Assembly: GCA_964620905.1 (NCBI GenBank)
Contig: CAZUKA010000001.1
Span: 519,646-583,645 of the forward strand
Direction of reading: 5' to 3'
DNA length: 64,000 nucleotides
Source: an uncultured Gammaproteobacteria bacterium
Lineage (GTDB): Bacteria > Patescibacteriota > Patescibacteriia > S139-126
Under the pieces are notes generated by a model. The model was not told the origin of the DNA, searched no databases, and worked only from the letters and a program-made list of their open reading frames with translations. Below are positions 1 through 64,000 of this stretch, one piece after another; positions within the stretch are counted from its first letter, which is position 1; the number at the start of each line of letters is the position of its first letter. The translations under genes were made by a program, and so were the position numbers.

Positions 1-7
1 CAATCGC

Positions 8-205
8 ATGAGTAGCGGAATTGCTTTGGATGCTATGTGGGCAGCAGTAGTATTGATAATTTTTATCTTTATTGAAATTAAAAATATCAGAGTTAAACAT
101 TTTTGGGTACCGATTGTGGGTATTTTTTTAATTGGTTTGTCTTTTGCTTTTCCTTTTTATCTATATTTACGAGCCTTAGCAAAAGAAAAAAACCTCGCTA
201 GTTAG
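8..205 (+). CDS. Small hydrophobic membrane protein, hypothetical.
   Basis: 65 aa ORF that is mostly transmembrane residues. Its stop codon lies inside a terminator hairpin. No recognisable motif. Confidence 0.35.
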   Translation: MSSGIALDAMWAAVVLIIFIFIEIKNIRVKHFWVPIVGIFLIGLSFAFPFYLYLRALAKEKNLAS

Positions 206-216
206 CGAGGTTTTAA
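185..216. terminator. Bidirectional rho-independent terminator.
   Basis: Perfect 8-bp stem cctcgcta/tagcgagg with a 2-nt loop. An A-run precedes it and TTTT follows. It lies between convergent genes. Confidence 0.6.
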
Positions 217-218
217 AT

Positions 219-1145
219 TTATTCAACTTGAGCACAATCTGCTTGAAAATCTTCCGGAAAATTGTATTCAATCAATAAATCACAAGGGATAATACCATTG
301 CCATCAAAAACCAACTGCCACTCATCATCAACTAGGGCTGCAAAAAATATTCCGCCCTCGCCAGGTTCATCTGCTATACCAAACTTTACACTTCCTCGCA
401 TATGAGTGGGTGTGCTGGTGGTAATATTGATACTTATTTCATCCAAATTCCGCTCATACTTCTGAGCAAATTTTTCCTTGATTGCTTGATTGATGGCTAA
501 ATTGTCAGTTAAGTTGGGATTAAAATAACCACAAGAAAGCTCAATATTCAAATCATCACCCACTGGTTGTAATGAACCGTCAGCTTTTTCTTCAAGTTCT
601 GCGTGACGAAAATCATAAAGACATACCATATAATTGAAATAATATCCTCGCTGCCCGCCTTCGAAACCATCAGCTAAATTGTAGGAGTCACCCGGTGATA
701 AATTATTCAAAAAATTTTCTACTGCCAAAACACCATTCATGGTCAAATTTTCTGCCTGGTAAGATAATCCATCGATACTGACATCCACTTGGCTCTGTTC
801 ATCACCAACTATCCAGTTGAAAGATTTATTTACAGGCCCACTAAACACAATGCCCATATTTTGATTTATCACTCGCACTAAATTGGACACCACATCAGGA
901 CAAAATTCTTCAAAAAGACGTTGACATTTTTGACTTGATTCACACCAGCTATAACCAGCCGAGTTTAAACAGCCATACTCATCACGGTCAGCTCCTAGTA
1001 GCGGCACTGTTTGATCAGAAGAAGTTTCTGCCGGAGGGGGTAATTGTTTTTGATCCCAAATACGCAAAGCCCAAATGCCACCACCAACTATCAACATAGC
1101 CAGCAATATTATCATAATAATAGGAAATATCTTATAACGATTCAT
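219..1145 (-). CDS. Membrane-anchored secreted protein, hypothetical.
   Basis: 308 aa. N-terminal transmembrane anchor followed by a hydrophilic domain with several Cys. No recognised catalytic motif. Confidence 0.55.
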   Translation of the reverse strand: MNRYKIFPIIMIILLAMLIVGGGIWALRIWDQKQLPPPAETSSDQTVPLLGADRDEYGCLNSAGYSWCESSQKCQRLFEEFCPDVVSNLVRVINQNMGIVFSGPVNKSFNWIVGDEQSQVDVSIDGLSYQAENLTMNGVLAVENFLNNLSPGDSYNLADGFEGGQRGYYFNYMVCLYDFRHAELEEKADGSLQPVGDDLNIELSCGYFNPNLTDNLAINQAIKEKFAQKYERNLDEISINITTSTPTHMRGSVKFGIADEPGEGGIFFAALVDDEWQLVFDGNGIIPCDLLIEYNFPEDFQADCAQVE

Positions 1146-1190
1146 AATATATAAATGAATGATTAGTATCAGTATTTATTATAACTCAAT

Positions 1191-2384
1191 TCAACCAAAC
1201 ATCAACGCTGCGGGTTTAAATATTAAAAGTAATCCAATTATCAACATCAGTATTCCTCCAATTAAATGCGAATAGCGGGAATATTTACTAGTTAAACCAG
1301 TAATTTGTAAAGTGGTCATCGCAATAAAAAAAACCAACAAATCATCTAGCATAAATACAAAAATATAAAGCAAAATATATAAATAATACTGCCACTGGTC
1401 CAAATTGTTTAGAGCAAGTACTTGCGTATAAACAGCAGGTAGTCCGGCTGAACAAATAAGCTCCACTAAATTGACAGCCATTGCCAGTAGGATTATCCCG
1501 CCCAAGGCCAAATAAAAACTGTTTTGCTGGGTTATTTCTTTTAATCGGCCAAAAATTTGTTGTCTCTTTGTAGAACCGGTTACCTTACATGCACCGGTTG
1601 GATTGGTAAAATATTCTTTCAAGTTATAACCACCACCAAACAAAGCCAAAAGTCCTATCAATACCCTCACCCAAACGATAAATCCAAGAAAAATTATTAA
1701 ATTGAGCCAAGCGGCCATAAACAAAAAATAAACCAGGGCTGAAGCTACAATAAATGCACTACCCAAAATCCACATCCGTTTTTTGTCTTTCATCCCCAAA
1801 AGTAAGCTGATCAAAAACAACAGCACCCACATGGCGCAAGGATTAAAACCATCCAGTGCTCCTAAAATAATAGTGAGTATTGGCAGGGAAAAATTTTTTA
1901 TTTCAATTTCACCTAGCCAGGGTACTTTGATTTTATCAGAATCAACTGATACAGCGACTGAATCTGAAATATCATTTGGCTCTGCTTGGGCAATGCCTAA
2001 AATTTCACCAGTTTTATCCGAACAACCTAGTTGTAAACACGCATCAACCCGGCGCTCAATCTCATCAGGCGTGATAGTTTCACTAAAACCCACCAACGGT
2101 TGATCGCCAATAATAGTAATCGGCACACCTTGAATAGAAAAACCTAAAGACTGACCGATAGCTTGCAGTGATTTTTGATTGTCTTGATTGTAATAGACTT
2201 CATAATCATAAAGTGTCAAGGCCGAATTTTCTTTAACAAATTTCTCCAAAAATGATTTCTCTTTGGCACAATGTGGGCACCCCTGCCCCCAGAAAAAATA
2301 TATATTGGTTGTATTGGCCAAAATTCTAGCTGGAGTCAAAGACAAGAATAAAAATACAAATAAACCAAAAACAAATTTTTTCAT
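1191..2384 (-). CDS. Thiol:disulfide interchange protein. Thioredoxin-like domain (CPHC) fused to a CcdA/DsbD-type membrane domain.
   Basis: Signal peptide. WGQGCPHCAKEK thioredoxin active-site motif. C-terminal multi-transmembrane region with a GFNPCAMW motif typical of the CcdA/DsbD electron-transfer domain. Confidence 0.7.
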   Translation of the reverse strand: MKKFVFGLFVFLFLSLTPARILANTTNIYFFWGQGCPHCAKEKSFLEKFVKENSALTLYDYEVYYNQDNQKSLQAIGQSLGFSIQGVPITIIGDQPLVGFSETITPDEIERRVDACLQLGCSDKTGEILGIAQAEPNDISDSVAVSVDSDKIKVPWLGEIEIKNFSLPILTIILGALDGFNPCAMWVLLFLISLLLGMKDKKRMWILGSAFIVASALVYFLFMAAWLNLIIFLGFIVWVRVLIGLLALFGGGYNLKEYFTNPTGACKVTGSTKRQQIFGRLKEITQQNSFYLALGGIILLAMAVNLVELICSAGLPAVYTQVLALNNLDQWQYYLYILLYIFVFMLDDLLVFFIAMTTLQITGLTSKYSRYSHLIGGILMLIIGLLLIFKPAALMFG

Positions 2385-2419
2385 AAAGATTAATTTAGTA
2401 ATATTTAATTATACAACAA

Positions 2420-2455
2420 AATAAAAGAGTCGTCTTTAACAGACGACTCGAATTT
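2420..2455 (-). terminator. Rho-independent terminator.
   Basis: 9-bp stem gagtcgtct/agacgactc with a 5-nt loop. On the minus strand it is followed by a T-run. Confidence 0.5.
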
Positions 2456-2491
2456 TTACCTCCTTTCTTTTTGAAAGTTGGAAAATATTTT

Positions 2492-3298
2492 TTATTGGAA
2501 ATAGATCCAAAAGTAAATTTTGACTATTTTTTTTGAAGTATCATAACCTGCTCCAATCAAACCCTTAAAGTAAGATGCCATGAAATCTTTAGTTAAGCCA
2601 ACTTCAACTCTTTCAGGATTCTTTTCTCGATAATCATAGATAGAGGCAAAATAAAGATCTACTGGTCCATTGATAGACAAAAAATTTGTCAGAAGCGAAT
2701 CTGATTCAAAAAAAGTCATAAATTTAAAAAAAGAATGACCAACAATTTCCCCGGCTACTCCATGTTGGAACTTATTGTAAAAAGTCCCCAATCTTATTTC
2801 AAAATTTTCATTTTTGAAGCCCATTCCCAAATTGGCTTCGCCCACTTGTTTTTGAGAATAAGTATAACCAATACCAACTGATAAGTTATTTCCATTTAAG
2901 GAAACATCAATACCGGGGACTACACCTGGGATTTTGCCATATGGAAATGGCTCAAAATGCGAGGCAGGACTTATAGGGGTGGGCCTGATCAGAGTAATTT
3001 GTCTCGGAATGAGACCAATTTTTGTTTTTAATCCGCAACTATTATTTTCAAACCAAAAGCTACCAAAGTACTGTTCCGGGTTTGAATACCGCACACGATA
3101 AATAAAAAAATTTTCTGAGCTGATAGAATATTTGGTTTCTAAACCAAACATGTAATCAAAATCATTGATTACATTTATTTTCTCGTCTATATTACCAGTA
3201 TAAAGGATACCGGCATATTTTTTAGTAATTTCCAAATCCTGACCAAAAATTACTACTGGAGAGTAGACAACCAACAACAAGAATAACAGGGATTTCAT
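2492..3298 (-). CDS. Secreted protein with a signal peptide, hypothetical.
   Basis: 268 aa. N-terminal signal peptide MKSLLFLLLVVYSPVVIFGQ. The remainder is beta-rich with Gly and Tyr. Confidence 0.55.
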   Translation of the reverse strand: MKSLLFLLLVVYSPVVIFGQDLEITKKYAGILYTGNIDEKINVINDFDYMFGLETKYSISSENFFIYRVRYSNPEQYFGSFWFENNSCGLKTKIGLIPRQITLIRPTPISPASHFEPFPYGKIPGVVPGIDVSLNGNNLSVGIGYTYSQKQVGEANLGMGFKNENFEIRLGTFYNKFQHGVAGEIVGHSFFKFMTFFESDSLLTNFLSINGPVDLYFASIYDYREKNPERVEVGLTKDFMASYFKGLIGAGYDTSKKIVKIYFWIYFQ

Positions 3299-3372
3299 TT
3301 TTTCTTCCTTTTTTTGATGAATATTTATTTAATTTTCAATGACCAAATTTATAGATAATTTTATCTATAACC

Positions 3373-3410
3373 GATCAGTATAGCACATTTTTTGGATTTT
3401 GTCAATAATA
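3373..3410 (-). promoter_or_regulatory. Sigma-70-type promoter (TTGACA-17-TATACT), read on the minus strand.
   Basis: The minus strand reads attgacaaaatccaaaaaatgtgctatact. A 27-nt core is identical to the element at 7068-7094. Confidence 0.5.
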
Positions 3411-3437
3411 AAAATCGTCACTTAAGACGATTTTAGA
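3411..3437 (-). terminator. Rho-independent terminator.
   Basis: Stem aatcgtc/gacgatt followed by a T-run on the minus strand. It lies downstream of the 3455-4933 gene. Confidence 0.5.
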
Positions 3438-3454
3438 AAATACTACTTCAATTA

Positions 3455-4933
3455 CTATTTTTTCAAAATCCTTACTATTCCTTTATTAGCATCAACCTCT
3501 ACTCTATCACCATCTTTCAATACTTGAGTGGCAATTTTTGTGCCGATAATGCAGGGTTTATTCATTTCCCTAGATACGATTGAGGCGTGAGAAGTTATAC
3601 CTCCCTCGTTGGTTACAAAAGCTAATGCTACTTCCATCAAAGGCACAAAATCAACAGAAGTCATAGGCGCCACCAAAATATCTCCTTGTTTGAATTTACT
3701 AAAATCTTTTTTATTTATTATTACTTTTACACTACCTAAAACTTTACCTGGGTTGGCAATCGTACCTTGTAGAAACCTAGTTGATTTAACTTTATTTTTT
3801 TTAATATATAATTTATTAATTTCTCTAATAAACGGTTTTAATTCTGACTCATTTAATAAATGGTATCTTGTGTTATTATTAGCAGCAATAACACCTCGCC
3901 AGATATTGGTTGTATATTCCAATACACTATCATCATTATCATAATAAAGATGACCAATCTCGTCCGGAGTCAGTTTCAACAACAATTTCCAATCTTCTAA
4001 ACCATAATCTTTGGCTATATGATGATATAAATAACGCAAAGACAAACTAGCCCGACTAAAAATATTTTTTCGGTATTCATTTAAATAAGTGCCTATTTGT
4101 AAGGCTTTGGCTTGTATAGATATTTCTTGATTATCTATATCTCTCAATAACCTTTTTCTTTTAATTAATTTCTGTCTATGAGACTTGATTAAATCATCAA
4201 TCTGATGAGCACAATCATGATGTAAAACCTGCTTTAATTGATTTATAATATCTTTTATAAACCAAGGATCTTCATTAAAATTAACTGGAATAACTTGGTA
4301 CATATTTAAATGCTTCCTTATCATTGAATTAAATTTTTTATTATTTTCTAATTGATTTATTTTTAGTCTATTCTGCTGTATATATTTACCTAGTCTTAGA
4401 ATAGATAATTGAGAATTAAATAAAGGTGTGTGTTGGTTTGGGTAAGTTATATTTCCTATCAATAAATCTATTTCACTGATCGATTTTTGTTGGTATAAAT
4501 TCTTTAAATTTTTATAAATTTTTTCATGTATTCGTCTACCTATGGCTGTTGTCAAATATAAACCTGGGGTTAAATGCTTATAAGCTTCCACAAAACTAAA
4601 ATAAGAATCCTTACTAAAATCTTTTTGTAAAACTTTACTAGCTGCCAATAGATTAGCACCATGCTTATAATAAATCTTTATTAATCTATTGATCCATTTT
4701 TGTGAAGAACAATTTTTTTCTATCTGTTTATTGTAATTTTGAGTATCTAAAACATGATCAAATATGCTACCTTCTTTACCTTTTTTATTTATAAAAACTG
4801 TCCTTCTTGCTAATATGTTAAATTTTTTTAAATAAACTTCATCAATATCAGCAACAACATCCAATACAGAATGAAAAAATGAAACATTCCTAGTAACTGA
4901 TATATTCCAATTAGATTTTTTAAATTTGATCAT
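3455..4933 (-). CDS. PEP-utilising-enzyme mobile-domain protein (PpsA-like paralogue). K/N-rich N-terminal region.
   Basis: The C-terminal ~80 aa carry the phosphohistidine swivel-domain signature GGITSHASIVSREMNKPCIIG. The last ~40 aa are nearly identical to the neighbouring paralogue. Confidence 0.65.
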   Translation of the reverse strand: MIKFKKSNWNISVTRNVSFFHSVLDVVADIDEVYLKKFNILARRTVFINKKGKEGSIFDHVLDTQNYNKQIEKNCSSQKWINRLIKIYYKHGANLLAASKVLQKDFSKDSYFSFVEAYKHLTPGLYLTTAIGRRIHEKIYKNLKNLYQQKSISEIDLLIGNITYPNQHTPLFNSQLSILRLGKYIQQNRLKINQLENNKKFNSMIRKHLNMYQVIPVNFNEDPWFIKDIINQLKQVLHHDCAHQIDDLIKSHRQKLIKRKRLLRDIDNQEISIQAKALQIGTYLNEYRKNIFSRASLSLRYLYHHIAKDYGLEDWKLLLKLTPDEIGHLYYDNDDSVLEYTTNIWRGVIAANNNTRYHLLNESELKPFIREINKLYIKKNKVKSTRFLQGTIANPGKVLGSVKVIINKKDFSKFKQGDILVAPMTSVDFVPLMEVALAFVTNEGGITSHASIVSREMNKPCIIGTKIATQVLKDGDRVEVDANKGIVRILKK

Positions 4934-4941
4934 TTATTTTA

Positions 4942-6414
4942 TTATTTCTTTAAAATCCTCACTACTCCTTTATTAGCATCGACTTCCACCAAATCGCCAT
5001 CCTTTAAAACCTGGGTGGCGATTTTTGTCCCAATGATACAGGGTTTTTTCATTTCCCTCGAAACAATGGCTGCGTGACATAATATACCTCCTTCATCGGT
5101 TATAAAACTTGATGCTTTTTCCATAGCTGGAACAAAGTCAGGTGTAGTCATACTGGTTACTAAAATATTTCCTTTTTTTACCTTTTTTAAATCTTTTGTA
5201 GTATTTACAATCCGAGCTATTCCTTTGACTTTTCCTAGATAAGCAGTTGTCCCTATAATAATCTCAGTTTTGTTGATTATTTCTCTTTCTTTAAATTTAT
5301 TTACTGCTAACTGTCCACTATAAATTTTTAGTTTCCCTTTTTTTAATATTAAAACGCTATTTAAAATTCTTTTTTTAATAATATTTTTTGCCTGAAGTAT
5401 TGAAATTTTATTATTTAATAATAAATTAATTTCTATTGGTGTCAGGTATAAAAACTTTTTTGCTTTAATATTAAATTTTTTTTCCAGATCAATAAACAAT
5501 GGCCATACTTTATACAAAGAAATAAACAATACATCTAATCGATAAGTCCTTAAATAAACAAATTCTCTGGTAATTTCAATCAATTTTATTTCAGCACTGT
5601 TTAATTGCAATTTTCTAATTGCTTTTTTATATTTTAATTCTGTTTGCTTTTCAGAGATGATGATGTCATTCTTTTCTTGTTGACCATCTCTTTTTATTTG
5701 TTTAGATAATCTGACAATCAAATCTTTTTGCGACCAAAAATTACCTTTAAAGTTATGGTCGCCAAGCCATGCCCATCTGTTTAAATGGCTGTTTATTAAA
5801 TTTGATAAGTCAGATTTATTTTTACCAAGAATATTGTATAATTTGAATTCTTTTTTAAATTTTTTATTATTTTTAATTTTTTGTGCCAAATTTAAAAATT
5901 CAATTTTTTCTTGTTGAACTGCACTACGTTTTTTTGCAGAGGTAAATAAAAGATAAACTTCTTGATACTTATTATGATTCTTTTTAAAATCAATTTTGGA
6001 TGAAACTATCTCATTGATTTTATTAGTTAAATATTTTTCTATGACTAAAGGCAAGTGTAGGTATGCCATGATTTTGTATAATCCCGACAAATAAATATCT
6101 AACTGTTGACCAATATCTTGGTTAATTAATTTTGTTTTGGAAAAATTGTCACTAAGTAAAATAAAATTATAAATATCCTGATAGCACTTATCAATAATTT
6201 TTTTAAAATAATTTGGATCTTTTTCTAACTTTTTGTTCAACCTTTTTCCCAATAATTCATAGGCATTGGTTATAAAATTGTCTCCATTTACAATTTTATA
6301 ATCAACAATTGTATAATCAATACCTATCTTATTATAAATTCTAGATCCACCCAACAATTTTGTGGCATCCATAAAAATTGAATTATTTCTTGATAATGTT
6401 TTTTGCCATTTCAT
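4942..6414 (-). CDS. PEP-utilising-enzyme mobile-domain protein, tandem paralogue of 3455-4933.
   Basis: C-terminal GGILCHAAIVSREMKKPCIIGTKIATQVLKDGDLVEVDANKGVVRILKK. The N-terminal ~400 aa are lysine-rich and divergent. Confidence 0.65.
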   Translation of the reverse strand: MKWQKTLSRNNSIFMDATKLLGGSRIYNKIGIDYTIVDYKIVNGDNFITNAYELLGKRLNKKLEKDPNYFKKIIDKCYQDIYNFILLSDNFSKTKLINQDIGQQLDIYLSGLYKIMAYLHLPLVIEKYLTNKINEIVSSKIDFKKNHNKYQEVYLLFTSAKKRSAVQQEKIEFLNLAQKIKNNKKFKKEFKLYNILGKNKSDLSNLINSHLNRWAWLGDHNFKGNFWSQKDLIVRLSKQIKRDGQQEKNDIIISEKQTELKYKKAIRKLQLNSAEIKLIEITREFVYLRTYRLDVLFISLYKVWPLFIDLEKKFNIKAKKFLYLTPIEINLLLNNKISILQAKNIIKKRILNSVLILKKGKLKIYSGQLAVNKFKEREIINKTEIIIGTTAYLGKVKGIARIVNTTKDLKKVKKGNILVTSMTTPDFVPAMEKASSFITDEGGILCHAAIVSREMKKPCIIGTKIATQVLKDGDLVEVDANKGVVRILKK

Positions 6415-6450
6415 ATAAAAAATATACTATTTTATTAATAATCTGTCGAA

Positions 6451-6487
6451 TAAAAAAGCCGAACTTATTTGTTCGGCTTAAAAAAAT
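6451..6487. terminator. Bidirectional rho-independent terminator.
   Basis: 9-bp stem aagccgaac/gttcggctt flanked by A- and T-runs. Confidence 0.55.
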
Positions 6488-6500
6488 TAATTAGTTGGTA

Positions 6501-7004
6501 CTAAACAGTACCCTTTTCAGCAACTCCAGTTGCTACGACTTCTTCAATACTGATAATTTCATTTTCTTCAATAATTACTTTGTATACGGCAGCTGATTTG
6601 GCATCAGCAAAGCCTAACATGATCATTGATGGTCTGCCAGCGCAGACAACGAAATTATCAGGTAGCGAAGCTACCAATGTTTTTGCAGCAGAAGAAGTAT
6701 CATCTAAGGAAGTATATTTATCTGGATCAACGGCAATTCCGCTGGTTAAAAGAATAACCTTTTTTTCATCAATTACTTCCAAAGAATTACCATCCCCAAT
6801 AGTACTAGAATAACGAGTTGGCTCAAGTTCAAGTGCCAATGCAACATCAATATGACGTTTCCCGGTACCAGATAAAACTATGGAGGGATTTTTTGGAACT
6901 AAATTTTTTAAAGCATTTACTTCTATAAAACCTTCTGGTGTCATTCCTGGATCAGGAATATTAGAAAGTTTCCTTCCATGAGTAACAATATAACCGGTTT
7001 TCAC
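6501..7004 (-). CDS. Hypothetical protein, possibly a histidine-phosphatase-like fold.
   Basis: 167 aa. N-terminal IVTHGRK resembles an RHG-type motif, but the match is weak. Confidence 0.35.
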   Translation of the reverse strand: MKTGYIVTHGRKLSNIPDPGMTPEGFIEVNALKNLVPKNPSIVLSGTGKRHIDVALALELEPTRYSSTIGDGNSLEVIDEKKVILLTSGIAVDPDKYTSLDDTSSAAKTLVASLPDNFVVCAGRPSMIMLGFADAKSAAVYKVIIEENEIISIEEVVATGVAEKGTV

Positions 7005-7060
7005 TACTAACTCCTATAATTTATTTATGATTATTTATTTAATTGTTCATTTACCAAACA

Positions 7061-7098
7061 TATTATGATAGCACATTTTTTGGATTTTGTCAATCCTT
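7061..7098 (-). promoter_or_regulatory. Sigma-70-type promoter (TTGACA-17-TATCAT), a duplicate of the promoter at 3373-3410.
   Basis: The minus strand reads ggattgacaaaatccaaaaaatgtgctatcat. The 27 nt atagcacattttttggattttgtcaat match 3380-3406 exactly. Confidence 0.5.
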
Positions 7099-7162
7099 TT
7101 GAAAAACAACCAAAATTAAAAAACAACGGATTTTTAGCCGTTGTTTTTACTAAAATATATTA

Positions 7163-7621
7163 TTACTTCTTTACTTTCTTTTTAGCCACTTTTTTAGATT
7201 TGGTCACTGGTAATTCCTTTACTATTTTTTTAACTTTGGGAATAGCAACTATTGGTTGCGGTTGATTGCTTAACTCAACTACTTTAATCAGTCGTTCCAT
7301 TTTCTCATTTAACAACACCAACTGCTTTTTTACTTCATCATTTGACCCACTACTGACAGCTGGTTTATTGGAAAAGCTTTTTTGAGCAAACCTATATCCC
7401 CCGCGATTGTCGCCACCACTTTTTTTACTGGCAAAACAATTATCACAATAAACTGGTTTATCACCACTGGGGCGAAAAGGTACTTGGCATGTTTTACCAC
7501 ATTGATCGCAAACGGCCTGATGCATAGAAACCGGACCACGGTCTCTTCCTCGTCTATCATCACGACCTCTAAAACCTCCTCCGCCAAAACGTTTCCCGCC
7601 ACCTCTTTTAAAATCTCCCAT
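7163..7621 (-). CDS. RGG-rich CxxC-x17-CxxC zinc-ribbon protein with a lysine-rich tail. Putative nucleic-acid binding.
   Basis: N-terminal GGGKRFGGGGFRGRDDRRGRDRG. CDQCGK-x17-CDNC. C-terminal KKVAKKKVKK. Confidence 0.6.
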   Translation of the reverse strand: MGDFKRGGGKRFGGGGFRGRDDRRGRDRGPVSMHQAVCDQCGKTCQVPFRPSGDKPVYCDNCFASKKSGGDNRGGYRFAQKSFSNKPAVSSGSNDEVKKQLVLLNEKMERLIKVVELSNQPQPIVAIPKVKKIVKELPVTKSKKVAKKKVKK

Positions 7622-7885
7622 AAATTAATGTTAATTATTATAGTATATTGAGTATGCGCGTATTTTTTATAAAAAGCAATGATTAATTCTACTACATATG
7701 TTGACGGTTTTATATAAAAATAGTAGCATATTTATATTGTTCATTTATTATATTATTCCGCAGGTTTCTTCAGTCGGTAGAGGTCAGGTTGGACTGGATG
7801 TCCAAACTGACGGCTGTGTCAGCCAGTTGCTCACTGATATGAAGTTGCCTCGCGGTAATTTGTTCTTTGCTTATTTTAATATTAT

Positions 7886-7961
7886 TCCGCGGTAGCTCAG
7901 TCGGTAGAGCAACTGGCTGTTAACCAGTGGGTCGTCGGTTCGAGTCCGACCCGCGGAGCCA
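7886..7961 (+). tRNA. tRNA-Asn (GTT), CCA encoded.
   Basis: 7-bp acceptor tccgcgg/ccgcgga. D-loop agctcagtcggtagagc. Anticodon stem actgg/ccagt with loop ctGTTaa. T-arm ggttcgagtcc. Confidence 0.9.
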
Positions 7962-9560
7962 TATGGGATGAACGGACGCAAAACGTCCGTTTTTCTCTTT
8001 ATTCACGGGCTGAACCAGATGTTCGAAAATCTTATTTGGGTCTATTTTCTCTCCTATCAGTTCTCCCACGTGGTCAAAGATGATCTTGAACGCTTTGTGA
8101 TACGAAACCTGGGCGATTTTGCCGTTTAACGTGGCGTTCGAAAATACGAGCGACAGTAAAAGTCTTTTATCGTCCACCATCTCCTCCGTGTCACGGTTGA
8201 TGTAAATTCTCCATGCCTTTTTGGCCACCTGCAAAACCGTGACGCCCATTTCGTAATATTTCAGGTTGGCGTCCTTGTGCTTATTCAGCGTATCGAGTAT
8301 CTGTTCCTGCTCGACTTTGTATTGCTCGAATTTCTTTTTATAAAAGTCCTCGCTGATTTTGTCGTCGATCTTGTCGTCATAGAGCTTATCCAGCCTTTGC
8401 GTGGCTACTTCATAGCGGCGGTTAAGCTCGCCGGTGGCTTTATTGCGGAATTCTATCTCCTCGCTATGGCTTTCTTTCAAAGCTTCTTGCACCCAGTTGA
8501 GCATATTCTCTACGGCTTGCTCGTTTTTCGGGTTGAGCGAGTTGATTTTCTCAAGCATCTGTACGTCCACCGCTTCCTGCCGCACAAATTCGCGTTTGGT
8601 GCAGTTTTTATAATGATTGCAATGGCCGTACCAGTGACCTCGCTGTATCTCCCAAGTGATCCGGCCTTTGCATTCATCGCACCGGAAGACGTTTTTAAAG
8701 AGCGGATTGTGCTTGAAGTATCTTGGCGTGCCGTTTGTATGCATGATTTCCTGGCACCGGTCGAATAATTCTTTCTTGATCAAGGGTTCGTGTCCGGCTT
8801 TGGTTACTTTGCCATCCCAACGGTTCATGCCGTAATAAAACGGATCGCCCAGAAGCTGGTGGACTCTTGAGTGGCTCACTTTGTTGCCTCCCCGGGACCG
8901 CAATCCTTCCTCGTAGATGACATCGGCCAGCTTCTTGGTCGAGTAGCGGTTCGTGGCATACAGATCAAACATCCGTTTGACGAGCGGCGCTTTATCCGGA
9001 TCAAGCACGTGGATTTTGTGTCCCTTCTCGCCGATGGTTTTATATCCGAGCGGCGGCTTGGCCGGAAGCCATCCTTGAGAGAGTTTTTCCTTTTGACCTT
9101 TCTTTACGTTTTCGGAAAGAAGCCGGATGTAATACTCGGCCGTAGCCACTTTGACGCGCCACATAAACCATTCGTGCGATTTGGAGTCTTTGTGAAGCGT
9201 GCAGTTTTCTTTTACCAGATGGATTTTGTGATCGTCGCTCTCCAATATCCAATTATCGATCACCGGCACATCGGCAAAGTTTCTGGTCAGCCGATCGGTG
9301 GTTTCCACGAACACGGTGCTGATCTTAGCTTTGCTTACGAACGCCATCATTTCGTGGAAGATTTTGCGCTGAACCTTACCGGCGGCCGACTCTTGGATAG
9401 CAAAAACCTTCATGAGCTCGTAGCCGTTGCGGTCGGCATAATCACGAAGGAGTTTTTCCTGGGCTGGAAGCGAGTATCCGGTATCCTCCTGATCCTTGGA
9501 TGAGACACGGGCATATCCTACGGCTTTCGGCGGTTGATTTTCATTCATTGTCATAGTCAT
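7920..9560 (-). CDS. Large serine recombinase (serine integrase).
   Basis: N-terminal resolvase-type catalytic motif VGYARVSSKDQ. Central recombinase domain. C-terminal Cys-rich zinc ribbon (CDECKG...HCNHYKNC). The annotated C-terminus reads through the tRNA-Asn 3' half, so the true stop may differ. Confidence 0.85.
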   Translation of the reverse strand: MTMTMNENQPPKAVGYARVSSKDQEDTGYSLPAQEKLLRDYADRNGYELMKVFAIQESAAGKVQRKIFHEMMAFVSKAKISTVFVETTDRLTRNFADVPVIDNWILESDDHKIHLVKENCTLHKDSKSHEWFMWRVKVATAEYYIRLLSENVKKGQKEKLSQGWLPAKPPLGYKTIGEKGHKIHVLDPDKAPLVKRMFDLYATNRYSTKKLADVIYEEGLRSRGGNKVSHSRVHQLLGDPFYYGMNRWDGKVTKAGHEPLIKKELFDRCQEIMHTNGTPRYFKHNPLFKNVFRCDECKGRITWEIQRGHWYGHCNHYKNCTKREFVRQEAVDVQMLEKINSLNPKNEQAVENMLNWVQEALKESHSEEIEFRNKATGELNRRYEVATQRLDKLYDDKIDDKISEDFYKKKFEQYKVEQEQILDTLNKHKDANLKYYEMGVTVLQVAKKAWRIYINRDTEEMVDDKRLLLSLVFSNATLNGKIAQVSYHKAFKIIFDHVGELIGEKIDPNKIFEHLVQPVNKEKNGRFASVHPIWLRGSDSNRRPTG

Positions 9561-9699
9561 TTTTTGTTAATAATTATTTGTTCGAATACGACCTTTGGTA
9601 CCCAACACCCTATACTAATTTTTATGACAAGCTAAGCGGCAGTTGCCCACATTCTCTAAAAACACCGCAGTTAACTGTAAAATCCTGTAATTATTCTGT

Positions 9700-9862
9700 T
9701 TTTTGCTCATTTTGTTGGGTTTTACCGGGTTTTGTCGGGTTTATTTTTTCCATTTTTGGTGTTAGTTAGTGTCAGTTAGTGTTAGTTACTTTTGTTCAAA
9801 ACGTTGCCGTTTATTGCCGAATCTTGCCGAAAACCGGTGGTATCTGGTGGGTTCTGGTGAGA
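9700..9862. repeat. Cluster of short tandem direct repeats (iteron-like).
   Basis: The cluster contains gggttttaccgggttttgtcgggttt. It contains gttagttagtgtcagttagtgttagttac. It contains ttgccg three times. It contains ggtggtatctggtgggttctggtg. It lies between the integrase start and the 3' end of gene 9866-10438. Confidence 0.5.
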
Positions 9863-9865
9863 TGT

Positions 9866-10438
9866 TTATTTGCCTCGCATCGTCATTTTATCCAGTAAAT
9901 CGGCCTTCATCCGGCGGATTTCCTGTAATTTCTGCGAGCCACCGTTATTTTCTTTATAATTTTCTTTAATTTCTTTTAAACCCTTAACTTCTATATCACC
10001 GCCGTCCGAGGCAGTCTGCTTCCCAAGCCGATCGGTTTTAGATGCAGATTGGCTTCCGTCCTGCATGAGATGTAGGACGGAAAGCAGAGTGATACTCCGA
10101 GGTTTGAACTTGGCATCCTTGCCCCGGACTTTCGTGATCGCGATAAAGCACCACTCCTCGAGCTTAGTGAGGCACTTCTTAATTGTCCGCCAATCTTTGA
10201 GGCCGGAGTACGTGAGAAGCGTTTTGTTGGATGCTTCTATGGTTTGGCTCGCCTTGTTGGAAGCAATCTCGGTTAAGGCGCAATAAACATTCCGCAGGTT
10301 GCGGTAAGCATCATCGCTGATATGTTTATCGAGCCACTGCTTCCGCATATACCGCAAAGCCGGCTTATCCTGATAAGCAAACGGCGCTTCGCGGTAGTCG
10401 CGGACTTTATGATTTTTATTTTGCTGGTTCATCGTCAT
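9866..10438 (-). CDS. Hypothetical protein on the island, possibly replication or regulatory.
   Basis: 190 aa, basic, GC-rich. No conserved motif recognised. The function is suggested only by the adjacent iteron-like repeats. Confidence 0.45.
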   Translation of the reverse strand: MTMNQQNKNHKVRDYREAPFAYQDKPALRYMRKQWLDKHISDDAYRNLRNVYCALTEIASNKASQTIEASNKTLLTYSGLKDWRTIKKCLTKLEEWCFIAITKVRGKDAKFKPRSITLLSVLHLMQDGSQSASKTDRLGKQTASDGGDIEVKGLKEIKENYKENNGGSQKLQEIRRMKADLLDKMTMRGK

Positions 10439-10706
10439 ATGGCACTAAAAGCTTCCGGCCGCTCGTGATGTCCTCGACGTAGAAGCGCATCAAGGCATCG
10501 TAAAAGCCAAGCAGGTTGAAAGCGATATCGTGCAAATCGCGGTCATCGACCTCCTGGCCGAAGTCTTTTTTGAGGATAGCGCGGAGTTTTTCCAGCGTTT
10601 CCGGTTGTAAGTTCACAGGTCTTAGTCCTCGGCATAAATCCGTACTTTGACCTGCTTCAACTGGTTGAAAAACGCTTGAGGCTCGACTTGAAGTTCGCGG
10701 CTCCAA
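10416..10706 (-). CDS. Hypothetical protein. Overlaps the next ORF in another frame.
   Basis: 96 aa ORF. It overlaps 10622-10864 by about 85 nt, so it may be a frameshifted single gene or have a later start. Confidence 0.3.
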   Translation of the reverse strand: MEPRTSSRASSVFQPVEAGQSTDLCRGLRPVNLQPETLEKLRAILKKDFGQEVDDRDLHDIAFNLLGFYDALMRFYVEDITSGRKLLVPYDDEPAK

Positions 10707-10864
10707 TATCGCTTCACCAGAGAATCCAGCTCATGGCTCTTGCCGAAGCAGAAGAGCACCTTGTGCGGATTTCCCCGATCCACGACCTCAAGAGAATCAG
10801 GAATAAATAATAAAAGCACCGCGACCAATGCCAGATCGGCGGTTTTGTAATAATTGTTTTCCAT
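10622..10864 (-). CDS. Hypothetical protein.
   Basis: 80 aa ORF in the GC-rich island. Confidence 0.3.
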   Translation of the reverse strand: MENNYYKTADLALVAVLLLFIPDSLEVVDRGNPHKVLFCFGKSHELDSLVKRYWSRELQVEPQAFFNQLKQVKVRIYAED

Positions 10865-11016
10865 ATGCTGGCATTTTCATCGTCATTAACTTCCTCTCAC
10901 ACACTTTTATTTTTGCAAACGGGATCGGGCTTCTTGAATACTGCGAGCGTATAGTTGCAAAACAAAAAAGCGGCTGTTTCTGCCGCTGATCTTGAGACTT
11001 ATTAACTACACTAGAA

Positions 11017-11682
11017 CTACACCTGTTTTATTTTGTACTCCGGATTGATTTTGTAACCGCTCACGGACCGGCCGGTTATGAAATTATCAACGCCAAGATT
11101 GTACTTTGCTTTGCGATTGATCATGAGCTTGGCATTGTGCAATGCTTTCCGGTTTTTGCTTCCGGTAAGCTCTACCAGCTCGTCTGTCGGCACGAATGTT
11201 TTACGCTCAAGTAAAATCCGGACGATCTTTTGTCTTTGCTTTTCTTTGCCCATTTCATAGCAATGTTTGGCTTTCGGCTCTCGGTATAAGTCGCCGTCGC
11301 TGGAGAAATAGATGACTTTCTTTTTATCTGTCGGTTTCGCTTTCTTGGCGGCTAGTCCGTAGGCCGCGCCCTCGGCCGCCATGCGAGCAATGCTCTTTTC
11401 CAAGTCTGCAACTTTGTTTATGGCCGTCTGATACGCTCGGGTCATAGCTTCCACGCTTTGCGTATTACGGTTCAATGCTTTGGTCAGGTCTACAATAGCC
11501 GGATCACCAGTCTTTACGATGTCCTGCGGATTCTCTATATTCGCAAAATCTTTGAGAGCAGACCGTAGCTCGCTAACGACAGCAGAAATGGTAAATGGAT
11601 AGGTGCTCGTCTTGGCGACAGTCCGTTTGATATTGAATTTGTACTTGGTAGCCAGCGCGGCCTTTTTCATTTTCATAGTCAT
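11017..11682 (-). CDS. Hypothetical protein on the island.
   Basis: 221 aa. Ala/Lys-rich central region. No recognised motif. Confidence 0.5.
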   Translation of the reverse strand: MTMKMKKAALATKYKFNIKRTVAKTSTYPFTISAVVSELRSALKDFANIENPQDIVKTGDPAIVDLTKALNRNTQSVEAMTRAYQTAINKVADLEKSIARMAAEGAAYGLAAKKAKPTDKKKVIYFSSDGDLYREPKAKHCYEMGKEKQRQKIVRILLERKTFVPTDELVELTGSKNRKALHNAKLMINRKAKYNLGVDNFITGRSVSGYKINPEYKIKQV

Positions 11683-11713
11683 CTTTCTATTATTATGACA
11701 AAACGCGGCGATT

Positions 11714-11742
11714 TTGACAATGAAAAATGAAAGCGGTAAAAT
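11714..11742 (+). promoter_or_regulatory. Candidate sigma-70 promoter (TTGACA-17-TAAAAT) for the xis-mod-res operon.
   Basis: ttgacaatgaaaaatgaaagcggtaaaat lies in the divergent intergenic region, about 25 nt upstream of the 11767 start. Confidence 0.45.
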
Positions 11743-11766
11743 GGTATCAACGGCTAAAATAATTTT

Positions 11767-11958
11767 ATGAGTGACATCGAAAAACTTTTCACCATTGAGG
11801 AAGTCGCCGAGATTTTAAGAGTCCATACCCGGACCGTTACCCGGTATATTGAGGCTGGCCGACTTAAGGCGTCAAAGCTTGGGGTCTGGCGGATCAAGCA
11901 GTCTGATTTAGACGCATTTTTGGAAGAAACGAGTAACGTTAAGAAAAAGAAGAAATAA
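11767..11958 (+). CDS. Excisionase-family (MerR-like) HTH DNA-binding protein.
   Basis: LFTIEEVAEILRVHTRTVTRYIEAGRLKASKLGVWRIKQSDLDAFLEE matches the excisionase-family HTH pattern. It lies 2 nt upstream of mod. Confidence 0.7.
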   Translation: MSDIEKLFTIEEVAEILRVHTRTVTRYIEAGRLKASKLGVWRIKQSDLDAFLEETSNVKKKKK

Positions 11959-11960
11959 AT

Positions 11961-13493
11961 ATGGCATCACTAAATTGGATTGGAAAAGAGGCAGTCTCAA
12001 ACCACGATAAGGAGGTGCCTTTTAAGTTGCTCAAAAAAGTTAAGACAGCTTCAGTTGGCGACAACTCTCAAAATCTAATAATCCACGGAGATAATCTTGA
12101 GGCTCTTAAGGCACTCATGCCTCATTATGTTGGGAAAATAAAATGTATCTATATCGATCCTCCGTACAACACCGGAAATGAAGGTTGGGTATATAACGAT
12201 AAAGTAAACTCGCCGAAAATTAAGCAGTGGCTTGGTAAAGTTGTCGGCCGAGAATCCGAAGACCTAACTCGCCATGATAAATGGTTATGCATGATGTATC
12301 CGCGTCTCAAGCTCATGCGAGACTTACTTGCAGATAACGGATTTATTTTTGTCTCCGTAGATGACAATGAACACTGCAATCTTCGTGGTGCAATGGACGA
12401 GATCTTTCTTGAGAAAAATCATATTACGACTATTGCGTGGCAAAGAAAAAAAGAGAGTTCAAATGATAGCAGAAACATCTCTGTGAAAGCAGAATATATT
12501 GTGGTATACGCACGGTCAGAAATTGCCCAGTTAAACTTACTTTCTTTAAGTGAATCCTATATTGAGACCGCTTATAAATTACCCACCAAAGAATTCCCTC
12601 ATGGGAAGTGGAGGCCTGTTCCTATAGCCACGACAAAAGGACATAAAAGTGGTGGATATACTTATGAGATTGTCACGCCTTCCGGTAAAAAGCATAAAAG
12701 AGAATGGGCTTATCCCGAGGAAAGTTATAAGCGTCTCTTAGGTGAAGGAAAAATATATTTCGGAAAAAGCGGTGATGGGGTTCCTCAGCGTGTTATTTAC
12801 GCGCACGAAAGCACGGGCATACCAGCAAGCAATATTTGGACGGATGTAGCGACAAACAAAGAAGGAAAAAATGAGATAGTAAATTTATTTGGAGATGGTA
12901 CTTTCGAAACGCCAAAGCCCGTAGGGTTAATTAGAAGAATTTTGGAACTCGCAACGGAAAAAGATTCGTTAATCTTAGATTCCTTTGCTGGCTCTGGCAC
13001 AACCGGTCATGCGGTGTTGGATTTGAATAAGGAAGATAACGGAACTCGTAAATTTATTATGGTTGAAATGGAAGACAAAGTTGCAAAGGACATTACCGCT
13101 GAACGGGTTAAGAGAGCGATTAAGAAATACGATTATAAGGATGGCTTCGAGTATTGCGAATTAGATAAGCCGCTCTTTAATGAGCACGGCCAGATTGAGG
13201 AAACATGTGATTTCCGGCAATTCGCAACGTATATTTACTTTACTGAAACGCAAACCAACATTGATCCAAAACTGATTAATGAGAATTATATCGGAGAACT
13301 CGGTACGACTGAGTACTACCTGCTTTATCAAGGAAAGAATAAGAACGATCTCAATAAATCTTTCCTGAAGAAAATCAGAAAAACCGATAATAAGAAGGTC
13401 ATTTATGCGGACCGGTGCTTGATCGACGACGAAACGCTTGCTAAGCATAACGTCGTGTTCAAGCAGATACCTTATGAAGTAAAAGTCTATTAA
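11961..13493 (+). CDS. mod: Type III restriction-modification methyltransferase (Mod), beta-class N6A/N4C MTase.
   Basis: Motif IV IYIDPPYNTGNEGW precedes motif I LDSFAGSGTTGHAV, which is the beta-class order. Res follows 4 nt downstream. Confidence 0.85.
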   Translation: MASLNWIGKEAVSNHDKEVPFKLLKKVKTASVGDNSQNLIIHGDNLEALKALMPHYVGKIKCIYIDPPYNTGNEGWVYNDKVNSPKIKQWLGKVVGRESEDLTRHDKWLCMMYPRLKLMRDLLADNGFIFVSVDDNEHCNLRGAMDEIFLEKNHITTIAWQRKKESSNDSRNISVKAEYIVVYARSEIAQLNLLSLSESYIETAYKLPTKEFPHGKWRPVPIATTKGHKSGGYTYEIVTPSGKKHKREWAYPEESYKRLLGEGKIYFGKSGDGVPQRVIYAHESTGIPASNIWTDVATNKEGKNEIVNLFGDGTFETPKPVGLIRRILELATEKDSLILDSFAGSGTTGHAVLDLNKEDNGTRKFIMVEMEDKVAKDITAERVKRAIKKYDYKDGFEYCELDKPLFNEHGQIEETCDFRQFATYIYFTETQTNIDPKLINENYIGELGTTEYYLLYQGKNKNDLNKSFLKKIRKTDNKKVIYADRCLIDDETLAKHNVVFKQIPYEVKVY

Positions 13494-13497
13494 TACT

Positions 13498-15753
13498 ATG
13501 GAACTAAAACGCTACCAAAAAAATACATTAGAGACGCTCGAGCAATTCTTGAAGGAATTGCATAAAGCTGGCTTGAAGTACGCCTTCATGGGCATTACGG
13601 AAAAGCCGTACAGAGCTGAAGCTTTTGGCGAAGTTCCATTTGTCTGCATTAAAATTCCTACCGGGGGTGGCAAGACATTGGTTGGCTGTCATGCCGTAGA
13701 AAAAATAATGAGCGGTGCCCTACAGAACAAATTGGATCGTGGCATAGTTCTTTGGTTTACACCGTCCGAAGCCATCAAGACACAAACACTTAAGAAATTT
13801 AAAGATCGCAAAGATTGGCATCGCAGGGCGTTGGACGAAGCCTTTGATAATAACGTTAAGGTGTTTTCAAACGAGGAGGCTCTTACCATTCGCAAAGAAG
13901 ACGTAAACGGAAACCTTTGTATTATTGTTGCCAGCCTTGAGGCATTCAGAAAAGAAAAAACACTCCAAAATAAATATAAAGTCTATCAGGAGAATGGTGC
14001 GCTCTTAGATCACTTTGAGCATATCGAGGAATCAGATTATCTCGAACGAGATAGTGAAGGAACCGTTGTTAATTCTCTTGCTAATGTCGTCCGGTTAAGC
14101 AACCCACTTGTGGTTATCGATGAGGGTCATAAAACGGCTACTAAACTTTCGATTGATTTCCTCAAAGACCTTAATCCCAGCTTTATTATTGAATATACCG
14201 CTACTCCACGGGATAACAGCAACATTCTCGTTGAGGTTCATGCTTCCGAGCTGAAAGAAGAACAAATGGTGAAGATCCCCATCGTTCTCGAGAGCGCCGC
14301 GCAGTGGCAGAACGCCATTATCCGCGGTGTTGAAAAGCGCATTGAGCTAGAGAAGGATGCAAAGAAAATTAAAGGCGAGTATATACGGCCTATTGCATTG
14401 CTTCAGGCACAGCCAAAAGATGAAAATATCACTGTTGAGAAAATAAAAGAATTTTTACTCGAACGGAAGATACCTGCTGAACAGATCGCAATAAAAATCT
14501 CAGGAAAAAACGAACTCGAGAGAGTAGACCTCTTCGACAGAAAATGTCCGATACGTTACATCATTACAGTAAATGCCCTAGCCGAAGGATGGGATTGTTC
14601 CTTCGCTTATATTCTTGTTTCGGTTGCGAACCTTGGCTCAAAAATTGCTGTTGAGCAGATCATCGGGCGCATCATTCGTTTACCGTACGCCAAGAAAAAA
14701 GCCAATGAAGACTTTAATAGAAGTTATGTCTTTGCTTCTGCTAGGAACTTTAATGAGGCAGCAAGCCAAATTATTTCAGGCCTTGAGACTAACGGCTACA
14801 GTAAGGCAGATATCATAGGTGCGGATAAAAAGGACGCTTCGTATGAGTTGGAAACCAAAAAGGCGGTTTCTGACACGCTCAAAATGCCGATGGTGGCTTT
14901 GGATGGTGAACTGTTGTCATTTGAAGACTTGATTGGTAGTGATTTTGAGTTGTCAAAGCAGGATTACAAATTTGAGTTCCAGATCCATTACGATAACGAC
15001 GGCCGAGCGATCATTGATATCAAAGAGGATGAATGGATGCGCGGCAAGCAGATGTTTTTGAAGCTAAGTTATTCAGACAAAAACTTCACTAAGAATGAGT
15101 TGGTGCAATGGCTTGATAAAAAGCTACGTTTCCCGCTTTTAGAAAAATCAGACAAGGTTGGTTTTCTCGATAAAGCTATTGAGCACCAGCTTAAAACTCA
15201 TACACTTTCCGAACTTTCAGTAAATCGCTACGTCTTAGCTGATCGCTTGAGCGAGGTTATCAACGGCATCCTTGAGGAATATGCCAAGAAAAAATTTGAT
15301 GCTCTGTTGCAGAAAAAGAAAATCGTCACTGAACAGTTCGAGGCATTTCCGGCTGTTATTACTCTCAAGCGACCAGAGCCGAAGGAGTTTAACAAATGCT
15401 ATTACGAGAAAATCGATAAATTGAATGGTGAAGAGCGTGAGTTCGTTGATCGTCTCGATCTCGACACCTTACCCAATGTTAAATATTGGGTTCGTAGCCG
15501 CGAGAAAACCGATCCGTTTTATATTCAGGGTTGGAAGCGAGGAAAGTTTTATCCGGACTTCATTGCGGTCACTAAGAAGGGCGCAATCGTAGCTCTTGAA
15601 TGGAAGGGTGCGGACCGGATAAGCAACGAAGATACGGCATACAAAGTTGAGATCGGTGGAATGTGGTCGAAGCTTGGCAAAGGAAAACTATACTTTTTCT
15701 TGGTGCATACGGGGAATGTTGAAGAAGTGCTGAAGGAAGTTAAAGAATTGTAA
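13498..15753 (+). CDS. res: Type III restriction endonuclease Res subunit (SF2 helicase-like).
   Basis: Walker A KIPTGGGKT. Motif II VVIDEGHK. Helicase C-terminal motifs. 751 aa, immediately downstream of mod. Confidence 0.85.
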   Translation: MELKRYQKNTLETLEQFLKELHKAGLKYAFMGITEKPYRAEAFGEVPFVCIKIPTGGGKTLVGCHAVEKIMSGALQNKLDRGIVLWFTPSEAIKTQTLKKFKDRKDWHRRALDEAFDNNVKVFSNEEALTIRKEDVNGNLCIIVASLEAFRKEKTLQNKYKVYQENGALLDHFEHIEESDYLERDSEGTVVNSLANVVRLSNPLVVIDEGHKTATKLSIDFLKDLNPSFIIEYTATPRDNSNILVEVHASELKEEQMVKIPIVLESAAQWQNAIIRGVEKRIELEKDAKKIKGEYIRPIALLQAQPKDENITVEKIKEFLLERKIPAEQIAIKISGKNELERVDLFDRKCPIRYIITVNALAEGWDCSFAYILVSVANLGSKIAVEQIIGRIIRLPYAKKKANEDFNRSYVFASARNFNEAASQIISGLETNGYSKADIIGADKKDASYELETKKAVSDTLKMPMVALDGELLSFEDLIGSDFELSKQDYKFEFQIHYDNDGRAIIDIKEDEWMRGKQMFLKLSYSDKNFTKNELVQWLDKKLRFPLLEKSDKVGFLDKAIEHQLKTHTLSELSVNRYVLADRLSEVINGILEEYAKKKFDALLQKKKIVTEQFEAFPAVITLKRPEPKEFNKCYYEKIDKLNGEEREFVDRLDLDTLPNVKYWVRSREKTDPFYIQGWKRGKFYPDFIAVTKKGAIVALEWKGADRISNEDTAYKVEIGGMWSKLGKGKLYFFLVHTGNVEEVLKEVKEL

Positions 15754-15765
15754 ATCCTGTAATAA

Positions 15766-16680
15766 ATGGCTAATGAGAATCTTGCAACAAAAGGACCTTC
15801 TCCAAGTGACCTGATAGAACAAAATTCTAAGCAGATCTTTGAGTCAAAGTTACCGCTGACAGGTAGAATATTTATCTGGTATCCAGACAAAAATCCTAAT
15901 ACTGACGGTCACATTGAATTTCTAGGAGAACATGGTTCTACAACTGTTAAACTGTTTTTCCAATTGAAAAGCAGTGAGCAGGATATTGCATATCATGATT
16001 GCGATCGTTCCTTTTTAAATTATTGTTATCAATCTGCTGAACCAACTTTTATAGTTTTTGTTAATATTCCCCAAAAAAAAGTTTACTGGGAGCACATTAC
16101 TCAGTCTTACATTGAGGATGTGCTTGGCGTAAAAAATTTGACCGATTTTAATCAACAAACTAAAAGGATAAGTTTTTCAGAAGAAAAACTCATAGATAAT
16201 AATGCACAAAAACTTATTGAGGAATGTAGGAAACATTATCAAGATAAGTCAAAAGTAGAGGCAGAAGTACAAAGCAATATTTCCGCAGAGCAAAAGCAGA
16301 TCGATATTTTAACCGATGGGGCGCAAAAAGAAGAGGGTGTTGATTACGACATAATAAGAAAAAAGTTCGCCTCGTTGCTTGGTAACATGACCGATAAGAT
16401 GATGTTATATTTTGCTCTGGTTCATATTCTCAAGCCATTTTATTTAGATCAAAGAGGAGAGAAAAAACGCAGAATACTCCTGAGATTCTTGCAAATAACT
16501 GATTCTCAAGAACGATTTCTAATAGAAAGCCTGATAAATGCGAATTTGCTAGGGAGAGTTGGCGAGTTAATTTTTCCAATACGCAAAGAAGAAGCAGTTT
16601 CCGTTATTGAACGTTACATTGATAATGGCCAAGTTGATCTAGCAGAAATAACGCAATTATTCTCTCAAAATGAAGATTAA
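15766..16680 (+). CDS. Uncharacterised protein (304 aa). The N-terminal domain may be restriction-endonuclease-like. Candidate defence-associated.
   Basis: Lies 12 nt after the res stop. Its stop overlaps the next gene's start by 11 nt. No NTPase or MTase motifs. The N-terminal region GRIFIWYPDKNPNTDGHIEFLGEHG...KLFFQLK is reminiscent of DUF4365-type domains found in defence islands, but the assignment is uncertain. Confidence 0.5.
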   Translation: MANENLATKGPSPSDLIEQNSKQIFESKLPLTGRIFIWYPDKNPNTDGHIEFLGEHGSTTVKLFFQLKSSEQDIAYHDCDRSFLNYCYQSAEPTFIVFVNIPQKKVYWEHITQSYIEDVLGVKNLTDFNQQTKRISFSEEKLIDNNAQKLIEECRKHYQDKSKVEAEVQSNISAEQKQIDILTDGAQKEEGVDYDIIRKKFASLLGNMTDKMMLYFALVHILKPFYLDQRGEKKRRILLRFLQITDSQERFLIESLINANLLGRVGELIFPIRKEEAVSVIERYIDNGQVDLAEITQLFSQNED

Positions 16681-19108
16681 ACCAGACAAAAACTTAATAG
16701 CGACATACATGTCGCTCAGTAGCAAGAAGGCCGATGAATATCTGGCTAATTTAGCGAATCAAATAAAAACAGAAATTCAGAACTCATCAGATTATGATGA
16801 AATTTTTGAGTATTTGGAATTACTTGGAGAATTTGTTTATAAAGCACCTAACGAAACTACTCGGATCGTAAGCCACATTGTGGATAAAAAACCCAATCCT
16901 CCAGCCACTCACAAATCTCCATTCGGTGAGTTTGAAGGAAAGTCATACAAGGACTTGATATTGAAGTGTATCGAACTACTTGGTCATATCAGATATATTG
17001 CTCCGGATGATGTCTTGAAATTAATTGCGCAGCTTTCGCTATCAGAAGACCAAAATATAAAAAGCAAAACTCTAGAAGCCTTAAAAAAGTTTGCTCAATA
17101 CGATTTTAATGTCCTTACCAAGAGTAAAATTGGTTATGGAGCACAGAGAAAGGCTCTTGATTTCATCCTTGCATGGACCCGTGATGAGCAATTTCAACAT
17201 ATTGATTTTGTTGAAAAAGTATTAAGAGAGTTGCTTAGCGCTTCTGTAGAAGGAACCACGTCAGGATTAAACGATGAAGCACAGTATACAATAACGATGC
17301 ATTTTGGTGCTGTCTCGCCAACAGATTTTTTGAAGAAATTGCGCCGTGAGGTAATAGATCTTGTATATGAGTTATATTCAACAACCAAAGATTCAAAATT
17401 AAAATTAAAACTTGTAGAGATTCTTGATGAAACAACACGGACTCCCTCAAATGTAGCTTATGGAGATGATGTAGCTCAAATGATTGTTGATGATCTTAAA
17501 TATCTAACTGGAATTTATCGTAAAATCATCTTCCCAGAAACCGGAAAGATGAATGATCATTTAGGCATCATTGCCACTGTTGAGGAGCGACTCTATTGGA
17601 TTAACAGAAGCGAGAAAAGGCGTGCTGAAGAATCGGAACAACTACGTCAAGATATTTTGAATGACGAACTGTATCATCTTTTCAGGTTACTTGTTGGGGA
17701 CCCTGTTACATATCAGGAACAGGAAGGTTGGAATACGGCTGAAAAAAATAGAGCCGAAGAGACTGAGCAAGTCATAAGCTCAATTGAGGAAACTGAAATT
17801 GAAAAATGGCTTGAAAAATTTAATAAAATTGCTTCTCAGCATGTGCTTGTTGATGAGTGGAAATTTAACCCCTTTAAAGGACTTTTAAGAAAGCTTGCTG
17901 AAACAAAACCTATTGTAGCTGAGAAAATCTTAGAAAGTGTGTTCGTAAGCAATGCCCCTCTCAAGCATTTTACTAGCAGCTTCTTGGATGGTTTTAGAAT
18001 GGGTTCCCATTTCAAACAATGGGATAAATTTATATCGAAAATCATTGAGAATAAAGATACTTCTTTGATAAGTGGGATAGTTTTCTCTCTTAATCTTCCC
18101 GCTGATGCAGACTTACAGAAGCTTATGAGAGAAGAGGATATTGATTTACTTAAAAAAATAGCAAATCGAGTTGACCAATTTTCATTCCTTGATCAGGAAG
18201 ATGACCGGGTCCTGTTATATGCCCTCTTTAATACTTTGTCTCGTAATTTCCAGCGCGCCCCTCAAAGCATTGAGCCGCTAATTGTAGAGCAGATAAAGAA
18301 ACACCCTAAATATTTGGGTATGTTTTTCTCTGAGTTATCAATGATTACTCATAGGAAGTGGATCGATATCAAAAATCTACAACCCGAAACCATTGCTTTT
18401 CTTGAGGAGAAAATTGTTGAGCTTCCTGATGTTGATTGGCACGTTCAAGAGCTGTTGTTAGAAATCGGACAACAATATGGTCTTGGCAAAGTACTGGACG
18501 TGTTTATGAATAGAATTAAAAAAGATGCAGAGAAAGATAAAAAGAAGCCACGACGTATTGGTGACGATAGGTATGAAGTGATTCCTTACCATTTCAACCC
18601 AGACTTAAGTGCGTTTATTACTGAGCACGAAGACTACATAAAAATTGCTGGCAGTTGGGTTGCTGAAATGACTACCGACTGGAGTGGCTACAATTGGCAC
18701 GTTAGTCATTTTCTACAAAGGAATGGTAAAGGGTTTGATGAAATCTTGGCCTCTCTTATAGAGAAAGGTGATGACGAGAGCTTATTGAAAGCAGCTCGTG
18801 CTATGCATTCTATTGAAGGAACTAATTTTGATTTGTGTATTGAAATAGTACGCCAAACTGATAATAAAAGAGTTTTAAGTCAGGTCGACAGCAATATGTA
18901 CACAACTGGTGTCGTGTCAGGTGAGTATGGACTAGCGGAAGCCTATGAGGCTAAAGCAAAAGCACTAGAAAAATATAAAAATGATGAAAGTAAACGAGTT
19001 ATGAAATTTGCGGAAAGAATGATAGTAAGTTTTCTTGATAGTGCAAAAAGAGAACGCCAGCGCACGGACGAAGAAAAACAGCTAAGAAAAATTGAATTTG
19101 AGGAATAA
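16670..19108 (+). CDS. Uncharacterised large alpha-helical protein (812 aa), partner of 15766-16680.
   Basis: Translationally coupled to the upstream gene. Helical-repeat-like composition. No Walker A (only GEFEGKS, which is one residue short). No recognisable catalytic motif. Confidence 0.5.
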   Translation: MKIKPDKNLIATYMSLSSKKADEYLANLANQIKTEIQNSSDYDEIFEYLELLGEFVYKAPNETTRIVSHIVDKKPNPPATHKSPFGEFEGKSYKDLILKCIELLGHIRYIAPDDVLKLIAQLSLSEDQNIKSKTLEALKKFAQYDFNVLTKSKIGYGAQRKALDFILAWTRDEQFQHIDFVEKVLRELLSASVEGTTSGLNDEAQYTITMHFGAVSPTDFLKKLRREVIDLVYELYSTTKDSKLKLKLVEILDETTRTPSNVAYGDDVAQMIVDDLKYLTGIYRKIIFPETGKMNDHLGIIATVEERLYWINRSEKRRAEESEQLRQDILNDELYHLFRLLVGDPVTYQEQEGWNTAEKNRAEETEQVISSIEETEIEKWLEKFNKIASQHVLVDEWKFNPFKGLLRKLAETKPIVAEKILESVFVSNAPLKHFTSSFLDGFRMGSHFKQWDKFISKIIENKDTSLISGIVFSLNLPADADLQKLMREEDIDLLKKIANRVDQFSFLDQEDDRVLLYALFNTLSRNFQRAPQSIEPLIVEQIKKHPKYLGMFFSELSMITHRKWIDIKNLQPETIAFLEEKIVELPDVDWHVQELLLEIGQQYGLGKVLDVFMNRIKKDAEKDKKKPRRIGDDRYEVIPYHFNPDLSAFITEHEDYIKIAGSWVAEMTTDWSGYNWHVSHFLQRNGKGFDEILASLIEKGDDESLLKAARAMHSIEGTNFDLCIEIVRQTDNKRVLSQVDSNMYTTGVVSGEYGLAEAYEAKAKALEKYKNDESKRVMKFAERMIVSFLDSAKRERQRTDEEKQLRKIEFEE

Positions 19109-19112
19109 AAGT

Positions 19113-19445
19113 ATGGAAATCGAATCAAAAAAACAAATTCTTGAACGGCGGAAAGAGATTGAGCAGGAACTCGTGGAAAAGCTCAAAGAGACCGAGAGTG
19201 ATTTTACTTTGGATCATGTCCGGGATGCTATTTATAACGAGGAAGAAAGCGACGACATGATGAAAGTTGTTGCTATGTTTGATGGTTCGACTTCGCTCAC
19301 CACAGGTCGCGGTGGTGATGCCACCGAGCTTGAAAATGTGCTCGAGTTGGTCAGCGATGCGTGGAATTATTTTCCGCACAAAGTACTCGGTGGCATCTCT
19401 CCGGCCGAGAAATTATTAGAGCATCACAATAAAACTAAAAAATAA
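19113..19445 (+). CDS. Small acidic hypothetical protein.
   Basis: About 110 aa. A GAGGA Shine-Dalgarno sits 8 nt upstream of ATG at 19113. Begins 4 nt after the stop of the 812 aa gene. Confidence 0.45.
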   Translation: MEIESKKQILERRKEIEQELVEKLKETESDFTLDHVRDAIYNEEESDDMMKVVAMFDGSTSLTTGRGGDATELENVLELVSDAWNYFPHKVLGGISPAEKLLEHHNKTKK

Positions 19446-19447
19446 AT

Positions 19448-19924
19448 ATGAAAATCAACAACACATTCAAACTCATCATCGCAATAGTTGTTTCTGAGCT
19501 GGCAGGTATCATCGGTTCGGTGTTTACGACTCCGTCTATTGATGGCTGGTACTCGACGCTTGTTAGGCCAGCACTTAATCCTCCGGCATGGGTATTCGGA
19601 CCCGTCTGGACGACCCTCTTTGCCCTTATGGGCATTGCGGCGTTTCTTGTTTGGAAAAAAGGATTGGATCGCAGGGATGTAAAAATCGCTCTCGGCATAT
19701 TTCTCGGCCAGCTAGTGCTCAATACACTCTGGTCAATCATCTTTTTCGGCCTGCATTCTCCGGGCGGCGCGTTTATTGAGATCATATTCCTCTGGCTTGC
19801 CATTCTTACTACGATCATCGCTTTTGCACGTATCTCGAAACCGGCCGCCTGGCTTCTTGTGCCATATATCCTCTGGGTCAGCTTTGCCGCGTATCTTAAT
19901 TACTCTATTTGGATGTTGAATTAA
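19448..19924 (+). CDS. tspO: TspO/MBR family tryptophan-rich sensory (translocator) protein.
   Basis: 158 aa with five transmembrane segments. WYSTLVRPALNPPAWVFGPVWTTLFALMGIAAFLVW and Trp-rich helices are characteristic of TspO. Confidence 0.8.
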   Translation: MKINNTFKLIIAIVVSELAGIIGSVFTTPSIDGWYSTLVRPALNPPAWVFGPVWTTLFALMGIAAFLVWKKGLDRRDVKIALGIFLGQLVLNTLWSIIFFGLHSPGGAFIEIIFLWLAILTTIIAFARISKPAAWLLVPYILWVSFAAYLNYSIWMLN

Positions 19925-19928
19925 ACAT

Positions 19929-20396
19929 ATGGAACACTACAAACACACTCAAATTGGTTATCTGATGATCTTTATAACGCTCATGGTGCTGGTCTTTTTC
20001 GCATGGCTTCAGATTACGGCTAGAGCCGAGCCGCCCTCTGTTGATTCAGGTGCAAATTTTGCTATGACAGCCGTCATGGTACTGGTAGTGCTTATTCTTG
20101 CATCTTTCGGCTGGCTTACCGTGAGAGTTGACGAACAACATGTGGCAATCAAGTTTGGCTGGGGAATATTCCGCAAAAAATTCTCAACAAGTGAGATTGC
20201 TTCGGTCGCGCAGGTAAAAAATCATTGGTATTACGGATGGGGCATCCGATTGTGGTTTTGGCCGAAAATGTGGATTTATAATGTCTCCGGCTTTGATGCC
20301 ATAGAGCTGACTATGAAAAACGGAAAAATCTATCGCATCGGCACTGACGAGACAGAAAAACTTGAGTCCGCAATCAAGCGAGTCATATTTGCTTAA
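19929..20396 (+). CDS. Membrane protein with two N-terminal transmembrane helices and a PH-like soluble domain, hypothetical.
   Basis: 155 aa. The C-terminal region resembles bacterial PH (YdbS/T-like) domains. Last gene of the island operon. Confidence 0.45.
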   Translation: MEHYKHTQIGYLMIFITLMVLVFFAWLQITARAEPPSVDSGANFAMTAVMVLVVLILASFGWLTVRVDEQHVAIKFGWGIFRKKFSTSEIASVAQVKNHWYYGWGIRLWFWPKMWIYNVSGFDAIELTMKNGKIYRIGTDETEKLESAIKRVIFA

Positions 20397-20723
20397 CTTT
20401 TCAGAAATTAAGCAAATCGTCCCAGGCTCTCAAATTTCGTCCAATGGCTTGGTGAGTCTGCAACATGGGTCAAACGTCTAGCCCGGGGACAAAGCTCGCC
20501 CCCGGGGCAAACAAACGGCAATTCCGGTGGGTTCTAAACGTGTTCGTATTTGGCGAGTAAACCTTTCATCTGGTCGAGCATAACCGTCGGGTATTTGTAC
20601 TCTTTGATCCAGTCAAACGCTCGAAAGTCACGGAGAAGGGCGAGCCATGAAAATTGCGTCACCATTAGGTGGCGCTATTTTCATATCTGGGAGGATGAGA
20701 AGTTTATCCCGCCAACGGCGGGA

Positions 20724-20744
20724 AGTCCGACCCGCGGAGCCATA
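20724..20744 (+). repeat. attR-side direct repeat, a copy of the tRNA-Asn 3' end.
   Basis: The 21 nt agtccgacccgcggagccata are identical to 7943-7963. A hairpin cccgccaacggcggg lies just upstream. Confidence 0.7.
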
Positions 20745-22016
20745 ACAAAGAACACCACATTTATTGGTGTTTTTTGTATAGGGCAAGTGAAGGTTATAAT
20801 CAAACTTTATAATTTTGTGTATAATTATACATAGACCTTAAATTTAATAATTAAGTTGTATAATTATGTGGGAATTATTTATTGATATTTTAGCTAGTTT
20901 ATGCTCATTTGTGCTCTCAATATCTATTTTTATTATTTTGCCGATCGCATTATATAGAGGTATTAAGAAAAAGAATTGGAAATTATTAAGAATTGTTTTA
21001 TTCACGATCATTTCATCTGCCGGTATTTATACTTTACTCATCTTTTCTATATTACCATCATTAATAAATGAGCCTATTAAAACCCAAAGTAGTGTAGATA
21101 ATTTGTTACCTATGTACGGTGGAGAAAATCGAATAAAAACATCTTCTCAAATAGAAGCAGACGAAAAATTTATATCAGAAATGATTGACATTGCAGGAAG
21201 TAGAGAGGAAGCGGCAGAGGGTATCGTAAACGGAGCTTGGGAATTTTTTGAGCAGGGTGATATTGATATAGCGATGAAAAGATTTAATCAAGCTTGGCTA
21301 CTAGACCCACAGAATATAGAAGCTTATAAGGGCTTCGCCGCAATTTTAGAAAAGAGAGGTCAGCCTGAAGAAGCACGAAAGATGCTACAAAAAGCTCAAG
21401 ACGTTAGTACTGCAAAGTAAAATATAATATATATTAATAAAAACTATTGTTATATGGAGAGTAGGGTAGACTAGAAAGTATATATTACACCACACCGCTG
21501 GTTCTAATTTTCTCCACATTATGAAATATACCTAATGAAGGTAGTTAAATTTTTTAGTTCCTAGCGACCGTGTTGTTTAGTAATAGTTTGTCAGTTATAA
21601 TATAGAATACTCCACTAAGGGGTATTTTTGTGAAAATGTTTTTTTATTGACAAAACAGTAAAAGTGTAACGTTTTTTAAATAACTGCCCATTATATAAAT
21701 GTATAATTGTGTTAATAATTAACAATAAAAATATGGATAAAAAAATGTATATAAATAGCACCATAGGTCTTGCTATTTTGACCATATTTATCCCAAGAGT
21801 TCTTTTATAGTAACTTTTTCTCAATCTGTTACAATTACTAATATATACACATCCTATCCAGACATTCTAAACTAATATAATTTATTTCAATTATCACCTA
21901 AAGGCTTAACTATTTGTTAAGCCTTTTTAATTATTTAAGTTATATTTATTTAACTCTTTCTTACTAATTTTTATGGATAAATATATCCTAGTAAGTTCGG
22001 TAAGTATGTAATCTGT
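20745..22016. mobile_element. Degenerate second islet (remnant element or satellite) of about 1.3 kb.
   Basis: Bounded by 45-nt direct repeats (20736-20780 and 22017-22061) that consist of the tRNA 3' tail plus a terminator-like hairpin. It contains a single TPR gene and no recombinase. Confidence 0.45.
20866..21420 (+). CDS. Membrane-anchored TPR-repeat protein.
   Basis: Two N-terminal transmembrane helices. C-terminal TPR-like repeats (AWEFFEQGDIDIAMKRFNQAWLLDPQNIEAYKGFAAILEKRGQPEEA). Confidence 0.55.
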   Translation: MWELFIDILASLCSFVLSISIFIILPIALYRGIKKKNWKLLRIVLFTIISSAGIYTLLIFSILPSLINEPIKTQSSVDNLLPMYGGENRIKTSSQIEADEKFISEMIDIAGSREEAAEGIVNGAWEFFEQGDIDIAMKRFNQAWLLDPQNIEAYKGFAAILEKRGQPEEARKMLQKAQDVSTAK

Positions 22017-22061
22017 GGAGCCATACAAAAACCACCAATCTTTATTGGTGTTTTTTGTATA
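22017..22061 (+). repeat. Direct repeat: tRNA-Asn 3' tail plus terminator hairpin. Likely the original host sequence downstream of the tRNA.
   Basis: ggagccatacaaaaaccaccaatctttattggtgttttttgtata matches 20736-20780 with a few mismatches. It contains the hairpin caccaat/attggtg followed by a T-run. Confidence 0.55.
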
Positions 22062-22185
22062 TCTGGATTACCATTTCAAATTTCATAATATGTTTGACGA
22101 ATTATAAATATATGTTAGTATAATTTATTACATAAAAAGCTATTTAACAATTCAAAAAATATATTTATTTAAAGAGGAGGTTCTT

Positions 22186-22974
22186 ATGTGGTATTTAATC
22201 TATAAATTGCTACGCCCTATCTTACCAATCTCAAGTGGTCTAGCTGCTTGGATAGTTTCTCAAGCTTGTGGTGCTAATATTCAATCATCCATAGCTGCTG
22301 CCGCATCTATTGGAACTGGTACAATCGGAGCTAGTTTTTATCATTATGGTGGGGCAAACTGGATGTATGCTCGCAAATCCGAACGATTAAAATTTTCTGA
22401 TCCTCAAATCATTATGTTGATCGGACTAGCTATTTGTTGTTTATCTATTGCTATTGCGATTCAATGGTTACCGAAACATTGTGTGTATATTGCTTTATTC
22501 AATACTATTGCAGTTGCTGCCTACTCAGCCAAACTTTCTTCACATTGGATTACTAAAAATCTCACTATGAGCTTAGTTTGTGCTACCCCTGTAGCCATAG
22601 GCTGGCAAGCAGGAAATGTCACCCACCCGATAGTACCTTGGGCACTTGGGATAGCAATACTAGCTCATCTGGCAAGAGAGATGATTAAAGACGTCAAAGA
22701 TATTATTGCCAATAATGGAAAACGTATTACATTACCTATGGTATTAGGGACAAGTAGAGTACTTCAAATTTCCGGCAGTTTGCTGATAGCGGCTGGGGTA
22801 ATGATTATTTCCTTACTACAGTTTACTGGGAGTATATTTCAACAGTTTATGATAGCTTTATCAGTAATAATATTTCTCTTCACCGCTAGTCATCTCATAA
22901 TTCATAAACAGGCGATGCAAAGTGAAACTGCGATTACTATAGGTATATTTTTTATCTTGCTGGCATTAATATAG
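22186..22974 (+). CDS. Polytopic membrane protein, UbiA-prenyltransferase-like (divergent).
   Basis: About 8 transmembrane segments. A second Asp-rich motif KDVKDIIANNGKRITLPMVLG resembles the UbiA DxxDxxx...GxRTLP motif. A first NDxxDxxxD motif is not evident. A strong SD ggagg is present. Confidence 0.4.
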   Translation: MWYLIYKLLRPILPISSGLAAWIVSQACGANIQSSIAAAASIGTGTIGASFYHYGGANWMYARKSERLKFSDPQIIMLIGLAICCLSIAIAIQWLPKHCVYIALFNTIAVAAYSAKLSSHWITKNLTMSLVCATPVAIGWQAGNVTHPIVPWALGIAILAHLAREMIKDVKDIIANNGKRITLPMVLGTSRVLQISGSLLIAAGVMIISLLQFTGSIFQQFMIALSVIIFLFTASHLIIHKQAMQSETAITIGIFFILLALI

Positions 22975-23134
22975 ATTATATTTATATATTTAGACTGTCT
23001 ATCAAGGCAGTCTTTTTATTTAGTTAAGTAAACAAATTCCTATAATTAATAAGATAATTGACAATTATTGAAACTATAATTAAAATAGTTTATTAGTCCT
23101 TTATATAAAATATATAAACAAATCAGGAGAAAAA

Positions 23135-23359
23135 ATGAACTGCCAAAAAAAAGATTGTCTAGGGACAATAAATACTGATATCAACATAAATTTACAAACT
23201 GGCTGCAACTGCTGCTTTGGCCGAGCTTTAGCTCACCCCTGTAACCAGTGTGGTCGTCTGCACTGGTCAGAAAGTGGTAATCTGGTTTTCAACCGAGCAG
23301 AAGAAGCTGCTTATCTTGAAAACGGACAAATAGTCCATAAACAACAATCACAAAAATAG
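23135..23359 (+). CDS. Small cysteine-rich protein (7 Cys), hypothetical.
   Basis: 74 aa: MNCQKKDCLG...GCNCCFGRALAHPCNQCGRLHW. Own SD (aggag). A rho-independent terminator follows directly. Confidence 0.5.
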   Translation: MNCQKKDCLGTINTDININLQTGCNCCFGRALAHPCNQCGRLHWSESGNLVFNRAEEAAYLENGQIVHKQQSQK

Positions 23360-23364
23360 TTTAA

Positions 23365-23395
23365 CAAAACCAAGCAAATACTTGGTTTTTTTATT
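23365..23395 (+). terminator. Rho-independent terminator.
   Basis: Stem accaag/cttggt followed by a T7 run. Confidence 0.5.
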
Positions 23396-23480
23396 TTCTT
23401 TTCTACAAAACTATTTACAAAAAAAACAATAACTGCTAGAATAATAAATCTTTCATTAACAATAAACAAAGGAAATAATA

Positions 23481-24200
23481 ATGGAAAAAAACAACCAACC
23501 TATTGTTTTTCCGTCACTGTCAATCGACTTTCCCAAAAAGATCTATCATGAGATATATGAATTGACAAACAGACAAAACAGTTCCTACCAACATCCCACT
23601 TTTCGTGGTTCCTTTACCACCTTGCATGTCTGGCATGCGCTTCGGAGTGCTTATATCCATTTCAAAACATTTTATCCAAACTTTAAATATCTTTATGATT
23701 TTAAAGATTATGATGAATATCAACCGCTGGAAATAGTTGAACACTTAAGAGGCATGTTAACTAAAACCGATATACAAACTGATGGTCAGTATGCCAAACT
23801 TCTCAACTGGGAACATTTGGGTGAATGCCATACCCATTTTGAATTTTTTATCCAACTAGTTGATTCTTTTTTGGAAGCAGTCCAAGGTTTATCTTTTGGA
23901 GTTAAATTCGATCAGCGAATGGAAAAATTTTTAGAAAAAATCAAATCTTTTTCTGTTATTCAACAACAGATTATCAACGACTACTTACAAAAAAATAATC
24001 ACAAACCAATCACCTATGCTTTTTCTAAGGAACATTCAAAAATAATCTATTTCCATTCTACCGAATGGGGTGAGAAAAAAACTTCAGAATTTTTGGTAAA
24101 TTATATCGTGCCGCTTCTTATAGAAAACAACAATCTTCAGCTAACAACTGAAAAACTCCTGGCGCTAATCACCAGATTTGAGAATTCATACACCAACTAA
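23481..24200 (+). CDS. Hypothetical protein.
   Basis: 239 aa. No recognised motif. Confidence 0.45.
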   Translation: MEKNNQPIVFPSLSIDFPKKIYHEIYELTNRQNSSYQHPTFRGSFTTLHVWHALRSAYIHFKTFYPNFKYLYDFKDYDEYQPLEIVEHLRGMLTKTDIQTDGQYAKLLNWEHLGECHTHFEFFIQLVDSFLEAVQGLSFGVKFDQRMEKFLEKIKSFSVIQQQIINDYLQKNNHKPITYAFSKEHSKIIYFHSTEWGEKKTSEFLVNYIVPLLIENNNLQLTTEKLLALITRFENSYTN

Positions 24201-24250
24201 CAAAAAAGAGCAGTTTTTAGCTGCTCTTATTTTATTTTCTAATTTCTAAA

Positions 24251-25534
24251 CTAATAATCCTTCAACTTTTTCATTTGCAAATTCTGTTGAATCTTTTCTA
24301 GGGCTTTGGCTTCAATTTGTCGAATGCGTTCTCTTGTGACACCAAATTCTTGTCCCACTTCTTCCAGGGTATGAGCCACCCCATCAGTCAAACCAAAACG
24401 CATTTCCAAAATTTTTTGCTCTCGGGGAGTAAGCTGACTGATAATTTCTGTCACATGATCTTTCAGTAATCGCAGGGCTGCTACTCGATCCGGGGTAATG
24501 GTTTTTTGGTCTTCAATAAAATCACCCAGTTTGGAATCACCATCATCATCATCACCAACTGATGTCTCTAGTGAAACTGTTTCTTGGGATATTTTCATAA
24601 TATGTAAAATCTTTTCCATCGGCTCGCCCATTTCTGAGGCAATCTCTTCCGGCAAGGGTTCCCTACCTAAATCTTGTATTAATCTACGTTCTACTTGCTG
24701 AAATTTATTGATTGTTTCCACCATATGAACCGGGATTCTGATGGTACGAGACTGATCAGCCAAAGCTCTAGTGATAGCTTGCCTGATCCACCAAGTAGCA
24801 TAAGTAGAAAATTTAAAACCTTTGCGATAATCATATTTTTCAACTGCTCGAAACAGTCCAATATTTCCCTCTTGAATCAAATCAAGCAGTGATAAAGAAC
24901 GGCCGGTAAATTTCTTGGCGATTGATACTACCAAACGCAAATTTGCCTCAATCAAGCGCCGCATAGCTTCTTTGTCATTTTTTTCTTTGCGTTTAGCCAG
25001 TTGTAGCTCTTCTTCACTGGATAAAAGTGGCACTTTACCGATTTCTCGTAAATACATTTGGATGGAATCAGCAGAAATGTCTGTCAAATCCAATCTTTTT
25101 TTATCAATGCCAAAACCAGCTTGTTTTAAAACTTCTTCCCGATTTTCTTTTTGCGACAATAAACCACCACTATATTCAATCACCTGTACAGCAGCCAAAT
25201 CAAGTTTATCCAAAAAAATATAAAATTCCGAAAGGTAATCTTCTACTTCCGGAAAAACAAACATAATTTCGTGCTCAGTCACGAAACCGCGTTGTCGGCC
25301 TTTATGCAACAAACGCTCTATTTGTGTTAGTGGTGGTGGCAAAGCTTTGACACGACGAATAATTTTTGTTTTTTTTGAAATTTTACCCACTAAGGTAATT
25401 TTATCAGCCTTTTTCTTGGCTGTATTTTTTTTCGCACGGCTAGGAGCGGTGCGTTGAGTAGAGATTTTTTTAGTCTGCTTTTTTGAAGCAGGTTTTTTTG
25501 ACGAACCTAATTTTTTTGCCTTTTTAGGGGGCAT
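24251..25534 (-). CDS. rpoD: RNA polymerase sigma factor RpoD (sigma-70) with a Lys-rich N-terminal extension.
   Basis: Region 2 [16 protein letters not shown]. Region 4 [26 protein letters not shown]. Lies downstream of dnaG. Confidence 0.9.
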
Positions 25535-25567
25535 ATTAATTTTCTTTTTTATTTTTAAATTGTAATT

Positions 25568-27352
25568 TTATTGCAATTTAGCCAAACGCATCAATATCTG
25601 ATTTACTTCCTGGGTTAACTTTTCCAAACCATCCTGGTCGTTGGATTTTTCTGCTGTAACGATCTTATGTTTTAAAGATTGTAATTTTTCGCGATAAAAA
25701 TTACGCTGCAGATTTTTCAAAACTTGTTCCCAATCACGAACAGCATCTGCTTCGGAAGAAAAATTCTTCAAATCGTCAGCCAACAACTGAATTGCCTGTA
25801 AAATTTTTATTTGTGCTGGCGAGAGGTTACTAACTTTATGAAAATCGGTCGCCAATAAAAAATCTTGCGACCAATGTGAAGTGTTATTAGTATAATACAC
25901 GATTAACTGACTGTAAAGGTCAACCTCATCTTTACCTTGTAACATCTCAGGTAAGATTACCTCTACTCCATTCACCCACCAATTAGCCCTGGACAAGAGC
26001 CAAGCTAAATAGCGCTGACTCATTCTCTGTTGCTGGGATATTTCCCGCCAAGCAATAGTCTGATTGTTGGTTTGATCGGTTGATTTCTGATTGGGCAAAC
26101 TATCCCGCAAAGCACTCTCCGAAATATTTACCAAGTTTGCCAACTTCTGCAAATAAAAATCTCGTTCAATTGGATCAGGGAGTTTGGCAATCAAAGACAA
26201 TAAATCTTGTGCTATTTTCTTTTTGCCAGCTAAAGTATCTAAATTATTGTTTTGCGAATAATAAGAAAAAAAATATTCCATAAATTCAGGTGCGCCAACA
26301 ACCATTTTTTTCCACTGACCAGGATTTTTTTGTACAAAAGAATCAGGATCCTCACCCAACGGTAAAATCAAAACATAAATATGCCAACCAGATTTAAGTG
26401 CCAACTCAGTGCTACGTAAAATTGCTTTGACACCGGCATTATCAGCATCAAAAGCAAAGACTATTTCCGCGGCATACCTTTTTAATAAAGATAATTGTTC
26501 TACAGTCAGAGCAGTTCCTGAAGTAGCTACCACATTGGTAAAACCAGCTTGGTGACAAGTCAAAACATCCATTTGTCCTTCCACCAAGACTACTCTTCCC
26601 AATGATTTTATATCTTCTTTTCCTTGAAACAAGCCATACAACACCTGACTTTTATTGTATAGAGGTGTTTCCGGGGAATTGACATATTTACCTTGATCTT
26701 TTACTGGAAAAATTAGACGGCCAGTAAAAGCTATAATCTGCCCGTGTCCATCAAACAATGGAAACATTATCCGTGACCGAAACCGATCATAAAAATCTCC
26801 TCGATCTTTTACAAACACCAGACCCGATTGTTTGATTTCATACTCACTATAACCTTTGGCCAGTAAGTGTAGTCGCAATTTATCAAAACTATCAGGTGCC
26901 CAACCAATTTTCCAAGCTTGCACAGTTTCATCTTGCAACCCACGTTGTCGTAAATAATCAAGTGCTTGCCCGCCTGTTTTAGTTTGCCATAAGTGAGCCA
27001 CAAAAAATTTTGCTGCTTCTTGCTGCAAATCTAATAGTCTAGCTTTTAAATCCAAAAGTTTAGGATCTTGTTTTTTTAATACTACCCCAGCTTTCTGGGC
27101 CAACATCCGCAAACTTTCCGGAAAATCAACATTTTCAATTTTTTTTATAAACTCATAAACATCACCGCCCTCATTACAACCAAAACAGTGCCAGAATTGC
27201 TTATCCTCTGACACCATAAATGACGGGGTTTTTTCATTGTGGAAAGGGCATAATCCTTTCCAATTACTCCCAGACTGTTTTAGTTGAGGTAAATATTCCT
27301 TGACTACCTCAACAATATTTAACTTATTTTTTATTTCCTGAATTTGGTCCAT
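25568..27352 (-). CDS. dnaG: DNA primase DnaG.
   Basis: Zinc-binding CPFHNEKTPSF...HCFGC. Toprim VLVEGQMDV and DxD. Classic dnaG-rpoD arrangement. Confidence 0.9.
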   Translation of the reverse strand: MDQIQEIKNKLNIVEVVKEYLPQLKQSGSNWKGLCPFHNEKTPSFMVSEDKQFWHCFGCNEGGDVYEFIKKIENVDFPESLRMLAQKAGVVLKKQDPKLLDLKARLLDLQQEAAKFFVAHLWQTKTGGQALDYLRQRGLQDETVQAWKIGWAPDSFDKLRLHLLAKGYSEYEIKQSGLVFVKDRGDFYDRFRSRIMFPLFDGHGQIIAFTGRLIFPVKDQGKYVNSPETPLYNKSQVLYGLFQGKEDIKSLGRVVLVEGQMDVLTCHQAGFTNVVATSGTALTVEQLSLLKRYAAEIVFAFDADNAGVKAILRSTELALKSGWHIYVLILPLGEDPDSFVQKNPGQWKKMVVGAPEFMEYFFSYYSQNNNLDTLAGKKKIAQDLLSLIAKLPDPIERDFYLQKLANLVNISESALRDSLPNQKSTDQTNNQTIAWREISQQQRMSQRYLAWLLSRANWWVNGVEVILPEMLQGKDEVDLYSQLIVYYTNNTSHWSQDFLLATDFHKVSNLSPAQIKILQAIQLLADDLKNFSSEADAVRDWEQVLKNLQRNFYREKLQSLKHKIVTAEKSNDQDGLEKLTQEVNQILMRLAKLQ

Positions 27353-27453
27353 CTTGGAATATAAATTAACTCAGCTACTTACTAAATCTTACCTTATATA
27401 TATGATAAAGGTCTAGGTTTTACTATCGACAGTTATTCCACACCAATATTAGT

Positions 27454-27482
27454 TTTGACATGTTTGTTGATATTGTCTAAGA
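27454..27482 (+). promoter_or_regulatory. Candidate sigma-70 promoter (TTGACA-17-TAAGAT).
   Basis: ttgacatgtttgttgatattgtctaagat lies about 35 nt upstream of the AAGGAG SD of ORF 27517-27711. Confidence 0.4.
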
Positions 27483-27516
27483 TAATTAAAATTTCATTTA
27501 CAATCAAGGAGAAGTT

Positions 27517-27711
27517 ATGTTACCAAAAATAAAACTTGCGAGATTCCAACGCTGGTATTATGAATTTATTTATAAATTACCTAAACCCAAACTAATGCCA
27601 CAAAAGAAAATTTGGCTGATTAAATCAGCAAGTATAGGTATCCTAATAATTTTATTTCTTTTATTTTTTTATTTTGTTGCCGATCTGTTGGTTAGAAGAT
27701 TTTTTTATTAA
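27517..27711 (+). CDS. Small membrane protein, hypothetical.
   Basis: 64 aa. Strong SD aaggag 7 nt upstream. Single transmembrane helix. Followed by a perfect terminator. Confidence 0.45.
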   Translation: MLPKIKLARFQRWYYEFIYKLPKPKLMPQKKIWLIKSASIGILIILFLLFFYFVADLLVRRFFY

Positions 27712-27713
27712 AC

Positions 27714-27741
27714 AAAGTCCCGAAAATTTCGGGACTTTTTT
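27714..27741. terminator. Rho-independent terminator.
   Basis: aaagtcccgaaaatttcgggactttttt: a 9-bp perfect stem followed by T6. Confidence 0.6.
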
Positions 27742-27767
27742 CAAACTATAAACTGTAAAATATTAAA

Positions 27768-28346
27768 TTACAATAATTTTAGCACTTGCCACCAATTGGT
27801 CACGTACTCCAGCCGACGATTTTGGTATTTGAGATAATAAGCATGCTCCCAAACATCAATTCCAAAAACTGGTATATGCCCTTGGAGATACGGCGAATCT
27901 TGATTGGCAGTAGAATAAACTTCCAATTTACCAACACTGTTTTTCACTAACCACGCCCAACCGCTACCAAATCGAGTCAGGGCACTTTGGGTAAATTTTT
28001 CTTTAAATTCTTCAACTGAACCAAAAGTAGCGATAATTTCTTTTGCTAATTTTTCATCAACTGATTTCTCGGGCGACATAATTTCCCAAAATAAGCTGTG
28101 ATTGGCATGTCCCCCGCCATTATTCCTGATTGCTACTTTATCAGCTTCATCAATTGGCAAACTTATCAACTCTCTCAACAAATCAGCCAAAGGTTTATTT
28201 AATAATTCGGGATATTTCTCCAAAACAGAATTTAGTTTATCAATATAAGTCTGGTGATGCTTAGTATGATGGATTTCCATAGTAGTTTTATCAATGTATG
28301 GTTCCAACGCATCATATTTATATGATAAATCTGGTAGTGTATACAT
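27768..28346 (-). CDS. sodA: Fe/Mn superoxide dismutase.
   Basis: LPDLSYKYDALEPYIDKTTMEIHHTKHHQTY. C-terminal DVWEHAYYL metal-binding signature. Confidence 0.9.
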   Translation of the reverse strand: MYTLPDLSYKYDALEPYIDKTTMEIHHTKHHQTYIDKLNSVLEKYPELLNKPLADLLRELISLPIDEADKVAIRNNGGGHANHSLFWEIMSPEKSVDEKLAKEIIATFGSVEEFKEKFTQSALTRFGSGWAWLVKNSVGKLEVYSTANQDSPYLQGHIPVFGIDVWEHAYYLKYQNRRLEYVTNWWQVLKLL

Positions 28347-28398
28347 ATATTAATAATTATTAATTATAAATTATAAATTTTTAATTAATTTAATTATA

Positions 28399-29256
28399 TC
28401 AAACTTGACAATTGGGGCAAAAATGTGTGCCCCGGCCGGCCAGTTTTATTTTTTTAATATTGGTTTTACAAATCTTGCACTTATCTTTGCCTCGTCCGTA
28501 TACTTGCAAATACTGAACAAAATTCCCCCGCCGTCCAAAAGTATCTACATAATTGTTAAAAGTGGTACCACGTTTAGCGATGGCTTGCTTGATAATTTTT
28601 TTAGTCTGCTTAAACAATATCTTAACCTCTTGCTTGGTCAATTTATTTACTGTTCGCATCGGTCTTACCTTGGCAGCAAAACATATCTCATCAGCATAGA
28701 TATTGCCTATACCAGCTATTAACTGCTGATTCAGTAATAATGCTTTGAGGGTGGTTTTTCTGTTCTTAAATAATTTTACCCAATTGGTGATAGTAAAATC
28801 CTTGGTCAAGGGTTCGATGCCAAATCTTTCTTTAATAAGTTGCAAATCTTTATTATCTACAATCTGCATATAACCAAAAGTGCGTATGTCATTGAAATAT
28901 AAATTACTGCCATCAGCAAAGCCAATCATGATATAAGTATATTGATTGGGGTAATCCATTTTATCTGATGTAAAACTGTGTCCGCCGACAGTTCTATTCT
29001 TATCATTTATATAAATCAATTGTCCGGTCATCTTAAGATGAGTCAATAGATATAAATTATTTTTCAGCACAAAAATTATCAGCTTACCGACGCGATCAAT
29101 CTTGACAATTTTATTATCTACCAAAGTTCTAATAAAATATTTATTTGGATTTTTTACCAATCTTGATTTTTTTATTGTGACTTTTATTATTTTTTTACCT
29201 ATTACTTGTTTGATTAAGTCACGCCGAATAGTCTCTACTTCAGGAAGTTCAGGCAT
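28399..29256 (-). CDS. mutM: Formamidopyrimidine-DNA glycosylase (Fpg/Nei family).
   Basis: N-terminal MPELPEVE catalytic Pro/Glu. C-terminal zinc finger CKICK...HFCPNCQ. Confidence 0.85.
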   Translation of the reverse strand: MPELPEVETIRRDLIKQVIGKKIIKVTIKKSRLVKNPNKYFIRTLVDNKIVKIDRVGKLIIFVLKNNLYLLTHLKMTGQLIYINDKNRTVGGHSFTSDKMDYPNQYTYIMIGFADGSNLYFNDIRTFGYMQIVDNKDLQLIKERFGIEPLTKDFTITNWVKLFKNRKTTLKALLLNQQLIAGIGNIYADEICFAAKVRPMRTVNKLTKQEVKILFKQTKKIIKQAIAKRGTTFNNYVDTFGRRGNFVQYLQVYGRGKDKCKICKTNIKKIKLAGRGTHFCPNCQV

Positions 29257-29304
29257 AGGATTAGGATTAAGGATATGGGATTAAGAAAATAGGATTAAGA
29301 ATGA

Positions 29305-30606
29305 TTATGGTTGATAAGTTACGCGGTAAACTACCCCAGCTTTGTCATCAGTAATATACATCACGCCACCAGGCTGAATCAGTATATCAACCGGCCGACC
29401 TAAAACATCTCCATTATTTAACCAACCACTAATAAAATCTTCCTCACTTTGATAATTACCTTGAGCATCAAGCCGGTAACGGACAATTTTATAACCAGTG
29501 GGCGTTGACCTGTTCCAAGAACCATGGTAAGCCACCAACAAATCATACCACATGTCTTCTGGCCAACCTTCTTCCGGAATAAATGCCAGCCCCAAAGGTG
29601 CGCTGTGAGCGGGGATATCAATCTGAGCTGGAATCTTGTCACTACAAGGATCTTGGATATATTGATTTTTATCAAAATCAGTGTCGTGTATATTTTGACC
29701 ATAACAGATAGGCCAGCCATAGTCTTTACCAGGTTGCAAAATATTTATTTCATCGGGTGGTAAATTGTCGCCCAACCAATCACGACCCATCTCGGTGGCC
29801 CAAATTTTCCCATCAACAGGATGGATAGACAGAAATGGTGCATTGCGCAGCCCCGTGGTATATTCCTGTAAATTACTACCATCCAAATCTGCTACCAAAA
29901 CTTTTGCACGACGCCAATCATCTTCATAACAAACATTGCAGGTTGAGCCAACGGCTATAAGTAGTTGAGTTTTTTCCTGCCCGTCTAGGGGAGTTTCTAT
30001 AATACTTCTGGTCCAGTGCCCACCACCAGTTGGCAAGTCAATAATTTTCTTTTTATTTATTGCCAGATCAGAGGTAAAATCATAATCAAACAATGTCACT
30101 TGGTTGGTTTCGGCTACATATAATTTACATTCGTTTTCGCTATAACATTTAACCAACAAACCGTGTGGGCGATTTAGGCCACCAACGACGGTTTTTATCT
30201 CTTCGGCTTTTCCATCACCGTCTTTATCTCGGATTTTAATTATCTTTCCTTGATTGGGCACGCTCACCAAGAAACCACCGTTAGGTGCGTGCGCTATTAC
30301 TCTGGGGTTGCCCAAATTTTCTGCAAATACAGAGATGGAAAAACTTTTAGGTAAATTTAGTGGACCTTGTTGATAATATTCTGTCTTAATAGCTTCAGAT
30401 TTGTTGTCAGTAGTTAATTCTTTTTCAATTCGTTGATTATAATTTGTTACCTGTTCTTTTAGATTTTCACTAGTATCCAACAGCCGCACAATGTTGTCAG
30501 CCGGTGGAAAAAAACCAGGAGTTATTTTTTTTAGACGTTGTATACCCAGACCAACTAAAAGAAAAAATAAAATAATTACAACTGCCCAAATTAATTTTTT
30601 GCTCAT
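29305..30606 (-). CDS. Soluble quinoprotein glucose/sorbosone dehydrogenase-like beta-propeller protein.
   Basis: N-terminal transmembrane anchor. Motifs typical of the PQQ-dependent sugar dehydrogenase (GSDH) family: GLAFIPEEGW and HGSWNRSTPTGYKIVRY. Confidence 0.6.
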   Translation of the reverse strand: MSKKLIWAVVIILFFLLVGLGIQRLKKITPGFFPPADNIVRLLDTSENLKEQVTNYNQRIEKELTTDNKSEAIKTEYYQQGPLNLPKSFSISVFAENLGNPRVIAHAPNGGFLVSVPNQGKIIKIRDKDGDGKAEEIKTVVGGLNRPHGLLVKCYSENECKLYVAETNQVTLFDYDFTSDLAINKKKIIDLPTGGGHWTRSIIETPLDGQEKTQLLIAVGSTCNVCYEDDWRRAKVLVADLDGSNLQEYTTGLRNAPFLSIHPVDGKIWATEMGRDWLGDNLPPDEINILQPGKDYGWPICYGQNIHDTDFDKNQYIQDPCSDKIPAQIDIPAHSAPLGLAFIPEEGWPEDMWYDLLVAYHGSWNRSTPTGYKIVRYRLDAQGNYQSEEDFISGWLNNGDVLGRPVDILIQPGGVMYITDDKAGVVYRVTYQP

Positions 30607-30610
30607 ATGT

Positions 30611-30922
30611 TTATTTAATTAAATTTGATTTAAGCCACTGATTGTAAGCCACATTGACCGAAGCGATATTGAGAGTCATAAGACAAGGTATTTGGTAAGG
30701 ATGATTCTTGGCTAAAAAATTTTTTACTTGTCCAGCCAATTTTTTTTCCGTCTTAAAAAACACAGCAACTTCCTTATTGTTTACAATTTTTCCTTTCCAA
30801 TTATAAATTGACCCTATAACAAATAAATTAGCACAAGCTATCAATTTACGTTTGAGTAACTTTTTTGTTAAATTGCTAGCACTAGTTTTATTGGGAAATG
30901 TTGAATAAATAATTATCATCAT
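30611..30922 (-). CDS. cutA: Divalent-cation tolerance protein CutA.
   Basis: 103 aa with the CutA1 signature: ACANL, SIYNWKGKI, KT, HPYQIPC. Confidence 0.75.
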   Translation of the reverse strand: MMIIIYSTFPNKTSASNLTKKLLKRKLIACANLFVIGSIYNWKGKIVNNKEVAVFFKTEKKLAGQVKNFLAKNHPYQIPCLMTLNIASVNVAYNQWLKSNLIK

Positions 30923-30928
30923 AATGGT

Positions 30929-31705
30929 TTATAAATAATCAAGTAAACTTTCATAATTTATAAAACTAAATAGTTGATAAAAATAAGATATCCAAGCAGC
31001 AAAACCATCGGTCAGTAAAAGCAAGCCAATAATTATCAAAAACGCCCCACCTACAATGCTTACTATTTTGAAAAATAGTTGTTTGTTTCGCAGAGCGTAA
31101 AAACCATTTCCGAGTCCGGCCGCCACCAATAAAAACGGAATGGCATGCCCTAGAGAAAAAACTGTCAGCAAAAAAGCTCCCATACTAAGGGTGGCACTTT
31201 GGGAGGCTAATAATAAAACCGTTCCTAAAATAGGACCAATACATGGTGTCCAACCAAAAGCAAATACTGCACCGAATAAAAAAGAGCTAATTGGTCGACC
31301 AGGCTTTAGCTGTTTAGTAATTTTTAAATGCCAATCATTATTTAAAAAATTCCATTTATTCAAGCTAAATTTGCCAAGTTCACTGAGTAACAGATAAAGA
31401 CCAAAAATAATAATTACTATTCCACCTAGACGTGCCAATACTAAACGATACTTGATAAGTCCTACCCCACCCAAACCAAATAAAAGTCCCAAAAAAATAA
31501 ATATTGTACTAAACCCAACCACATACAATAAACCGTTCAACAATATCCTCCGCCGAGCCGAGCTGAATAAATTTTTATCCGCCAACTCTTTAACCGATAC
31601 CCCACTGATAAAGCCCAAATATCCTGGCACTAAAGGCAAAGTACAGGGTGCAAAAAAAGTCAAAAGTCCGGCAATAAAAGCAGAAATTATCAATGCTGTA
31701 TCCAT
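30929..31705 (-). CDS. ccdA: Cytochrome c-type biogenesis / thiol-disulfide transporter CcdA (DsbD family).
   Basis: FFAPCTLPLVPGY and a second conserved Cys (GWTPCIGPILG). About 6 transmembrane segments. Confidence 0.75.
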   Translation of the reverse strand: MDTALIISAFIAGLLTFFAPCTLPLVPGYLGFISGVSVKELADKNLFSSARRRILLNGLLYVVGFSTIFIFLGLLFGLGGVGLIKYRLVLARLGGIVIIIFGLYLLLSELGKFSLNKWNFLNNDWHLKITKQLKPGRPISSFLFGAVFAFGWTPCIGPILGTVLLLASQSATLSMGAFLLTVFSLGHAIPFLLVAAGLGNGFYALRNKQLFFKIVSIVGGAFLIIIGLLLLTDGFAAWISYFYQLFSFINYESLLDYL

Positions 31706-31757
31706 AAATACTATTTTATCATTAAATTAAAAAAGACGGAAAAATCCGTCTTATTTT

Positions 31758-32291
31758 TTATAGATCAAAAGCTTTGATTAGATTGTCAGTAAAATTTTCC
31801 TGTTCCCAGCCAAGTAGATTTAGCCCGTCAGCTAAAATATCACTAGTGTAAGTTCCTTTACTTTTTAGCATCACGGCTAAATCACTTTTTTCTTGGGGCA
31901 AATTAACAGCAATATTGTATTTTGGCTTGTACCAATATACGCCACTTTGGCGAAAAGAAATATAGTGTACACAGGTTGAAATTCGGCGATCACTATGTTT
32001 GGAAACTTTAATATTATCCGGACAAGTGGTGATAGGGATATTGACAAATTGATTAGACAAAACTTTACGAAAATATTTTTTTACTGTCGGCAATGACCAA
32101 AAATTGATTATCTGCCAATAACGTTCACCAATTTCAATTAATTTTTCTTCACTATATTTATAATCTGCCAAATAATAGCATAACTTTTTTTTAAAAACTG
32201 GTATTTTTTGTCCGCCCTGATGATCAATCAATTCATTGAGTTTCAGTAAAATATTTTCCGGATCAATTAAGATTGCTTCACTTATTTCCAT
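31758..32291 (-). CDS. Hypothetical protein.
   Basis: 177 aa. No recognised motif. Confidence 0.45.
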   Translation of the reverse strand: MEISEAILIDPENILLKLNELIDHQGGQKIPVFKKKLCYYLADYKYSEEKLIEIGERYWQIINFWSLPTVKKYFRKVLSNQFVNIPITTCPDNIKVSKHSDRRISTCVHYISFRQSGVYWYKPKYNIAVNLPQEKSDLAVMLKSKGTYTSDILADGLNLLGWEQENFTDNLIKAFDL

Positions 32292-32400
32292 AGCTATTCT
32301 CCTTTATTTTTATTTGATTGTTAATGTTGTTGATAATTATTTTTAAAACCAAACAATAAAAAAGTCAACCCCAAAGTTGACTTGACAGTAAACTATTTTT

Positions 32401-33066
32401 CTAGTAAATAATATTTGTCGCCGGCAACTGCTCACGTAGTTCGGCTATCTCTACTGGCTTTAGTCGATTACCTACCAAATTTAGAGTGGTTAAATTTGGT
32501 AATTCTTTTAACACCGCGGGCAAACGTAAAAAGCTATTGCTAGATAAAAACAAATAACGTAAATTATTTAAATTGGCGAATTCCTCTGGCAGTGAAGTCA
32601 ATTGGTTGTGACTTAAATCGAGCGTGATTAAATTGGTCAAACTACCAATTTCTGTAGGTAAAGCAGTTAAATTATTACCGCTGACATCGAAAACTTTCAA
32701 TTTTTGCCAAGCGCTAATATTGTTTGGCAAAGAACCACTTAACTGATTGTTTTCTATTTTCACTTCTACTACTGCTGTCAACCGATCAATCTCCGAGGGT
32801 AAAATAGTGAGTTGATTGTTGGCTAAATTAATTTTTTGCAAATTCACCAGTTTAAAAACTTCCTTTGGGAACTCAGTTAAATTTTGACTAGATAAATCCA
32901 GAGTGTTTATATTTTCTGGGTATTTTAATTTTTTTAAATCACCCACTTTGTTTATATTTGTAATATCTGATAGTAATCGGTCTTGACTATTTAAATAATA
33001 ATAAACATACCAACCAGTAGCAATAAAAAATAAAACGATTAGAAAAATTATTATTTTTTTATTCAT
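32401..33066 (-). CDS. Leucine-rich-repeat (LRR) protein with an N-terminal transmembrane anchor.
   Basis: Tandem LxxLxLxxNxLxxLPxEI repeats (LDLSSQNLTEFPKEV, LANNQLTILPSEI, and others). Confidence 0.7.
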   Translation of the reverse strand: MNKKIIIFLIVLFFIATGWYVYYYLNSQDRLLSDITNINKVGDLKKLKYPENINTLDLSSQNLTEFPKEVFKLVNLQKINLANNQLTILPSEIDRLTAVVEVKIENNQLSGSLPNNISAWQKLKVFDVSGNNLTALPTEIGSLTNLITLDLSHNQLTSLPEEFANLNNLRYLFLSSNSFLRLPAVLKELPNLTTLNLVGNRLKPVEIAELREQLPATNIIY

Positions 33067-33069
33067 GAA

Positions 33070-33291
33070 TTATAATTTTTCAATTTCTTTTAAATCTTTA
33101 TCCGGTAAATACAATAGTAACAACCCTATCATAATCCCGCCTAGTGCTGTCCAAACATGCCCACCAGCAAATAATACTTTATCGATATAATCCAAGGTGT
33201 ACCAAATCCCTCGCCAAATCAAAACTATCCCTACTACAATATAAAGATTTTTCAAAAAATATTTTAATAAATTTCTTTTGTGGAAAAACAT
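33070..33291 (-). CDS. Small membrane protein, hypothetical.
   Basis: 73 aa with two transmembrane helices. Adjacent to the LRR gene. Confidence 0.35.
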   Translation of the reverse strand: MFFHKRNLLKYFLKNLYIVVGIVLIWRGIWYTLDYIDKVLFAGGHVWTALGGIMIGLLLLYLPDKDLKEIEKL

Positions 33292-33381
33292 ATTTTTATT
33301 TTAATCCTACGACTAAAGCTTAGAATTGAACACTTCACTAGACATAGGTGGTAATAAGCCACACGAAGCCTTAGCAAAGTG

Positions 33382-33472
33382 TGGCGGAGAGGGAGGGATT
33401 CGAACCCTCGAACAGCTATTAACCGTTACTTGCTTTCCAAGCAAGCGCACTAGACCACTATGCGACCTCTCC
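33382..33472 (-). tRNA. tRNA-Ser (GGA), long variable arm, CCA encoded.
   Basis: 91 nt. Acceptor ggagagg/cctctcc. Anticodon stem cttgc/gcaag with loop ttGGAaa. T-arm gagggttcgaatccctc. Confidence 0.85.
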
Positions 33473-33723
33473 GTAATCAGAATATTGGATTAAGAATCTA
33501 GAATATTGAATTTAGAATTATTTTTTTAATAATCTCTTATTTCTATCGGCATGCTCCCGCTTACGCGAGATTATTCTGTCCTGAGCAGCATTGAATGTCC
33601 ACCGGACATTCAATGTCATCTCGCTGCGTCCCGACCTTGTCGGGACTTGCTCATTCCTGCCCGTTCGAATCCCAACATCCGCACTCACCATTCCTAAATT
33701 CGTGACTAACGTCACAAATTTAG

Positions 33724-33814
<91 letters not shown>

Positions 33815-33907
33815 AAATTTAAATGCCTACACATATTATTATAAACTATAAATAAAATCAAGAAAAAAGCCCAGAATAAATCTGGGCTATAAAAAACAAA
33901 TGGTGTC

Positions 33908-34159
33908 TTATCTAACTTGAAAACTCAAGTCATTAACAGAAAATCTCTGTCCTGGAATAACATCAGCGGTAACGCTGCAACAAATATGTTTCTTTTTACC
34001 ATTTTTATTTATTACTACATCTGAAGCAATATTTTTAATTCTGACAGAATCATCAAAAATTTTTATTGAGACCAAATCACTTTGATCTGCCAAAGCTTGT
34101 TTCAGAATTTCTTCCGCTTGTTTATTTTCACCAATAGGTACCACAGAGATTTTTGACAT
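33908..34159 (-). CDS. Small hypothetical protein.
   Basis: 83 aa ORF. No recognised motif. Confidence 0.4.
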   Translation of the reverse strand: MSKISVVPIGENKQAEEILKQALADQSDLVSIKIFDDSVRIKNIASDVVINKNGKKKHICCSVTADVIPGQRFSVNDLSFQVR

Positions 34160-34306
34160 AATATCCTCCGAAATAAATTTTAGTTTGAGTTAAAAAAACA
34201 ATTTAAGGAACAAGGCTTTAATATTAGCATAAAAATTACTTTTTGTCAATGTAAATAAAACCCCAGACAATAGGTCTGGGGGTTTTAAAGAATAAATTCT
34301 TAAATA

Positions 34307-36697
34307 TCAAAGCTTCTTTTTATTTAGCATGATCATAGTCTTTATCACTGAGTCGGGATTTAGACTTATTGAATCAATTCCCGCTCTCACTAAAAATTCA
34401 GCAAAATCAGGAAAGTCTGATGGCCCTTGTCCACAAATACCAATTTTTGTTCTTGATTTTTTAGCTACCTTGATAGCTTCAGCAATCAATTTCTTAACTG
34501 CTTCGTTGCGCTCATTACCAATGTGTGCCAAAGTTCCAGCATCGCGATCAAGTCCCAAAGTTAGCTGTGTCAAATCATTGGAACCAATAGAAAAACCATC
34601 AAACATCCGAGCAAACTCTTTAGCCAGTATCACATTGGAAGGTATCTCTACCATCATATATAGTTGCAATTTATTCACTCCGCGCTTAAGTCCTTGACTA
34701 CTCATTATCTCGATAACTTTTTTTGCTTCATCCAAAGTCCTGACAAAAGGAATCATAATTTTCACATTTATTAACCCCATTTCCTCTCGGACTTTTTTCA
34801 AAGCCACACATTCCATTCTAAATACCTCCACAAACTTGGGATCGTAATACCTGGAAGCTCCGCGCCAACCTAGCATGGGGTTATCTTCTTTAGGTTCATA
34901 ACTAAGACCACCAATCAAGTTGGCGTATTCGTTGGTTTTAAAATCAGACAATCTGACAATAACATCTTTGGGATAAAAAGCAGCAGCAATTCTGGCTATA
35001 CCTTCAGCCAATTTTTCAATATAAAACTTTTTTTTGTCAGCATAACCAACCGTGATCTTATCGATTTGGGTTAAAACTTTTTTATCTGGCAATTTTTTAT
35101 AATCAAGTAACGCCTGGGGGTGAATTTTGATATAGGTATTGACGATAAACTCTTCCCGCGCTAGCCCGACGCCACTATTGGGGATAAAGGAAAAATTAAA
35201 TGCTTGATCCGGTTCGCCCACATTCATCATCACTTTGACTTTACGGGGTGTTTTTAAATTTTTTATATTGGTGCGTTTTACTTCATACTTTATACTCCCC
35301 TCATAAACCCGCCCGACTTCTCCCTCCGCACAAGATACGGTTACTTTTTGACCGGTTTTTAAAACTGAACTAGCAGTGCCGGTACCAACTACAGCTGGAA
35401 TCCCCAACTCCCTGGAAACAATCGCCGCGTGACAAGTACGTCCACCGGCATCAGTGACAATAGCAGCAGCTTTTTTCATTACTGGCACCCAATCAGGATC
35501 AGTCATGTCAGTTACTAATATATCACCGGCTTTAAATTTATGAATATCTTTAACATCCATTATTACACTTACTTGGCCAGCGCCAACTTTATTTCCAACC
35601 GCCGAACCAGTAGTCAAAATTTTACCTTTTTGCAATAACTTAAACTCTTCAACTACTGCCATATTTTTTTGCGATTGAACTGTTTCCGGTCTAGCTTGTA
35701 CGATATAAAGTTTATTTGATTTTCCATCTTTGGCCCATTCCATATCCATGGGCTTTTGATAATGCATTTCAATAATCACTGCCCACCGCGCTAACTGCAT
35801 AACTTCTTTATCAGTTAGAGCAAATTTATTGGCAGCAGATTTTGACACAGACATATCTTGTACAGGCTCAGGACCGGTTAAATTGTAAACCAATTTTCTT
35901 GTCTTGGGTCCAAGAGTTTTGGAAATAATTGCGTTCTTGCCTTGTTTTAAAGTAGGTTTAAAAACAAAATATTCATCTGGCGTAACCATACCCTGTACAA
36001 TATACTCACCTAGTCCATAAATCGCGTTGATAAGTACAGTATCTTTGAAACCAGATTCTGTATCAATAGAAAACATCACTCCGGAAGCGGCTAAGTCAGA
36101 TCTCACCATTTTTTGAATGCCAACGGTCAAAGAAATTTTGAAATGATCAAACTTTTTTTCCACACGATAAGCAATTGCCCGATCGGTAAATAAAGAGGCA
36201 ATGCATTTTTTAACTGCAAGCAACAACTCCTTCTCACCTTTGATATTAAGATAGGTTTCCTGCTGACCAGCAAAAGAAGCATCAGGTAGATCTTCGGCTG
36301 TGGCTGATGAGCGTACCGCTACATCAACATCTTTTACTTTAAAGTCTTTGGATAATTCGTGATAATAAGTAATTATTTCTTGCTCCAATTCAACTGGTAA
36401 CTGACAACGCAAAATCAAATTACGCACTTGCCTACCCCTGGCTTGTAAGTTTCTAATATCATTTACATCCAAATCGGATAAAATTCTTTTGATTTCTTTT
36501 TTAATTCCGGCTTTGTCTAAAAAATATTTATAAGCAAAAGCAGTAGTAGCAAAACCGTTCGGAATATTTACTCCTTTCTTGGTGAGTAACGAATACATCT
36601 CACCTAGTGAGGCATTTTTACCACCAACAATTTCTACATCGGTATTTCTGATTTCCCGAAAACGCAAAACAAATTTTTTCTTTTTGTTCATATTCAT
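34307..36697 (-). CDS. ppsA: Phosphoenolpyruvate synthase (pyruvate, water dikinase).
   Basis: 796 aa. N-terminal PEP/pyruvate-binding ATP-grasp region. Swivel-domain signature GGRTCHAAIVSRELGIPAVVG. C-terminal PEP-utilising TIM-barrel region. Confidence 0.85.
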   Translation of the reverse strand: MNMNKKKKFVLRFREIRNTDVEIVGGKNASLGEMYSLLTKKGVNIPNGFATTAFAYKYFLDKAGIKKEIKRILSDLDVNDIRNLQARGRQVRNLILRCQLPVELEQEIITYYHELSKDFKVKDVDVAVRSSATAEDLPDASFAGQQETYLNIKGEKELLLAVKKCIASLFTDRAIAYRVEKKFDHFKISLTVGIQKMVRSDLAASGVMFSIDTESGFKDTVLINAIYGLGEYIVQGMVTPDEYFVFKPTLKQGKNAIISKTLGPKTRKLVYNLTGPEPVQDMSVSKSAANKFALTDKEVMQLARWAVIIEMHYQKPMDMEWAKDGKSNKLYIVQARPETVQSQKNMAVVEEFKLLQKGKILTTGSAVGNKVGAGQVSVIMDVKDIHKFKAGDILVTDMTDPDWVPVMKKAAAIVTDAGGRTCHAAIVSRELGIPAVVGTGTASSVLKTGQKVTVSCAEGEVGRVYEGSIKYEVKRTNIKNLKTPRKVKVMMNVGEPDQAFNFSFIPNSGVGLAREEFIVNTYIKIHPQALLDYKKLPDKKVLTQIDKITVGYADKKKFYIEKLAEGIARIAAAFYPKDVIVRLSDFKTNEYANLIGGLSYEPKEDNPMLGWRGASRYYDPKFVEVFRMECVALKKVREEMGLINVKIMIPFVRTLDEAKKVIEIMSSQGLKRGVNKLQLYMMVEIPSNVILAKEFARMFDGFSIGSNDLTQLTLGLDRDAGTLAHIGNERNEAVKKLIAEAIKVAKKSRTKIGICGQGPSDFPDFAEFLVRAGIDSISLNPDSVIKTMIMLNKKKL

Positions 36698-36775
36698 TTT
36701 TATTAATAATAACTCATTTTATTATACCATAAACAAACTACCCCACCTAAAAGGTGGGGTAGTTGAATAAATAAA

Positions 36776-37105
36776 TTAGAGTTTAAATTTTTCAGCAAAC
36801 TGACCAATCAGAGGCAATGGTGTCATTTTGTTATTTACCACGTTCATAATACCAATTATAGCCATCACTAAACAAAACAAATAAGCCAGTGGTGCTAAAA
36901 ACATGGTCAATGGTGCAATAAACCAACAAATTGTCAGTACCAATCCTTGTTTAGCATGGTACTGGGCAAAAGCCGAATCTTTCTTGGTCAAAAGTGGGAT
37001 TAAAAAAAGTAGAAATAAATAAGACAAAATCACCACTGGTTTATCATCATTGGACACGGGGGGCATATTGTCAGGGTTAGGTACATTGTTTTGGTTATTT
37101 TCCAT
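36776..37105 (-). CDS. DUF4870-like small membrane protein.
   Basis: LSYLFLLFLIPLLTKKDSAFAQYHAKQGLVL motif with two transmembrane helices. Confidence 0.5.
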   Translation of the reverse strand: MENNQNNVPNPDNMPPVSNDDKPVVILSYLFLLFLIPLLTKKDSAFAQYHAKQGLVLTICWFIAPLTMFLAPLAYLFCLVMAIIGIMNVVNNKMTPLPLIGQFAEKFKL

Positions 37106-37342
37106 ATAGTATTATTTATTATTTAGCAGTATTTATTCTAGCAAAAAAATTAATAAAAAGAAAATAGAAGCTGGGGTCTAGAATTTAGAATAAAAAGATG
37201 GGGAATAATTTTATAATTTTTAAATAAATCAAAATTTTTAAAAATTAATAATTTAAAATTAAAAATTGAGTAAATATGAATACACAAACGACCTTATTCA
37301 CTTGGAACAAGGTCGTTTCTAAACTAAATAAATAAAATGAAA

Positions 37343-39010
<1,668 letters not shown>

Positions 39011-39109
39011 TTATGATTTAAAAAAATTTTTAATTTTTGAATTTTATAATTTTTTAAATAATTTTTAATCTCTAATTTTTAAAAATTAAAAATTACAAAA
39101 TTAAAAATT

Positions 39110-39385
39110 CTACTCAAGGACCGCTAAAATATCATCTTCCCCTACAACCTTGTACTCCACTTCATCAATTTTCACTTCTGTGCCACCGTATTTGGAACAC
39201 AACACTTGATCACCGGGTTTGATACCAAGTTTGGCAATTTTTTCACCAGTTCCCACTGCTACCACTTCTGCTTGTTCTGGTTTTTCCTTATCAACCGTAT
39301 CAGGTAAAACTATACCTGACTTAGTCACTTCTTCAGCTTTAGCAGGTTTTAATACAGCTCTATCTCCTAAAGGTTTTATTTTCAT
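39110..39385 (-). CDS. groES: Co-chaperonin GroES.
   Basis: 91 aa. MKIKPLGDRAVLKP. Mobile loop. Immediately upstream of groEL. Confidence 0.9.
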   Translation of the reverse strand: MKIKPLGDRAVLKPAKAEEVTKSGIVLPDTVDKEKPEQAEVVAVGTGEKIAKLGIKPGDQVLCSKYGGTEVKIDEVEYKVVGEDDILAVLE

Positions 39386-39506
39386 AGATTTTACTATTAA
39401 TTATTAAATATTTAAAATTTAGCTTACCCTAATATTTTAAAATTGTCCAATTTTATAGGATTTATGGGTAAATTTAAGATAACGACCAAAATCAATTTTA
39501 ACAAAA

Positions 39507-39533
39507 TTAGCACTCTACCGTCAAGAGTGCTAA
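39507..39533. promoter_or_regulatory. CIRCE operator (HrcA binding site) upstream of groES-groEL.
   Basis: Perfect consensus TTAGCACTC-N9-GAGTGCTAA, about 120 nt upstream of the groES start. Confidence 0.8.
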
Positions 39534-39549
39534 TTATCCACAACCTATA

Positions 39550-40875
39550 TTATTCCCTAACGGATTTAGCTACAGTAATAATACCTAAAATCAAAAAAAA
39601 TAAATAAATACCAAAATTCAAACTCCACCACCAATGATCAAATAAAAACAGAAAAGAAGCAATCAGAAAAAACAACCAACTCTTGGGTGATAAAAAATTA
39701 ATTACTTGTAATAAAAAAACAAAAAGCAGCAGCGCCAGTCCAATAATTCCCAATTCCACTAAAATAAGTAAAAAGGTATTGTGGGGTGGCTGCAACTGCC
39801 AAACATAACGCTCCGGGTGTTGCTGCTGCAAACTATAAGTATAAACGCCAAGACCAGTGCCTAAAATTGGTTTTTGTTCAAACGTTTGCCAGGCATCAAT
39901 AAAACTATCTATACGCTGAGAATAAGATAATACCTCTAGCCGTTCACTAGCTTTGACTCTGGTAAAAAAAGGTTCACTATAAATTCCAACCCAGAGACCA
40001 GCCGTAAATATTGCCAATATTAATACCAAAATATAAGTTTTCCAATTAATAAATGATTTTTTAAAAACCAATTGCCCCAACATCACCAAAAACAAAAATA
40101 TTGTTGCCAGCCAAGCAGCGCGAGAAAAACTCAAAACAATACCAGAGATAATAATAATTATTCCGAAAAGTAATGTCATCTCAAATATCTGTATTTGCTT
40201 GGCTTTTGTCTGGGACCACAAAACTTCCGCCCGCTGCAATAGATCAATTGCCCAAACTAATACTATCACCAAGAAACCACCCAAAATATTTGGATGGGGA
40301 AAAGAGCCGTAAGCTCTAAGCCAACGTCTAAGACCTGTATCCACCACTGATACACCTAAATTTTGTGGGTCTTGCGTCGCCATCCCCAACCATTTACTAC
40401 CAGTGACAAATTGATTTAAAAATTGCCCTATAGATAACAGCCCTTGCATTAATCCAGCCGAAATAAAAATTATTCCTAGTTTAATGAAAGAAATTTGATT
40501 GGTTTTAACCAACCAAAAAACACCCAGGGCTAAAAATAATTTCACGGCATAATAAATACTCAAAGCCGGAAAAACCGACCACTGGACGCTGAAAAATGCC
40601 AGCAAAACAAAAACTACCAACCAAAAAATAGGTGAAAAAAAATCAATACTTTTGTAGTTAAAATTGTTTTTATTTTTGATCCACAAAATGAAATTTATAA
40701 CCAATAATAAAATAAGTAAAATTTCGCTAATATAAATACTAACACTGCCAGCTTCCCAAACACCGCCTTTTAATTTTGCCTCATAAAAATACCTTATCTG
40801 CCAGGGCAACAAAAATACCCACAAATATATACCATACTCTAAAATTTTCTCTAATTTTTTTTGCAACATAAACAT
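39550..40875 (-). CDS. Polytopic membrane protein, O-antigen ligase/polymerase-like.
   Basis: 441 aa with about 10-12 transmembrane segments and a central periplasmic loop. The assignment rests on fold class and is weak. Confidence 0.45.
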   Translation of the reverse strand: MFMLQKKLEKILEYGIYLWVFLLPWQIRYFYEAKLKGGVWEAGSVSIYISEILLILLLVINFILWIKNKNNFNYKSIDFFSPIFWLVVFVLLAFFSVQWSVFPALSIYYAVKLFLALGVFWLVKTNQISFIKLGIIFISAGLMQGLLSIGQFLNQFVTGSKWLGMATQDPQNLGVSVVDTGLRRWLRAYGSFPHPNILGGFLVIVLVWAIDLLQRAEVLWSQTKAKQIQIFEMTLLFGIIIIISGIVLSFSRAAWLATIFLFLVMLGQLVFKKSFINWKTYILVLILAIFTAGLWVGIYSEPFFTRVKASERLEVLSYSQRIDSFIDAWQTFEQKPILGTGLGVYTYSLQQQHPERYVWQLQPPHNTFLLILVELGIIGLALLLFVFLLQVINFLSPKSWLFFLIASFLFLFDHWWWSLNFGIYLFFLILGIITVAKSVRE

Positions 40876-40881
40876 TTACTC

Positions 40882-41775
40882 TTAATACTTAATACTATAT
40901 TCTTTTATACATCTTTCCTCCCATAACTTTTGATAATATTCGCGCTTGTCTGCTTGGCCGTGAAATTTCAAAACCTCATCTGTCAGCATTACCCGACTAT
41001 CTTGATTGGCTAGCTGCTGTAAATTATCGGGTAACAATTTGAGTTGAATTTTTTTAAGTGGCTGTTCCCAAACCCGCCAGGTCAACCAACTAAACAACCG
41101 ACTAAAAAAAGTTCTACGGATCACCCAAGGACCAACCAAATCAATTGGTTGCGCCAACGGCAAATTCTTTTGTAACCAATCATTACTTAGAAAAAATTTT
41201 TCATAAAGCTTGTCTGGATTATAAATCGGTAATAGTTTAGTCAACCAATAAGTCAAATACACATCGTCTTGATTGATCTTTAAATTGGCTATATTCAAAC
41301 TGTCTGTTGTCAAAAAAAAGGTTAAACAAATCATATCTTGTTTGCCACCCCGATCATAAGGTCGTAAACGTCTTATCTTCAAAAAACTCTGCAACCAAAA
41401 CCTAGTCAGCCAAATCCGATTCGGGCTAGTGATGATAAATAAATCAATATCACTACCACTAGCAGCGTTAAGATATCCCAGAGAGTTACATACTGCTATC
41501 AATCTGACACTAGGGAGTAGCCGCAACCACCTTGCCACTCGAATAGCCAAATGCATTTTGGCAATACTAGATAAATAATTATTATGACGCTTTTGTAAAT
41601 CAAGAGGTTGTGATTTTATAAAATATAAACCTTGCGTAAAGGCAATTTGGTCAGTAAAAGAATCCAACACTTTTTTTTCACCAGACCAAGAATTTTTATT
41701 TGCTTCCCATTCGGTTAAAGGATAAGAAAAAATGCTATGAAAAATCAAACTTTTGTAAGTCGACGAATTGATCAT
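40882..41775 (-). CDS. Hypothetical protein with a minimal nucleotidyltransferase-like motif.
   Basis: AASGSDIDLFIITSP resembles the GS-x-D-x-D polymerase-beta nucleotidyltransferase motif. Confidence 0.4.
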   Translation of the reverse strand: MINSSTYKSLIFHSIFSYPLTEWEANKNSWSGEKKVLDSFTDQIAFTQGLYFIKSQPLDLQKRHNNYLSSIAKMHLAIRVARWLRLLPSVRLIAVCNSLGYLNAASGSDIDLFIITSPNRIWLTRFWLQSFLKIRRLRPYDRGGKQDMICLTFFLTTDSLNIANLKINQDDVYLTYWLTKLLPIYNPDKLYEKFFLSNDWLQKNLPLAQPIDLVGPWVIRRTFFSRLFSWLTWRVWEQPLKKIQLKLLPDNLQQLANQDSRVMLTDEVLKFHGQADKREYYQKLWEERCIKEYSIKY

Positions 41776-41832
41776 AGATATATTGTAGCAAATTAAAAAA
41801 ATTTACGCTCTCAAAAGAAAAGCGTAAAAATT

Positions 41833-44727
41833 TTATAATACTTTCTTTAAATACTGACCAGTATAACTTTGCTTAATTTTTGCCACCTCTCGCGGTGTAC
41901 CGCAGGCCACAACTCGCCCACCTTGACTACCACCATCAGGTCCTAAATCAATAATATAATCACACGATTTTATCACGTCTAAATTATGTTCAATAATCAA
42001 AACACTATTCCCTTTCTCTACCAATTGATCTAACACCGCCAATAGTCGTCTAACATCAGCAAAATGCAAACCAGTTGTCGGTTCATCTAAAATATACAAA
42101 GTTTTGCCGGTAGCACGACGAGAAAGCTCAGTAGCCAATTTTATCCGCTGAGCTTCGCCGCCGGATAAAGTAGTGGCGGATTGACCGAGGTGAATATACC
42201 CTAGCCCCACTTGATTTAAAGTTTCCAGTTTGTCGTGAATAGCCGGTACGTTGCTAAAAAAAATTGCCGCTTCTTCCACATTCATATTCAAAATATCAGA
42301 AATGTTTTTATTGCGATAATGTATTTCCAAGGCTTGTTGGTTGTACCGCTTGCCATGACACTCTTCACATTCTACGTAAACGTCCGGCAAAAAATTCATC
42401 TCTATCCGTACCATACCATCTCCCTGACAAGCCTCACAACGACCACCCTTAACATTGAAAGAAAATCGTCCGGGACTATAGCCACGCATTTTTGCTTCCG
42501 GCAATTCTGCGTATAACTCTCTAATTGGTGTAAATAAACCAGTGTAGGTAGCTGGGTTAGAACGCGGCGTACGGCCAATCGGTGATTGATCAATATTTAT
42601 TACTTTATCTAAATTTTCCAAACCTTTGATGGCTTGGTGTGCGCCTGGTAAATCTTTAGCACGATAAAAATGTTGCGACAAAGCCTTAGCTAATATATCG
42701 GTCATCAAAGTGGATTTACCACTACCAGAAACACCAGTGATGGCAACCAATTTGCCGAGTGGAATTTCCACATCAATATTTTGTAAATTATGTTCAGTAG
42801 CACCAATTACTTTTATGCTCTTGCCATTGCCAGTATGATATTTTTTTGGCGATTCAATTTTTTCTCGCCCAGAAATAAACTTACCAGTCAAAGAATCCTT
42901 ATGTCTTTTTATTTGTTCTGGCGTACCACAAGCGACTATTTTGCCACCATGTTCACCCGCGCCAGGACCAATATCAACTACATAATCAGCGGCTAAAATT
43001 GTATCTTCATCGTGTTCAACTACAATTACGGTATTACCTAGATCACGCAGATGCTGCAAAGTTTTTATTAATTTATGGTTGTCTTTTTGGTGTAAGCCAA
43101 TTGAAGGTTCATCCAAAATATAAAGTACCCCAACCAAAGCCGATCCAATCTGAGTAGCTAGTCTAATCCGTTGAGCTTCCCCCCCTGACAAAGTGGCGGC
43201 CGCCCGGTCCAAAGTCAAATAATCAAGTCCAACGTCCTGCAAAAACTGAAGACGTGACACAATCTCTTTAAGTATCTGCTTGGCAATTTTTTGTTCTCGT
43301 TCAGTCAGTGATTCATTATGATTGGTACTAGCTAATTTTTTAAAAAAAGGAATAGCTTCGTTGACAGTCAAAGTTGTAACTAGATAAATATTCTTATCAG
43401 CCACGGTCACGGCTAGTGATTGCGGGTTTAGTCGCTTGCCTAAGCAAACTGGGCATTCCAAAACCCGCATATATCTTTCAATCTCACTGCGCACATAATC
43501 TGATTCTGTATCTTTATAACGTCTTTCCAAATTTGGTATTACACCTTCAAAATGAGTAGCATATTCCCCAGAAAAACTAGCACTCTCAATATCCATAGTA
43601 TAACGCTTATCACCTGTACCATATAATAAAATATTCAACTGCTTTGTACTAAATTTTTCCAATGGTTCATTGACGGAAAAACCGTGCTTTTTACCAACCT
43701 GCTCTAAAATACGAACATACCAACTTTGGTTAGCTCGAGTACGCGCCCAAGGACGAATCGCCCCTTGAGCGATAGTTAATTTTTTGTTGGGAATTACTAA
43801 ATCTTTATCAATTTCCAATTTTGTTCCTAACCCGCTACAAGCACTACAAGCACCGTGAGGAGAATTAAAAGAAAAATTCCTCGGTTCTATCGGCAATAAA
43901 CTGGTATTGCATTTGGGACAAGCAAAATGCTCACTAAAAATAAAATCTTCACCGCTGCCTACCAATGAAATCATTATAAAACCATCACCCAAATCAAGAG
44001 CCGTTTCCAAACTTTCCGATAATCTTTGTTTATCGTCGTTATCAGCACTCACCGAAATTCTATCAATCACAACTTCAATATTGTGATTTTTTTGTTTATC
44101 AATATTTTTATCCAAAGCCTCTTCAATCGGCACTATCTCGCCATCCAAACGCACGCGAACATAACCAGCTTTTTGTATTTTCTCCAACAACCCTTTGTGC
44201 TCACCTTTTTTGTCTTTTATCACTGGGGCCATCAACACCAACTGCGTATCCTCCGGTAGGGTCACTATTTTTTCAAAAATTTGCTGCTTAGTCTGTCTGA
44301 CTACCAACTGACCACACTGAGGACAGTGCGGTTTACCAATCCGAGCATAAAGTAGACGCAAATAATCATATATTTCCGTCACCGTACCAACGGTAGAACG
44401 AGGATTGTGCGAAACCGAACGCTGATCAATAGAAATAGCTGGAGACAATCCTTCAATCATATCAACATCCGGTTTATCCATCAGTCCTAAAAATTGTCGC
44501 GCATAAGATGATAAACTCTCTACATAACGTCTTTGTCCCTCGGCATAAATAGTATCAAAGGCCAAAGAAGACTTGCCACTGCCAGAAAGACCGGTAATTA
44601 CCACCAACTTATCGCGAGGAATATCAACATCAATATTTTTTAAGTTGTGGACTCTAGCACCTCTAATAATTATCATTTTATCCGATATTTTATTTGTCTT
44701 TTTAGTGGCAGTAACTTTAGTAGGCAT
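41833..44727 (-). CDS. uvrA: Excinuclease ABC subunit A (UvrA).
   Basis: 964 aa. Two ABC ATPase modules ([26 protein letters not shown] signatures) and zinc-finger Cys clusters. Confidence 0.95.
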
Positions 44728-44794
44728 ATATTTTATAAATGGATATTAAAAATCAGCACTTAGTATACAGTAAAAATAAAAAAGGGTCAAGCTT

Positions 44795-45028
44795 TTAACT
44801 TGACCGGATATTTGGCTGATTTGATTTTAGAAAATATTCTGGTTCTAACATTAAAAATTCTCTATTCTCCTCAGAAAATGAGGGAATTTTACTAAAATCA
44901 AAGTCAGTTTGGTGAAAGGTTGAATGCTTACAATTCGTACATATATATTCAATATATTTACTATTCCCCTGATTGGGTAGTTGGGTGGTATGAGGTGACT
45001 GGCACCAAGCGCATATTACTCTTTCCAT
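44795..45028 (-). CDS. Small zinc-ribbon-like hypothetical protein.
   Basis: 77 aa with CAWC...CTNC. Lies between uvrA and uvrC. Confidence 0.3.
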   Translation of the reverse strand: MERVICAWCQSPHTTQLPNQGNSKYIEYICTNCKHSTFHQTDFDFSKIPSFSEENREFLMLEPEYFLKSNQPNIRSS

Positions 45029-45119
45029 ATCTTCTCCTTTTAATTATTGAGGTTGTCAAAGTGATAATATAAAAAAATACCTTATTTTACTTAGTTAGTT
45101 AATAAGCTATTATTAAGCT

Positions 45120-46649
45120 ATGAATAAAACTACATTAAATAACTTACCCACCAGACCGGGTTGTTATCTTTTTAAAAATCAATCAGAAAAAATAATCTAT
45201 ATTGGCAAGGCAAAAAATATTAAACAACGTGTCAAAAGTTATTTTAACTCCCTAGCAGCACTCTCACCAGCTAAACAACTAATGGTAAAAGAAATTTTTT
45301 CTATCGAAACTGTAATAGTCAACAATGAAACTGAAGCTTTGCTTTTGGAAAATAATCTAATCAAAAAACATCAGCCCAAATACAATATTGATCTCAAAGA
45401 TGATAAAAACTTCTGTTACGTAAAAATTTCCCAGACCACACCACCCACAGTCACTGTAGAGAGACAGATAAAAAAAGATAATGCTACTTATTTTGGACCT
45501 TATCTGTCTGCTTTGGCGGTCAGAAAAACTTTGAACATGTTTTGGCCAATAGGAACAAAAAATTTTCTAAAAAAATTTTCAAACGCCGAACATCAACTAG
45601 CCATCAATCAAATAAAAGACTTCTTTCGAGGCAATAATAAAAAAATTATCAACCAATTACAAACAAAAATGATCCAAGCAGCTAAACAAAAAAATTATGA
45701 GTTGGCTGCTATCTATCGTGACCGTTTATCAGCAATTGAAAAAATTTCCCGTCGCCAAAAGATTATTGGTACTAAACTGACCAACCAAGACATTGTCAGT
45801 ATTTTTTCTTGGCGCGATTGGCATGCAATCAATCTATTTCGGTTGCGTCAAGGAAAAATTATTGACAAACTTAACTTTACTATCGCTAGTCAGATCAGTG
45901 ATAAAAAATTTATCTTAGCCGAGTTTATTCAGAATTATTATCAACAAACCTTTGATTGGCCTAAAGAAATTGTTACTCCTGTTTTGCTACCAAAAATAAA
46001 AATTACCGATACCACAAAAAAAATAATTTTATCTTATAAAAAAAGTGGGCGTTTAGGAAATATTCTCAAACTCGGACAACTAAATGCTCAGGACTATCTA
46101 GCTAAAAAAATTCCGTCTTTTCTCCGTGATGATAAAAAAAATTTAGTTGCTTCTATTAATCTAGCCGAAAAATTACCGCTGCCCAATTTACCTCAAAGAA
46201 TAGAATGTTATGATATTTCCAACATCCAGGGTCACTTTGCAGTCGGAGCTATGGTGGTATTTAAACACGGTCAACCAGACAAATCACAGTATCGTAAATT
46301 TAAAATCAAATATACCCCCAGTAACAATGATTTTGCTATGATAGCGGAAATTATTGCCCGTCGCTTTACTGGCCATAATGATTGGCCGCAGCCAGATCTA
46401 ATTATTATTGATGGTGGTAAAGGTCAGCTATCAAGCGCTACTAAAACCCTGCGCCGATTAAAAATTAATTTACCAATCATTGCTTTGGCCAAAAAAAATG
46501 AGGATATTTTTTTTCCTGGGAAAAAGCATCCCCACAAATTTAAAAACAACAGTCCCGAATTAAAACTTTTACAAAGAATAAGAGACGAAGCCCATCGATT
46601 TGCTATTAATTATTATCGTCAGATGCATCAAAAAAATAACTTTTCATGA
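45120..46649 (+). CDS. uvrC: Excinuclease ABC subunit C (UvrC), short form.
   Basis: N-terminal GIY-YIG (GCYLFKNQSEKIIYIGKAKNIKQRVKSYF). UvrBC-interaction domain. RNase H-like endonuclease domain. The C-terminal HhH region appears to be absent. Confidence 0.8.
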   Translation: MNKTTLNNLPTRPGCYLFKNQSEKIIYIGKAKNIKQRVKSYFNSLAALSPAKQLMVKEIFSIETVIVNNETEALLLENNLIKKHQPKYNIDLKDDKNFCYVKISQTTPPTVTVERQIKKDNATYFGPYLSALAVRKTLNMFWPIGTKNFLKKFSNAEHQLAINQIKDFFRGNNKKIINQLQTKMIQAAKQKNYELAAIYRDRLSAIEKISRRQKIIGTKLTNQDIVSIFSWRDWHAINLFRLRQGKIIDKLNFTIASQISDKKFILAEFIQNYYQQTFDWPKEIVTPVLLPKIKITDTTKKIILSYKKSGRLGNILKLGQLNAQDYLAKKIPSFLRDDKKNLVASINLAEKLPLPNLPQRIECYDISNIQGHFAVGAMVVFKHGQPDKSQYRKFKIKYTPSNNDFAMIAEIIARRFTGHNDWPQPDLIIIDGGKGQLSSATKTLRRLKINLPIIALAKKNEDIFFPGKKHPHKFKNNSPELKLLQRIRDEAHRFAINYYRQMHQKNNFS

Positions 46650-46710
46650 TCAGGTGTTTAAACCAATTTATAGCTAAAAAGCTTGGTATTATTGACAAAA
46701 TAAATATTAT

Positions 46711-46986
46711 TTGATATACTTATCCCACTGGTTAGCAAACCATCTTTTTTATTGCAATTACATGATAAAAACATTCTTAATTGTGCAGATGATAGTTGCT
46801 GCCCTACTAGTTTTGGCAGTAATTATGCAAAACAGAGGTAGTGGCACGGGAGCTATTTTTGGCGGAGGCAATCAAGTTTTTAGAGCTAAACGCGGCGCAG
46901 AAAAAACTTTATTTTATATTACTATATTTTTAGGCATAGTATTTTTCGCATTAAGCCTATATATTTCAGTATTTCTAGCTGAATAA
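46711..46986 (+). CDS. secG: Preprotein translocase subunit SecG.
   Basis: Two transmembrane helices and a Gly-rich loop (MQNRGSGTGAIFGGGNQVF) typical of SecG. Confidence 0.6.
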   Translation: MIYLSHWLANHLFYCNYMIKTFLIVQMIVAALLVLAVIMQNRGSGTGAIFGGGNQVFRAKRGAEKTLFYITIFLGIVFFALSLYISVFLAE

Positions 46987-47034
46987 TTTCCCTATTTTCG
47001 CAATACTTTAGAAAACTATTTATTGTAATCAGTT

Positions 47035-48876
47035 GTGAATTTTTCGTGGTTAACAAAAATCACCAGCTTAGTTAAGTACTGGTTGAAAAAATTATTTTAT
47101 CGCAAAAAAGCTGAGGATATAAACCAAGTGGCCAATTTAGAAGCTTATGACCAAAATCTGGTTTTACGTTTCTCACCGAGCCGCTTACCTGGTTGGCAGC
47201 AATTAAAATATTTGCCTCGCTTTTTGAATAATAAAGAAAAAAAACAAGCTTGGTTTTTATTATCTACCAGTATTATAGCTCTGCTAATTCTAGCTTTTAG
47301 TATAGCTTGGCGACAAACTGTAGTCATAGCAAAAGTCGGTGGCAGCTACACTGAGGCTTTAATAGGAACTCCTCAATATATCAATCCGATTTTTGGCACC
47401 AGTGATGTTGATGCAGATATTAGCAAATTAATTTATGCTGGTTTACTCCGCTATAATGAACAGCTAGAATTGGTAAATGATTTAGCAGAAAATTATGAAA
47501 TATCGCCTGATGGAAAAACTTATACCTTTACACTTAAACAAAACTTACACTGGCATGACGGTCAGGAAATAACTGCCAAAGACATAGCTTTTACCATGAC
47601 AATGATTCAAGACATTCGAAATAATTCTCCCCTAGAACCATCCTTTCGCGGTGTTAAAATAAACCAACTGGATGACTTTAAAATTCAATTTGTTTTGGAA
47701 AAACCATTTGCTCCTTTTTTGCATAGTTTAACTGTCGGAATACTACCAGCACACGCTTGGGAAAATATTTCAACTACTAGCTATAAATTAGCTGAACTTA
47801 ATTTGAAACCAATCGGTGCTGGTCCCTGGAAATTTGCTGGGCTGAAAAAAAACAAAGATGGGAATTTAATATCCTATGCCTTAGTTCCATTCGCTGATTA
47901 TTACGGACAAAAACCCTATTTAAAAAATCTAAATTTCAAATTTTATCCAAATTATGACTCGGCTTGGCAATCATTTCAGGAACAAAATGTTGATGGTATT
48001 AGTTACATCACCAAAGAAAAAAAATCTTTACTGGCCAAAAATAAAATGGCTGTGTTGTATGAACTACAACTACCCCAATACACTGCAATCTTTATCAACG
48101 AAGCAAATAACGAAGTTTTACGAGAAATAAAAATTAGATTAGCACTTGAACTAGCAATTGATAAAAATAAAATTTTAGCTGAGGTTTTTGGTGAAAATGC
48201 TAAACCCTTATTGGGCCCATTGTTACCAGGTATTCCGGGATATAACCCCGAACTTAATCCCAATCCATTCAATCAAGATCAAGCCAAACAAATATTGACC
48301 GAATTGGGCTGGCAAACCAAAGAGGGTGAACAATTTTTGAGCAAAGAAGATAAAATTTTACAATTTACCATCACCACCGTTGATTTTGTTGACAATACAA
48401 AAATTGCCAATATCATTAAGCAACAATGGGAGGAAATTGGCATTAAAACCAACATAAATATTGTCAGCGCCAGTTCCATACAAAGAGAAATAATTCGACC
48501 GCGCCAATATGAACTTTTATTGTTTGGTGAAATTTTGGGATCAGATCCTGATTATTTTCCTTTCTGGCATTCTTCACAACTAAAAGATCCGGGGTTTAAC
48601 CTTACATCCTTCAATAATAAAAGAGCCGATGCCATTTTAGAAAAATCTAGAGCCACTATGGATTCTATTGAAAGAGAAGAATTGCTTAAACAATTTGAAA
48701 ATATTATTTTAGAATATAAACCTGCTATCTTTTTATTTCAACCAACTTACAGTTATCTACTACCAAAAAAAATAAAAGGTGTCGCCACTGACAGAATAAA
48801 CATTCCCAATGATCGCTTCAACAATATAGTCAATTGGTATATAAAAACCAAACGACGTTTTACCGAAGTAAAATAA
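47035..48876 (+). CDS. ABC transporter substrate-binding protein, family 5 (peptide/nickel), membrane-anchored.
   Basis: N-terminal transmembrane anchor. SBP_bac_5-type motifs (PDGKTYTFTLKQNLHWHDG and others). Confidence 0.75.
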   Translation: MNFSWLTKITSLVKYWLKKLFYRKKAEDINQVANLEAYDQNLVLRFSPSRLPGWQQLKYLPRFLNNKEKKQAWFLLSTSIIALLILAFSIAWRQTVVIAKVGGSYTEALIGTPQYINPIFGTSDVDADISKLIYAGLLRYNEQLELVNDLAENYEISPDGKTYTFTLKQNLHWHDGQEITAKDIAFTMTMIQDIRNNSPLEPSFRGVKINQLDDFKIQFVLEKPFAPFLHSLTVGILPAHAWENISTTSYKLAELNLKPIGAGPWKFAGLKKNKDGNLISYALVPFADYYGQKPYLKNLNFKFYPNYDSAWQSFQEQNVDGISYITKEKKSLLAKNKMAVLYELQLPQYTAIFINEANNEVLREIKIRLALELAIDKNKILAEVFGENAKPLLGPLLPGIPGYNPELNPNPFNQDQAKQILTELGWQTKEGEQFLSKEDKILQFTITTVDFVDNTKIANIIKQQWEEIGIKTNINIVSASSIQREIIRPRQYELLLFGEILGSDPDYFPFWHSSQLKDPGFNLTSFNNKRADAILEKSRATMDSIEREELLKQFENIILEYKPAIFLFQPTYSYLLPKKIKGVATDRINIPNDRFNNIVNWYIKTKRRFTEVK

Positions 48877-48890
48877 ATTTGAACAAAACT

Positions 48891-48977
48891 GCCGGAGTGG
48901 TGAAATTGGCAGACACGCATGGTTCAGGGCCATGTAGCCGCAAGGCTGTAGGAGTTCAAATCTCCTCTCCGGCACCA
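48891..48977 (+). tRNA. tRNA-Leu (CAG), long variable arm, CCA encoded.
   Basis: 87 nt. Acceptor gccggag/ctccggc. Anticodon stem catgg/ccatg with loop ttCAGgg. T-arm aggagttcaaatctcct. Confidence 0.85.
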
Positions 48978-49141
48978 AACTAGATTTGGCCATTGAGATA
49001 TTAGCTTCTCACCAACGAAATTGACTCATCAATAGATACACCTTGGCATATCACCTTAAATACAATAAAGATAAAACATTATCTTTTAATAAATGCCAAT
49101 CAACTGGCATAAAATAATAATTAAAAATTAAATTTATATTT

Positions 49142-51019
49142 ATGAATCCGAATGCAGTAGCTGATACCACGAGCAACTTGCTTGAAAGTATAGCGAAAAA
49201 AACAAAAAATCATTCAAACAAAAACAGAAGGAATCGTGATCAAAAAACACACTCCAAACAAAGATTTTCCCGATCAAAACATTATCACCAACCTCTAACC
49301 CATGCGGCTAGTAAAAAACCAACTAAAATCTTGGATACTAAACTAGTCAAATCAGAAAAAAAATTGAGAATTATCCCGCTAGGAGGACAAGAAGAAGTTG
49401 GCCGTAATATGACAGTTTTTGAATACGGGCAAGATATTGTAATTCTGGATATGGGACTACAATTTCCCGAAGAAGATATGCCGGGAATTGATTATATTAT
49501 TCCCAATATTTCTTATCTTAAAGGTAAAGAAAAAAATATCCGCGGGGTAATACTTAGTCACGGACATCTTGATCACATCGGTGCAGCGCCAATTTTATTG
49601 GAACAACTTGGTAATCCTTTAATTATTGGTCGTGATCTGACTTTAGCATTAGTTAAACACCGACAAGAAGACTACAAGAAAGGTTCAGCGCAAAAACTTA
49701 AAACCTTAGCAATAAAAAATCTAAATCAAACCCTAGCTTTGGGAGGATTTCGGGTTGGTTTTTTTCAGGTAGAGCACTCTATCATGGATGCGATGGGAGT
49801 AATTTTAGAAACACCCCAAGGCACAGTACTACATCCAGGTGACTGGGCGCTGGAAAAAGATCCCATGCGCGGACAACCAATCACTTATCATCAACTTGCC
49901 AAAGTAAAAAGGCCATCTATCTTGATGTTGGAAAGTCTTGGTTCTACTTCCCAAAAACAACGTGTACCAGAAAAGGTTATGCATGAAAACTTACAAAAAA
50001 TTGTCTCCACTGCACCGGGACGGACAATTATTGCTACCTTTTCTTCACAAATTCAAAGGATCAAAGAAATCTTGGAGTACGCGGAAAAAATCGGAAAAAA
50101 AGTTGCCCTTGATGGCTATAGCATGCGACTAAATGTGGAAGTAGCAAAGGAACTTGGTTATATAAAAATAAAAAGAGATACTCTAATTACTATTGACCGG
50201 ATCGCAGATTATCCCGACAAACGTATAATTGTCATCTGTACTGGTGCTCAAGGCGAAAGCCAAGCGGTTTTACATCGTATTATTCAAGGATCACATAAAC
50301 ACATAAAAATACAAAAAACTGATACGATTGTATTTTCTTCATCAGTAATCCCTGGTAATGAAAGATCCATTCAAAGATTAAAAGACAATCTCTACCGCCT
50401 GAGCGACAACGTGATTCATTCTGATATTATGGATGTACACTCATCTGGCCACAGTTCAATCTCCGACATTAGAGAAATGCTCAAAGAAATAAAACCAGAT
50501 TACTTTTTGCCGGTTTATGCCAATCATTACTTTTTGAAAGAAGCGGCTAAACTAGCTTATCAAGAAGGTATGTCCAAAGATAAAGTCGCAGTACTTGATA
50601 ATGGTTCTATTTTTGAAATTTATAACCATAAAACCAATCTAATTCATGGTTCCATCAATACTGATTACGTATTCGTTGATGGCTTGGGAATTGGTGATAT
50701 CTCCAATGTAGTCCTTAGAGACCGACAAGTAATGGCCGGCGAAGGCATGCTAGTAATTATTGCTACGGTGGATAGTAAAACTGGAATGCTTATAGGAAAT
50801 CCCGACATTATCTCCCGTGGTTTTATCTATATGAAAGAAAACAAAAAATTGGTGGAAGATACGCGCAAAAAAGCCAAGGAAATTTTGAAAGACAAAGATC
50901 CCCGAACCAGTGCCAATCAAACTTTCCTCAAAGAAAAATTGCGCAATGATTTGGGTAAATTTTTATTTCAAAAAACTGAAAGAAGACCATTGATACTTCC
51001 AGTTATTATTGAAGTATAA
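49142..51019 (+). CDS. rnj: Ribonuclease J (metallo-beta-lactamase/beta-CASP) with a basic N-terminal extension.
   Basis: VILSHGHLDHIGAAP metal-binding motif. Beta-CASP motifs. 625 aa including an ~80 aa K/R-rich N-terminus. Confidence 0.85.
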   Translation: MNPNAVADTTSNLLESIAKKTKNHSNKNRRNRDQKTHSKQRFSRSKHYHQPLTHAASKKPTKILDTKLVKSEKKLRIIPLGGQEEVGRNMTVFEYGQDIVILDMGLQFPEEDMPGIDYIIPNISYLKGKEKNIRGVILSHGHLDHIGAAPILLEQLGNPLIIGRDLTLALVKHRQEDYKKGSAQKLKTLAIKNLNQTLALGGFRVGFFQVEHSIMDAMGVILETPQGTVLHPGDWALEKDPMRGQPITYHQLAKVKRPSILMLESLGSTSQKQRVPEKVMHENLQKIVSTAPGRTIIATFSSQIQRIKEILEYAEKIGKKVALDGYSMRLNVEVAKELGYIKIKRDTLITIDRIADYPDKRIIVICTGAQGESQAVLHRIIQGSHKHIKIQKTDTIVFSSSVIPGNERSIQRLKDNLYRLSDNVIHSDIMDVHSSGHSSISDIREMLKEIKPDYFLPVYANHYFLKEAAKLAYQEGMSKDKVAVLDNGSIFEIYNHKTNLIHGSINTDYVFVDGLGIGDISNVVLRDRQVMAGEGMLVIIATVDSKTGMLIGNPDIISRGFIYMKENKKLVEDTRKKAKEILKDKDPRTSANQTFLKEKLRNDLGKFLFQKTERRPLILPVIIEV

Positions 51020-51090
51020 TTCGATCAAAATTCCCGCTAAACAGCGGGTTTTTGATTGAAAAAAAATATAAAAGGTGTTAAGTTATCTTT

Positions 51091-52071
51091 ATGAAACAAT
51101 CAACAATACTTTTTTCTGGAATTAAACCAACGGGTATTCCTCACCTCGGCAATTACCTCGGGGCGCTAAAAAACTGGGTAGCTTTGCAAAACGACTACCA
51201 GGCTATCTATGCCTTGGTTGATTATCACGCTTTGACTATAGACATAAAACCAACTGAACTAAATACCAACTCTTATACTTTGGCAAAACTATTAGTGGCT
51301 ATTGGTTTAGATCCTGACAAAGTTATTTTATTTGTCCAATCACATGTGCCGGAACACACGGAACTGGCTTGGATTTTCAACTGCCTAGTGCCAGTTGCAG
51401 AAATGGAACGCATGACCCAATACAAAGATAAGGCAACAACGCACAAAAAAAATATCAATATGGGACTGTTTGATTACCCAGCATTGATGGCAGCTGATAT
51501 TTTACTTTATCACGCACAAGCTGTACCGGTCGGAGAAGATCAACTGCAACATTTAGAGTTAACCAGACTTATCGCGAAAAAATTTAATCAGCGCTACGGA
51601 CAATACTTCATTGAACCACAAGCACTAGTAACTCCAGCCAAACGTATTATGTCATTACACCTACCTGATAAAAAAATGAGTAAAGAACTGGGTGAGTCAA
51701 GTTATATTTCTTTACTTGATACACCGGATACAGTTGTCAAAAAAGTTGCCCGCGCGGTTACTGATACTGGACCACAAACTACTGCCATGTCGGCGGGAGT
51801 AAAAAATCTATTTGCTTTACTTGAATATCTAGATAAAACGGACACCTATAATCAACAAATTAGTGAATATAAACGAGGTACCTTAAAATATGTTGATTTA
51901 AAAACTGCTGTAAGTACTGCAATTAATCAAACCTTAAAACCAATTCAAATAAATTATAAAAAAATTTCTGATCAGGCCATAAAATCAATTTTGCATACTG
52001 GGGCACAAAAAGCCCAAATAATTGCCCGTAAAAATTTAAGTGAGATCAAGAAATTGGTTGGTTTGATATAA
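51091..52071 (+). CDS. trpS: Tryptophanyl-tRNA synthetase.
   Basis: Class I HIGH-region GIKPTGIPHLGNYLG. KMSKS-like KMSKEL. 326 aa. Confidence 0.9.
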   Translation: MKQSTILFSGIKPTGIPHLGNYLGALKNWVALQNDYQAIYALVDYHALTIDIKPTELNTNSYTLAKLLVAIGLDPDKVILFVQSHVPEHTELAWIFNCLVPVAEMERMTQYKDKATTHKKNINMGLFDYPALMAADILLYHAQAVPVGEDQLQHLELTRLIAKKFNQRYGQYFIEPQALVTPAKRIMSLHLPDKKMSKELGESSYISLLDTPDTVVKKVARAVTDTGPQTTAMSAGVKNLFALLEYLDKTDTYNQQISEYKRGTLKYVDLKTAVSTAINQTLKPIQINYKKISDQAIKSILHTGAQKAQIIARKNLSEIKKLVGLI

Positions 52072-52171
52072 TATTAATAAACAAAAATAACCCCACTTTT
52101 TGGTGGGCTTTTTATTTCCAATTAAAACCCTTTCATTTTTATGAAAGGGTTAAAGAGAGAAAAGAAAAGAG

Positions 52172-52846
52172 TTAGACCACTGCTACACGGCAACGGAGAC
52201 GGCCGTCCTGAGCGTCAGGGAGAAACCAGAAGACCTCGAGCTTACTACCGTCCCAGAAGACGTCCGGGACGAAGTCGTCGCCAAAGCGAGAACCAGCACA
52301 TAAGGTAATGTTAGCAACATCCAGATGTTGACCAGTCTCTTGATAGAACTTAAGTTCCATTAAAAGCCGCTCTTCTAGAGTAATACCAACAATTTTCTGT
52401 TGCTTAATTTGATTGGCGGAGATGTTTTTCATCTCCTCATCTGCTTCCAGGCGATCTCTAAGCCAAATGGCATAAGCGCCGTTTGCAGAAGTACGGTCAG
52501 AGGTTATTACCTCATCCAAAGATTTATCAGTGTATTTCCAAGTTGAAAACAACTCGGAACATTTATTGAATAAGACTTGGGGTGTCATGCCGGGAGCAAC
52601 AATTATTAATCTGTCAAAACCTGATTTTTTATCAGGAATAGAGATTTCAGAAAAATCAAATTCCAGATTGAATAGATTTTTGTAGAAATTTTGCCAATCG
52701 ATCAATTGAAAAAAAATTATTCCTAGAAAATGCTGTAAGCTTTGTTTTGTTATTCGCCCTGATTCAATCTGAGCAAAAAATTCTTTAAGCTGGGCGGGTG
52801 TTGGTGATTCCTCACTCCAACCAGCGACATGCGATTTTGACATCAC
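52172..52846 (-). CDS. Hypothetical protein. The 3' ~150 nt are anomalously GC-rich.
   Basis: 224 aa. No recognised motif. The coding 3' end at 52172-52330 is about 55-60% GC against an ~33% background. Confidence 0.4.
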   Translation of the reverse strand: MMSKSHVAGWSEESPTPAQLKEFFAQIESGRITKQSLQHFLGIIFFQLIDWQNFYKNLFNLEFDFSEISIPDKKSGFDRLIIVAPGMTPQVLFNKCSELFSTWKYTDKSLDEVITSDRTSANGAYAIWLRDRLEADEEMKNISANQIKQQKIVGITLEERLLMELKFYQETGQHLDVANITLCAGSRFGDDFVPDVFWDGSKLEVFWFLPDAQDGRLRCRVAVV

Positions 52847-53041
52847 ACACCTCCTAATGGTTTATATTTTATTGGTAAAGTGCCTGAGCTAACAAAAAAC
52901 ATTTATTTATTTTGTTAGCCATTTATCATATTCTTTCTTTGCTAAATTGTCAAGATTAAAATATAAATATTCACTGACTTTAAAAAATAACCCCGCGGAT
53001 GCGGGATTATTTTTTTATATCTAAAAAGATCAAAATCTATT

Positions 53042-56000
53042 TTATTCTATACGCTTGGGTTTAGCATATTTACCAAAACCAGTACCGGCTGGAATCAAGC
53101 GCCCGATAATTACATTTTCCTTCAGACCCCGCAAATAATCAACTTGACCGGTGATAGCTGCACTGATTAAAACTCTGGCTGTTTCCTGAAAGGAAGCTGC
53201 TGATAACCAAGATTCAACTGTAAGAGAAGATTTGGTAATGCCCAACAATAGTTCTTCACCTTTGGCGGGATTTTTACCTTTTTTTAAATTGCTATTGGCT
53301 TGTCTAAACACCCAACTTTCCACCACTTCCCCAGTCAATAGATTGGTATCACCCGGATCTTTGACAATAATCCGCGAAAACATTTGCCGAATAATTATCT
53401 CAATATGTTTATCATTCAAATTCTGTCCTTGAGAGGTATAGATAAACTGAATTTCTTTCAATATATATTTTTGAACTGCTTCTTTTCCTTTTAAGCGATA
53501 CAAATCGTGCAAATCAAGTGATCCTTCAGTAATAGCATCACCAATATTGATCAATTGACCATCTTCTACTACCAAATTGTAAGTATTGGGTATAATCCAC
53601 TCTTTGACGCTACCCTTATCACCAACCAAAATTACTTCTTCTTTAGATACTTTCACCTGACCAGAAAAATCAGCCTTTACTTTACGATCACTACTGACCA
53701 AAACTGTATCTCCGGCTGATACTTCATCTTTATCTTTGACGCGCAATTTTACATTTTGAAAATCTTCCAACTTATAAGTAACTACCTGTGGCTCATCAAA
53801 AGTTACCCTGACAACTCTCTGTTTGGGCTGCCTTTCGATTTTTACTTTTCCTCGCACGTCGCTCATAAAAGCTTTTTTCTTGGGATTTCTACCTTCAAAA
53901 ATTTCTTCTACCCTTGGTAAACCTTGGGTTACATCAGATTCACCAGCAACACCACCAGTATGAAAGGTACGCATGGTCAACTGTGTTCCCGGCTCACCGA
54001 TTGATTGAGCGGCCATAATACCTACCGCGGCACCAATTTTTACCGGCTGATTATACGCTAAATCAAAACCATAACATTTGGCACAAATACCATGTAAGGA
54101 ACGACAACTATAAACCGAACGAATAGTAATCTTGTCTAAATTCAAATTCATAATTTCTTTGACTTGGGCTTTACCAACAGCTTCTCCTTTTTTGACAATT
54201 ATTTTACCAGTTTTATCTTTAATATTCTCCAATACCACCCGACCAAACAAGCGATTGGCTATGTTTTCACCCATATTTTCTGAATCCTCTTTGGTTAGTA
54301 ATGTTCCTTGCTCATCACCACAGTCTTCTTCTTGGACTACAATATCTTGAGCTACATCAATCAAACGTCTGGTTAAATAACCAGCATTGGCTGTACGTAG
54401 AGCAGTATCGGATAAACCTTTGCGCGCGCCGTGTGTAGAAATGAAATATTCCAAAACATCAAAACCTTCCTTAAAGTTTGATTTCACCGGCAATTCAATA
54501 ATATCACCAGCTGGGTTGATCACTAAACCCTTCATACCTACAATCTGTGTCAGCTGTCCCCAGGAACCTCTAGCACCTGATTCAATCATTGAGCTCACTG
54601 AACCATTGATATCAATTACTTTTTTACTAGCTACGGTTATTTTATTTTTTACTTCAGTCCAAACATCAATAACTTTTTCTCGTCTTTCCTCATTGGTCAA
54701 TAATCCTTGTTCATACTGAGAAAAAATTTGTTTAACTTGCAGCTCAGCCTCCTGTAGAATTTCAGCTTTTTCTGAGGTTATATTTAAATCATCCATTCCC
54801 CACGACCAACCAGACAAAGTTATATAATTGAAAGCTAAATTCTTTATATCGTCAAAAGCCTTAGCAGCCACAGTAAAACCGTAAGAATCAATAATATCAC
54901 TAACAATTCCTCGAATTACCTTTTTATCAACCAATTGATTGATGAAAGGTAAACCTGTGGGCATAACTTCATTGAATAGCACCCTACCTACCGAAGTAAT
55001 AACAAATTTATCATCAATTTTTATTTTAACGGGAGCGCGTAAGCCAATTTTACCAAAATCGTAAGCCATTTTAGCTTCAGCAGTTGAAGCATAATATTTT
55101 ACTTTTTTTTCATCATAATTTCCATCAATATATGTCATATAATAAGCCCCCCAAACAATATCTTGGTTGGGTGTGACCACTGGATCTCCAGTGGCTGGTT
55201 TCAATAAGTTCTGCGCTGACAACATCATTTCCGCTGCTTCTTTTTTTGCTTCTTCGGTCAAAGGTACATGAACGGCCATTTGATCACCATCAAAATCAGC
55301 ATTGAAAGCTGTGCAAACCAAAGGATGTAATTGTATAGCCTTACCTTCAATCAGCACCGGTTGAAATGCTTGAATGCCCAGGCGATGCAAAGTTGGTGCG
55401 CGATTCAACATCACATGACTGTGATTGGTAATATCTTCCAAAATATCCCACACTTCCGCATGTCCGGCTTCAATATAGCGATTAGCGCTACGCACATTAT
55501 GAACGTATTCCTGTTTTATCAATCGGGAAATCACAAATGGTTTAAACAGTTCCAAGGCCATCATCTTTGGAATACCACACTGATTTATCTGTAGATGCGA
55601 TCCGGCAACAATCACGCTTCGACCAGAATAATCAACACGCTTACCCAATAAATTTTGCCGAAATCTACCCTGTTTTCCTTTTAACATATCAGCAATTGAT
55701 TTGAGCTGACGTTTTTGTCCGGTGGAAGCAGTGACAGTTTTGCCATGACGAGCTGAATTGTCAATCAAAGCATCCACCGCCTCTTGTAACATACGCTTTT
55801 CATTGCGTTGAATTACTTCTGGTGCGTTTAAATCAATCAATCTTTTTAAACGATTGTTGCGATTGATAACACGACGATACAAATCATTTAAATCAGAAGT
55901 GGCAAACCGACCACCATCAAGTGGTACCATAGGTCTCAGATCGGGCGGGATAACCGGCACGACTGTTAAGACCATATCTTCGGGACGAATATGATTGCGT

Positions 56001-56956
56001 ATCAAACTCTTAACCAATTGCAATCGACGATGTATTTTTTTACGTTTAGCACCATGAGATTCAATTACCTCTTTCTCCAAATCATTGACCATACCATCCA
56101 AATCAATAGCTGACAATAGTTTGTGAATTGCTTCCGCGCCGATATAAGCTTCAAAAATATGACCGTACTTAAGAGATAAATCTTGGTAAGTATGTTCGGA
56201 AATAACTTGTTTGACAGCTAAATCTTCAAGTTCGCGTTTAGCAATCTTGACTGCCTTTTCCAATTCTTTTACCTTTTTAGTTTTATTTTCCAAAATTATG
56301 GCTTCCCGGGAAGTAAAATCGTCAGCCAATTTTTTATATTTGGCACTATTCTTATCTAAATCAATAAAAACTTTGGCTTTTTCTTTATTTAAATTATCAA
56401 TAGCCTGTCTAGTTTCTGCTTCAATACTTTTTTGCCTCCCCTTAAATTCACCATCAATCTGACTAATTAGTTCCGCTTTTTGTGTTTCGTCAACATCAGT
56501 AATAATAAAATTGGCAAAGTAAACAACTTTTTCTAATTCTTGAGCAGACATATCTAGCATCAAACCAACGCGTGACGGGATACCGCGTAAAAACCATATA
56601 TGAGCAACCGGTGCGGCCAAACTGATATGACCCATACGTTCGCGGCGGACAAAACTTCTAGTTACTTCTACACCGCATTTATCACAGATAATACCTTTAT
56701 ACCGAATTTTTTTGTATTTACCACAATAACATTCCCAATCTTTGGTAGGACCAAAAATCCGTTCACAAAACAACCCATCCTTTTCCGGTTTTTGGGTACG
56801 ATAATTAATCGTCTCTGGTTTAGTCACTTCGCCACGCGACCAACGAAGAATATCATGAGGTGAAGCTAACCGTAATCTAATAGCATTGAACTCTAATTCT
56901 TTGCCACCTTCATGAAAAAGAGTTGAAATTGTTTTTGTAGTTGAGGGGTGTGACAT
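53042..56956 (-). CDS. rpoC: DNA-directed RNA polymerase beta' subunit (RpoC).
   Basis: NADFDGDQM catalytic motif. Zinc-binding Cys. Over 1300 aa. The start was trimmed to the MSHPS Met (56956) to remove an artifactual overlap with rpoB. Confidence 0.93.
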
Positions 56957-56966
56957 AAAATCTAAT

Positions 56967-59900
56967 TTATTTTTTTCTTGGCTTTTTGTCTTCGCTTTCA
57001 CTCTCTGATTGGACAATACGACCATCTTTCAATAACTCAACTTCTAAAGCCAAGCCTTTTAATTCGCGTACTAAAACATTAAAGGATTCAGGAATATTTA
57101 ATTTTTCAATTGGTTCACCTTTGATGATTGATTCATAAGCTTTGCTACGACCTGGCACATCATCGGATTTGATGGTCAACATTTCCTGTAAACTATAAGC
57201 TGCTCCATAAGCTTCCAAAGCCCAGACTTCCATTTCACCAAACCGTTGTCCGCCAAATTGAGCTTTGCCACCCAAAGGTTGTTGCGTCACTAGTGAATAG
57301 GGTCCGATTGAACGTTGGTGGATTTTATCTTCCACCAAGTGGTTGAGTTTCAACATATACATAATGCCAACAGTAGTTTTATTTTGAAATGGCTTGCCAT
57401 TACGACCATCGTACAACTGAATCTTGCCATCTTCAGGTAAACTAGCAGCTGCCAATTGTGATTTTATTTCTTCAATAGTAACTCCATCCAATGAGGGTGA
57501 AGCAACATTATAACCCAATTTACTGGCAGCATAACCAAGATGGACCTCCAATAATTGCCCCAGATTCATACGAGAAACAATTCCCAAGGGATTGAGTAAA
57601 ATATCAATTGGCCTACCATCAGGCAAAAATGGCATATCTTCTTCTGGTACAATACGTGAAATCACACCTTTATTACCATGACGACCGGCCATTTTATCTC
57701 CTACCTGCACCTTACGCAAAGAAGCGACTGATACCTGAATAGTCTTAATTACCCCGGCTGGCAACTTATCTCCATTTTCCCGAGAAAATACTTTTATATC
57801 CACCACTTTGCCATGTTCACCGTGTTCCAAATACAAGGATGAATCTCTCACATCCTTGGCTTTTTCACCAAAAATAGCTCGTAATAATTTTTCTTCAGCT
57901 GAGAGTTCAGTTTCACCTTTGGGGGTGATCTTACCTACTAAAATATCTCCCGAAGAGACCTCAGCACCAATTCTAACAACTCCGTCCTCATCCAAATCTT
58001 TCAATTTTTCATCACCCACATTGGGAATATCACGGGTAATAACTTCGGGACCCAATTTGGTATCACGAACATCAATTGTATAGTCTGTAATATGAATAGA
58101 ACTATAACGATCATCGCGTACTACTTTTTCCGAAATCAAAACCGCATCTTCATAATTTCCTCCTTCCCAAGTCATAAAAGCAATCAACATATTCTGACCC
58201 AAGGCCAACTCTCCTCCTTGCGTAGCTGGACCATCCGCTAATATATCACCAGCTTGTACTTTTTGCCCCAAGTCAACAATCACAATTTGATTCATACAAG
58301 TCGAGGCATTGGAACGCAAAAATTTACCCAAACGGTATTCTTTGGTTTTGCCAGATTTATTTTTTACTACAATATGTCCGGCATCAATCTCAACAATTTC
58401 CCCATCTTCTTCGGCTATAATCGTATGACCGGAATCATAGGCTGCCCGTCTTTCTACACCGGTACCGACTACTGGAGCTTGGGGCTTAACTACTGACACA
58501 GCTTGACGTTGCATATTTGTTCCCATCAAAGCTCTTACCGCATCATCATGTTCAACAAAAGGAATTAACGAAGTTGAAACTGACAATATTTGTTTAGGTG
58601 AAACATCCATATAATCTACCGAATCAACTTCCACAATAGTTGGTTTGTGTCCAACTCTAGCTTCTACCCATTGATCCATAAAATATCCGCTTTCATCAAT
58701 TTTGATTGTCGCCGGCACTGTCACCACTCGATCTTCAGAAAATGCATCCAAATAATCAATCTCCGCGCTAACTCGTGGTTTTACTAAAACTTTTTTAATC
58801 CCACTTTTAGCTAACAATTGGGCTGTCTCTTTATTTATCTGTTGCCCTTTTTTAACTATCACTTTGCTAGTTTTAGGATCAACTATATCCTCCCTACTGA
58901 TTTCACCAACTGTAAATTTAGAATCATTATCTACTTCTTTTATCACCCGTCGGTAAGGTGTTTCAATAAAACCAAATTCGTTGACTCTAGCATAACTAGC
59001 TAAATGACCAACTAAACCAATATTAGGTCCTTCTGGAGTGGCAATCGGACAAATTCTCCCATAATGCGTTTGATGTACGTCCCTAACTTCAAAACCAGCT
59101 CTCTCTCTAGATAACCCACCCGGACCCATCGCTGATAAACGACGCTTGTGTTCCAATTCGGCCAAAGGGTTGGTCTGATCCATAAACTGAGATAACTGCG
59201 AAGACATAAAAAATTCTTTAATGGCGCCTATCAATGGTCGAGCGTTGATCAATTGATTCGGTGTTAAAGTATTTATGTCCAAAGTAGACATTCGATCTCT
59301 GACAATACGCTCCATTCGTGCCATTCCAACTCGAAATTTATTTTGTATTAATTCACCAACTGCTCGTACTCGTCGGTTGCCCAAATGATCAATATCATCA
59401 GCCGCTTCTTGTAAAATATTCAACCTAATTATCTCTGTGATGATCATGATCAAATCTTCCCGGCGTAATACCCGATTTTCCGGCGTATTATCTACCTGCA
59501 TGTTGAAACGTTGATTCAATTTATACCTGCCTACCCGACCAAAATCATAACGATCAAAACGAAAAAACATAGCGTGAATCAAACTTTTAGCATTTTCAGC
59601 GGTGGCTAAATCACCTGGACGAATACGCTTATAAACTTCTATCAAACCATCATCTTCGTTTTTAGTTGTATCTTTATCCAAGGTAGCTTGAATAAAATGA
59701 TGATTGGGATCATTATCAATGTCTTTAAATAAATTGATAATCTGTTCATCACTGCTATAACCAAAAGCGCGCAATAAAGCAGTGATAGCAACTTTTCTTT
59801 TTCGATCAATCTTGACGTACAAAACATCATTGAGATCGGTTTCAATTTCCAACCAAGCGCCGCGGTTGGGAATAATTTTGGCTCCATAATATTTTCTGCC

Positions 59901-60347
59901 CCGGATAATACTGGTAGTAAAGAAAACACCTGCACTTCGTATCAACTGTGACACTACCACTCTTTCAATACCGTTGACAATAAAAGTACCCCGATCAGTC
60001 ATCAATGGAAAATCACCCAAATAAATCTCTTGTTCTTTGGTTTCACCAGTCCGTTTATTGATCAATCTGACTTGAGTACGTAAAGGAGCTTCATAAGTAA
60101 CATTTTTTTCTTTGGCTGTTTGTTCGTCAAATTTTGGATCATCTAAATAATAATCTGTAAAATAAAGCTCCAAATCACGTCCAATAAAATCTTTTATTGG
60201 GTTTATCTCGGAAAAGAGTTCTTTTAAACCTTCATCAAAAAACCATTGATAAGACTGTTTTTGCACTTCAATCAAATCAGGCAGTTTTAGGACCTGTTTA
60301 TATTTAGTGAAATATTTACGCTCCAGCGAAGTAGTTTTTACAGACAT
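56967..60347 (-). CDS. rpoB: DNA-directed RNA polymerase beta subunit (RpoB).
   Basis: 1126 aa. Conserved beta-subunit blocks ([32 protein letters not shown]). Immediately upstream of rpoC. Confidence 0.95.
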
Positions 60348-60615
60348 AAAAATGACTCCTTCCGATAAGAAAAGAGTTTTAAATATTTAATTTAAGCTAG
60401 TGAAATTAACACAATTTGTGTAAAATTAGCTAAATATTCAACTTACTAAAACACGATGTCGTAACTTTAACAAAAAACTTGTTGTAAGTCAAGTTTTTGA
60501 TACTAAAATAAAAATAATGTCAACACTATAATTTTTTGGCTATTTTTAGATAAAAAAATTAAATTGCTATAATACCTTTAAAATCTCAACTAACACCTTG
60601 TCCACAACACAAAAG

Positions 60616-61872
60616 TTAAAAATTAGACAATGTTTCTTTAACTACCACTCTATCATCCCAAGGTTGTTTTCCTTGTCTAGTTATTATTGCTTGTTCACTG
60701 CCCTTACCAGTTATCACTACCACATCCCCCGGAAGGGCTAGTTGTAAAGCCTGATTGATTGCTTGCCGGCGATCAATGATTTTATAAATTTCCACACTAG
60801 GAAAACCAACCGTACCCTGAAATATTTCATCAACAATTTTTTCTGGATCTTCATCATACGGATCTTCATTGGTAAGAATAACTACTTGTGCGTATCTTGC
60901 GGCAATTTCACCAAGTAAAGGTCTTTTGGCTTTATCACGTCCACCACCACATGAGCCTAGTACAGCAAGTAAACGTTTAGCTTTGGGTCGTAAGGTAGTA
61001 TAAACTGCCTCTAAACTTTCCGGGGTGTGAGCATAATCAACATAAACAACAAAATCTCGAGGAGAAATAATTTTTTCCATACGACCTGGCATATAATTGA
61101 AATTTTGTAGCGCCTGACTTATATCCGCCCAATTGATATGCAAAGCTTTGGCAGTTGCCACCGCAGCCATAGCATTATAAACATTAAATAAACCTGGCAA
61201 ACTTGTTTGCAACATATGTCCTTTAACTTCAAATTGATAACCATTTTCAGTTTCTTTTAAATTGACTGGAAAATAATCTGTTTCTGTTTGCAGTGCATAA
61301 TAAATATACTGCCTGGCCGGAATATCTTTATAAAAAGAAAAATTTTCATCATCTTTATTTAAAATACTAATAGACAAACCTGTCAGACCTCTAAACAGTT
61401 CAGCCTTAGCCTCACGATAATTGGCAAAACTGCCGTGTGACTCAATATGCTCCGGTGATAAATTGGTAAACACTCCAATCTGATAACGCACTCCCCAGTG
61501 ACGATACTGCTTGATACCTTCGGATGAAGTTTCAATCACTGCAAACCGGCAACCTTGATTAATCATCTGTCGCAATAATTTTTGTAAACGCAATCTTCCA
61601 GGCATAGTCATCTTGGTGTCATTGATCCAGGCCTGATCGCCAATACGAAAGTTGGCAGTAGTAACAAGCCCAACTTTATTACCCGCTTGTGTTAAAATCT
61701 GCCAAATCATATTGGCGGTAGTTGACTTACCTTTAGTACCAGTTACACCAACAACCACCAAGCGTCGTGAGGGAAACCAATAAATAATATTAGCCAGTAC
61801 TGCCAATGACTTATGATAAAAAATAATTATACCTGGGGGTAAAAATTTTTTTATCTTTTTCTTCCAACTCAT
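60616..61872 (-). CDS. Mur ligase family protein (MurE-like, short).
   Basis: P-loop VGVTGTKGKSTT. Middle-domain motif DYAHTPESL. 418 aa. Confidence 0.7.
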   Translation of the reverse strand: MSWKKKIKKFLPPGIIIFYHKSLAVLANIIYWFPSRRLVVVGVTGTKGKSTTANMIWQILTQAGNKVGLVTTANFRIGDQAWINDTKMTMPGRLRLQKLLRQMINQGCRFAVIETSSEGIKQYRHWGVRYQIGVFTNLSPEHIESHGSFANYREAKAELFRGLTGLSISILNKDDENFSFYKDIPARQYIYYALQTETDYFPVNLKETENGYQFEVKGHMLQTSLPGLFNVYNAMAAVATAKALHINWADISQALQNFNYMPGRMEKIISPRDFVVYVDYAHTPESLEAVYTTLRPKAKRLLAVLGSCGGGRDKAKRPLLGEIAARYAQVVILTNEDPYDEDPEKIVDEIFQGTVGFPSVEIYKIIDRRQAINQALQLALPGDVVVITGKGSEQAIITRQGKQPWDDRVVVKETLSNF

Positions 61873-62038
61873 ATTAATTATAAATATTTTAGTCTTAATT
61901 CTTAATTTATTATTCTAAATTCTGAATTCTTAGCAGGAAACTAAATCTTGCATTAACTAAGCTAAGCTTGGTGCTCCCGGCAAGAATAGAATTTGCGACT
62001 CTACTTCTACTCTCTCACCTTTCCCGCCTGCCATAGCC

Positions 62039-62113
62039 TGGTGTCCCCGATAGGAATCGAACCCATATCTCGAGCTCCGGAAGCTCGCATTCTATCCGTT
62101 GAACTACGGGGAC
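62039..62113 (-). tRNA. tRNA-Arg (CCG), CCA encoded.
   Basis: Acceptor gtccccg/cggggac. Anticodon stem cgagc/gctcg with loop ttCCGga. T-loop ttcgatt. Confidence 0.8.
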
Positions 62114-62159
62114 AACGGGTCATGGCAGACAGGTATTTTATTAACTATGTGAGCTATTT

Positions 62160-62918
62160 TTAACTCGGTTTGATACCGTAAACACTAAATAAATTATTGG
62201 TAGAAATAAAATCTTCTACTTTCTGTATATCTTCCGGACGACCAAAATCAAGCCAATATTTTTTTAAATTTTTAATTTTAACTTTTTTTTGTTGAGCTAA
62301 CAAAGAAATCGCATCAGTGATTTGATATTCACCATTGGCTGCTGGACCAATCTGGTCAGTTATGGAATAAATCTCTGGTAAAAATTTATATATGCCAGCA
62401 TTAATAATATTAGATACTGGATTGGCTACTTTTTCATCAATCCGAAGTAAAAAATTATCTGATTCGGAAACCAAAGTACCATACTGACTAGGATCGGTTA
62501 CCTGCAAACCTCCAATATAGTTGTAATCGTCAGTTGCATTTGCGAAATCACGCAAATCTTCCAAGGCGTATAGGTTATCACCCATTACCACTACAAAAGG
62601 CTCATTGTCAATAACACTACGAACTGCTTGCAAGGGAATCAAGGTGCCATACTTATTCTCGCCCATGACTGCAAACTGATTCACCATACAAAAAATAGGA
62701 AATTCATCACGATAAGCAGCCAAAAAATCATCAAACTGATGTGATAAATAGCCAGTCACCATAATTACCTCCTGAAAACCAACGGCTTTAAGATTGGTAA
62801 GTAAATAATACAAAAACGGTTTACCAAAAATCTCAATTAAGTGTTTGGGTTTGGTTTTTGACAAAGTCTGCATTCTGGTACCACGACCAGCCGCAAAAAT
62901 AACCACTTTTTTTATCAT
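62160..62918 (-). CDS. Sugar-phosphate nucleotidyltransferase (NTP_transferase family).
   Basis: N-terminal VIFAAGRGTRMQ (GxGTRx) signature. 252 aa. Confidence 0.75.
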   Translation of the reverse strand: MIKKVVIFAAGRGTRMQTLSKTKPKHLIEIFGKPFLYYLLTNLKAVGFQEVIMVTGYLSHQFDDFLAAYRDEFPIFCMVNQFAVMGENKYGTLIPLQAVRSVIDNEPFVVVMGDNLYALEDLRDFANATDDYNYIGGLQVTDPSQYGTLVSESDNFLLRIDEKVANPVSNIINAGIYKFLPEIYSITDQIGPAANGEYQITDAISLLAQQKKVKIKNLKKYWLDFGRPEDIQKVEDFISTNNLFSVYGIKPS

Positions 62919-63973
62919 AAAAATCGTTTAGCTAACTGATAAATCTTATACCACATCTTATCATAAACCCAATCCCAAGCACCAACATAGTTTACTTCCT
63001 GACCACCAAAACCTTTCTTAAACCGCGTGATACCTTGCCACTGATTCTCCCGATCATGCGCCGTCAATGTTCTTTGAGCTGGTTTAACACCATAGAGATC
63101 ATACTTGGTATAACCATAAGTCCTAATTTGATTCATCACTTGCCAGTGTAATAAATATGGCGCCATTATTTCTTTTTTTTCTTGGCTTGATGCACCATGC
63201 AAATAAACTGCTCGATCACCAAAAAAAGAAAATAGACCGGCCGCCAAAATATTTTTGTTTTGGCAGGCAAAAAACAATTTGATTGTTAGTTTCAACTGAT
63301 CGGCAATATCTGTTTGACCAAATATATTTAACATCTGCCGATAATAATTATCTGAATGAATGCGAAAACCGTCACGACGTGCGGTTATTTTCAATAATTG
63401 TAAAAAATTATCAAGCTCGTCAGGTTGTTCAGCTAGCTTCACTGTAACTCCGTGACGTTCAGCTAAACGAATATTATATCTAGTTTTGGGATGCATGCCT
63501 GACAATAACTCTGCTGGATCTCTATTTAAATCTATTATCTGTGTATCTTGTGGTTGAACGGCATTTGTTTTTTTTAGTCCCAAATTGAAAAAAAAGTTTC
63601 CTAAATCTTCCTTAGTTAAACGCGGTTCCAAACGAAAAAAAAATTCGTGTCTTTGTGCTGTAGCAATTGTAATATCTCTGGCCTTAGATAAAAAAAGTTT
63701 GATAATTTTTTCTTTTCGCTCGTCACTCAACTGCCGAGTAAAAACCGGACCGTGTGGCGCATACAAATAAGCGCGACTAAATGGTAAATTGTGTAAAATA
63801 ATTTGGGCAGAAGCCAATAACTCACTTTGATCATAAACACCAAAACGCCAGACCTTATGTCCTTGACTGGCTTGAAAATCTCCCCACTCCCAACTTTGTA
63901 AAAATTGACCACCCCAAGCAGTCGCGACAAAATTGTTGAGTTCTACCGGTGAAGTGATTAGTCTGACCTCCAT
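62915..63973 (-). CDS. FemAB-family peptidoglycan peptide-bridge aminoacyltransferase-like protein.
   Basis: 352 aa. Conserved FemAB-like C-terminal block (YLHGASSQEKKEIMAPYLLHWQVMNQIRTYGYTKYDLYGV). Adjacent to cell-wall genes. Confidence 0.65.
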   Translation of the reverse strand: MEVRLITSPVELNNFVATAWGGQFLQSWEWGDFQASQGHKVWRFGVYDQSELLASAQIILHNLPFSRAYLYAPHGPVFTRQLSDERKEKIIKLFLSKARDITIATAQRHEFFFRLEPRLTKEDLGNFFFNLGLKKTNAVQPQDTQIIDLNRDPAELLSGMHPKTRYNIRLAERHGVTVKLAEQPDELDNFLQLLKITARRDGFRIHSDNYYRQMLNIFGQTDIADQLKLTIKLFFACQNKNILAAGLFSFFGDRAVYLHGASSQEKKEIMAPYLLHWQVMNQIRTYGYTKYDLYGVKPAQRTLTAHDRENQWQGITRFKKGFGGQEVNYVGAWDWVYDKMWYKIYQLAKRFL

Positions 63974-64000
63974 TTATTTACCCAAAAGTTTAAGAATTTG

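Follow-up and report, generated by a model that had tools for sequence, protein, structure and literature searches.

A nuclease and HEAT-like solenoid gene pair on a Patescibacteria genomic island as a candidate anti-phage module

The gene pair and its genomic island

We analyzed a stretch of 64,000 nucleotides, hereafter the window, from a genome, assigned to the Patescibacteria (CPR) by its RpoB, that carries a genomic island inserted at tRNA-Asn (Table 1). Identical 21-nt direct repeats (AGTCCGACCCGCGGAGCCATA) mark the two ends of the island, and their positions indicate a length of about 12.8 kb. GC content is elevated over 8-21 kb, and a large serine recombinase is encoded on the minus strand. 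A small HTH_17 gene, with the best promoter-like site (11714-11742) just upstream, is the head of a row of same-strand genes, which includes mod and res of a Type III restriction-modification (R-M) system and the two genes that are the subject of this study, termed here A and B. A preceding reading of the window from its sequence only (the sequence-only reading) had described two open reading frames of 304 and 812 aa directly 3' of res on a mobile island. Both were indeed present on the + strand at the coordinates it gave, the gap between the res stop at 15753 and the start of A measures 12 nt, and the direct repeats and the serine recombinase confirm the mobile island.

Table 1 Features of the island and of the gene pair, in window coordinates
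Feature	Position	Strand	Description
attL	7943-7963	+	21-nt direct repeat AGTCCGACCCGCGGAGCCATA in the 3' end of tRNA-Asn (7886-7961)
Large serine recombinase	7920-9560	-	Pfam Resolvase + Recombinase
HTH_17 (Xis/MerR-like) small gene	11767-11958	+	Pfam E 1.6e-17; context, outside the core module
mod, Type III R-M	11961-13493	+	PADLOC MTase_III E 3e-166
res, Type III R-M	13498-15753	+	PADLOC REase_III E 5e-95
Gene A	15766-16680	+	304 aa, ATG start; proposed effector subunit
A nuclease domain, residues 1-160	15766-16245	+	E18, D47, E51, Q66-x-K68
A C-terminal domain, residues 195-304 (~110 aa)	16348-16677	+	winged-helix-like, proposed adaptor docking on B
A/B overlap	16670-16680	+	11 nt, A stop versus B start
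Gene B	16670-19108	+	812 aa, ATG start; constant subunit, proposed sensor/regulator
B residues 745-812	18902-19105	+	best-conserved block of the family: TGVVSGEYG loop, long terminal helix, tail ...RQRTDEEKQLRKIEFEE
attR	20724-20744	+	identical 21-nt repeat AGTCCGACCCGCGGAGCCATA, perfect match

The overlap of the two genes depends on the start chosen for B. When B starts at the ATG at 16670, the TAA stop codon of A (16678-16680) lies inside B; automatic gene callers choose Met14 of B, giving a 799-aa protein (P0001) without overlap. The homologues favor the upstream start: they keep the N-terminal motif MKIKxDKNLIxTY, position 14 is Leu, not Met, in many of them, and in fused relatives the B portion starts at profile position 1-5. 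We therefore regard the 11-nt overlap, which had been proposed before, as real. Such overlap or abutment is kept across the family, with the upstream gene ending at -26 to +7 nt of the B start in 40 of the 44 loci with an unfused B. The four exceptions are L040, where the gene is split by a likely assembly break, L005, with a gap of +32 nt, and L014 and L016, where the longest-ORF rule and the gene caller disagree on the B start. Close homologues (46 for A and 98 for B) establish both as real genes, and their overlap suggests that translation of A and B is coupled.

A nuclease with a proposed C-terminal adaptor and a large helical partner

Residues 36-151 of A match the Pfam family DUF4365 (PF14280; E 4e-11, 43.6 bits versus a cut-off of 24.3), and a match to the PADLOC model Aga_REase (E 1.8e-5) covers the nuclease part only (positions 28-137 of this 429-position model). 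In the AF2 model of A (pLDDT 73.6), where a disordered linker lies between the nuclease domain and the C-terminal adaptor, the predicted secondary structure of the nuclease domain runs alpha-beta-beta-beta-alpha-beta, the order of PD-(D/E)xK folds. The top 15 Foldseek matches were all to the DREN-APAZ chain of SPARDA complexes (E 2e-7, ~150 aligned columns). By Pfam match, motif, and fold alike, the N-terminal domain of A is a DUF4365/DREN PD-(D/E)xK nuclease. In 32 homologues, D47, E51, and Q66 do not vary, and conservation reaches at least 90% at K68 and E18. The Q66-x-K68 motif corresponds to Q62/K64 of TmuRE, the active site predicted by alignment and mutated for an inactive control in a study of this DUF4365 nuclease (PMC10810196). 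The nuclease of A looks active, as judged from the conservation of D47, E51, Q66, and K68. The Pfam match and the SPARDA fold thus uphold the DUF4365-like domain suspected in the sequence-only reading, but, with these residues conserved, the nuclease is not degenerate, as had been considered possible there.

The C-terminal region of A was modeled as helices plus a beta hairpin, with weak Foldseek matches to MarR-like winged-helix proteins. An HMM of this region, which we refer to as the adaptor, matched HNH-type partners of B (E 1e-19 to 6e-27), the 450-aa partner at L014, the fused protein at L036, and B proteins fused to TIR, NB-ARC, and DUF4365 domains. The adaptor is always positioned immediately ahead of the B N-terminus and is common to effectors with DUF4365, HNH, TIR, NB-ARC, and unknown domains. 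Comparison with PIN_12 partners did not convincingly reveal the adaptor (hhalign probability 26%), nor did comparison with unfused RelA_SpoT partners (1%), and the adaptor is absent from most RelA_SpoT fusions.

B is an acidic protein of 94 kDa (pI 5.5), and its confident model (pLDDT 89) is an all-alpha, HEAT/ARM-like structure, as the sequence-only reading had anticipated. With its stacked hairpin repeats, the modeled fold is that of a HEAT/ARM alpha-solenoid. The structure prediction and Foldseek search suggested in that reading led from A to the SPARDA DREN nuclease and from B to generic HEAT-repeat proteins, the only structural matches of B in the PDB. The window's B had no match in Pfam, NCBIfam (June 2026), PADLOC-DB v2 (2023), PHROGs, or PDB sequences. 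Similarly, the B part of six homologues from other lineages (Pseudomonas, Pelomonas, Legionella, Falkowbacteria, Ozemobacteraceae, and Pseudorhodoferax) had no PADLOC, NCBIfam, or Pfam match, and the Legionella homologue is named “hypothetical protein” in RefSeq. A motif scan found no Walker A/B motifs in A or B, and neither protein had a methylase, HNH, or NTPase match in Pfam, consistent with the earlier statement that both are free of canonical ATPase, methylase, and HNH motifs. B also has no recognizable ligand-binding motif. Its residues 745-812 have the lowest column entropy among 224 members of the family, with G751 invariant, and this block is found even in relatives at only 20-29% identity (from Burkholderiales, Muribaculaceae, Mollicutes, Smithella, and Rhizobium). 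The invariant residues of B also include R225, R615, Q159, Y109, Y156, and Y335, as well as the TGVVSGEYG loop. Conservation along the length of B is fairly even, without a hypervariable sensor surface. This pattern would be more readily expected of a protein that binds a conserved ligand or guards a host component than of a phage-protein receptor under rapid evolution.

The B family, its effectors, and its neighborhoods

The B family is moderately large, with about 1,200 clusters at 50% identity, and is found in CPR, DPANN archaea, Bdellovibrionales, and many Proteobacteria. This patchy distribution over distant phyla, archaea included, fits horizontal transfer. Cultured hosts include Pseudomonas graminis, Massilia polaris, Legionella adelaidensis, L. 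rowbothamii, Lysobacter, and Pelomonas, making the module directly testable.

An unfused B nearly always has an abutting upstream effector gene, and in the remaining B proteins the effector is fused to the N-terminus. The N-terminal domains of the unfused partners are DUF4365, HNH, or PIN_12, with RelA_SpoT unfused once, and those fused to B are RelA_SpoT, DUF4365, TIR_2 (E 1.7e-12), GrpB, and NB-ARC. The last of these was seen in a single protein, P0224, in which an NB-ARC NTPase (E 1.9e-10) follows the N-terminal domain and precedes the adaptor and B; the other members checked have no NTPase domain. PIN_12 is paired with B in Pseudomonas graminis UASWS1507 (L051) and on a plasmid of Legionella adelaidensis (L091), and L076 encodes a RelA_SpoT-B fusion. 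The HNH partner matches the PADLOC effector, ZorE, and SAVED-HNH models. The RelA_SpoT part matches the defense candidate PDC-S33 in PADLOC and, in the PDB, small alarmone synthetases as well as a 373-aa RelA/SpoT-family chain. The effector domains of the B family are standard toxic outputs in known defense systems. The combination of one constant partner with many interchangeable toxic effectors points to a likely new anti-virus system. In the full-text literature, we found no description of an effector paired with B; PANGU (10.64898/2026.04.06.716658), with which we compared it, is a different system built on nucleoid-associated proteins.

A gene-neighborhood search, also suggested in the sequence-only reading, revealed that the pair recurs across many genomes without R-M genes. 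Neither flank has a conserved third gene (the downstream ORFs do not cluster), and among the four nearest neighbors at 55 loci no family occurred in more than 3 of 150 proteins, which indicates that the module is autonomous. An HTH_17 gene upstream of the module is sporadic (the window and, directly ahead of the module, L003 and L009), and we therefore rejected it as a recurrent upstream regulator. Immediate neighbors are heterogeneous, with recognized defense genes a minority. At 21 other loci, homologous serine recombinases are encoded no more than 10 kb from the module. Some CPR loci lie in prophage-like elements beside LexA-like repressors, and the neighbors in these elements also include serine recombinases, ParB-methylases, and a weak terminase-like gene. 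Other neighbors include R-M, HamA, SAD_SRA, Fic, VapBC, and SIR2 genes, and some modules reside on plasmids. B was found on 1 of 2.9 million IMG/VR contigs and had no match in INPHARED phages, so its ties to phage biology are indirect.

Interpretation and comparison with known systems

We consider it fairly probable that the two genes encode a two-component conflict module that is mobile and self-contained, most likely an anti-phage abortive-infection system. Of the options raised in the sequence-only reading, we prefer that of a new system in its own right, since the pair recurs in many genomes without R-M. We infer that the module combines a sensor/regulator with a toxic effector. In the mechanism that we propose, the overlapping genes would yield A and B in fixed proportion. 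The winged-helix-like C-terminal domain of A would dock on the N-terminal end of B, a proposal based on the shared adaptor and on the fusions that join the A C-terminus to B residue 1-5. While bound to B, the DUF4365 nuclease would be kept inactive. A phage protein or an altered host component could then act as the infection cue by binding the solenoid, upon which B would release or oligomerize the effector. By homology to the DUF4365 (DREN) domain in SPARDA, the nuclease would then degrade DNA without sequence specificity, and this degradation would halt the infected cell and the phage alike.

The pair could instead be a toxin-antitoxin (TA) module in which B is a giant “hyperpromiscuous” antitoxin with a main role in mobile-element stabilization, not phage sensing; A and its PIN, toxSAS, HNH, and TIR counterparts would then be the toxins. 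PIN, RelA_SpoT, and HNH are domains typical of TA systems, the gene overlap is tight, the module is found on islands, prophage-like elements, and plasmids, and the Panacea/PanA antitoxin network (PMC10440598) offers a parallel for one constant partner with many toxin folds. We nevertheless judge this reading unlikely. The antitoxins of TA systems are small and labile, unlike the highly conserved 812-aa solenoid; B also lacks a DNA-binding domain for autoregulation, and fusions with TIR or NB-ARC are a typical feature of immunity proteins. Moreover, the differential-stability logic of TA is ruled out by the single-chain fusions that make up about half of the best-scoring members. The two roles can also coexist, the fused toxSAS CapRel being an example. 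Service to the mobile element itself, through excision, replication, packaging, or competitor exclusion rather than host phage defense, would account for the frequent linkage with serine recombinases, ParB-methylases, LexA-like repressors, and a weak terminase-like gene in the CPR elements. However, effectors of the NADase type (TIR) and the alarmone-synthetase type misfit DNA processing, and element genes are missing from many proteobacterial loci, so we regard this explanation as very improbable.

Judged from the window alone, the pair might be taken for an accessory to the Type III R-M system, acting as an extra nuclease, a specificity factor, or a back-up on R-M inhibition. A starts 12 nt past res on the same strand, there is no terminator-like site at the res-A junction (in a scan whose total sites were no more than in shuffles), the two probably belong to the same operon, and both are defense-type island cargo. 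In L006 and L017, mod-res likewise lies directly upstream of the pair, here of the HNH type. These two and the window are, however, the only such cases among ~70 loci, the mod/res of L006 and L017 are 24-32% identical to those of the window, and most pairs have no R-M nearby. GC content differs as well (0.35-0.38 for A-B versus 0.40-0.42 for mod-res), and a TIR, toxSAS, or PIN effector would make no sense as a restriction subunit. The R-M system is complete without A-B: the window's Res has a PD...ExK nuclease motif (FYPDF...ALEWK) at its own C-terminus, so that an extra nuclease is not needed. Given this motif and the absence of conserved linkage, we rejected the coupling to the Type III R-M, and with it the accessory specificity module, that the sequence-only reading had put forward; an accessory role of any of these kinds seems extremely improbable. 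In the window, the module is island cargo and is probably co-transcribed with an independent Type III R-M system, which would add a second defense layer.

The candidate conflict module resembles several known systems in part. DSR2 is the closest design match, above all for the fused B-family members: it joins an N-terminal toxic enzyme to a large helical sensor region without an NTPase, and binding of the phage tail tube to this helical spiral region switches the enzyme on (PMC11290490). A-B differs in that it has no N-terminal SIR2 NADase and no sequence or fold match to the helical region of DSR2. With SPARDA, the best structural match of A, the nuclease shares the DUF4365/DREN family and the QxK motif. 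The SPARDA DREN is a collateral DNase activated on sensing, with filament assembly in the solved cases (PMC12205087, 9qcc). A, however, has no APAZ fused to its nuclease, there is no adjacent short Argonaute gene, and a HEAT solenoid takes the place of the guide-loaded pAgo as the proposed sensor; no Piwi/Argonaute was found in 10 near-module window proteins or in the 25 commonest families of 150 flanking proteins.

The NLR-like Avs/STAND proteins likewise couple exchangeable N-terminal effectors (nuclease, TIR, and others) to a C-terminal sensor made of helical repeats, but the window's A-B is without the defining STAND NTPase; P0224, with its NB-ARC, is the one B-family member that approaches them in this respect. 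RelA_SpoT-B fusions recall CapRel, in which a C-terminal domain restrains the toxSAS enzyme (PMC9712102), and the constant partner for many toxin folds recalls Panacea/PanA (PMC10440598). In contrast to both, the regulatory part here is not a small domain but comprises ~800 aa of HEAT repeats, and the window's effector is a predicted DNase; the window's pair had no Pfam match to DUF4065 (Panacea). With regard to Type II toxin-antitoxin systems, adjacency and toxin-type domains are present; B has 812 aa and often forms a single chain with the toxin.

It is possible, though somewhat doubtful, that the B family constitutes an unrecognized class of NTPase-independent immune receptor that has at least six kinds of suicide effector under its control and is spread by recombinases. 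In such a receptor, a HEAT solenoid of ~800 aa would sense infection directly or by guarding a host component, and would exert control via the winged-helix adaptor or by direct fusion. The suicide effectors would comprise DNases, RNase-type PIN, toxSAS, GrpB, and TIR, and serine-recombinase elements would have spread B through CPR bacteria, DPANN archaea, and Proteobacteria. If the module is a defense system, B would represent a new sensor family for prokaryotic immunity, one without the NTPase switch of NLR/Avs proteins yet with the same effector-swapping logic, and the shared adaptor would be a compact example of one sensor re-wired to many outputs. The family reaches episymbiotic Patescibacteria/CPR and DPANN archaea, in which few defense systems have been characterized. 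A sensing-activated nuclease of this kind could also serve as a tool, as that of SPARDA has.

Gene pair and predicted proteins

Both open reading frames proposed in the sequence-only reading were found on the forward strand (see table): A, the putative effector, and B, a HEAT/ARM-like solenoid. Automatic callers start B at Met14, giving a 799-aa protein (P0001). B homologues conserve the N-terminal peptide MKIKxDKNLIxTY, many could not start at position 14 because it is Leu there, and profile matches to B, fused relatives included, begin at position 1-5. These N-termini favor the upstream start, ATG 16670, from which the stop of A lies 11 nt inside B; judging by the homologues, the previously noted overlap is therefore real. 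The res stop and the A start are 12 nt apart. A gene-neighborhood comparison revealed that such pairing recurs: at unfused B loci, the same-strand upstream gene ends -26 to +7 nt from the B start in 40 of 44, the four exceptions being a split gene (L040), a gap of +32 nt (L005), and two loci with an ambiguous B start.

Residues 36-151 of A are a DUF4365 domain (Pfam, E 4e-11), as had been guessed. It had also been suggested that this domain could be degenerate, which probably does not hold: among 32 homologues, D47, E51, and Q66 never vary, and K68 and E18 are retained in at least 90%. Q66-x-K68 matches Q62/K64 of the DUF4365 nuclease TmuRE, an alignment-predicted active site that was mutated for an inactive control (PMC10810196). 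The conserved residues, together with this correspondence, indicate that the A nuclease is probably active. In the AF2 model of A (pLDDT 73.6), a disordered linker (161-191) separates a PD-(D/E)xK-type N-terminal domain from a C-terminal helix bundle with a beta hairpin. In a Foldseek search of this model against the PDB, the top 15 matches were all chains of SPARDA complexes (E down to 2e-7), with alignments spanning ~150 columns over the nuclease domain.

The AF2 model of B, built with 43 homologues, is confident (pLDDT 89.4, pTM 0.77) and comprises ~45 helices and two small beta hairpins. B had no match in Pfam, PADLOC, NCBIfam, PHROG, or PDB sequences, nor had the relatives tested against PADLOC, NCBIfam, and Pfam; the Legionella adelaidensis homologue is a "hypothetical protein" in RefSeq. 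Neither A nor B carries Walker A/B motifs, in agreement with the sequence-only reading. Across 224 members, B conservation is fairly even along its length, R225, R615, and G751 are invariant, and no hypervariable region was seen. The strongest block, comprising the TGVVSGEYG loop (745-753), the terminal helix, and the tail ...RKIEFEE, is retained in relatives of just 20-29% identity. This even conservation is more consistent with a conserved ligand or a guarded host factor than with a fast-evolving receptor for phage proteins.

A constant subunit with variable putative effectors

A word-based search recovered 98 close B homologues, some of ~1,000 aa with RelA_SpoT and one with DUF4365. A B profile run against 1.84 billion representative proteins matched 1,214 clusters at E <= 1e-3, of which 541 reached E <= 1e-30; among the 150 best matches, roughly half are extended at the N-terminus by 90-490 aa. 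Scanning a single genome per species gave 79 B loci, in Patescibacteria, Saccharibacteria, Bdellovibrionales, DPANN archaea, Nitrospirae, Aminicenantes, and many Proteobacteria (including Pseudomonas, Massilia, Legionella, Lysobacter, and Pelomonas). B also resides on plasmids of Legionella, Pseudanabaena, Rhizobium, and Sphingobium.

We grouped partners and N-terminal extensions by BLAST clustering, with Pfam scans on representatives only, and obtained PIN_12/DUF4935 (~27, chiefly proteobacterial), RelA_SpoT (~18 fused, one unfused), DUF4365 (~15 unfused, several fused), HNH (7), TIR_2 (P0231, and P0280 by sequence similarity), GrpB (L086), and NB-ARC NTPase (P0224) effectors; a few (L014, L039, L047) had no Pfam match.

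An HMM of A residues 195-304, a winged-helix-like domain, matched the HNH-type partners (E 1e-19 to 6e-27), the 450-aa partner at L014, and fused B proteins with DUF4365, TIR, or NB-ARC. In all of these proteins the domain lies immediately upstream of the B N-terminus, and we read it as a putative adaptor that docks onto B. Comparison with PIN_12 partners was not convincing (hhalign probability 26%), and the adaptor is absent from most RelA_SpoT fusions, in which B residues 1 to 25-35 are replaced.

Several fusions have unusual architectures. P0224, a metagenomic protein of 1,274 aa, carries in its N-terminal extension of ~490 aa an NB-ARC/STAND NTPase with the adaptor after it, possibly linking the NTPase-less B family to NLR-like proteins. 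At L086 (4486-6060, Rhizobium sp. MAG), a GrpB nucleotidyltransferase-fold domain is fused, within a protein of 524 aa, to the C-terminal part of B alone, TGVVMGEYG block included; this C-terminal module may thus work by itself. A Rhizobium rhizogenes protein of 1,310 aa (L090 3915-7847, plasmid pC6.5d, NZ_MK318989.1) combines RelA_SpoT, B, and a C-terminal poly-gamma-glutamate (gamma-PGA) hydrolase domain, and its RefSeq name reflects the last domain only. Its neighbors include VapBC, an integrase, IS256, and a SIR2 family gene.

Candidate roles of the module

The module has no other conserved partner gene. Downstream ORFs did not cluster, and among the 150 nearest neighbors at 55 loci no Pfam family occurred more than three times; R-M parts and LexA/S24 domains recurred, and HamA, SAD_SRA, and IS66 appeared once each. 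The pair had been described as coupled to the Type III R-M. Only three loci, the window, L006, and L017, have a mod-res pair directly upstream, the genes at the latter two being 24-32% identical to the window's, and the window Res has its own PD...ExK motif (FYPDF...ALEWK) at its extreme C-terminus; we consider an accessory role very improbable. That the pair serves the mobile element itself is scarcely more probable, even with large serine recombinases within 10 kb of the module at 21 other loci and with several prophage-like or integrative-element-like CPR loci that place it beside a LexA-like repressor and a ParB-methylase.

We favor, with moderate confidence, a self-contained abortive-infection module. 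B remains constant while its partners (DNase, RNase-type, alarmone-synthetase-type, and TIR domains) are interchangeable, fused and split forms coexist, and the module is carried on mobile elements and occurs patchily across domains of life, a pattern also seen in known sensor-effector immune systems. B would bind A and keep it inactive; on sensing infection, B would release or assemble A, which would then cleave DNA non-specifically and so protect against phage. A toxin-antitoxin addiction module, with B as a giant promiscuous antitoxin to these varied partners, is the likeliest of the rival readings but still unlikely. In design the module comes nearest to DSR2, which couples an N-terminal enzyme to an NTPase-free helical spiral sensor (PMC11290490), and the closest homologue of the A effector is the SPARDA DREN nuclease. 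Avs/NLR proteins offer a parallel, but the module has no NTPase; CapRel and PanA networks are further parallels. The module shows the defining features of none of these systems. The full-text literature searched, which excludes subscription journals and supplementary tables, yielded no description of the effector-B pairing. We rate the module as a putative new sensor family on a known principle.

Patescibacteria-type contigs L004, L005, and L007 share a layout of serine recombinase, ~500-aa protein, small gene, ParB_N-N6_N4 methylase, and then effector and B. A LexA/S24-like repressor precedes effector and B in L004 and L005, and the ~500-aa protein is weakly terminase-like in L005 only. These elements look like CPR prophages or satellites with the module in the lysogeny region.

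The island in the window

Named relatives of the window's RpoB are confined to Patescibacteria/Parcubacteria, which places the host among the CPR bacteria; the contig measures 716,806 bp. The perfect direct repeats enclose 12.8 kb of raised GC.

Features of the island and its surroundings
Feature	Position	Strand	Remarks
tRNA-Asn	7886-7961		
21-nt perfect direct repeat, copy 1	7943-7963		within tRNA-Asn 3' end
Large serine recombinase	7920-9560	-	island gene
DUF5659 small protein	10622-10864	-	E 1e-8; among uncharacterized minus-strand genes between recombinase and HTH_17
HTH_17 gene	11767-11958		island gene
Type III mod	11961-13493		island gene
Type III res	13498-15753		island gene
A	15766-16680	+	304 aa; stop TAA 16678-16680
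B	16670-19108	+	812 aa; start ATG 16670
TspO/MBR gene	19448-19924		E 7e-53; inside island, downstream of B
21-nt perfect direct repeat, copy 2	20724-20744		
RpoB gene	56967-60347	-	named relatives 72-74% identity

The top promoter-like site lies at 11714-11742 (11/12 matches) and the strongest forward-strand terminator-like match at 20656-20675, close to attR, in a scan whose sites were no more numerous than in shuffled sequence. From mod to B, the sole forward-strand terminator-like match is a weak site within B (17304-17321); given that promoter-like site, co-transcription of the whole gene row is plausible.

At 751 aa the window Res is short. Its match to the PADLOC REase_III model is limited to the helicase half (residues 2-432), and its C-terminal half shows a weak similarity (E 1e-10) to the BPTD_3080 restriction endonuclease family. 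TspO/MBR and an adjoining 155-aa protein (region 19448-20396), probably a membrane protein and with one weak haem-transporter Pfam match, are unusual cargo for a small defense-type island in a CPR genome. GC across 8000-21000 is mosaic (~0.44-0.49 in the recombinase region, 0.40-0.42 in mod-res, 0.35-0.38 in A-B, and 0.42-0.44 near TspO), which suggests an island pieced together from parts of different origin.

The sequence right after attR (20736-20780; GGAGCCATA... and a hairpin-like stretch, then a T run) recurs at 22017-22061, ~1.3 kb downstream (78% identity), and in between at 21591-21635 (60%). These repeats may have been left by earlier insertions into this tRNA-Asn att site, which would make them traces of a tandem array of islands. 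At 7745-7790, ~130 nt upstream of the intact gene, the 5' part of tRNA-Asn (TTATTATATTATTCCGC...TCAGTCGGTAGAGG) is present in a partial and diverged copy.
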